A stretch of 32,000 nt of DNA from Limnochordales bacterium (GCA_036562495.1 DATCKA010000068.1:1-32000), one strand, 5' to 3'; counted from the stretch's first letter, positions 1 through 32,000 are shown. Notes: generated from the sequence alone by a model not told the origin. A program made the numbers and translations.

Positions 1-683
1 CGCTGCACGCTCTCGACCGCCAGGTCGTTGACAGCGCTCAACGACTGCCCCAGGCCCTCCTGGGTGCTGCGCAAGGCCTCGATGTCGGCCATGAGCTGCT
101 CCACGCGCCGGTTGAGCACGGAGCGGATGGCATCGAGGTCACCGCGCACGGCGGCCAGATCCACGTCGAGCCCGAGTTGCTGTTGCAGCTCCTCGGCGAC
201 GATAGCCGCGATGGCGTTGCGCACCTCGTCGTTCATCTCGAGCGACTGCTCGACCACGACGCGCTCCGTCACCTGCGGCTGCCGCTCCACCACGACCCGC
301 TCCACCGTCGTGGGCGACTGCGCCAGCTTCTCCTCCAGCATCTGGGTCACCCGGGCCATCACGCGCTGGGTGACGTCGGCCGCGACCTGCGCGGACAGAC
401 CCTGGAACTCACCGGCCACGTCCTGGCGGATGACGTTTTCGAGCCGGGTCAGCATGCGGGAGAAGACCATGGCAGCCTCGTAGCGGGTCAGCATCCGAGA
501 GCCGCCAAACGTGCCGTCGGGATACCCCTGGACCAATCCCGCGGCCGCCAGGTTGGCGATGGCCTCATAAGCCCAGTGCCCCTCGGGGACGTCGACGAAC
601 GGGCTCTCCGCCGCCAGCGCCGGGGGCACCATGAGCGCCAGCGCCACCATTGCGATCACGACCGCCAGGCCCTTGCGCCACAT
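1..683 (-). CDS. SLH-domain outer-membrane tether/porin candidate (OmpM/Slp-like); 5' part only, gene runs off the left edge
   Basis: Absent from the ORF track because it has no stop in the window. Manual minus-strand translation from ATG 683..681 gives MWRKGLAVVIAMVALALMVPPALAAESPFVDVPEGHWAYEAIANLAAAGLVQGYPDGTFGGSRMLTRYEAAMVFSRML... This is a signal peptide, then a textbook S-layer-homology domain, then heptad-rich helices (e.g. LDAIRSVLNRRVEQLMADIEALRSTQEGL). The frame stays open to position 1. A GGAGGGGG Shine-Dalgarno-like motif lies about 12 nt upstream. Confidence 0.8.
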   Translation of the reverse strand, partial: MWRKGLAVVIAMVALALMVPPALAAESPFVDVPEGHWAYEAIANLAAAGLVQGYPDGTFGGSRMLTRYEAAMVFSRMLTRLENVIRQDVAGEFQGLSAQVAADVTQRVMARVTQMLEEKLAQSPTTVERVVVERQPQVTERVVVEQSLEMNDEVRNAIAAIVAEELQQQLGLDVDLAAVRGDLDAIRSVLNRRVEQLMADIEALRSTQEGLGQSLSAVNDLAVESVQ

Positions 684-858
684 CGTAGAGCGTAACCCCC
701 TCCACAACGTCATCGACACCCACCGCCAAGACCGGACACGGCCCGTGACCGCGGCCGTCGAGGCCTGGCTCGGAGCCGGTCGCCTTCCGGGCTGTGTGGA
801 CGCATTCGCCGGGACCCACGGTTGTGGTTTGATTCTCTGGGCCGGCCACCAGGTCCTG

Positions 859-2205
859 CTACCCCGAACGGGGACTCCCAACTTTGCCAGCCTGCGATGC
901 GTCGGAGAGCGCCTCGACGTCCAGGCGGATGGAGAGCGGGCCCTCCGTGTTGTAGGTGTCGCGCTCCGCCCGGGCGACGACACGGGCGGGGCTCCCCAAC
1001 TGCCGGAGCTCCTCCACCACCCGCACGAACTCCTCCGCGCTCACCAACTTGCCCACGGTGCCGTCGGGTCCGGTCACCATGCCGCCGTACGCGATGGCCA
1101 GCTCGTTGGTGCGTCCCAAGAGCGCCAGGACCTGATCCTCGACGCGCTCCCGGGTCGGGTCGACGATGGCCTCCGCCACGACCTGCCCGGCCTGGTACGC
1201 GAGGCCCCTGGGAATCAGCTCGATCTGGACGACCACGGCCTCGCCCGCCAGGGTGTTGCCGTCAACCCTGGCCCGCACGACCCATGTGCCCTTGCCACCG
1301 GCAAGCGTGGCCAGGCTCTCGTCGAACTCGTCGGACCGAAGCCGTACGACGCTCCCCTGTGCTCCCTCCCCTCCCTGGGCCTGCTCCATGCGGGCCGACG
1401 CCACCGCCTCGACCCGCCGCAGGAATGCCAGCAGGCTCTCGCGCGCCCCCTCGGCCGTACCGTCGGACGTGATCACCTCGGACAGGATGATCTCGCCGTG
1501 CCGGTAGACGAGGCTGCCGTAGTGCAGCCGCTGGGCCGTCCCCCACAGCGCGATGATGGCGTCGCTCAGCTCCTGCTCGGTGCGACGCAACGATGCCACC
1601 TGCTGTTCGAGGTCCTGCACCCGCGCGGCCAGGGTCTCGCCCAGCTCTTGCAGTTGCTGCACCCGCGCCACCTGGAAGGCGAGGTCCTGCCGGGTCTTCT
1701 CCAGGCGCTGCTGGGTCTGGGCCAGCTCCTGGCGGGCGGAGGCGAGGTCCTCTTGGACCTGATCGAGCAGGGTCTGCGCCTGCTTTAGCTCGGCCTCCGC
1801 CCGGGCCCGCTCCTGCATCGCCGCGTCTCGTTGGGCCTCGGCCTCGTCCCGGGCGGCGGTCGCCTCTGCCAGCGCCCGCTGCCGCCGGTCGAGCTCCTGC
1901 TGGAGCGCCTCCAGCTGTCGGCGGTTTTCGGCCAGCACCGCGTGGATCTCGTCGATGCGAAAGAGGGCCAGGCGCACCTCGTTGGAGGCGGCCATCAGCA
2001 TCCCCAGGGACACGGCGGCGATGACGACGCCCGTCAGGACCGTGATCACCACCGAGGTGTGGCGAGGCCGCAACCCGAAGAGGGTCAGCCGCCTCCGGCC
2101 CACCCGCATGCCGACCCGGTCCCCGATGAAGGCGATGAGCCCCGCCATCACCAGCAGGGCCCCGATCAACGCCACGCTGTAGATGGCCCGGCCCCCCTCG
2201 CCCAC
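859..2205 (-). CDS. DUF3084-like membrane-anchored coiled-coil protein (function unknown)
   Basis: 448-codon ORF with a GTG start at 2205. It has an N-terminal hydrophobic helix, then GDRVGMRVGRRRLTLFGLRPRHTSVVITVLTG and a second helix, as I remember for DUF3084. Residues ~90-215 form an uninterrupted Q/E/A/R/L heptad-rich helix, followed by a globular C-terminal half. The family call is from memory and was not searched. Confidence 0.6.
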   Translation of the reverse strand: MGEGGRAIYSVALIGALLVMAGLIAFIGDRVGMRVGRRRLTLFGLRPRHTSVVITVLTGVVIAAVSLGMLMAASNEVRLALFRIDEIHAVLAENRRQLEALQQELDRRQRALAEATAARDEAEAQRDAAMQERARAEAELKQAQTLLDQVQEDLASARQELAQTQQRLEKTRQDLAFQVARVQQLQELGETLAARVQDLEQQVASLRRTEQELSDAIIALWGTAQRLHYGSLVYRHGEIILSEVITSDGTAEGARESLLAFLRRVEAVASARMEQAQGGEGAQGSVVRLRSDEFDESLATLAGGKGTWVVRARVDGNTLAGEAVVVQIELIPRGLAYQAGQVVAEAIVDPTRERVEDQVLALLGRTNELAIAYGGMVTGPDGTVGKLVSAEEFVRVVEELRQLGSPARVVARAERDTYNTEGPLSIRLDVEALSDASQAGKVGSPRSG

Positions 2206-2259
2206 GCGGCGTACCGACGCGCCCGCCTCGCCGGTCGCCTCTACACCTATTCGTTCGGA

Positions 2260-3018
2260 CTACAGCGAAAAGGTTTCACCCAGGTAGTAGCGCCGCGCCA
2301 CCGCATCACGGGCCACCTCCTGCGAAGGGCCCTCCACCAGGATCCGGCCCTGGTGGATGATGTAGGCCCGGTCCGTGATGGCCAGCGTCTCCCGCACGTT
2401 GTGATCCGTGATCAGCACGGCCATCCCCTGCCCCACCAGGGCCCGCACGATCTGTTGCAGATCGGCCACGGAGATGGGGTCGACCCCGGTGAAGGGCTCG
2501 TCCAGCAGCAAGAGCCGCGGCTCGAGCGCCATGGCCCTGGCGATCTCCGCCCGGCGCCGTTCCCCGCCCGAGAGGGTGTCGGCCCGCGCTCCACGCAGCT
2601 CCGCCAGCCCAAACCGCTCCAGCGCTTCCAGCGCCCGGCGCCGCCGCTCGGACGGGCCCCATCCCTTGAGCTCCAGGACCGCCTCGACGTTTTGCTGCAC
2701 CGTCATGCGCCGAAAGATGGACGGCTCCTGGGCCAGGTAGGCCAGCCCGAGACGGCACCGTCGGTAGACGGGCAACCCGGTGATGTCACGGCCGTCCAGC
2801 AGGATCTGCCCGCCGTCGGGCCGCACCAGCCCCACCACCAGATAGAAGGTCGTGGTCTTGCCTGCGCCGTTGGGCCCCAGCAGCCCCACGACCTCCCCCG
2901 GTCGCACCTCGAGGCTGACGCCGTCGACGACGGCCCGTCCCCCGTAGCGCTTGACCAGCTGGCGCGCCTCCAGCAGCGGACGTCCTGCTGCGGCGGGCCG
3001 GGTCGCCGGGGCGTTCAC
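2260..3018 (-). CDS. lptB: LPS export ABC transporter ATP-binding protein LptB
   Basis: Soluble 252-aa ABC ATPase with Walker A GPNGAGKTT, signature LSGGERRR, Walker B LLLLDEPF and H-loop ITDHN. The LptB-type C-terminus reads ARRYYLGETFSL. I chose the GTG start at 3018, which overlaps the upstream TGA stop (GTGA). The upstream 155 codons of the track ORF are Arg/Gly/Pro junk that overlaps the epimerase gene. Confidence 0.85.
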   Translation of the reverse strand: MNAPATRPAAAGRPLLEARQLVKRYGGRAVVDGVSLEVRPGEVVGLLGPNGAGKTTTFYLVVGLVRPDGGQILLDGRDITGLPVYRRCRLGLAYLAQEPSIFRRMTVQQNVEAVLELKGWGPSERRRRALEALERFGLAELRGARADTLSGGERRRAEIARAMALEPRLLLLDEPFTGVDPISVADLQQIVRALVGQGMAVLITDHNVRETLAITDRAYIIHQGRILVEGPSQEVARDAVARRYYLGETFSL

Positions 3019-3998
3019 GATGCCTCGCGGCGGCTCATGGCTCCGAGCGTCCGCCGCAGCCCCTCCTCCAACCCGACGGACGCCCGCCACCCCAGCCCGT
3101 CGGCGGCCTGGCGCACGTCGAGCCGGCTGTGGCGGATGTCGCCGGGGCGGGCCGGCTGGTGCTCCACCGGCAGGGGCCCCTGCCGGCCGGCCGCCCGCCA
3201 GATGGCCTCGGCCAGCTCCAGCACGCTGGTCTCCTGCCCCGTACCGACGTTGAGGATGCGGCCGGCCGCCGCATCGAGCGTCATGGCCCGCAGGGTGGCC
3301 TCGGCGACGTCCCCGACGTAGACGAAGTCCCGGGTCTGCAGCCCGTCGCCGTGTACGGGTAGCGCTCCCTCGCCCCGCACCACCCGATCCGCGAAGACGG
3401 CCACCACCCCTGCCTCGCCTTGGGCGTCCTGCCGGGGCCCGTAGACGTTGGCGTAGCGCAGCACGACCCAGCCCGCCCCCCACGCCTCCGCCAGCACCCG
3501 CACGTAATGCTCGCCAGCCAGCTTGGAGATGCCGTAGGGCGAGAGAGGGCGCGTCGGGTGTCCCTCGTCGATGGGCAGGTAGGCCGGTGCACCGTACACG
3601 GCTGCCGACGAGGCGAAGATCACGCGCCGCACGCCGGCCTCCCGGCTGGCCAGCAGGATGGCGATCGTGCCGACCACGTTGACGTCGGCATCCAGGACGG
3701 GATCCCCGACGCTGCGCGCCACGCTCACCTGCGCGGCGAGGTGCGCCACCGCGTGGGGCCGAAACCGCACGACGAAGTCACGTGCCTGCGGCGAGCGCAC
3801 GTCCGCGGCGACGAGCTCCGCCTCGGGCGGCACGCGGCTAGCGGACCCCGACGAGAGGTCGTCGACGACCCCGACCCGCCACCCCTCCGCCACCAGGGCC
3901 TCCACCAGGTGCGAGCCGATGAAGCCGGCGCCACCGGTCACCACGGCCCGTGGCCGGCTCCCTCGTCCCATCTCCGACGAGTCGGGCGTCACCCCCAC
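3015..3998 (-). CDS. NAD-dependent sugar-nucleotide epimerase/dehydratase (extended SDR, GalE-like)
   Basis: Rossmann motif VVTGGAGFIGSHL, catalytic YGISK (YxxxK), and GDGLQTRDFVYVGD typical of UDP-hexose 4-epimerase-like SDRs. The GTG start at 3998 is preceded by GAGG with ~6 nt spacing. An alternative ATG lies at 3971. Substrate cannot be told from sequence alone. Confidence 0.8.
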   Translation of the reverse strand: MGVTPDSSEMGRGSRPRAVVTGGAGFIGSHLVEALVAEGWRVGVVDDLSSGSASRVPPEAELVAADVRSPQARDFVVRFRPHAVAHLAAQVSVARSVGDPVLDADVNVVGTIAILLASREAGVRRVIFASSAAVYGAPAYLPIDEGHPTRPLSPYGISKLAGEHYVRVLAEAWGAGWVVLRYANVYGPRQDAQGEAGVVAVFADRVVRGEGALPVHGDGLQTRDFVYVGDVAEATLRAMTLDAAAGRILNVGTGQETSVLELAEAIWRAAGRQGPLPVEHQPARPGDIRHSRLDVRQAADGLGWRASVGLEEGLRRTLGAMSRREAS

Positions 3999-4007
3999 CC
4001 CCCAACC

Positions 4008-5753
4008 TCAGGCCGGGACCGCCTGCAGCCGGTACAGCTTGGCGTACCGACCGCCCAGCCGCATCAGCTCCTCGTGGGTGCCGGTCTCCACGATCCGGCC
4101 TCCGTCCATGACCACGATCAGGTCGGCCCGGGCGATGGTCGAGAGGCGGTGCGCCACGATGAAGGTGGTGCGTCCCTCCATCAGGCGCGCCAGCGCCTCC
4201 TGCACCAGGGCCTCCGACTCGGCATCCAGGGCGCTGGTGGCCTCGTCCAGGATCAGCACCCGGGGATTGCGCAACATGGCCCGCGCGATGGCCAGCCTCT
4301 GTCGCTCCCCGCCCGAGAGCCCCGCGCCCAGATCGCCCAGCAGCGTGTCGTACCCCTTGGGCAAGCGCTCGATGAAGGCGGCGGCATTGGCCATCCGGGC
4401 CGCCTCCTCGATCTGTTTCCGGCTCGCCCCCGGGCAGCCGACCGCGATGTTTTCGGCGATGGTCAGGCGAAAGAGCACCGTCTCCTGCGGCACCACCGCC
4501 ACCAGCCGCCGAAGGGAGCTGAGGCGGATGGTGCGCAGGTCGCGCCCGTCCAACGTCACATAGCCCTCGGTCGGGTCGAAGAAGCGCGGCAGCAGGCTCA
4601 CCAGGGTGGTCTTGCCCGCGCCGCTGGGCCCGACGATGGCCACCACCTGCCCCGGCTCCACCTCCAGGTCGATGTCGTGCAGGGACTCGACCTCGGCATC
4701 CTCGTAGCGGAAGCTGACCCCGTGGAAGCCCACCGCTCCCCGCACCTGGTGTGGGCTCAGATCCACGGCGCCCGGGAGATCCGGCGCCTCGGGCGCCTGC
4801 CGCAGGATCTCGGCAGCCCGGTCGGCCGCGGCCACGCCCTGCTGCAACTGGGTGTAGATGCGTCCGATGCTGGCCACGGGGCCGCTCACCAGCCCCAGGT
4901 AGGAGAGGAAGGCGACCAGCTCCCCCGTGGTCAGATGACCGCTGACCACGTCGAGCACCCCGACGTAGACCACCGTCGCCATCGAGGCCAGCATCAACAA
5001 CTCTACCACGGGGAAGGCCGTCGCCATCATCTGTACGGACTTCATGGCGGCGTTGAAGTGCTGCTCGTTGGAGAGCCGGAACCGCTGACGCTGCTGCTCT
5101 TCCAGGGTGAAGGCCTTGACCACCCGGATGGCGCTGAGGCTCTCGTGGAGGATGCCCGCCACGTCGGCCACCTTCTCCTGCGCCTCGCGGGTGTAGCGGC
5201 GGATGAGCCGACCGTACGCCTCGACCGCCAGCCCCGCCAGGGGCAGCACGAGGAAGGCGACCAGCGCGAGCCGCCACCGCACGTAGAAGACCACCGCGGT
5301 GGTGCCCAACAGCAACGCGAGGTTTTGCACCAGGTCCGACAGGCCCGGTGTCAGGGCGCTCTGGATCAGGGTCAGGTCCGAGGTGATGCGCGAGACCTGC
5401 TCGCCCACGCGCCGGCGCTGCAGGTAGCCGACCGACAGGCGCTGCAGGTGATCGTGCAGGCGCGCCCGCAAGTCTGCCACCGCCCGCTGCCCGGCGTAAG
5501 CCATCAGGTAGGTGGCGCCAAACTGGGCCACCCCCTTGACCACGTAGATGAGCGCCGTCAGCAGCAGGACGGTGCGGAGCTCCTGCAGGTCCCTGGTGCC
5601 CAGCACCTGGTCGAAGAGGCCCCTTCCCACCACCAGGGGGAGGACCAGGGTGCCTGCCACCGTCAACAACAGGCAAAGGGTCCCGCCTATGAGGGGCACG
5701 CTATGGCGGCGGATCTCCCCCCACAAGAGCCTTCCGCCGGTCAGCGCCCTCAC
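4008..5753 (-). CDS. msbA: Lipid A/LPS flippase-type ABC exporter, fused TMD-NBD (MsbA-like)
   Basis: 581 aa from GTG 5753, which forms a GTGA overlap with the upstream stop. The N-terminal half is a six-helix ABC-exporter domain. The NBD has Walker A GPSGAGKTT, signature LSGGERQR, Walker B VLILDEATSALD and H-loop VAHRLST. The msbA assignment rests on type-I exporter architecture plus the position directly after the lpx genes. Confidence 0.8.
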   Translation of the reverse strand: MRALTGGRLLWGEIRRHSVPLIGGTLCLLLTVAGTLVLPLVVGRGLFDQVLGTRDLQELRTVLLLTALIYVVKGVAQFGATYLMAYAGQRAVADLRARLHDHLQRLSVGYLQRRRVGEQVSRITSDLTLIQSALTPGLSDLVQNLALLLGTTAVVFYVRWRLALVAFLVLPLAGLAVEAYGRLIRRYTREAQEKVADVAGILHESLSAIRVVKAFTLEEQQRQRFRLSNEQHFNAAMKSVQMMATAFPVVELLMLASMATVVYVGVLDVVSGHLTTGELVAFLSYLGLVSGPVASIGRIYTQLQQGVAAADRAAEILRQAPEAPDLPGAVDLSPHQVRGAVGFHGVSFRYEDAEVESLHDIDLEVEPGQVVAIVGPSGAGKTTLVSLLPRFFDPTEGYVTLDGRDLRTIRLSSLRRLVAVVPQETVLFRLTIAENIAVGCPGASRKQIEEAARMANAAAFIERLPKGYDTLLGDLGAGLSGGERQRLAIARAMLRNPRVLILDEATSALDAESEALVQEALARLMEGRTTFIVAHRLSTIARADLIVVMDGGRIVETGTHEELMRLGGRYAKLYRLQAVPA

Positions 5754-6979
5754 GAGGCCATCGCCTCCGAAAGGCCCAGCCGAGCCCAGACGCGGTCCAC
5801 GATGCGGGCGGCCGCGCCTTTCGGCCCCATGGCCTGGCGCAGCGCCACCCCCACGGCGCGCCGCCTGGCCTCGTCCTGGAGCAGCGCCACTGCCTGCACG
5901 GCGATGGCCTCGGGGCCTATCTCCCCCACCAGCTCCGGTCCGATGGCACGACCCGCCCGCCGCGACGGGATGGCGAGGGGCCCCACCCGGTGAGCCACGC
6001 GCCGCACGAAGGCCGCTTTGAGCCGCGGCCCCACCCCGGGCAGGTCGCCCAGGCGACCGATCAGCCCCTCCAGCGGGATCAGATCGGGGCGATGCAATGG
6101 CAATACCGTGATCGTAGGTACCCCCAATGCTCCCAGCTCGGCCGTCACCGTGCCGGGCACTGTGATGGCGACGTCGCACCGTGCCATGGCGGCTCCCCGG
6201 GCAGCGCCGTCCCATCCGTCCTCCCGGACCCACTCGACGGCGCGCGCCTCCTCGTCGGGCACGGCGCCGAGCGCCTGCTCGAGAGCCGTCTGCGAGGCGA
6301 AGGGCGAGACCACCGCCACGACGCGGATGGGTCGGCCCAGGCGCCTCCGAATGATGGCCGCCGCTTCGATAAACATGGGCAGGACCCAGCGTATCTCAAA
6401 GTCCCGGCTGCCCGCAAACAGGCCCACCGTGACAGACCCATCCGCGACGGGCTCCGGGGCCCGGGACGATCTGGCAGCCACCGCGTCCACCACGAGGTCG
6501 CCGACCACCTCGACGCGCTGCGCCGGCGCGCCCATCTGCATCGCCTTGCGCGCGGCGGCCTCGTTGGGCACGAAGAAGCGCTCGTAAGCCCACAGCCACC
6601 GTGCCCGTCCCTCCGTGTAGGCCATGGCGGCGTAGCCCAACCGTCGCGCCACCCATGCCGCGTAAAAGAGATCTCCGCCCAGGAAGAGCACCAGGCCGCG
6701 CCGGGCCGGTCTGTAGCCTGCCGGCCACCGGCCCCGCAGGAGGACGGCCCACATGTCGTCGGGCCCGTAGAGGCCGTCCCAGGGGCCCAGCGCCTCCAGG
6801 GCCGGGAGCTCTCGACCCGAGGCGAAGTTGCAGGGAGGCGCCCAGGCGATCAGCCTCAGCCCTGGGATCGGTCGCTCTTGGAGGCGCCGACGAATCTCCG
6901 TCACCACCGGGAAGAGCCAGCCCGCGATCTCGCCCGGCCCGTTGGCCGTCAGGATGAGGTCGACGGGCTCGGCGCTCAT
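5750..6979 (-). CDS. LpxB-like GT-B glycosyltransferase (lipid-A-disaccharide synthase-related protein, function unknown)
   Basis: 409 aa from ATG 6979, which forms an ATGA overlap with the lpxB stop. N-terminal LILTANGPGEIAG parallels LpxB VMMVAGEASGDGYG. C-terminal ARCDVAITVPGTVTAELGALGVPTITV parallels LpxB AADLAVVCSGTATLQTALWQVPMVVV in the adjacent gene. It is otherwise diverged. The upstream 222 codons of the track ORF are an out-of-frame overlap with lpxB. Confidence 0.55.
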   Translation of the reverse strand: MSAEPVDLILTANGPGEIAGWLFPVVTEIRRRLQERPIPGLRLIAWAPPCNFASGRELPALEALGPWDGLYGPDDMWAVLLRGRWPAGYRPARRGLVLFLGGDLFYAAWVARRLGYAAMAYTEGRARWLWAYERFFVPNEAAARKAMQMGAPAQRVEVVGDLVVDAVAARSSRAPEPVADGSVTVGLFAGSRDFEIRWVLPMFIEAAAIIRRRLGRPIRVVAVVSPFASQTALEQALGAVPDEEARAVEWVREDGWDGAARGAAMARCDVAITVPGTVTAELGALGVPTITVLPLHRPDLIPLEGLIGRLGDLPGVGPRLKAAFVRRVAHRVGPLAIPSRRAGRAIGPELVGEIGPEAIAVQAVALLQDEARRRAVGVALRQAMGPKGAAARIVDRVWARLGLSEAMAS

Positions 6980-8154
6980 CCTGCAGCCACCTCCAGCACC
7001 AGGCGGGCCGCGCGGGCGGTCGCTCCGGGACTGCCGAGGCGGGCCCGGACCGCCTCGAGGTCCTGACGCTCCCGCTCCAGCCGCTCCGGTGACTGGAGCC
7101 TCTCCAGCACCGCCTGTGCGACGCGCTCGGGCCGGGCGTCGTGCTGGACCAGCTCTTCCACCAGGCGACGCTGAGCTATGATGTTGGGCAACGCGATGTG
7201 AGGTACCCTGACGAGGCGCCGCGCCAGCAGGTAGCTGGGCTCCGACACCCGATAGACCACGACCATGGGCACCTGCCACAACGCGGTCTGCAGCGTGGCC
7301 GTACCCGAACAGACCACCGCGAGGTCCGCGGCCGACAGCGCCTGCCAGATGCCCCCGCCCACCAGCCGGATGCCCGCCTCCCGGTGAGCGCTGCCTCCCC
7401 TGGCCTCCAGCAGGCGGGGGTCGATGCCGGGCGCGACCGAGGCCACGAAGCGCACGCCCGGTCGAGCCGCCCGCACCATCCGGGCCGCCTCGGCCATCAT
7501 GGGGTAGAGCTGCTGGATCTCCTGCATCCGGCTGCCCGGCAGCAGGGCCACCAGGCGCTCGCCCTCGCCGAGTCCCATTCGCCGGCGAGCCTCGTCCCTG
7601 GGAGGCCGGTCCGGCACGTCGTCCAGGATCGGGTGCCCCAGCCATGTGGCCCGGGCTCCGGCCTCACGGTACAGCGGCACTTCGAAGTCGAAGGCGCAGA
7701 TCACCTGCCGGGCGAACCCGGCCACCACCCGGGCACGCCCGGCCCCCCAGGCCCAGACCGCGGGGGCGATGTAGTAGACGACAGGGATCCCGAGTTCGGC
7801 CAGGGCCGGCCCGAGCCTCAGGTTGAAGCCGGGGAAGTCGATGAGCACCGCCACCGCTGGCCGAAAACGCCGGGCCGCCTCGACCAGCCGCCCCATCACG
7901 CGCCGCAACACCGGCAGCTGACGCAGCGACTCGGTGAAGCCCACGGCGCCCCGTCCCGTGGTGTCGTAGAGCAGGTGGACGCCACTCGCGCGCATGGCGC
8001 GGCCGCCCATGCCGAAGAGCCGCACCTCCGGCGCCTGGGCCTTGAGTTGCCTGGCCAGGGTGGCACCGTAGCCGTCGCCGGAGGCCTCGCCGGCCACCAT
8101 CATCACTCGCAGACGCTGTCGAGTCGGGGCCAGGCCCCCCTCAGAAGGCGACAA
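6976..8154 (-). CDS. lpxB: Lipid-A-disaccharide synthase LpxB
   Basis: Motifs VAGEASGDGYGATLARQLK, LIDFPGFNLRLG, YYIAPAVWAWGAGR, GHPILDD and SGTATLQ. The track start is TTG 8154, which overlaps lpxI by 14 nt. GTG 8106 or ATG 8103 (MMVAGEASGD) are alternative starts. Confidence 0.9.
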   Translation of the reverse strand: MSPSEGGLAPTRQRLRVMMVAGEASGDGYGATLARQLKAQAPEVRLFGMGGRAMRASGVHLLYDTTGRGAVGFTESLRQLPVLRRVMGRLVEAARRFRPAVAVLIDFPGFNLRLGPALAELGIPVVYYIAPAVWAWGAGRARVVAGFARQVICAFDFEVPLYREAGARATWLGHPILDDVPDRPPRDEARRRMGLGEGERLVALLPGSRMQEIQQLYPMMAEAARMVRAARPGVRFVASVAPGIDPRLLEARGGSAHREAGIRLVGGGIWQALSAADLAVVCSGTATLQTALWQVPMVVVYRVSEPSYLLARRLVRVPHIALPNIIAQRRLVEELVQHDARPERVAQAVLERLQSPERLERERQDLEAVRARLGSPGATARAARLVLEVAAG

Positions 8155-9013
8155 TGGCGATCCCGGCCCTGTCCGCCGCCCGCACCACGCGCTCCCGGTG
8201 AAGGAGCAGGCACCGGTGGGCCTCGACGGCGAGGCACGAGGCCCGCGCGGCCCGCATGGCGCGCAGCGTGTCCGGCCCGATCACCGGGGTGTCGAAGCGC
8301 AGATCCTGGTCAGGGCGGCTCACCTTGACCACCACCGAGCCCGGCCCCGCCAGCCGACCCGCCCGGCGGATGGTCGCGTCGGTCCCCTCCGCTGACGCCT
8401 CCACCGCCAGCACCGTGCCATGCCGCACCACCACGGTCTGTCCGATGTCGAGCGCCGCCACCTCCCGGGCAAGCCGGCGCCCTACCTCGATGTCGGCCGT
8501 CTCACGGGCGTCGGGCGCGCGTCGAGTCAAGACGCCGGGTTGGGCCAGGAGATGACCCAACAGCTCGTGCTGGCTGCCCAGGCGGATCCCCCGCCGCTCC
8601 AGAGCCTCGGCGAAGAGCCGCGAGAGGTCCTGATCCTCGAGGAAGCGGCCCTGCTCGTACAGAGCCCGACCTTCTCCCGCAGCCGCCTGCTCGAAGAGAG
8701 CCGACGCCGCCACGCGATTGACCTTGCCGGCGGCGTACACCGCCCGGACCCCGTGTCGGCAAAACGTCTCCACCACTCGCTCCCAGTCGGCAGGGCTGAG
8801 CCGATACGCATGCACCCGACCCTCGAGGCTGGGCCCGATGCTTGTCTCCCCGTGGCGACGGGGCTGGCCCATGTCGAGCTCCACCACCACGACTCCCAGC
8901 CCTCGTGCCAGGGCCGCTTGCACCATGGCTCCAGGAAGCTCGCCGTCCCCCGCCACCACGCCGACCCAGCCGGCAGGGTCCGACCGGTGCGCGGACTCGT
9001 CCAGGACGCTCAC
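8141..9013 (-). CDS. lpxI: UDP-2,3-diacylglucosamine hydrolase LpxI (DUF1009 family)
   Basis: 290 aa from GTG 9013, which forms a GTGA overlap with the lpxA stop. It sits in the lpxA-lpxI-lpxB position known from LpxI-using bacteria. The C-terminal half reads DIGQTVVVRHGTVLAVEASAEGTDATIRRAG...VVVKVSRPDQDLRFDTPVIGPDTL, as I recall for LpxI. Confidence 0.75.
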   Translation of the reverse strand: MSVLDESAHRSDPAGWVGVVAGDGELPGAMVQAALARGLGVVVVELDMGQPRRHGETSIGPSLEGRVHAYRLSPADWERVVETFCRHGVRAVYAAGKVNRVAASALFEQAAAGEGRALYEQGRFLEDQDLSRLFAEALERRGIRLGSQHELLGHLLAQPGVLTRRAPDARETADIEVGRRLAREVAALDIGQTVVVRHGTVLAVEASAEGTDATIRRAGRLAGPGSVVVKVSRPDQDLRFDTPVIGPDTLRAMRAARASCLAVEAHRCLLLHRERVVRAADRAGIAIVAF

Positions 9014-9789
9014 CGCATCAACCCTCGCCGTCGCTCCTCCATAAACCGCAACAGCTCCTGCACCTCGTCGAAGCGGCCGATCTGACCGGCGATGCGCTCC
9101 AGGGCCTCCTGCAGACGCAGGCCGCTGGCGTAGATCCACTCGAAGGCCTGCGAGACCGCCTCGATGGCCTCGGGCGACGCGCCCCAGCTCTCGAGCCCCT
9201 CGCGGTGGAAGCCCAGGATCTCCGCCGGGCTCCCGCCGGCCCGAGCGAAGGGCGGCACGTCGCGGGTCACCGTGGCATGACTCTCGATGTACGCCAGTCG
9301 GCCGACGTGGGTGAACTGGTGGACCCCCGTCATGGCCCCGATGACGGCCCCGTCACCGATGACGCTGTGGCCCCCCAGCGCGCTGCCCGCCCCCAGCCGC
9401 ACCCGGTCCCCTACCCGGCAGTCGTGGCCGATGTGGGCCCCGTCCTCGATGATGCACCCATCGCCCACCGAGGTGACGCCGCCACCGCCCGGTGTGCCGC
9501 GGTGGAGCACCGCGTGGCTCCCGATGCGGTTGCCCTCGCCCAGCACGAGTTGGGTCGGCTCACCTGCATAGCGCACGTCCTGAGGCTGGCCGCCCAGCAC
9601 CGCGCCGATACCGACGTGGTTGTGGGGCCCCAGCCGGGTACCACCGTGGATGACGGCGAAGGCCTCGATGACGCACCCGGCTCCTATCTCGGCACCGGCT
9701 CCGATGAAGGCAAAGGGGCCGACCACGACGTCCGGCCCCACGCGTGCGCCCGGCTCTACGACGGCCGCTGGGTGAAGGCTTGTCCTCAA
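9010..9789 (-). CDS. lpxA: Acyl-ACP--UDP-GlcNAc O-acyltransferase LpxA
   Basis: Left-handed beta-helix hexapeptide repeats (HPAAVVEPGARVGPDVVVGPFAFIGAGAEIGAGCVIEAFAVIHGGTRLG...) followed by the LpxA-type helical C-terminus. My preferred start is TTG 9789, which forms a TTGA overlap with the fabZ stop and leaves a normal 5-residue lead before HPAAVV. The track start at 9846 would overlap fabZ by 61 nt. Confidence 0.9.
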   Translation of the reverse strand: MRTSLHPAAVVEPGARVGPDVVVGPFAFIGAGAEIGAGCVIEAFAVIHGGTRLGPHNHVGIGAVLGGQPQDVRYAGEPTQLVLGEGNRIGSHAVLHRGTPGGGGVTSVGDGCIIEDGAHIGHDCRVGDRVRLGAGSALGGHSVIGDGAVIGAMTGVHQFTHVGRLAYIESHATVTRDVPPFARAGGSPAEILGFHREGLESWGASPEAIEAVSQAFEWIYASGLRLQEALERIAGQIGRFDEVQELLRFMEERRRGLMR

Positions 9790-10235
9790 GGCTTCGACTC
9801 GCCTCCCTGCGCGGGCGCCGCAGCGAAGAGGAACGTGGCCTCGCATGCCACCTCGTCGCCCACCAGCGCTCGTGCCTCGACCATACCGGTGGAGGAGCGG
9901 ATGCGCTTGGCGCTCGCCTCCAGCCGCAGGGTGTCGCCCGGGACCACCGTGCGTCGGAAGCGGGCCCCGTCGATCCCCGCCAGTAGCGGCACTTTGCCGA
10001 GCTGCGCCACATACGGGTAGAGCATGACGGCAGCCGCCTGGGCCAGGGCCTCCAGCATCAGCACGCCGGGCATCAGCGGACGCCCGGGGTAGTGGCCCGC
10101 GAAGAAGGGCTCGTTGATGGTGACATTCTTGATGGCCACCACCCGCTGCCCCTCCTCCAGCTCCAGCACCCGATCCACCAGCAGAAAAGGATAACGATGC
10201 GGGATACGGCGCCAGATCTCAACGATGTCCAGCAT
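9786..10235 (-). CDS. fabZ: 3-hydroxyacyl-ACP dehydratase FabZ
   Basis: IPHRYPFLLVDRV and FFAGHYPGRPLMPGVLMLEALAQ hot-dog-fold active-site motifs. The ATG at 10235 is preceded by a GGAGGGGAAGGAAGG purine tract. Confidence 0.95.
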   Translation of the reverse strand: MLDIVEIWRRIPHRYPFLLVDRVLELEEGQRVVAIKNVTINEPFFAGHYPGRPLMPGVLMLEALAQAAAVMLYPYVAQLGKVPLLAGIDGARFRRTVVPGDTLRLEASAKRIRSSTGMVEARALVGDEVACEATFLFAAAPAQGGESKP

Positions 10236-11106
10236 CGGTGCCTTCCTTCCCCTCCGTGCCCTCGAGCACCTTCTCCATGGCCTCCACCAGGCGCGCCGTC
10301 AGCGCGTGGTTGCCCCGCACCGCCACCACTCGGGCGGCCAGGGGACCGGCGAGGGCCAGGTCGCCGATCAGGTCCAGGAGCTTGTGCCGTGCCACCTCGT
10401 CAGGCAGGCGAAAGCCCCCCACGGGGCCATCATCGGCGATGAGCAGGACGTTGTCGAGGCTTCCACCCAGCCCCAGCCCCTGTGCCTTGAGGCGCGCCAC
10501 CTCCGCCGCGAAGGCGACGGTGCGGGCCGGGGCGATCTCGTGGCGAAAGGTCTCGGGCGTGACGGTCAGCTCCGCGAACTGGTCCCCCAGCCCGGGGTGG
10601 TCGCTGATGAAGGCGAAGCTGAGCCGGAGATCGCGCCACGGCATCGCGGCCACGAAGCGGTCGGCGTCGCCCACCCACACCGCCCGGGAGAGCCGCCGCA
10701 GCCGCCGGGGGGCCGCCTGCTCGACGAGGCCGGCCCGATCCAGCGCCTCCACCCACCCGAGCGCGCTGCCGTCCAGGATGGGCAGCTCGGGCCCTCGCAC
10801 CTCGATGCGGACGTTGTCGACCCCCAGCGCCATCAGGGTCGCCAGCAGGTGCTCCACCGTCATCACCGTGACGCCGTCGACCCCGAGGGCCGTGCAGCGT
10901 GGCGTGTCGACCCGGTGCCGCACCGAGACCGGGATCACGGCCGGGGGGTCGACGTCGGTACGGACCAGCGACCAGCCGTGGTCCTCCGGCGCCGGCGAGA
11001 GCCGCACTTCCGTCGAGATGCCGGTGTGAAGCCCGACGCCCTGCAATGTCACCGCCGAGGCCAGGGTCCGCTGACGCGGACGGCCTTCGGACGCTGCCGA
11101 AGCCAT
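10219..11106 (-). CDS. lpxC: UDP-3-O-acyl-GlcNAc deacetylase LpxC
   Basis: Motifs RQRTLASAVTLQGVGLHTG, TVEHLLATLMALGVDN, PILDGSA and HKLLDLIGDLAL. ATG start at 11106. The 3' end overlaps fabZ by 17 nt in another frame. Confidence 0.9.
   Translation of the reverse strand: MASAASEGRPRQRTLASAVTLQGVGLHTGISTEVRLSPAPEDHGWSLVRTDVDPPAVIPVSVRHRVDTPRCTALGVDGVTVMTVEHLLATLMALGVDNVRIEVRGPELPILDGSALGWVEALDRAGLVEQAAPRRLRRLSRAVWVGDADRFVAAMPWRDLRLSFAFISDHPGLGDQFAELTVTPETFRHEIAPARTVAFAAEVARLKAQGLGLGGSLDNVLLIADDGPVGGFRLPDEVARHKLLDLIGDLALAGPLAARVVAVRGNHALTARLVEAMEKVLEGTEGKEGTDAGHR
10241..10255 (-). promoter_or_regulatory. Purine-rich Shine-Dalgarno tract GGAGGGGAAGGAAGG for fabZ
   Basis: The reverse complement of ccttccttcccctcc lies 5 nt upstream of the fabZ ATG (10235), inside the 3' end of lpxC. 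Confidence 0.5.
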
Positions 11107-11119
11107 GCGCCGTCGCCTC

Positions 11120-14041
11120 TCATGCCACGGCCAGTCGGGCGAGGCGGCGGCCCACCTCGGAGGTCGGCCGGGCCAGCACGCGAGCCGGCGGGCCGGACTC
11201 CACCACCTGGCCCCGGTCCATCAGGATGAGCCGGTCCCCGACCCGCGCCGTGAAGCCGGGTTGATGGGTGACGACCAGCATGGTGGTTCTGAGGCGCCCA
11301 ATCAGTTCCTCCATCAGTTGGAGGAGGTCGGCCGCCAGCATCGGGTCCAGGTGAGAGGTGGGCTCGTCCCACAGCACCACCGACGGTTGCGCCGCCAGGG
11401 CGCGGGCGATGGCCACCCGCTGGCCCTCCCCGCCGGACAGCTCGGCAGGCCGCCTGTCCAGGTGCCGCCCCAGCTCCAGGGCCGACAGCCACATGGCCGC
11501 TCGCTCGTAGGCCTCGGGCCAGGGGATGCCCGCCGAGGCCGCTCCCAGGGCGGTATTCTCGAGCACCGAGAGGTGCCCGACGAGCTGGGGCCGCTGGAAG
11601 ACCATCGCGACGCGTGCGGCCAGATCGCGCCGGCGCGCCTCCGGCAGCGCCCAGAGGTCCTCCCCCTCGATCCTCACCCTGCCGGCATCCGGCTGGATCA
11701 GGCCCTTGAGGCACCGCAGCAGCGTCGACTTTCCGCAGCCGCTGGGGCCCATCAGGATCACCGTCTCGCCTCGTGCCACCGACAGCGAGACGCCGTCGAG
11801 CACGGGTCGGCCGCCGAAGTGCCGCACCAGGCCCTCGGCCTCCAGCACGACGGGGCCCCGCTCGGCAGCCTCCGTCGGCTCGTGGACGCCCGCCCGGCGC
11901 CGCTCCTCGATGCTGGCGGTCAGGGCGGCCGTCCGGCTCTCGTCACCCGCGGCCTCGGTCGCGGCCGACGCCGGTGCGCGGGGCGGCCTGCGGCTCGCCG
12001 TCAACGCCAGCAGCCACGGCCGCACCGAAGGGGCCACCACGCCCTCCAGGATGGCCCCGGCCTCCATCCCCATGGCCAGCGCCGCCTCGACCGCGTCGGC
12101 ATCCACGGGAGCCAGCCGGGGGCCCCATCGCCCGGCGACGAGCCCGGCAGCGACGCCGACGCCGGCCAGGACCAGCAGGATGAGTACCTCTTGCACGCCC
12201 AGGGCCAGCACCCCGGCGCCAAGGGCCAGCAGACCGCCGACCAGAGCGCCGAGGGCTGCGACCCGCCAGGCATCACGCGACAGCCGCCCGGCCCGTCCTC
12301 GGCGCGCCGTCTGCACCAGGGCCGCCACGGCCGCTCCGTCGTTGAAGAGAGTCCAAAGCACCAGGGCTCCCATCGCCAGGGCAGCTCCCACCACCCCGGC
12401 GCGCTGGGCCACCCGCATGACGGCCGCCCGAGCGCTGGGCGAAGCCACGGCTGCCGGAGAGACGTAGACCCGGCTCTCGTCCAGCTGCAGGGCCCTGCCC
12501 ACCACGCCGCCGATGGCTGAGGGCGACGGGAAGCGCTCCCCTCGCAGCACCAGTTCGACCCCCGCGGCCGCCGCCAGGGGGTCGGCCCCCGCCTGCTGGA
12601 GCACGTGCAGGGCCGATGCGATCTCGGTGCCGCCCAGTCGCGGCAGGCTCTCTCGCAAAGAGCGGACGCTGGCCTGCACCGCGGGCAGGTCGCCCTGTCG
12701 GTACTCGCGCAGCTGCTCCTGCAAGCGATCGAGCTGCTGGCGCAGCGAGGCCACGTAGTCCACGGCCTGCTGGGGCGCGTCGCCGGCCTCCCCGCCCAGC
12801 AGCATGCTCAACCCCAGGGCCAACAGCGTGTCGCGCAACGGATCCGATGCAGTGGACGCCAGTTGCTGCAGGTCGTTCAGCATCCGCTCGAGACGTCCGG
12901 CTGCCTGCTCCAGGCCGTCCACGGCCACCCGGGCCGCGTCCAGGGCCTCCTGTCCGGCGCTGCCCAGGGTCTGGAGGCGAGCCAGGAGCTCTTCGCTCTG
13001 GCGCAGGGCCGCGTCGATGCGGGCCTGTCCGCCGTCGACGATCCCCTGGCCGACCTGCTGACCCGAGGGCCGGCGGACGGGCAGCTCCTGCCCCAGCGTC
13101 GGACTCAGCTGGTCGCTGGTCAGCGCCTCGTCGGATAGGACGGCCAGCCAGTGCTCCCCCGCCTGGGCTACGATGCGCGCCGGCCAGTCGCCGACCAGTA
13201 CCTGCTCGCCCTCGTGCAGGGGCGGATCGAGCCCGGCGGAGGGCTCGACGCGCGCCAGGGTGGCATAGGCGAAGAAGAAGTCGCGCATGCGGCCCACCCA
13301 CCGGGCGGCCTCGGCCCCATCCCCCTCGGAGGCGGGAGCTGCCTCCACGACGGTGACGGGCCAGGAGGCCTCGGTGACGGCCTGGGCGGCGCGACGTGCC
13401 GACTCCCGGTCGACCACCTGTCCCGGGGTGGTGATCCGCACCACCCGGTAGCGGTCCAGGTACGCCTCCAGCGCATCCTCGAAGCCATCGAGGCCGGCCG
13501 CATCCGACAGCACGACGACCCGGTCCGACCCGTGGACGAAGGAGAAGGCCACTTCAGGCCGACCGCTCAGCCACCCCTCCAGGTCGTCCGCCAGAGCCGG
13601 GTGGAGGCGGCTGATGACGATGGCCGGCTCGACCAGGGGCACCCACGACACGTACCCCGGCAATGACGGCAGCTCCTGCTCCAGTCGCTCGAAGGCGGAC
13701 GCTCCCCGCCACCTGGGCGAGAGGGAGACCAGGAGCACGGTGCTGCCAGCCGCCGACGGGCCCTCCTGGACGGCCGCCCCGGGAAAGGTGCGTCGCAGCA
13801 GGTCGTCGACGGCCGCCAAGGCCTCTCGCCGGCGGTCGTGGTGCACCTGCACCAGCAGGTCGAAGCGGCCCGCCTCGCCCACGGTGGCATCCACCGTGGA
13901 GGAGAGGAGTCGCTCCATGGCCCATCCGACGGCGCGGCCGCTGGAGGCGCAGGCGACGACGGCCACCAGCAACCATACCGTCAACCTGTAGACGAGGCGA
14001 CCGGCCCGGGTGCGGGCCGCGCCTCGCGGCTCGAAGTGCAA
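11120..14041 (-). CDS. Uncharacterised fusion protein: TM1, ~500-aa coiled-coil ectodomain, three TM helices and a C-terminal ABC ATPase (inverted MacB/FtsX-like topology)
   Basis: The ATPase has Walker A GPSGCGKST, signature LSGGEGQR, Walker B VVLWDEPT and H-loop VVTHQ. TM helices are LTVWLLVAVVAC..., VVGAALAMGALVLWTLF, VAALGALVGGLLALGAGVLALGV and VLILLVLAGVGVAAGLVAG, with Arg-rich cytoplasmic loops. I chose the TTG start at 14041 because GGAAAGGAGAGG lies 9 nt upstream. The track start is GTG 14077, which gives 985 aa. Confidence 0.7.
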   Translation of the reverse strand: MHFEPRGAARTRAGRLVYRLTVWLLVAVVACASSGRAVGWAMERLLSSTVDATVGEAGRFDLLVQVHHDRRREALAAVDDLLRRTFPGAAVQEGPSAAGSTVLLVSLSPRWRGASAFERLEQELPSLPGYVSWVPLVEPAIVISRLHPALADDLEGWLSGRPEVAFSFVHGSDRVVVLSDAAGLDGFEDALEAYLDRYRVVRITTPGQVVDRESARRAAQAVTEASWPVTVVEAAPASEGDGAEAARWVGRMRDFFFAYATLARVEPSAGLDPPLHEGEQVLVGDWPARIVAQAGEHWLAVLSDEALTSDQLSPTLGQELPVRRPSGQQVGQGIVDGGQARIDAALRQSEELLARLQTLGSAGQEALDAARVAVDGLEQAAGRLERMLNDLQQLASTASDPLRDTLLALGLSMLLGGEAGDAPQQAVDYVASLRQQLDRLQEQLREYRQGDLPAVQASVRSLRESLPRLGGTEIASALHVLQQAGADPLAAAAGVELVLRGERFPSPSAIGGVVGRALQLDESRVYVSPAAVASPSARAAVMRVAQRAGVVGAALAMGALVLWTLFNDGAAVAALVQTARRGRAGRLSRDAWRVAALGALVGGLLALGAGVLALGVQEVLILLVLAGVGVAAGLVAGRWGPRLAPVDADAVEAALAMGMEAGAILEGVVAPSVRPWLLALTASRRPPRAPASAATEAAGDESRTAALTASIEERRRAGVHEPTEAAERGPVVLEAEGLVRHFGGRPVLDGVSLSVARGETVILMGPSGCGKSTLLRCLKGLIQPDAGRVRIEGEDLWALPEARRRDLAARVAMVFQRPQLVGHLSVLENTALGAASAGIPWPEAYERAAMWLSALELGRHLDRRPAELSGGEGQRVAIARALAAQPSVVLWDEPTSHLDPMLAADLLQLMEELIGRLRTTMLVVTHQPGFTARVGDRLILMDRGQVVESGPPARVLARPTSEVGRRLARLAVA

Positions 14042-14050
14042 GCGGCGTGG

Positions 14051-14062
14051 CCTCTCCTTTCC
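14051..14062 (-). promoter_or_regulatory. Shine-Dalgarno site GGAAAGGAGAGG serving the TTG start at 14041
   Basis: The reverse complement of cctctcctttcc reads GGAAAGGAGAGG, with 9 nt to the TTG. This is the strongest SD-like motif I found in the window. Confidence 0.55.
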
Positions 14063-14126
14063 CGATCCGGACCGCACTATACCATCGCGACGCAGCCGGC
14101 CGGGGAAGGAGTTGCTGGGCCGCCCG

Positions 14127-14876
14127 CTACGGCGTGCCGGTTTCGGAGGGTGACGGGGATGCTTCCTGGACCTGCTGGATCTCCGCCGGCCCGTACAACG
14201 TCAGCTCGTCGTTGTCGACGCGGTACTCCACGCGGGATGCCCGCGCCAGTCGGAAGTCGTCGAGCCGGGCCTGTACCGTCGACTGCGGTGAGGCCATCAC
14301 GATGTGCCCGGCCTGGCGGTCGTAGCGAAGGGTCTCGGCCGCGGCCCAGAGGCTCGGCTCCGCCTGGGTGAGCTCGACGCCGCCCTCGGCCGTCAGGATG
14401 CCGCCCGCGTCGTCCACCTCGATGGTGGGCGCCGTGACCACCCTCAACGGGGCTCCGTCGGTCGCGGCCTGCTGGGGCAGCTGCTCCAGGCGCGCAGCCC
14501 CGGTCAGCACGAGCCGGCGCTGGGCATACCAGATCCGGACCTGGTCGGCCCGGGCGCGCAGCTCGGGGCCCGTCATCCGCACGCTGCCCGACAGGTGCAC
14601 CGTCTCCTCTTCGGGATCCCACTCCAGCCGGTCGGCCTCGGCTCGCCACCCCTGCCACTCGGCCAGGACCCGCCCCCCGGCGGGGCTGAAGATCCACCGG
14701 CGAACCCCGGGATCCCACCGGCCGCTGGGTGCGTCGTCCGGGATGCCCACGACGCTGATGCGCACCGGAGATGGAGAGGCGGCCTGGCCCGGATGGGCGA
14801 CCGCCACGACCAGGTTCATCGCCAGCATGGCCGCACCCAGCAGGGGCCACCATCGGGCATGTCTTGGCGATCTCAA
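14127..14876 (-). CDS. lptA: Periplasmic OstA/LptA-like LPS-bridge protein
   Basis: 249 aa from TTG 14876, which forms a TTGA overlap with the upstream stop. The signal peptide is RSPRHARWWPLLGAAMLAMNLVVAVAHPGQA. The mature part is beta-rich with repeated patterns such as VHLSGSVRMTG, LVLTGAARLEQ and ILTAEGGVELTQ, typical of OstA-type jellyrolls. It lies directly downstream of lptD and the lptC-like gene. The call rests on topology and context. Confidence 0.55.
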   Translation of the reverse strand: MRSPRHARWWPLLGAAMLAMNLVVAVAHPGQAASPSPVRISVVGIPDDAPSGRWDPGVRRWIFSPAGGRVLAEWQGWRAEADRLEWDPEEETVHLSGSVRMTGPELRARADQVRIWYAQRRLVLTGAARLEQLPQQAATDGAPLRVVTAPTIEVDDAGGILTAEGGVELTQAEPSLWAAAETLRYDRQAGHIVMASPQSTVQARLDDFRLARASRVEYRVDNDELTLYGPAEIQQVQEASPSPSETGTP

Positions 14877-15526
14877 CGCGTCGCATCCCCTTCCAAGCGC
14901 ACCGGGCCCAGCAGCCGGATCTCGCCGCTGTCGGGCAGGTACTCCACGGACTCGGCCCGGGCCTTCAGGCCCCGGCCCGTCGAGTCGTCGAGGCGCACCC
15001 CGCCCGAGAGACGGATGACCCCTGCCGCCACGTCGACCTCCAGCAACGGCGCCTCGACGATGGCGGTGTCGTAACGCAGGGCGTTGGGCCCGGCGGAGGT
15101 GAGCCGCTGACGCTGGGCGTCCCACACCAGGTCCTGGCTGTGCAACACCGCCCCGCCCGGGTGTGTCAGCGTGTAGCGCCCGTGCAACAGCAGCCGACCG
15201 GCGTCGGGCTCCCACCGTCCGCCGTCGCCCTCGAAGCGCAAGAACAGTGCACCGGCCCGGTAGAAGGCGCCATCCTGCACGGCGGTGAAGGCCACGTCGT
15301 CAGAGGCGGCGGGCATCTCGATGCTTTGGGCCCGGAGCTCCCATTGGAGCTGGCCCCGGTGCCGGCCCACCAGATGCACCTCGTGCGTGCGGATGCCGGG
15401 GACCGGGCCCTGCTCCTCGCTGGCGGGGACGGAGGCGGCGCGCCGGTCCAGGAGCCACCACCCGGCGCCCGTTGCGACGAGCGCCGTCGCCACCAGCACC
15501 GCGGCGATCCACCCTCGGTCCCTCAT
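14873..15526 (-). CDS. lptC: Inner-membrane-anchored LptC-like protein
   Basis: 217 aa from ATG 15526, which forms an ATGA overlap with the lptD stop. It has a single N-terminal anchor (GWIAAVLVATALVATGAGWWLL) followed by an all-beta region ending LKARAESVEYLPDSGEIRLLGPVRLEG. It lies between lptD and the lptA-like gene. The call rests on topology and context. Confidence 0.5.
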   Translation of the reverse strand: MRDRGWIAAVLVATALVATGAGWWLLDRRAASVPASEEQGPVPGIRTHEVHLVGRHRGQLQWELRAQSIEMPAASDDVAFTAVQDGAFYRAGALFLRFEGDGGRWEPDAGRLLLHGRYTLTHPGGAVLHSQDLVWDAQRQRLTSAGPNALRYDTAIVEAPLLEVDVAAGVIRLSGGVRLDDSTGRGLKARAESVEYLPDSGEIRLLGPVRLEGDATR

Positions 15527-17856
15527 GGCGTCACGGGCCTTTGGAGCCGCTCCACCAGGGCCTGCCACTGCGCCTCATCGGCCAGGCTGCCGGGCCGGTC
15601 CTGTCCCAGCGCCACCATGGTAGCGGGAAAGGCCTTGACCTGGTAAGCCAGGGCCACCTGGCGGTGGACAGGGTCGTAGCGGAGGAGGATGGCCCGGCAG
15701 TCGTCGTCGAGGGCCACCCCCACCTGGGCCGACACCAGGCCGCCGAGGCGCAGGTCCCACGCGCCCTCGCCCACCAGCACCCACCGCGGCAGCACCCGCA
15801 GGTGGGCGCTCACGTCGGCCCGCTCCAGCCGGTCCTCCAGCGGGTCGTAGCGGGCACCGAGCCTCAGGCCCGCCCGGTCCGTCGCCTCCCAGGCCACCGC
15901 CGCCCCCACCTCGTCGAAGGCGTCCATCTCCGGCCGGTAGCGGCCGATGACCTCGGCCCGGCCCAGGCCGCTCGTCCAGGCCAGGCGTCCGACGATGGCC
16001 TCCCACCGCGCCTCGGCGATGCGGTACCCGGCCGAGAGGCTGCCCTCCAGCCCGTGCCCCCGTGCCCGCAGGGAGCCGGTCGCGAGGCCCCAACGTTGCA
16101 GGACGAGATCATAGGTGGCCGACAGCGAGGCCCTGAGCGGCCTGCCCTCTCCCGCCACCCCCGTCAACGTCAGCGTCTCCTCGTCATCGACCTGGTCGAA
16201 GACGAAGGGCGACCGGCCCGAGCCCAACGGGACCTCTAGCCGATAGACGCCCTGCAGGTAGGCCGAGCGTCCGGCCGGCCACCGGGCCGATGCCGACGTC
16301 GTCACCGACACCTGGCGGTCGCCGCCCAGGTACGCCGCCCCGCTGAGCGCTCCCCGGGCCTCTAGCTGCCACGCCCCGAGGCGCGCCGGCCCCGCCTGCA
16401 GGCGGAGCGCGCCCATGGCTCGCCCGTCGGCCACGGCCTCATCGAGGCTGGCATCTCCCTCGGCCGGCCGCACCTCCTCGTAGCGCCCCACCGAGGCCTC
16501 GGCCTCCAGCCGGACGCCCCCCTCACCTCCCCAGGCGCCGAGAGGCAGCCGGGCCGTCAGCTCCGGGAGGGCCGTCACGCTCCGCCACTCGGTGGCTGCG
16601 GCCGGGTCGTCGAACCGGTCGGGGTGCGTCGTGTGGGAGGCCGAGAGGGCCACCTGCGCTTCGCCCAGCCGACGCGCCAGCGTCGCCGCCATGTCCCAGG
16701 CGTCACCGGGCACCTGCCCGGGCGGGGCGGAGTAGAGATCCCAGCGGCCCGCCACCGACAGCCGCCATGGGCCCTCGCCGGGCGTCTCGAGCTGGAGCTT
16801 CCCTGTCGTAGCCCCCTGCAGGGGCCCGCCCTGGCCCTCTGCCGGCAGCGTGCCCTGGCCTCGAGAGGCGATGGAGAGCCCCCATTGGGGGATAGAGCCG
16901 GCCAGCGTGGCCTCGCCGTGGTAGAGAAGGCCTTGCCCCGAGGCTCGCCGGGCGCCCTCGGCGCGCCACGAGAGCCGTCCGTCGCCTGCCACCAGCTCGC
17001 CCTCTGCACCCGCCCGCAGGTCCGGTGGGGAACCGTCAGGGCCACGCAGCGTGCCGCCCATCCAGATGGCGGCCCATGTGTCGCCGTCGTCGTAGAGCGC
17101 CTGGTACAGCTCGAGCCCGGGGCCGAGCCGCTGGAAGTAGTCGATCCCGACGTAGCCGTAGGTCGCACCCGGTCCCATGTAGGGGAAGCGAGACCGGACG
17201 TACCATCCCTCCCGCGCCCCGTAGCCCACCTCGGGCGGCACCAGTCGCCCGGCCCGCGGGTTTTCGAGGGAGAAGTGGAGGTACGGCCAGTAGAAGAGGG
17301 GGATGCCGCTCTCCCAAAAGACGGCGTGATGGGCCGCCACGTCCTTGCCGGGACGTACCTCCAGGCTTCGCACGGTCACCCGGTAGTGGGCCAGCTCCAT
17401 GGGCAACGGACAGGTCGTCAGCACGGCACCCGACGCCCGGATCTCGGTCGCATCGCCCTCCATGCCGGTCGCCTCCATGAAGACCGGCCCCTCGACGCCC
17501 TCGGCCTCGAAGCGCGCGCGGGCCTCCTGCACACTCACCTGGCCGGTGCGCAGGTCCACCCGTGCCGTGTCGCCCTCCAGCACCTGCCCCGGCCGCCGGG
17601 CCCGGACCTGGCCGTAGAAGGCGATGACCCGCTCGACGTCGTCGTAGACGGCCTGGTGCGCCTCCACCTCCAGCTCGCCCTGGACGAAGCGCACCCCTCC
17701 CTCGGCCTGCACCCGGGGAGGCGCGATGGCGGCCACGGCGCCGTCGGCCAGCTCCAGGCGCCATGCCTCTTCGGCTGCCGCCGTCCCCGGTGCTGCGCCG
17801 GCCGCCAGGGCCACAGCCAGGGCGAAAGCGGCCGCGACGCCGAGCCGGGCGTTCAT
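15523..17856 (-). CDS. lptD: LPS-assembly outer-membrane protein LptD (OstA family)
   Basis: 777 aa from ATG 17856, which forms an ATGA overlap with the lptF stop (an ATG at 17865 is also possible). The signal peptide is MNARLGVAAAFALAVALAAGAAPGTAAA. An N-terminal OstA-like jellyroll follows (VQAEGGVRFVQGELEVEAHQAVYDD...ARVDLRTGQVSVQEA, TTCP). The rest is ~550 aa of Gly/aromatic-rich alternating sequence consistent with a large barrel. The upstream 309 codons of the track ORF overlap lptF out of frame. Confidence 0.7.
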   Translation of the reverse strand: MNARLGVAAAFALAVALAAGAAPGTAAAEEAWRLELADGAVAAIAPPRVQAEGGVRFVQGELEVEAHQAVYDDVERVIAFYGQVRARRPGQVLEGDTARVDLRTGQVSVQEARARFEAEGVEGPVFMEATGMEGDATEIRASGAVLTTCPLPMELAHYRVTVRSLEVRPGKDVAAHHAVFWESGIPLFYWPYLHFSLENPRAGRLVPPEVGYGAREGWYVRSRFPYMGPGATYGYVGIDYFQRLGPGLELYQALYDDGDTWAAIWMGGTLRGPDGSPPDLRAGAEGELVAGDGRLSWRAEGARRASGQGLLYHGEATLAGSIPQWGLSIASRGQGTLPAEGQGGPLQGATTGKLQLETPGEGPWRLSVAGRWDLYSAPPGQVPGDAWDMAATLARRLGEAQVALSASHTTHPDRFDDPAAATEWRSVTALPELTARLPLGAWGGEGGVRLEAEASVGRYEEVRPAEGDASLDEAVADGRAMGALRLQAGPARLGAWQLEARGALSGAAYLGGDRQVSVTTSASARWPAGRSAYLQGVYRLEVPLGSGRSPFVFDQVDDEETLTLTGVAGEGRPLRASLSATYDLVLQRWGLATGSLRARGHGLEGSLSAGYRIAEARWEAIVGRLAWTSGLGRAEVIGRYRPEMDAFDEVGAAVAWEATDRAGLRLGARYDPLEDRLERADVSAHLRVLPRWVLVGEGAWDLRLGGLVSAQVGVALDDDCRAILLRYDPVHRQVALAYQVKAFPATMVALGQDRPGSLADEAQWQALVERLQRPVTP

Positions 17857-18950
17857 GCCGCCCATTCCGCCCTGACGTAGAGCCACGCGGCGGCCGCCAG
17901 GCACAGCACGTTGGGCAGCCACGCCGCCAGCAGCGGGTCCATCGCACCCGAGTTGCCCAGTGAGCGGGAAAGCGCGAAGACCACGTAATAGAGCAGCGCC
18001 AGTCCCAGGCTGGCCGCCATCCCGAAGGCCCGCCCGCCGCGCCGCCCGTAGAGGCTCAGGGGCAGCCCCAGCACAGCCAGCACGAGATTGGAGACCGGCA
18101 GCGCCAGCTTGAAGTGGTAGTCGACCATCATGGCCCGCGCCACCACGCCGGCCTGGCGCAGCCGACGGATCTGCTCGCCCAGCTCCCGCCGGCTCATCTC
18201 CTCGGTGCGCTTCTGGGAGCCCAGGTAGTCTTCGGCCGGCTCGGGCAGCGTCAACTCGTAGCGCGCCATGGCCGATTCGAGCTGGACGAACCCGTCCCGG
18301 TCCAGTTGCTTCATGGTGACGCCCTCGAGGTGCCAGGTGCGGCCTTCGTACCAGCCCTCCCGGGCGGTGTAGATCACCGGGAAGGTGCCGGGGCGCAGCT
18401 CGTAGACGATGACGTCGAAGAGATGGCGGCTGGCGCGGTCGACGCGCCGCACGTAAAACCACTGGTGGGGCGAGCCGCGGAAGAAGACGTTGTCGGAGAT
18501 GGCCGGCACCGGGTCGGCCTGAATCGCTCGGCGCAACTCCACCTCGTAACGATGGTTGGCGACGGGCACCACGTACTCGTTGAGCAGGTACGCCCCCACG
18601 CTGATGGCCGCGCCCAGCACGACGATGGGCATCCCGATGCGAAGGACGCTCAAGCCCGAGGTGCGCATCACCGTCATCTCGCCGTCCCGCACCAGGCGGC
18701 CGGCCGACAGCAGGGTGCCGAAGAGCGAGGCGATGGGCAGGGCGATGGACAGCGCCTCCGGCAGCTTGAGCGCCAGCAGCCACAGCGTGGTGGCTGCCGA
18801 CGCCCGCTGCACCACCAGCATGTCGGTCAGCTGGAAGATGGGTCCCGTCAGCAGCAGGACCAGGAAGCCCGCGGCCGTCGCCGCGAAGGGCCCGATGAAC
18901 TCAGCGGCGACGTAGCGGTCGAGGCGACGGATCCGCAGCGGCGGCGGCAC
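17853..18950 (-). CDS. LPS export ABC permease, LptF/LptG (YjgP/YjgQ) family
   Basis: The N-terminus RRLDRYVAAEFIGPFAATAAGFLVLLLTG is the family hallmark. It has six hydrophobic helices with a ~130-aa periplasmic insert between helices 3 and 4. GTG start at 18950. I cannot tell F from G. Confidence 0.85.
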   Translation of the reverse strand: MPPPLRIRRLDRYVAAEFIGPFAATAAGFLVLLLTGPIFQLTDMLVVQRASAATTLWLLALKLPEALSIALPIASLFGTLLSAGRLVRDGEMTVMRTSGLSVLRIGMPIVVLGAAISVGAYLLNEYVVPVANHRYEVELRRAIQADPVPAISDNVFFRGSPHQWFYVRRVDRASRHLFDVIVYELRPGTFPVIYTAREGWYEGRTWHLEGVTMKQLDRDGFVQLESAMARYELTLPEPAEDYLGSQKRTEEMSRRELGEQIRRLRQAGVVARAMMVDYHFKLALPVSNLVLAVLGLPLSLYGRRGGRAFGMAASLGLALLYYVVFALSRSLGNSGAMDPLLAAWLPNVLCLAAAAWLYVRAEWAA

Positions 18951-18968
18951 CGGCTCCCTGCGCCCTCC

Positions 18969-19886
18969 TCACCGCAGGGCCGCGATGAGCCCGATCTGGT
19001 GGATGCCGCCGTAGGCCGGGCCGCCGAGGAAGGCGTAGCTGACGGCCCAACGCTTGCCCGGCTCCTCGACGCCGGCTCCCAGCAGGAAGCCTTCGCCACG
19101 GGACGAGCTCTCGTAGCCCAGGCGCAGGGCCACGGGAGCCGCCGGGTACAGCCGGGTCTCCAGGCGCACCGTGCGGCCCGTGCTGACGTCCAGCAGGTCC
19201 AGGGCATTGGCCTCCAGCACCAGGTAAGCGTTGGCCTCGTAGGCGATGCCCACGCCCAGGGCCGGTGACCTCGCCTCCGCCCACTGCTCGGCAGAGCCGC
19301 CGACGCCGACCTGGCGCACCTCCAGCAGCGAGTCGAGCCGCGCGGATGCGGACACCCGATCGCTCAGCGCCGAGATGAGGCCGATGTCGACCCCCAGGTA
19401 GTGGTCTTCGCGAGGTCGGCCGGAGCCTGGCATCTCCCCGCGGACCCGCCGGTAGTGCCCCGCCACGCCCAGGGCCCAGTCGGGCCCCATGCTCATGGCG
19501 TACCCGTAGCCTACGCCCAGCTCCGTCACCGATGATGGCAACGAGCCGACAAGAGCGTCTCGCCCGCCGTGCGAGACCCACAGCGCCCAACCCTCGCCGT
19601 CGGCTCCCTCCGCCCAGCCGACCGTGTGGACGAAGGACGCCGCGTCCCCGACGGTGCCGTCCCTCACGGTGACGGCCGCGCCCCACCGCCCGCCCTCCAG
19701 CAGGGCAGGCCCGGCCGGATTGGCCAGGGCCCGAAAGGGGTCGTCGGGAGCCGCCTGGGTGGCCAGCGCCTCGAAGAGCGCGGCCTGCGGCGGTGCGGGG
19801 GGCACCGCCTGGCCGGCGAGCGCAGACGTGACGCCCCCGCCGAGGAGCCATGCCCCCAGCGTCCATGAGACGAGCCCTACGCCCAT
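18969..19886 (-). CDS. Hypothetical exported protein, predicted outer-membrane beta-barrel
   Basis: 305 aa from ATG 19886 (the track TTG 19937 would overlap the upstream gene). The signal peptide is MGVGLVSWTLGAWLLGGGVTSALAGQ. The mature part shows amphipathic alternating stretches (ELGVGYGYAMSM, ALGVAGHYRRV, YLGVDIGLISAL, ALGVGIAYEANAYLVLEA, VALRLGYES). An N-proximal ALANPAGPAL motif is also present. I did not recognise a family. Confidence 0.5.
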   Translation of the reverse strand: MGVGLVSWTLGAWLLGGGVTSALAGQAVPPAPPQAALFEALATQAAPDDPFRALANPAGPALLEGGRWGAAVTVRDGTVGDAASFVHTVGWAEGADGEGWALWVSHGGRDALVGSLPSSVTELGVGYGYAMSMGPDWALGVAGHYRRVRGEMPGSGRPREDHYLGVDIGLISALSDRVSASARLDSLLEVRQVGVGGSAEQWAEARSPALGVGIAYEANAYLVLEANALDLLDVSTGRTVRLETRLYPAAPVALRLGYESSSRGEGFLLGAGVEEPGKRWAVSYAFLGGPAYGGIHQIGLIAALR

Positions 19887-19902
19887 GCGGCGAAGAGCCC
19901 TG

Positions 19903-20574
19903 TCACGGCATCGAACGGATGATGATGCCCGCCACAACGTCGAGCGCCCCCCTGTCCCGCACGCCGATCCCCACGGTGAAGTTGGGTCCGAACTGGAAGT
20001 TGACGCCGCCTCCCAGCGACGTGCCGTCGTAGTCGATGCCGACCGCCACGACGGGCCTCGGCAGGCTGCCGGGGCGCCTCACGGTCACGGGGTTGAGCAG
20101 GGCGTCGAGCCCGGCGAACGCGGACAATCGCTCTTGCCCGCCGGACCGGATGCCGGCGTGCACCCGCAGCAAGGGGCCCGGTAGCCGGTGGCTCGCCACC
20201 AGATAGCCCTCATCGCCCTCGATGCCCACGGCCACCGCCGGCACCGGTCCCTCCTCCTCCAGCAGCCGAAAGCGTGCCAGCAGCCCCAACGGGGCCTCGT
20301 CGGTGGACGCATCGGATGCCAGCGTCAGCCCCAGCTCCAGGGCGTCCGTCAACTGGTAACGCAGGAAGCTGAAGATCCGCTCGCCGGTCATCACGTTGAG
20401 ACCGGCGGTAAACTGGCCGGCCGGGCCGGTGTCGGCCGTGGGCACGTTGACCATGGCCGTGGTGCGGCTGCCGGCCAGGGTCTCGGCTCGGGTGACCTGC
20501 GCCCCCCACGGCCACGTCCCCACCAGCAGCGCCAGCACCGCCACCGTCGACCAACGCCTCATCCGTGTCACCAT
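19903..20574 (-). CDS. Hypothetical exported protein, predicted small outer-membrane beta-barrel
   Basis: 223 aa from ATG 20574 (alternatives are GTG 20589 and ATG 20562). The signal peptide is MVTRMRRWSTVAVLALLVGTWPWGAQV. Alternating beta-like stretches include FTAGLNVMTG, FSFLRYQL, LELGLTLA, AVAVGIEGDEGYLVA and LGGGVNFQFGPNFTVGIGV. I did not recognise a family. Confidence 0.5.
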   Translation of the reverse strand: MVTRMRRWSTVAVLALLVGTWPWGAQVTRAETLAGSRTTAMVNVPTADTGPAGQFTAGLNVMTGERIFSFLRYQLTDALELGLTLASDASTDEAPLGLLARFRLLEEEGPVPAVAVGIEGDEGYLVASHRLPGPLLRVHAGIRSGGQERLSAFAGLDALLNPVTVRRPGSLPRPVVAVGIDYDGTSLGGGVNFQFGPNFTVGIGVRDRGALDVVAGIIIRSMP

Positions 20575-20578
20575 GCCG

Positions 20579-21616
20579 TCACCCGCCACCCTCCTCCAGG
20601 CGCGCGACGCGTCGTTCCAGCTCGCGTAGTTGCTGCATCAGCTCCGGCAGCCTGCGGGAGGCCGCCCAGACCCTCAGGGCCTGGGCATGGGGCATGGCCG
20701 GCTCGCCGGCCACCCGGGCACGGGGAGGTACGTCGTCGATGACCATGGCCCGCGCGGCGACGACAGCTTCCTCCCCGACGCGGACGTGGTCCCGGATCCC
20801 CGCCTGCCCGGCCAGGATCGCCCTCGCCCCGATGCGGGCCGACCCGGCGATCCCCGCCTGCCCCACCACGATGGCGTGAGGCCCGATGCGCACGTTGTGG
20901 GCGATCTGCACCAGATTGTCGATCTTGGCGCCGTGCCCGACCACGGTCGCTCCGCAGCTGGCCCGATCGATGCAGACGTTGGCGCCTACCTCTACATCGT
21001 CTTCGATGACGACGGTGCCGATCTGCGGGCGACGGCGGTGACGGCCGTCGTGCGTCGTAAAGCCAAACCCCTCGGAGCCGATGACGGTGCCCGCGCCGAT
21101 CACGACGCGGTTGCCGATCCGCACCCGCTCGCGGATGACGGCGTTGGCGTGGATGATGCATCCCTCGCCCACGATGACGTCGTCGGCGATGACCGCTCCC
21201 GGGAAGACGATCGAGCCCCTGCCCAGCCGGGTCCGCTCTCCGATGTAGGCCCGAGCACCGACCCGGACATCGGGCCCCAGGGACGCCGTGGCCGCCACCG
21301 TGGCGGTGGGGTGTACCCCGGGCTCCGGGAGCCAGGGCTCGGGTGCGAAGAGCTCCATCAAGGCATCGAAGGCACCTCGGGGATCGGCCACCTCGATGCA
21401 CGGGCGCCCGGGCACGGCACCCCCGACCGGCACCACCACGGCCCCTACCGGCCGTTCGCCGATCTCCTCCCAGTAGCGCGCCGACGTCGCCAGCGTCACG
21501 TCCGATGGGCCCGCCTGGTCGGCGGGCGCCACCCCCGTGACGACGGCGGCAGGGTCGCCTCCGACCAGGCGACCCTGCACGTGTCGGGCGATCTCAGCCA
21601 GGGAGAGGCATCGCAT
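20579..21616 (-). CDS. lpxD: UDP-3-O-acylglucosamine N-acyltransferase LpxD
   Basis: 345 aa from ATG 21616. The N-terminal uridine-binding-type domain reads LSLAEIARHVQGRLVGGD. Long hexapeptide repeats follow (HPTATVAATASLGPDVRVGARAYIGERTRLGRGSIVFPGAVIADD...). The sequence GFGFTT...IGTVVIEDDVEVGANVCIDR is typical of LpxD, and a C-terminal helix ends the protein. Confidence 0.9.
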   Translation of the reverse strand: MRCLSLAEIARHVQGRLVGGDPAAVVTGVAPADQAGPSDVTLATSARYWEEIGERPVGAVVVPVGGAVPGRPCIEVADPRGAFDALMELFAPEPWLPEPGVHPTATVAATASLGPDVRVGARAYIGERTRLGRGSIVFPGAVIADDVIVGEGCIIHANAVIRERVRIGNRVVIGAGTVIGSEGFGFTTHDGRHRRRPQIGTVVIEDDVEVGANVCIDRASCGATVVGHGAKIDNLVQIAHNVRIGPHAIVVGQAGIAGSARIGARAILAGQAGIRDHVRVGEEAVVAARAMVIDDVPPRARVAGEPAMPHAQALRVWAASRRLPELMQQLRELERRVARLEEGGG

Positions 21617-21620
21617 GGCG

Positions 21621-22208
21621 TCAGCGACCGGAGGAGGCGTCGCCCGCCACCTTGACGCCCAGCTCGCGCAGCACCTCGTCGGTGGCGTCGTAGCCGCCCC
21701 AGATGACCAGGTTCTTGTCGAGGACGACCTCGAGGCCCAGGCGCTGGGCCACCTTGCCGATGGCTTCGCGCACCTTCGGCAGGCGGGCATCGAGCATCTC
21801 CTGCTTGCGCTTGTCCAGCCGCTGCTGGTACTGCATGAAGAGCTGCTGCTTCTCGTCCCGGATCTGGGTGGCCAGGCGCTCGCGCTCCTGCTCGTCGAGG
21901 CCCTTGGCGCGCTCCTCCAGCTGCTTGTCGAGCTTGGCCAGCTCCTTGTCCAGCTCGGCCTGGAGCCGCTCCGTCTCCTGGCGCAGCGGCTCGCTCAAGG
22001 TGGGCTCCAGGTACTCACGCGCCACCCGGTTGACGTCCACGTAGCCGATGACGCTCTCAGGCTTGGCCGATGTGGCGCTCCAGACGGCCAGGCCTGCCGC
22101 CAGCACCAGCAGCGCTGCCCCGATGATGATCCGCACCCTCTGCGGCAGCGCCCCCAGCCTGCTTACCCACTCCATCGCCGTCCCGCCTTCCCAAGTCCCT
22201 TGATGCAT
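21621..22208 (-). CDS. skp: OmpH/Skp-family periplasmic chaperone
   Basis: An N-terminal hydrophobic segment is followed by ~120 aa of K/E/Q/R/L coiled coil (LRQETERLQAELDKELAKLDKQLEERAKGLDEQERERLATQIRDEKQQLFMQYQQRLDKRKQE). It occupies the canonical position between bamA and lpxD. An alternative ATG at 22175 has a GGGAAGG motif upstream. Confidence 0.7.
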   Translation of the reverse strand: MHQGTWEGGTAMEWVSRLGALPQRVRIIIGAALLVLAAGLAVWSATSAKPESVIGYVDVNRVAREYLEPTLSEPLRQETERLQAELDKELAKLDKQLEERAKGLDEQERERLATQIRDEKQQLFMQYQQRLDKRKQEMLDARLPKVREAIGKVAQRLGLEVVLDKNLVIWGGYDATDEVLRELGVKVAGDASSGR

Positions 22209-22215
22209 GCGCCGG

Positions 22216-24000
22216 CTAAAACTGCTGACCGATGCTGAAGTTGAACCGACCCGGCTCGTGCGGGCTCATCCCGTAATCCAGCCGGATCATGCCGAGAGCC
22301 CCGATGTCGATGCGCAGGCCGAAGCCAGCGTCCCACTTGAGCTCGCTCAGGTCCACCGGCTGGCCCTCATCCCATGCCTGCCCGGCGTCGAGGAAGAGGA
22401 CCCCCGAGATGGGCTTGTAGATGGGGAACCGGTACTCCACGTTGGCCAGCAGCATGGTGTCGCCCACGATGTCGTGAACGTCGTACCCGCGCAACCCGTC
22501 GGCCCCGCCGAGCCGGAAGCGCTCCTGGTCCGGCGTCTGGTCGGTGTCACCCGTCGCGATGAGCCTGCCGACGCTCAGCCGCCCGGCCAGGACATGCCGG
22601 CTGTCGCGGATGGTGACGGGGACGTAGTGCGAGTAGCTGCTCTCCGCCTTGACGAAGTGGAAGTCGCCCCCGAGCCCCGCCACCTCGCCGGAGAGCCGCA
22701 GTCGATACCCCGTCGTCGGATTGTAGGGATGGTCGCTGGTGTCCGTCACGGTGCTGAGCCCCACGCTGCGAAGCGTGCCGGTCTGGGTGGGCCCGCTGCC
22801 TGGCTGGTCGACGAGGGGCGCGGCGGTCACCCAGTTGGCAAAGGTCAGGTAGCCTCGCGTGTACTCCGACAGGGGCCGCCCCAGGGTCAGCTCGCCGCCG
22901 TAACGCCGATCCCAGTACCACGTGTCCTCCGCGTCGGGGGCCAGCCGCTTGGTCTGCTGCCAGCCGATCCGCACGCCGAGCGACGTCCCGCTGGCGTCCA
23001 GGTACGGCTCCGTGAAGCTGATGTGGTAGCGCTGCGCATCGGGCCCATAGCTGAGGGTGAGCCCCACCTGCTGGGCCCGGCCCAGGAAGTTGCCGTCCGA
23101 GATCTCGACGAAGCCCGCCAGGCCCTCCCCGACGGTGTAGGTCATACCCAGCTGCACGTTGCCCGTGCGGCGCTCCTTGACCCGCACCACCACGGCCACC
23201 TCGTCGGGCCGCTCCGGCACCTCGCGCAGGTCGGCGTTGACCTCTTCGAACAAGCCGAGCATCAGCACGCGACGCAGGCCCAGCTCGAGGTCGCTGCGGA
23301 CCAGCACCTCGCCGGGCTCCATGCGCAGCTCCCGGGTGATGACGTAGTCCCTGGTCTTCTCGTTGCCCTCGAGATCGATGGCCCCGACCTTGACCGGCAC
23401 CAGGGCCACCCGCAACGTGCCGTCGTCCTCGAGCTGCAACCGCGACGGCATCACCAGCACGCCGAAGCGCTGCCAGACGAGGGCGGGCAACTCCTGCACC
23501 TCGCGGGCGACGGTGGGGCCGTGCACCACCTGGCCCGCGGGCAGCTGCAGGAGCGCGACGACGTCGTCGGCCTGCACCTTCTGGCGCTCCAGCACCGGCG
23601 CCAGGTCATCCGAGGGCTCCAGCACGACCCGGCGCAGGACCGGGTTTTCGACCACCGAGAAGACGACCCGTACCAGCTGGGGGCCGTTGCCGTCACGTCC
23701 CGTGGAGAGGCTCTGGATGTCCACCGAGACGCTCTTGAAATAGCCCAGGTCCAGGACGGCCTGCATGTCGGCCTGGACGTCCTCCCGGCGGAGCGGCTTG
23801 CCGGGTTGGGTCCGGGTGATGGCGTCGAGGATGGTCACCGCCTCGATCTGGTCGTTGCCGCTCACCACCACCGCCCTCACCTCGGCCTCGGGCATCTCGG
23901 GTTGGGTGGCGGCCTGCACCCCCTCGAGGGAGGCCAGCGCCAGCAACAACAGCGAAGCGAGGATCAGTCGGGATTGCAACTTCGCCCGGCGTGCATGCAA
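22216..24000 (-). CDS. bamA: Outer-membrane protein assembly factor BamA (Omp85 family)
   Basis: A signal peptide is followed by POTRA-like repeats (VVVSGNDQIEAVTILDAITRTQPGKPLRREDVQADMQAVLDLGYFKSV...). The C-terminal barrel carries RLGGADGLRGY and LANVEYRFPI, and ends with the terminal beta-signal GRFNFSIGQQF. The TTG start at 24000 has a GGAGGTG motif 10 nt upstream. Confidence 0.9.
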   Translation of the reverse strand: MHARRAKLQSRLILASLLLLALASLEGVQAATQPEMPEAEVRAVVVSGNDQIEAVTILDAITRTQPGKPLRREDVQADMQAVLDLGYFKSVSVDIQSLSTGRDGNGPQLVRVVFSVVENPVLRRVVLEPSDDLAPVLERQKVQADDVVALLQLPAGQVVHGPTVAREVQELPALVWQRFGVLVMPSRLQLEDDGTLRVALVPVKVGAIDLEGNEKTRDYVITRELRMEPGEVLVRSDLELGLRRVLMLGLFEEVNADLREVPERPDEVAVVVRVKERRTGNVQLGMTYTVGEGLAGFVEISDGNFLGRAQQVGLTLSYGPDAQRYHISFTEPYLDASGTSLGVRIGWQQTKRLAPDAEDTWYWDRRYGGELTLGRPLSEYTRGYLTFANWVTAAPLVDQPGSGPTQTGTLRSVGLSTVTDTSDHPYNPTTGYRLRLSGEVAGLGGDFHFVKAESSYSHYVPVTIRDSRHVLAGRLSVGRLIATGDTDQTPDQERFRLGGADGLRGYDVHDIVGDTMLLANVEYRFPIYKPISGVLFLDAGQAWDEGQPVDLSELKWDAGFGLRIDIGALGMIRLDYGMSPHEPGRFNFSIGQQF

Positions 24001-24010
24001 TGGGGCCGGT

Positions 24011-24017
24011 CACCTCC
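24011..24017 (-). promoter_or_regulatory. Shine-Dalgarno site GGAGGTG for the bamA TTG start
   Basis: The reverse complement of cacctcc lies 10 nt upstream of TTG 24000, within the 86-nt tamB-bamA spacer. Confidence 0.5.
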
Positions 24018-24086
24018 GCCTCTCGCCATGCGTCTTTCGGGGCCTGCCGTGGCGCTCCTCTTGTCAGTTGAGCCTTGGGATGTCAC

Positions 24087-27000
24087 TCAGAAACTGTGCT
24101 GCCAGTCCAACCCCACGCGGAAGGCCCCGTCGCCGTTCTCGTCATCCCAGCTCAGGCGCCACGTCAGGTCGGGCCTCAACCTGTAAGACAATTCGAAGGA
24201 CTGCGAGCCTTCCGGGTCCAGTAGCTCACGCCGGTAGCGCACGTAGAGACGGCCGGGGTCCAGGTACTTCCCTGCCAGCAGCCGCAGGCTGCCGCTCTCC
24301 GTGCCCGGCACCAGGGCCACCTCGTCGAGGCCCAGGGCGGTGCGCACCGCTTCCTCCAGCGGGCCCATGGCCCAGGCGGCGAGTTGCTCGTTGACGCGGG
24401 CGATCCACCGCTGGCGAGAATCCTCCTCCGCCCTATCGAGCCCTGGCAGCAGCAGAGCCAGGATCTCCTCGCGGCTCATCTCGGGTTGAGCGGAGAGGCG
24501 AAGCTGGGTGGGGTCCGTGGTGGTCCCCTCGACGTGTAGCCGTACCGGGCCCTCGGGCGTGCTGGTGGTGGCGTCGAGGTCCACCTCGGGCACGAGCCCT
24601 CGCGAGGGGCTGAAGGTGAGGCGCCCCCGCTCGATGGCGAATTCCCGTCCGAAGTAGCGGACCCGAGCCTGCGTCAGCAGGACCTCGCCGGCCAGCGCCG
24701 GGGTACCGGTGGTGCCGGTCAGGCGCACCGCGCCCTCGGCCAGCGCCGTCCCACCGATGGCCGGCACCTCCAGCCGAATGGGCTGCTCGGCCTGCACGGT
24801 CACGTCCAGGGGGATGCCCCCTGCCGCCGCCGGACGGCCCTCGGCCCGTTCGAAGCTCTCGGGCAGCCGTACCATTCCCTGGCCGTTGAGCGGCAGGCCC
24901 GACGTCCCACCGGGAAGACCGATGCCCCAGAGGGTCACCCGCCCGTCCCTCACGCCCAGCCGACCCGAGAGGACGGGACGGCTGCCCGGCGTCCAGGCAC
25001 CGGCCCAGCGCAACTCCCCGGTGAAGGTGCCGGCGAGTTGCAAGCTGCCGGTCGGCCGCATGTCGACGGAGACCCGGCGTACCTCCATCCGCACGTCGAC
25101 CGGGTACAGTCGCAGGGGCCAGATGGCTTGCAGTTGCGCCTCGCCGCTCAACTGCACGTCGCCCCCACGGGCGGAGCGAGCCTGGCCCTGAGCCAGGCGG
25201 ATGGTCCGGCCCTCGACGCGCAGGTCGACCACGATGTCCGTCAGCGGATTGAGACGCTCCTGCGGCGCCACCAGCCGGTCGGCCTGCACCGAGAGCCCAC
25301 CGCTGACGTTGGGCGCTTGCAGGGTACCGGAGACCACCACGTCCCCCGTGAGGCGCCCGCCCTCCACCTGCCACGCGGGCAGGAGCTGGCGCACCAGCTC
25401 CAGCGGGAAACGCTCCATGCGGGCCCGCACGTCCATGGTGGCGGCCGCGTCGGCGCCGAGCAACGTCAGTGGCACGCTCCCGCCGATGCGCGCCACCTCC
25501 CGGTCCTGCACGGAGACGAGGACTTCTTCCAGCATCAACGTGGGGGACTCCAGGCGCAGGCCGCCCTCGACGGCCGCAGACAATCCGCCCTCGGAGCGCT
25601 GGCGCAGCCGGAAATTCGCCTGACCCGTCTGCAGGTCCGCCGCCAGGCGCAGGGCCATGGTGCCCTCGACCTCGCCGCCTTGCAGCGACGCATCCTCGAT
25701 CTGCCACACCCCATCCTCGAAGCGGATGGCCGCCTGCAGGGTGCCCAGTTCGTAGCCGGCCAGCCCCAGCCGGTCCGCGCGCACCTGGCCCGCCAGGGTC
25801 CCGTCGACGAGCGAGCCGGCGAAGGTGGCGTACCCGCGCCACGACCGCAGCCACGGACGCAATGCCCGCCCACCCAGGTTGATGAGGTCGCCCGCGATCC
25901 GGTAGCCACCGCCCTGCTCCCTGACGACCTCGATGCTGCCGTCGGGCCCGTCGAAGCTGGCCATGGCGAGCACCGGGGTTCGTCGCCTGGGCCCCGTATG
26001 GCCCGCCGGGTCCGTCCAGGCCAGCTCGATGGCGAAGTCGCCGGCCACCTCCCCGCCGCCCCCGGTCAGGGCTGTCGGCCCATCGCCCACGCCGTCCCCC
26101 GACCCGAGCAGGCTGCGAAAAGCCGTCAAGGCCTCGGTGGAGGCGAGGCCCTCGACCCGACCGGTCAATGTCAGCCACACGCGTGCAGGCTCGCCGGCCA
26201 CCGGTCGCGCCGATGTCCTCCAACGCAGCTCAGCGCCGAGGGCCAGGACGCCGCTGCCAGCAGCGGCGACGATCTCATCGACCGTCGCCTGGCCGGAGGT
26301 CAGGTCGGCGACGACGTGGGCCTCCGCGCCGCCGACGGCCAGGCCCAGCAACCGCCCGGAGGGCGTCTGCAACTCCCCGTCGACCTGCCACGGCCCCGTC
26401 AGCGACCCGCTGAGGCGGCCGCGAGCGGCCACGGAATTGACGGCGTAGCCCGACCACCAGGGCAGGTCCTCGCCGGGCTGCAGACCGGCCACTTCGAAGT
26501 CGATGGTGGCTGCGTGAGGCCAGGAGTCGGCCAGGCTGCCTGCGACGGCGCCGCGCGCCTCTCCCTTGCGGACCCTCCCGCCGATCAGGCGCAGACCATC
26601 GGCATCCTGCCGGATCTCGCCTTCCAGACGTAGACCGGCCAGCAGCCTCCCCCACCGGCCGCCCGCCTCGGGGACCGGGCGGACCTGCGCGACCACCTCG
26701 ATGGGGGGCAGCCCTTCGGGGCCCCAGGTGCCGTCCGTCCGCCAGTCGATCTGCCAGGGACCCGAGCCTTCGACCGGGCCGGTCCACTCCAGCCGGCCGG
26801 CGAGATCCACCTGGAGCGTCTGCTCGTCCGCCAGGTGCGCCGAGCCGCTCGCACTCGAGACGAGACCCTCGTGCGCGATGGTCAGGCGCCGCAGCACCAC
26901 CCTGGTACCGGAGGCGACGGCCAGGAAGTCGGCCCGGGCGGCGCCCAGCTCCACCGATCCCTCGGCCTGCACCTGCCCCGGCCCCAACACCTGCAGCTGA

Positions 27001-27623
27001 CCGGCACTGCGCCAGGGCGTGCGGACCCACTCGCCGGGCGTGGCGCCCGGCTCCTCCCATACGCCGTCGAGCCCCCAGGAGAGGGAGTCTCCCGTCGCGA
27101 GCCACCCCATTGCCAGCGGCAACTGGCGCAGACCGTCGAGGAGGACCCGCTGGATGCGTGCGATCCGCTCTCGCAGCCCGGGAGGCGTCTCGTCGCCCGG
27201 CTGCGCCTCCGGAAGCTCCTCCTCGGCGCCCTCCTGGGCCGGGCGGATCACCACGCCGCTCGCCTCGACCCGCCGCACGCTGCTCGCCGGCTGGCGGGGA
27301 TGGGCGATGACGGCCGGTACGTCGACCCCCACCGTGACGCCGGGAGCGTAGATCTGACCGCCGCCTCGGAGATCCAGCTGCACGGGCGCCAGCCTTACGG
27401 CCGACGGCAATGCCAGGGCCGCCTCGCCCACCTGGATGGTGAGCCCCGCGTCCTGGCCCACGTCGCTCAGGGCCTGGCGTACCGCCACGCTGAGATTCGC
27501 GTTGATCTCTGGCAACGCGGTCCACGCGGCGACGCCCAGCGTGCTCGCCAGGAGCAAGGAAACGGCCAGCAGCCACCGTGCCGGAGGCCGGGTTCGATGT
27601 CGCGTCGGCTGTAGGTCACTCAT
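24087..27623 (-). CDS. tamB: Translocation and assembly module protein TamB (AsmA-like, DUF490 C-terminus)
   Basis: 1178 aa with a single N-terminal anchor (RWLLAVSLLLASTLGVAAWTAL). The body is a very long, beta-rich, Gly/Val/Leu/Arg repetitive region. The C-terminus reads LSAQPEMSREEILALLLPG...GKYLDPGRLYVRYRREL...LSYRLRPDLTWRLSWDD, as in DUF490. It lies immediately upstream of bamA. Confidence 0.8.
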   Translation of the reverse strand: MSDLQPTRHRTRPPARWLLAVSLLLASTLGVAAWTALPEINANLSVAVRQALSDVGQDAGLTIQVGEAALALPSAVRLAPVQLDLRGGGQIYAPGVTVGVDVPAVIAHPRQPASSVRRVEASGVVIRPAQEGAEEELPEAQPGDETPPGLRERIARIQRVLLDGLRQLPLAMGWLATGDSLSWGLDGVWEEPGATPGEWVRTPWRSAGQLQVLGPGQVQAEGSVELGAARADFLAVASGTRVVLRRLTIAHEGLVSSASGSAHLADEQTLQVDLAGRLEWTGPVEGSGPWQIDWRTDGTWGPEGLPPIEVVAQVRPVPEAGGRWGRLLAGLRLEGEIRQDADGLRLIGGRVRKGEARGAVAGSLADSWPHAATIDFEVAGLQPGEDLPWWSGYAVNSVAARGRLSGSLTGPWQVDGELQTPSGRLLGLAVGGAEAHVVADLTSGQATVDEIVAAAGSGVLALGAELRWRTSARPVAGEPARVWLTLTGRVEGLASTEALTAFRSLLGSGDGVGDGPTALTGGGGEVAGDFAIELAWTDPAGHTGPRRRTPVLAMASFDGPDGSIEVVREQGGGYRIAGDLINLGGRALRPWLRSWRGYATFAGSLVDGTLAGQVRADRLGLAGYELGTLQAAIRFEDGVWQIEDASLQGGEVEGTMALRLAADLQTGQANFRLRQRSEGGLSAAVEGGLRLESPTLMLEEVLVSVQDREVARIGGSVPLTLLGADAAATMDVRARMERFPLELVRQLLPAWQVEGGRLTGDVVVSGTLQAPNVSGGLSVQADRLVAPQERLNPLTDIVVDLRVEGRTIRLAQGQARSARGGDVQLSGEAQLQAIWPLRLYPVDVRMEVRRVSVDMRPTGSLQLAGTFTGELRWAGAWTPGSRPVLSGRLGVRDGRVTLWGIGLPGGTSGLPLNGQGMVRLPESFERAEGRPAAAGGIPLDVTVQAEQPIRLEVPAIGGTALAEGAVRLTGTTGTPALAGEVLLTQARVRYFGREFAIERGRLTFSPSRGLVPEVDLDATTSTPEGPVRLHVEGTTTDPTQLRLSAQPEMSREEILALLLPGLDRAEEDSRQRWIARVNEQLAAWAMGPLEEAVRTALGLDEVALVPGTESGSLRLLAGKYLDPGRLYVRYRRELLDPEGSQSFELSYRLRPDLTWRLSWDDENGDGAFRVGLDWQHSF

Positions 27624-27715
27624 GGTGCGATTCGTGTTGGACCTTCGATGAAAAGGGGACGATTCCCGTTACCGGGCGTGTGCCAATGGCTGGCGGCTCA
27701 GGAGGACGCTGCGAC

Positions 27716-29734
27716 TCACGGGGTCGAAAGGCCGCCGCTTGCCTGCACGGCACCGGGACCTCTCGCCGGCTCGGTAGATCGGCTCAGGATTCGCACGTCG
27801 AACGATGTGCTGCCCTCGATGACCCAGGGCGTGATGAGCGTGCGCTTGACGGCGCCCGTCTCGGTCCGCTCCTCCCCGGGCTTCGTCGTCGACCCCGCCG
27901 ACGAGCCGTCGCCCGGCACCCGGGTCGCCCGCCCGCTCGCCGGCGGGTCGGTCGGCTCGTCGGCCTCGTCCGCCCGCACCGGCAACACTCCAGGATAAAA
28001 CTCGGCCACCAATTCGTTGCTCTTCTCGCGTCCCTCCAGGGTCTCGATGAGCTTCTCGAGGTTGGTGGGGACCTCTCCCTCGTCGAGGGGCGCTTCCTCA
28101 GGCTCCTCGGACTCCGTCGGGGCCCCCTCGCCGGACAGCAGGCTCTCCAGGTCCAGACCCAGGGAGAAGCTGCCGGGGCTCCCGCCTCGCACCGTCACGC
28201 TGACAGTGCCCGGGGCCGCGTCCTCGGGGATCTGCAGCGTCAGGATGCGGGTCTCGAGCTCCCCCCGGTAGGGGAGGAGATCCACCGCCACGCCCAGGCG
28301 CTCACCCGGACGCACCGCGTCGTTGAGCGGCCTGGCCCTGACGATGGCAGCCGTCTGGCGCTGCTGGCTCACCTGCACCGTCAGGTCGATGGAGGTCAGC
28401 CCGATATCCTCGAACCGGTTGGTCAGCAGGGTCTGCAACGTGCCCAAGAAGTCGCTCAGCAGGCGCGCCGAGATGTCCGACGGGCTGTAGTCCATCGCGT
28501 CTCGTGCGAAAGTACCGCCTCCGGGCAGCGCCCTACCGTGGATCCGGTAGATGGTCCGGGCAGTCCCAGGGCCGATGCGGTCCAGCCCTCTGTCCAGCGC
28601 CTCCAGCGATGCGATGGCCACGAGCGGTACCGTCAGCAGGTCGTCACGCACCACCCGGGCCTCGAAGGTCCTGGATCGGCCGGCCGACACATCCTCGACC
28701 GTCACCATCAGCCGGATGGCGTCGGGCTCCGCGTCGGTCCGCCCCGCCACAGCGGCCCGGCGGTCCTCGGTCAGCACGGCCTTCGGCTCGCCGATGAGGC
28801 TGCCGACCTTGAAGGGGACGGTAAGACTGCTGACGGTACGATGGATGTAGGCCGGCCCGGCGAAGAAGTCGACGCTGCCCTTCTGGAGGAAGGGATGGCC
28901 GAAGCCCACGAACCGGGAGCCATCGACGTAGGTGACCGTCCCGATGGCCGTGAGGCTGACATCCCCGTGCACCAAGCCGACCCCGAAGGCGCTGCCCGGC
29001 TGAAGCTCGACCGACTCCGCCCCCGTCGCCCCACCCACGCCCACGGGGGCCGCTCCGCCTCCCGGCACCAGCATGAGCCCGAAGGGAGCCAAGAGCCGCT
29101 CCACGGCTCGACGCGCTCGCGGCCCGAAGCCGCCCACCATCACCGGTGTGGCCACGGGTACCATGATCGCCGTGTCTTTTGGCAACGTCTCCCGCATCCG
29201 CTGGGCAGAGGCCGGGTCGGAGGCGAGGGCGACGTGTCGGTACACGCCTCGCTCCCGGGCCTGGGGCCCGAGGCCGCTCGACTCGGGCGATGGCTCGCCC
29301 GGCACGCGACGCAGCACCTCGAGCATGTCCTCGATGGGCGTCACCATGCCCACCGAGTGATCGCTAAACTCGAAGGCGTACCCGATGGCCCCCAACAGCC
29401 GGCCATCGACGTAGACGGGGCTGCCGCTCATGCCCGCCGCGATCCCACCGAAGCCCTCCACCGCAGGGCCGCTCACCCTGACCAGGATCAGGTCGCCGGC
29501 GGGCCCGGCCTGCTCGACGACGCCCAGGACCTCCACGTCGAACCGGTCGATGCGCGTCCCCTGCACCACCGTCAGGCCGTATCCGGTCAGCCCGGGCCGC
29601 ACCTGCTCGACGGGAAGCAGCTGGGGTGCGCCCAGGGCACCGGCAGCCATCGCGAGGCAGATCCCGATGGCGGCGAGCGCGACCGACAGGCCGCGTGGGA
29701 GCACGTGCTCGAGGCGGCGGGCCCCTCTCACCAA
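27716..29734 (-). CDS. Peptidase S55 (SpoIVB-like) domain protein, circularly permuted, with an acidic C-terminal tail
   Basis: TRIDRFDVEVLGVVEQAGPAGDLILVRVSGPAVEGFGGIAAGMSGSPVYVDGRLLGAIGYAF matches the Ser-containing C-terminal half of B. subtilis SpoIVB (..[33 protein letters not shown]). LTAIGTVTYVDGSRFVGFGHPF matches the His-containing half ([22 protein letters not shown]), but here it lies ~165 aa downstream of the Ser motif. An N-terminal hydrophobic signal/anchor is present. The start is TTG 29734 or GTG 29731. Confidence 0.65.
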   Translation of the reverse strand: MVRGARRLEHVLPRGLSVALAAIGICLAMAAGALGAPQLLPVEQVRPGLTGYGLTVVQGTRIDRFDVEVLGVVEQAGPAGDLILVRVSGPAVEGFGGIAAGMSGSPVYVDGRLLGAIGYAFEFSDHSVGMVTPIEDMLEVLRRVPGEPSPESSGLGPQARERGVYRHVALASDPASAQRMRETLPKDTAIMVPVATPVMVGGFGPRARRAVERLLAPFGLMLVPGGGAAPVGVGGATGAESVELQPGSAFGVGLVHGDVSLTAIGTVTYVDGSRFVGFGHPFLQKGSVDFFAGPAYIHRTVSSLTVPFKVGSLIGEPKAVLTEDRRAAVAGRTDAEPDAIRLMVTVEDVSAGRSRTFEARVVRDDLLTVPLVAIASLEALDRGLDRIGPGTARTIYRIHGRALPGGGTFARDAMDYSPSDISARLLSDFLGTLQTLLTNRFEDIGLTSIDLTVQVSQQRQTAAIVRARPLNDAVRPGERLGVAVDLLPYRGELETRILTLQIPEDAAPGTVSVTVRGGSPGSFSLGLDLESLLSGEGAPTESEEPEEAPLDEGEVPTNLEKLIETLEGREKSNELVAEFYPGVLPVRADEADEPTDPPASGRATRVPGDGSSAGSTTKPGEERTETGAVKRTLITPWVIEGSTSFDVRILSRSTEPARGPGAVQASGGLSTP

Positions 29735-29765
29735 GGCAGCAGTCCCTTCGGCGCCGGGGGGTGAT

Positions 29766-30248
29766 CTAGACGCGGACGGGATCGCCCACCCCCCTGGCTT
29801 CCCCTCTATTCCCCTCAGCGATGTGGTCTCCTGTCAATGCACGCGAAAACTCGTCGACCAAGAGTCGCGCCAGTCGACCCGGGCCTGCGTCCACCAGCAG
29901 TGTCGCCGTGGCCTGACAAAACCACTCCCCGTACACCTGCCCCGCCATGCCCTCGCCGAAGAGGCTGCCCTCGCCCGGCTTGAGGGCTTGTTGCAGCAGG
30001 TGCGACCAGAGCCATGCCTCCAGTTGCCCTGCCGCCCAGCGCAGGCCGGCCTCGCCCTTGAGCGTCCCGCTTTCCGGCGGCACGACCCAGGGTGCCGGCA
30101 CGGACGCTGCCGGGCCATCGGTCCGGGCCTCATGGAGGATCGTTCGAAAGCTCTCCCTCGACCCTGACCGCGCGGGCCGCTCGGACGGGGCCGGACCGAC
30201 CGCACCGCGGCGCGCCACCGCGAAGGCCGCCATCTCCGCCACTGTCAC
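29766..30248 (-). CDS. Flagellar rod-binding protein (FlgJ N-terminal-domain-like, no muramidase domain)
   Basis: 160 aa from GTG 30248, which forms a GTGA overlap with the flgI stop. AAGQLEAWLWSHLLQQALKPGEGSLFGEGMAGQVYGEWFCQATATLLVDAGPGRLARLLVDEF resembles the rod-binding motif (AA.QFEA.fl..mlK.m....lfg......y..m.d...A..la..gGlGLA). It lies directly after flgH-flgI. Confidence 0.55.
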   Translation of the reverse strand: MTVAEMAAFAVARRGAVGPAPSERPARSGSRESFRTILHEARTDGPAASVPAPWVVPPESGTLKGEAGLRWAAGQLEAWLWSHLLQQALKPGEGSLFGEGMAGQVYGEWFCQATATLLVDAGPGRLARLLVDEFSRALTGDHIAEGNRGEARGVGDPVRV

Positions 30249-31375
30249 AGCACCTCCAGCTCGGCGTACAGGGCACCCGCCGCCCGGATGGCCTCCAGGA
30301 TGGCGATGATGTCCTTGGGCGTCAGGCCTGAGGCGTTGAGCGCATCGACCAGCTCGCCCACGCTGGCGCCGGCCTGCAGGAGCGTGGCACGACCCGGCGG
30401 GGACTCGCTGCGGGAGGGCAAGCCACGGACCGCACCCAAGTCGTCGTCGGGAGCCGTCGCGCCCACCTCGACCCGGATGCCGCCGTGGGCTACGGCTACG
30501 GGCGCGATGCGCACCTGATGGCCCAGCACCACCGTGCCGGTGCGTTCGTTGATGACCACTCGCGCCGGCGCCGACGGCGTCACCATCAGCTGCTCGAGTC
30601 GCGCCACCAGGAGGGCAGGGTCCTGCTGGTACGCCTCCGGCAGTCGCACCGTCACGACGGCCCCATCCAGGGTAAACGCCAGCGGCTCTCCCAGCTCCTG
30701 GTTGATGGCGTCCACCATGCGCGCAGCGGTGGTGAAGTCGGGCTGGTACAGGACGAGGCGCACCGTCCCCTCCTGGGCCACCGCCGCCGGCACGGCCCGC
30801 TCGACGATGGCCCCACCCGGGATGGTCGCGACGGTGGGGTGCACCCGCTGGCCCGTCAGGCTGCGAGCCGTGCTGCCGCCCACCACCAGCGGTCCCTGTG
30901 CCACGGCGTACACCTCGCCATCGGCACCCTGGAGGGGCGTCTGCAGCAGGACACCCCCTGCCAGGCTGCGGGCGTCCCCCATGGAAGAGACCGTCACGTC
31001 CACCCGGTCACCGGGGCGGGCCAGCGACGGCAGGAGCGCCGTCACCATGACGGCGGCCACGTTGCGCGCCCGCAGCTGGCCGGGATCGACGGCCAGCCCG
31101 AAGTAGCGGAGCATATTGGCGACCATCTGGGCCGAGACACCCCGGCTGTCGCCGGTCCCCTCCAGCCCCACGACGAGCCCCAGGCCCACCAGCTGGTTGG
31201 GGCGGAGCCCCTCCAGTCGGGCGAGGTCCACGATCCGCACGGCAGGCGCCGCAAGCGGGGCGACCGCGCCTTCGGACTGGGCGAGGGCGCCTGCTGCCCA
31301 CCCCACCAGCAGCGACAGCGAGAGCACCGTGGCCCCGGCTCGTCCAGCGCGTCGTAGCATCGCCTCGATGGCCAT
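30245..31375 (-). CDS. flgI: Flagellar P-ring protein FlgI
   Basis: Motifs NQLVGLGLVVGLEGTGDS, VAAVMVTALLP, GDRVDVTVSSMGDARSLAGGVLLQTPLQGADGEVYAVAQGPLVVGG and KDIIAILEAIRAAGALYAELEVL. ATG 31375 lies behind GAGGTGGGAG. The track start GTG 31387 is 1 nt after the flgH stop. Confidence 0.95.
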   Translation of the reverse strand: MAIEAMLRRAGRAGATVLSLSLLVGWAAGALAQSEGAVAPLAAPAVRIVDLARLEGLRPNQLVGLGLVVGLEGTGDSRGVSAQMVANMLRYFGLAVDPGQLRARNVAAVMVTALLPSLARPGDRVDVTVSSMGDARSLAGGVLLQTPLQGADGEVYAVAQGPLVVGGSTARSLTGQRVHPTVATIPGGAIVERAVPAAVAQEGTVRLVLYQPDFTTAARMVDAINQELGEPLAFTLDGAVVTVRLPEAYQQDPALLVARLEQLMVTPSAPARVVINERTGTVVLGHQVRIAPVAVAHGGIRVEVGATAPDDDLGAVRGLPSRSESPPGRATLLQAGASVGELVDALNASGLTPKDIIAILEAIRAAGALYAELEVL

Positions 31376-31388
31376 GGCCGCTCCCACC

Positions 31389-31979
31389 TCAGAAGAGCCA
31401 GTCGAAGATGCGGGTCAAGATGCCCGGCTTCTGCTCCGCTCCCAAGGCCCCCGTGCCTCGCAGCACGATCTGGGCGTCCGCCACGTACGTCGACAGCACG
31501 GTGTTTTCCCGGGAAATATCCTCAGGCCGTACGATGCCGGTCAACACGATCTCCTGATGCTCCTCGTTGATGACGATGGTCTGTCGCCCCTCGACCCGCA
31601 AGGCGCCGCCGGGGAGCACCTCGACCACCCGGGCGGTCATCTGCGCCTTGACGCTGCCGGTGCGCACCGTGCGCCCGCTCCCGTCGAACGCGCTGCCCCC
31701 CGACGCCCCCAGCAGCGGGATGAAGTCCAGCAGCCCCTGGCCGGGGCCGATCTTGAGGGAACCTTCGCGTTCGCTCCCCGTCGATGCGGCCGAAGTGGCC
31801 TCGGCGCGCTCCACGATGATGATGGTCACCAGATCCCCCACCCGGCGGGCCCTGGCGTCGGCATACAGCCCTCCGGCGAAGCCCGACTGGGTCTCCTGTG
31901 CCTTGGCCCACAGGGACTCGGCCGCCGCCCCGCTCGCGCTCGCCGAGACAAGCGCAGCCATCAGGGCCAGACCCGCCAT
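31389..31979 (-). CDS. flgH: Flagellar L-ring protein FlgH
   Basis: Motifs ARRVGDLVTIIIVE, FDGSGRTVRTGSVKAQMTARVVEVLPGGALRVEGRQTIVINEEHQEIVLTGIVRPEDI and VADAQIVLRGTG. The frame stays open upstream of ATG 31979 to the window edge, so the true start may lie outside the window. Confidence 0.9.
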   Translation of the reverse strand: MAGLALMAALVSASASGAAAESLWAKAQETQSGFAGGLYADARARRVGDLVTIIIVERAEATSAASTGSEREGSLKIGPGQGLLDFIPLLGASGGSAFDGSGRTVRTGSVKAQMTARVVEVLPGGALRVEGRQTIVINEEHQEIVLTGIVRPEDISRENTVLSTYVADAQIVLRGTGALGAEQKPGILTRIFDWLF

Positions 31980-32000
31980 GAAACGCGCAGGGACTCGGCC

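Follow-up and report, generated by a model that had tools for sequence, protein, structure and literature searches.

A permease–ATPase fusion next to lpxC in Limnochordales and its probable place in an undescribed ABC system of diderm Firmicutes

The 985-codon gene immediately upstream of lpxC in a 32,000-nucleotide stretch of Limnochordales DNA (hereafter, the window) probably unites in one chain the two subunits of an ABC system that is conserved among diderm Firmicutes yet has not been described before, with an importer-derived engine that would move a periplasmic ectodomain in LPS and outer membrane (OM) biogenesis. The system, permease plus ATPase, is denoted here by the working name X. 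A preliminary description of the gene had captured the ORF, the domain architecture and the spacing to lpxC, whereas the lipobox, the orphan status and the giant coiled coil that it also reported were not borne out. The features discussed below, all on the minus strand, are the following.

10219..11106 (-), lpxC (PF03331, E=3e-86), conserved downstream neighbour, 13 nt downstream of X
11120..14077 (-), whole fused X gene, 985 codons, with the start perhaps at a TTG (codon 13, window ~14041)
11123..11845 (-), ABC ATPase domain, aa 745-985 (PF00005; best NCBIfam models GlnQ/EhuA/TcyN; 45% and 43% identity to separate X-ATPases)
11846..11995 (-), low-complexity Ala/Arg/Glu/Pro fusion linker, aa 695-744 (alignment; pLDDT <50-70)
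11996..12109 (-), EAA coupling loop, aa 657-694 (alignments; MetI, ArtQ and PotC profile matches; BPD_transp_1 in 10/20 members)
12128..12412 (-), TM2-TM3-TM4 bundle, aa 556-650 (hydropathy; AF2 pLDDT ~90)
12437..12562 (-), membrane-proximal beta-alpha-beta-beta element closing the ectodomain, aa 506-547 (AF2; conserved 'P-x-A-R')
12587..13030 (-), predicted long helical hairpin, aa 350-497 (AF2 helices 350-409, 434-461 and 464-497, pLDDT 45-70)
13031..13408 (-), ectodomain module 3, alpha/beta with a small beta-rich insert, aa 224-349 (AF2)
13430..13624 (-), ectodomain module 2, second ferredoxin-like unit, aa 152-216 (AF2 secondary structure, pLDDT >90)
13637..13858 (-), ectodomain module 1, beta-alpha-beta-beta-alpha-beta (ferredoxin-like), aa 74-147 (AF2 pLDDT >90; Foldseek)
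13940..13996 (-), TM1 anchor helix, aa 28-46 (hydropathy; conserved in the family without Cys; AF2)
13997..14077 (-), Arg-rich cytoplasmic N-terminal tail, aa 1-27 (9 K+R among 27 residues)
14127..15215 (-), LptA-like gene, upstream neighbour (LptD_N/LptA matches at aa 260-351; synteny)

A continuous coding gene with four TM helices

The ORF list contains a single 985-codon ORF at 11120-14077, without interruption. Its codon-position GC (about 0.80/0.53/0.89) is even along the entire length and the same as that of lpxC and lpxB, which indicates that the first 740 codons, too, encode protein and do not simply stay open because of the high GC; the ORF is genuine and coding from end to end. An AAGGAG Shine-Dalgarno sequence lies 9 nt 5' of the in-frame TTG at codon 13, and this codon may be the true start. 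TM1 is present in the protein with either start. The public gene call of P0001, which is 99% identical to the target, starts at M54 and would cut away TM1, contrary to the retention of this helix across the X family.

Hydropathy analysis of the fused protein identifies TM1 (aa 28-46) and three further helices at aa ~556-650, in agreement with the AF2 model, where the helix containing TM1 spans aa 18-66 and is predicted to extend as a periplasmic stalk. The K+R density is 0.33 in the N-terminal tail and 0.24 in the TM2-3 loop compared with 0.09 in the 509-aa region between TM1 and TM2, which places this region outside the cytoplasm, as proposed in the preliminary description. Hydropathy, the AF2 model and charge bias all yield the same topology, namely, N-in, TM1, a large periplasmic domain and TM2-4. 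Together with the PF00005 match, these data confirm the layout originally perceived, that is, an Arg-rich tail, TM1, an ectodomain of ~500 aa, three TM helices, a linker and an ABC ATPase.

The lipobox had been read at the end of TM1, as VVAC followed by ASSG. The closest relatives lack the Cys and show AGAGG or AGGTG instead. The possibility that the protein is a lipoprotein (SPII substrate) was rejected given that the Cys occurs only in the window and in the upstream region of its 99% identical twin, with Gly or Ala in the relatives. Because the Cys is not conserved, TM1 is best regarded as a conserved anchor helix, not a lipoprotein signal.

Fusion of a two-gene system

In 78 of the 79 related loci among the best 80 of 148 genome hits, the set on which all locus counts given here are based, the ATPase is a separate gene adjacent to the permease gene and following it. 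Thus, the target is not an orphan but a fusion of a two-gene system. The gene is a lineage-specific fusion of both subunits of a two-component ABC system, joined through a low-complexity linker in a high-GC clade that includes the window and whose closest named relatives are Limnochordia. The unfused permeases stop ~10 residues past the EAA loop ('...RPGLLxLLNRxRxxF'), and it is at this point that the linker of the target, which is poorly conserved and variable in length, begins.

Exhaustive HMMER search yields ~125 clusters of the X permease family at 50% identity, most of them 600-850 aa long and devoid of an NBD; high GC is common to all the fused forms (~930-1000 aa). The family is represented in Halanaerobiales, Negativicutes and Limnochordales/Limnochordia, in a taxon record that does not extend to Veillonella, Selenomonas or Acidaminococcus. 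There is no Pfam or NCBIfam model for this family, and the source databases label its members 'hypothetical protein'.

The NBD and the coupling loop point to type I importers

The PF00005 match covers aa 745-980 (E=1e-35), and within it the Walker A motif (GPSGCGKS), the Q-loop, the signature (LSGGEGQR), Walker B (VVLWDEP) and the H-switch (THQ) are all intact, the ATPase being complete and, by its motifs, catalytically intact, as originally suggested. The NBD of the target is 45% identical to the X-ATPase of S. ovata and 43% identical to that of Orenia, compared with 37% for the LptB of the window, and is orthologous to the X-ATPase that other lineages encode as a gene of its own. LptB was considered as an identity of this domain and rejected: it is not among the top 25 models of the target NBD, and TIGR04406 is matched instead by the gene at 2260-2982 (326.6 bits against a cutoff of 240), the actual LptB of the window.

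Among the NCBIfam models, the S. ovata X-ATPase scores highest with GlnQ (243 bits), ProV (241) and PhnC (227), compared with 174 for FtsE and 165 for LolD. The target NBD gives the same ranking, with GlnQ, ProV, PhnC, TcyN, EhuA and HisP above FtsE and LolD. All these scores are below the equivalog cutoffs, hence the protein is none of the named transporters. The top PDB matches of the target NBD include ArtP and 4yms_J, and by sequence the X NBD falls within the GlnQ/ProV/ArtP importer class.

The best-conserved segment of the permease is the EAA loop located after TM4. In the target, this loop (P657-V-D-A-D-A-V-E664-A-A-x3-G670-x9-V-V-A-P683-x3-P687) fits the pattern EAA-x3-G-x9-I-x-L-P with the exact canonical spacing; the family consensus is E-x-x-A-G-x-A-L-G-L-x4-I-M-R-E-I-V-x-P-x-x-R-P-G-L-L. 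Comparison of the TM-block profile with PDB retrieves MetI (E=0.004), ArtQ (0.006) and PotC (0.009), all aligned on the EAA loop; at E<=10, five importer permeases are found and no type VII chain (FtsX, MacB or LolC). The sole recurrent Pfam match is BPD_transp_1 (PF00528), detected at the EAA-loop position in 10 of 20 members, albeit under the gathering threshold (best E 9e-4; 14.2 bits against a cutoff of 26.4 in P0011), and with no such match in the target itself. The statistics for the relationship of the permease to type I importers are marginal, with E-values of ~0.004-0.01 against PDB and Pfam scores below gathering.

Type I importers, namely Art(QN)2 (4YMS), MetNI (3DHW/3TUI) and PotABC (8Y5F), possess the same loop; the X helix preceding it aligns with MetI, ArtQ and PotC, and the NBD is of the same class as the GlnQ/ArtP/MetN-type NBDs, so that the coupling helix and the NBD match as a pair. 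Unlike X, these importers have two TM helices after the EAA loop. Neither the target nor the unfused members have the importer core, which comprises five or more TM helices with two past this loop (alignment, AF2). Further differences are the extra N-terminal anchor helix, the 500-aa non-SBP ectodomain inserted between the anchor and the core, the scores under family thresholds and, in the target, the permease-NBD fusion at the C-terminus. No SBP-like gene is present in the conserved X neighbourhood.

It seems unlikely, then, that X is a true solute importer of the polar-amino-acid or MetNI type, with the ectodomain as a novel fused substrate-binding module, that supplies a precursor or recycles a product for envelope synthesis. 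Both the EAA loop and the NBD are of the importer type, and the extracytoplasmic domain is N-terminal to the TMD core, as in GlnP-type importers, but with only three core helices and none past the EAA loop, the usual translocation pathway is missing. Moreover, no periplasmic-binding-protein fold is found among the Foldseek matches of the ectodomain, and such a role offers no known reason for the fixed position between lptA and lpxC across three classes.

The preferred scenario is that X descended from a type I (polar-amino-acid-like) ABC importer by loss of the pair of TM helices usually found past the EAA loop, and that it carries a novel ectodomain in the place where GlnP-type importers have fused binding domains, N-terminal to the TMD core. 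With four TM helices per protomer, an importer pore is probably not formed. In the dimer, ATP-driven closure of the NBDs would most likely be transmitted via the EAA helices to the small TM bundle and from there to the ectodomain. Since X probably cannot form a pore and its ectodomain would be moved by NBD closure, it may work like a mechanotransmission or extractor machine (FtsEX, MacB, LolCDE, LptB2FG) without belonging to any of these families.

Location in the LPS gene cluster

The stop codon of the fused gene is 13 nt from the start of lpxC, and the upstream genes are LptA-like, LptC, a weak LptD-like ORF and LptF/G, as noted in the preliminary description. The LptA-like gene is conserved upstream of X in Limnochordia- and Halanaerobiales-type clusters; its true start is probably internal to the ORF 14127..15215. 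Among the best 80 of 148 genome hits, lpxC directly follows X in 55 of the 72 informative loci and fabZ in 4 more, and no primary X copy turned up away from LPS clusters. An Orenia-type locus and the window share one gene order, LptF/G-LptD-like-LptC-LptA-X-LpxC-FabZ-LpxA-LpxI-LpxB-MsbA. Thus, X stands where the genes for LPS transport (lptF/G, lptD-like, lptC, lptA) meet those for lipid A synthesis (lpxC, fabZ, lpxA, lpxI, lpxB, msbA), a neighbourhood that is kept in Halanaerobiales, Negativicutes and Limnochordia.

The fixed position next to lpxC makes a lipid or glycolipid step of LPS/OM biogenesis, or the control of such a step, the most likely target of X, with the caveat that this synteny is an association and not a mechanism. 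The X-ATPase shares the cluster with LptB2FG-C and occupies the slot after lptC-lptA that lptB has in E. coli (order yrbK-yhbN-yhbG); however, the LptB of the window is another gene, and the X permease has neither an LptF/G nor an OstA-like domain.

A role in regulation has to be weighed here, whereby X would be a non-transporting sensor with an ectodomain that monitors the periplasmic LPS/OM state and with ATP hydrolysis coupled to LpxC control, the role filled in E. coli by YejM/LapB-FtsH. LpxC is the committed step, its gene shows the most conserved and tightest linkage to X, and the reduced TM domain is ill-fitted for transport. This possibility nevertheless appears improbable: it is a matter of inference alone, the NBD is the sole cytoplasmic domain available for contact with LpxC, X paralogues exist away from lpxC, and we know of no precedent for an importer-type ABC module in such a capacity. 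No LpxC control is known in diderm Firmicutes, which leaves room for a sensor; PMC5007114 infers only an LpxC-FabZ link.

Diderm Firmicutes are central to the debate on the gain or loss of the OM by bacteria. To our knowledge, they lack LptE, and Negativicutes additionally lack Lol, MlaA/C and any known control of LpxC. With the LPS-transport genes on one side and the LPS-synthesis genes on the other in all three groups, X qualifies well as a candidate for a missing component of OM construction and, concretely and testably, for one of these functions that seem to be lacking. Several catalogues of the OM gene cluster exist. The X pair is absent from the published one of PMC5007114 and is not mentioned in PMC10665443 or PMC13018214. 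The preliminary statement that diderm Firmicutes have no Lol pathway is only partly correct: LolA and LolCDE candidates have been reported in Halanaerobiales (Antunes et al. 2016; PMC5007114).

More tentatively, X could be an ancestral component of LPS-OM biogenesis in diderm Firmicutes, an importer derivative repurposed as a periplasmic mechanotransducer or extractor that fills a function for which the proteobacterial parts are lacking. If so, it would be the first type I importer scaffold turned into a non-importing envelope machine. The combination of an importer EAA loop, only four TM helices and a 500-aa ectodomain is a previously undescribed architecture that bears on the evolution of ABC transporter types into one another.

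Comparison with type VII transporters

The preliminary hypothesis of an uncharacterized envelope ABC machine tied to the LPS/OM cluster is supported by the synteny across three groups and the lack of a family model. None of the findings that it had named as contradicting it was encountered, be it a confident full-length match to a characterized transporter family with an unrelated role, equal presence in monoderm relatives, loss of the lpt/lpx neighbourhood, or a cytoplasmic location of the 500-aa region. Its assignment of the protein to an inverted MacB-like class was not supported, the four-TM topology being the only point of likeness that remains.

X and the type VII transporters (MacB, LolCDE, FtsEX) alike have four TM helices and, inserted after the first, a large periplasmic domain; both probably lack a transmembrane path for a substrate, so that both would likely act by converting cytoplasmic ATP hydrolysis into periplasmic work. 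In addition, FtsX and LolC/E are returned by the Foldseek search of the TM-block model about as often as importer permeases, though all these matches are non-significant; the LolD and FtsE models fit the NBD well in absolute terms; and the ferredoxin-like modules resemble the MacB 'porter' subdomain. However, FtsX (PF02687) and MacB_PCD (PF12704) have no match at E<=1 in the target or 20 relatives, the PDB profile search favours importer permeases, neither MacB nor LolC is among the top 50 Foldseek matches of the aa 1-745 model, and the ectodomain is twice as large and includes a helical hairpin. The importer NBD models score 65-80 bits above LolD or FtsE. In type VII proteins, the major coupling helix sits in the TM2-TM3 cytoplasmic loop; in X, this turn is short, Arg-rich and variable in length and sequence, with no conserved NBD contact found in it, and conservation is seen instead in the EAA loop that follows TM4. 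It is, therefore, quite doubtful that X is a type VII (MacB/FtsX/LolCE) mechanotransmission transporter with the ATPase shifted to the C-terminus.

The ectodomain and the second copies of X

In the AF2 model, the ectodomain combines a long helical hairpin with two to three alpha/beta modules of the ferredoxin-like kind. TM1 is followed by a conserved G-E-x-G-R/Y-F/Y-D motif, with G67, G70 and D73 invariant in the family alignments, and right behind it starts module 1, for which Foldseek gives local matches to ACT/ferredoxin-like domains (prob ~0.95). At the other end, the conserved P-x-A-R immediately precedes TM2. The hairpin corresponds to the Leu/Gln/Glu/Arg region previously perceived as a giant coiled coil, a term that does not apply given that the hairpin is predicted, at low confidence (pLDDT 45-70), only for aa ~350-500 and most of the ectodomain is alpha/beta. 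Its first helix (60 residues) would be about 9 nm long, and the 600-900 aa size spread of the family arises mainly in this region. Searches of Pfam, NCBIfam and Foldseek with the target and its relatives place the ectodomain outside any described family, in line with the original impression; in particular, no family HMM (Pfam, NCBIfam) for YhgE/Pip/EsaA or MCE/Mla matches the target or relatives.

The best whole-chain Foldseek matches, of the Wzc and MmpL4/5 type, are weak. The Wzz/Wzc co-polymerases and the MmpL4/5 RND pumps share with the X model a membrane-anchored alpha/beta base and a long periplasmic hairpin but differ in the number of TM helices and the energy source (an ABC NBD in X, a BY-kinase in the Wzc type and proton-motive force in the MmpL type), with very low TM-scores and no sequence similarity. 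That X powers, from the inner membrane, a conduit for export or efflux across the envelope, with the hairpin docking on a TolC-like or other OM partner in the manner of membrane-fusion proteins, is highly improbable: the ~9 nm hairpin on an alpha/beta base, the weak Foldseek matches to MmpL5/MmpL4, Wzc, AcrB and SecDF, and one paralogue directly after a TetR-HlyD-AcrB operon would be compatible with it, but the best Foldseek E-value is 2e-4 with TM-scores of ~0.1, the pLDDT of the hairpin is low, no TolC-like gene is consistently adjacent to X and the RND association is limited to one locus. Second copies of X are found in Sporomusa and Pelosinus outside the LPS clusters, beside an RND efflux operon or chemotaxis genes, so the family is not strictly LPS-bound.

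Coding status and start of the fused gene

The window has a GC content of 69–76% throughout, so that long ORFs are possible by chance, and the 985-codon ORF at 11120–14077 on the minus strand was therefore examined for a coding signal. The GC fraction at codon positions 1, 2 and 3 is approximately 0.80, 0.53 and 0.89, respectively, in every 100-codon block over residues 1–950, the same as in the lpxC and lpxB genes of the window. The ORF is coding over its entire length in the frame read, and a high-GC artefact is ruled out by these values. The public gene call for P0001, a 99%-identical relative, starts at M54, which would delete the first transmembrane helix (TM1); this start was rejected in view of the codon-position GC and the conservation of TM1, and the call is probably wrong because TM1 is present in every full-length family member. 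The TTG at codon 13, in frame and located 9 nt downstream of an AAGGAG Shine–Dalgarno sequence, makes a more plausible start than the codon-1 GTG.

A two-gene ABC system in fused form

With residues 1–740 of the fused protein as the query, HMMER was run exhaustively against 1.84 billion representatives; 125 proteins scored at E≤1e-3, of which 90 reached E≤1e-10 and 19 reached E≤1e-30. Most of these relatives are 600–850 aa long and have the same TM1–ectodomain–three-TM layout, with no nucleotide-binding domain (NBD), and all those of ~930–1000 aa that contain a Walker A motif and an ABC signature are rich in Ala, Gly, Arg and Pro, i.e. are encoded in high-GC genomes. In a word-index search for homologues, a 44-sequence profile retrieved five proteins only, probably swamped by Ala/Arg-rich words, and a low-GC profile retrieved 27.

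The preliminary description took the gene for an orphan, a notion that does not survive the comparison of loci. The gene downstream of P0005, a distant, unfused relative, opens with the N-terminus of an ABC ATPase, and in Sporomusa ovata, the genes for a 784-aa permease, a distinct 265-aa ATPase and LpxC come one after another. The two parts are separate genes in 78 of the 79 fetched loci that contain both, the remaining one (L002) being fused as in the window. The gene is thus the fused form of a two-part ABC system, here denoted X, with an X-permease and an X-ATPase. The fused NBD shares 45% identity with the S. ovata ATPase (219 bits) and 43% with the Orenia-type one (213 bits), compared with 37% (128 bits) for the LptB of the window. 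The gene order lptC-lptA-lptB of Escherichia coli suggests LptB as an identity for the fused NBD; this was rejected because lptB is located at 2260–2982 and the NBD is closer to the X-ATPases. The junction of the two halves (aa 695–744) is a low-complexity, length-variable and poorly conserved segment in the alignment with the four closest relatives, as expected of a fusion linker. The fused state is found in nine clusters that are 31–63% identical to the protein from the window, so that it is not an assembly artefact.

Occurrence of X and its linkage to lpxC

The fused gene ends 13 nt before lpxC. Its 5′ neighbours are genes for an LptA-like protein and LptC, a long ORF that matches LptD weakly, and a single LptF/G gene, and its 3′ neighbours are FabZ, LpxA, LpxI, LpxB and an MsbA-like gene; BamA, TamB, LpxD, FlgI, a DUF3084 protein and a SpoIVB-type peptidase are also encoded in the window.

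One genome per GTDB species was scanned with the motif EIV[VI]Px[GA]RPG and an alignment of 14 closer sequences, which resulted in 148 confirmed relatives. The best 80 of the 148 include Negativicutes (Sporomusa, Pelosinus, Anaerospora, Dendrosporobacter, Lucifera and Massilibacillus), one Limnochordales MAG and many unclassified Bacillota MAGs. Other members carry names such as Limnochordia bacterium and Candidatus Darwinibacter acetoxidans, or those of the Halanaerobiales Selenihalanaerobacter shriftii and Orenia metallireducens. Several sequences labelled as Betaproteobacteria, Bacteroidota, Syntrophothermus or Chitinophagales (loci L077, L081 and L069 and protein P0152) come from a Firmicute-type lpx/lpt cluster with LpxI and the X pair, and these contigs are probably misbinned or mislabelled MAGs.

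When the relative loci were searched with the proteins of the window, almost all primary copies showed the order X-permease, X-ATPase, LpxC, FabZ, LpxA, LpxI, LpxB, MsbA. In 55 of the 72 loci with enough sequence, lpxC is directly 3′ of X, and in 4 more, it is fabZ; the 13 exceptions are second copies in Sporomusa and Pelosinus, nearly all in genomes that also possess a primary copy, and one MAG locus where X adjoins lptB. The Orenia-type locus has the gene order of the window, with LptF, LptG, an 894-aa LptD-like gene, LptC and LptA preceding the X pair and LpxC, FabZ, LpxA, LpxI, LpxB, MsbA, DUF374 and LpxK following it. In Sporomusa, the 5′ neighbours of X are LpxD, a small YjbH-like outer membrane protein (OMP) and an LpxL-type acyltransferase. 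The linkage of X to lpxC and the lpt genes is fixed in LPS-bearing Firmicutes. According to Taib et al. 2020 (cited in PMC11456536), the Firmicutes have their two deepest branches in the Halanaerobiales and the Limnochordia, so the placement of X beside lpxC is probably ancestral. This position would also suit a sensor of LpxC or LPS, an explanation to which only a small probability is assigned.

The second copies in Sporomusa lie outside the LPS clusters (2877–11102 in locus L056 and 2805–11122 in locus L054). A TetR-HlyD-AcrB efflux operon immediately precedes one of them, and MCP-CheB-CheR-CheX genes precede another; no shared theme emerged from these surroundings (RND operon, chemotaxis genes).

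Layout, topology and modelled structure

By hydropathy, the fused protein has one N-terminal TM helix (aa 28–46) and three more at aa ~556–650. ABC_tran (aa 760–908, E=1e-35) is the sole Pfam domain, and the first 740 residues have no Pfam match at E≤1 beyond weak coiled-coil noise. The NBD is complete, with Walker A, Q-loop, the signature LSGGEGQR, Walker B with the catalytic Glu, and the H-switch. The density of Lys and Arg is 0.33 in the N-terminal tail, 0.24 in the TM2–3 turn, 0.09 in the 509-residue region that follows TM1, and 0 in the TM3–4 turn; given that the NBD is necessarily cytoplasmic, these values place the large region outside the cytoplasm. Hydropathy, Pfam, motifs and neighbouring genes thus bear out the anatomy and the genomic setting of the preliminary description, with the exception of its lipobox: TM1 is retained in the four closest relatives (99, 66, 57 and 58% identical over the full length) but the Cys is not, the corresponding residues being AGAGG or AGGTG. 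Hence TM1 is an anchor helix, and a lipoprotein is ruled out.

An AlphaFold2 model of aa 1–745, built on 29 family sequences (mean pLDDT 79, pTM 0.58), shows TM1 prolonged as a stalk and the following elements:

aa 74–147 and 152–216: two beta-alpha-beta-beta-alpha-beta (ferredoxin-like) modules, pLDDT >90
aa 224–349: third module, alpha/beta with a small beta-rich insert
aa 350–497: helical hairpin with a first helix of 60 residues (aa 350–409), pLDDT 45–70
aa 506–547: closing beta-alpha-beta-beta element
TM2–4 bundle: pLDDT ~90

Of the giant coiled coil that had been proposed for the ectodomain, a helical hairpin remains; it takes up only ~150 of the 500 residues, those modelled with the lowest confidence. 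In a Foldseek search of this model against the PDB, there was no convincing match: MmpL5 ranked first (E=2e-4), ahead of Wzc, MmpL4, SecDF and AcrB, at TM-scores around 0.1, and the local matches were ACT/ferredoxin-like.

Relationship to importer and MacB-type permeases

The segment right after TM4 is the most conserved part of the entire permease in the family alignments, with the consensus SPV-x3-E-x-x-AG-x-ALGL-x4-IMREIV-x-P-x-x-RPGLL. In the fused protein, it reads E664-A-A-x3-G670-x9-V-V-A-P683-x3-P687, which conforms exactly, spacing included, to the canonical EAA-x3-G-x9-I-x-L-P coupling motif. The only recurrent Pfam family among 20 unfused members scanned singly is BPD_transp_1, the type I importer permease, which matches 10 of them, always at the last TM helix and the following segment, at best with E=9e-4, under the gathering score. 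A profile of the TM2–TM4–EAA block run against all PDB chain sequences returned seven sequences at E≤10, and the first five ranks are taken by type I importer permeases: MetI (two sequences, E=0.0044 and 0.0047), the Art(QN)2 permease 4yms_D (0.0061) and PotC (two sequences, 0.0094 and 0.01). These alignments sit on the EAA loop and the preceding helix, that with PotC covering profile positions 32–146.

The NBD points in the same direction. The best NCBIfam models for the fused domain are GlnQ, EhuA, TcyN and ProV, and its PDB matches include ArtP, HisP and the Art(QN)2 ATPase 4yms_J. The gap is clearer for the less divergent S. ovata ATPase, with 243, 241 and 227 bits for GlnQ, ProV and PhnC versus 174 for FtsE and 165 for LolD; all scores are under the equivalog cutoffs, so the NBD is none of these named transporters. 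Taken together, these individually weak but consistent lines of sequence evidence assign the coupling loop, the TM helix beside it and the NBD to the type I importer kind. Unlike importer permeases, the X-permease stops ~10 residues past the EAA loop, so that the two TM helices that normally follow are absent, and, unlike importers, X comes without a binding protein. It appears unlikely that X is nevertheless a genuine importer whose fused binding domain is of a new kind.

The MacB/FtsX-like class originally assigned from topology is not borne out by sequence: neither FtsX nor MacB_PCD matches the fused protein or any of the 20 unfused members at E≤1, MacB, LolC/E and FtsX chains are missing from the PDB profile search at E≤10, and X has an EAA loop and an importer-class NBD. 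In type VII proteins, the major coupling helix is in the TM2–3 turn; in the X family, this turn is short and varies in length and sequence. Foldseek with a model of the TM block did not separate importer and type VII folds, and a true MacB-like protein is given a slightly lower chance than the importer. The X-permease should be filed neither with MacB/FtsX nor with the regular BPD_transp_1 permeases.

Possible function

X combines an importer-class NBD, predicted from its motifs to be catalytically competent, and a conserved EAA coupling loop with a reduced, four-TM membrane domain and a large, mostly alpha/beta ectodomain with a hairpin. We infer that it acts as a dimer, in which ATP-driven closure of the NBDs would be transmitted through the EAA helices to the small TM bundle and on to the ectodomain. 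Because the usual importer pathway is missing, X would do its work either in the periplasm itself or at the inner membrane's outer leaflet, where it may act on a lipid or glycolipid step of LPS/outer membrane (OM) biogenesis or on its regulation. The proposed working principle is that of type VII and extractor ABC systems, but the ancestor would be a different one. A TolC-docking exporter is very improbable. As initially proposed, X would be an envelope ABC machine of the LPS cluster that has no prior characterisation; this general hypothesis is supported, and it gains from the conservation in three classes.

The X-permease is annotated everywhere as a ‘hypothetical protein’ or, generically, as an ‘ABC transporter permease’, with no Pfam domain on record and no NCBIfam model. 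The catalogue of OM clusters by Antunes et al. 2016 (PMC5007114) singles out three unannotated conserved genes (COG0816, DUF3084/COG4372 and COG0750); the X pair is not among them and has no column in the gene table. The passages searched in the Veillonella Mla paper (PMC10665443) and in the 2026 Acetonema study (PMC13018214) make no mention of the pair, and no published description of the family was found in the literature covered, to which Taib et al. 2020 does not belong. X represents a permease architecture without prior description and a conserved, so far uncatalogued member of the diderm-Firmicute OM cluster.

Other genes of the cluster

Additional genes and ORFs of the window, all but one on the minus strand, are as follows:

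859–2205 (-): DUF3084 protein with a long coiled-coil region, adjoining lptB
2260–3483 (-): 407-codon ORF, LptB match confined to the C-terminal 239 (TIGR04406, 326.6 bits, cutoff 240)
8141–9139 (-): LpxI
15523–18783 (-): 1086-codon ORF, weak LptD match at aa 355–529 (E=4e-7), no Pfam match
17853–18950 (-): single LptF/G-type gene (LptG 204 bits, LptF 176 bits, both under cutoff)
18901–19937 (-): overlapping pair of ORFs, ~320 codons each, flanked by LptF/G and the small OMP gene, no Pfam or NCBIfam match
19903–20589 (-): small OMP-like gene, weak YjbH match, adjoining lpxD
27716–29734 (-): 672-aa ORF between TamB and FlgI, SpoIVB peptidase S55 domain (E=1.5e-10)
27578–29764 (+): opposite-strand ORF with no match, probably spurious

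The true lptB, at ~2260–2982, is far from lptC-lptA, after msbA and an epimerase gene. In the Acetonema study (PMC13018214), LptF/G is reported as a homodimer, LptD as atypical and unaccompanied by LptE, and Lol as absent; the single LptF/G gene of the window is in accord with the homodimer of Acetonema longum, and the Orenia-type locus L083 has two such genes (2390–3490 and 3605–4690). Since the ORF at 15523–18783 overlaps the LptF/G ORF, its translation probably begins near 17850. It resembles the atypical diderm-Firmicute LptD and has counterparts of 717–894 aa at the equivalent position in L001, another relative locus, and L083.

The small OMP-like gene corresponds in position to a gene of similar size with a signal peptide in S. 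ovata (L047, 6108–6740). The Orenia-type cluster, too, is flanked by a gene with a YjbH domain, and in Acetonema, F7NM17 is listed as an OMP of the YjbH type. The small OMP-like gene is another conserved, unstudied member of the cluster. With the SpoIVB-type ORF, the OM cluster of this diderm contains a gene of sporulation type. The UDP-2,3-diacylglucosamine hydrolase step is assigned to LpxI, not LpxH, in the window and in all related loci.
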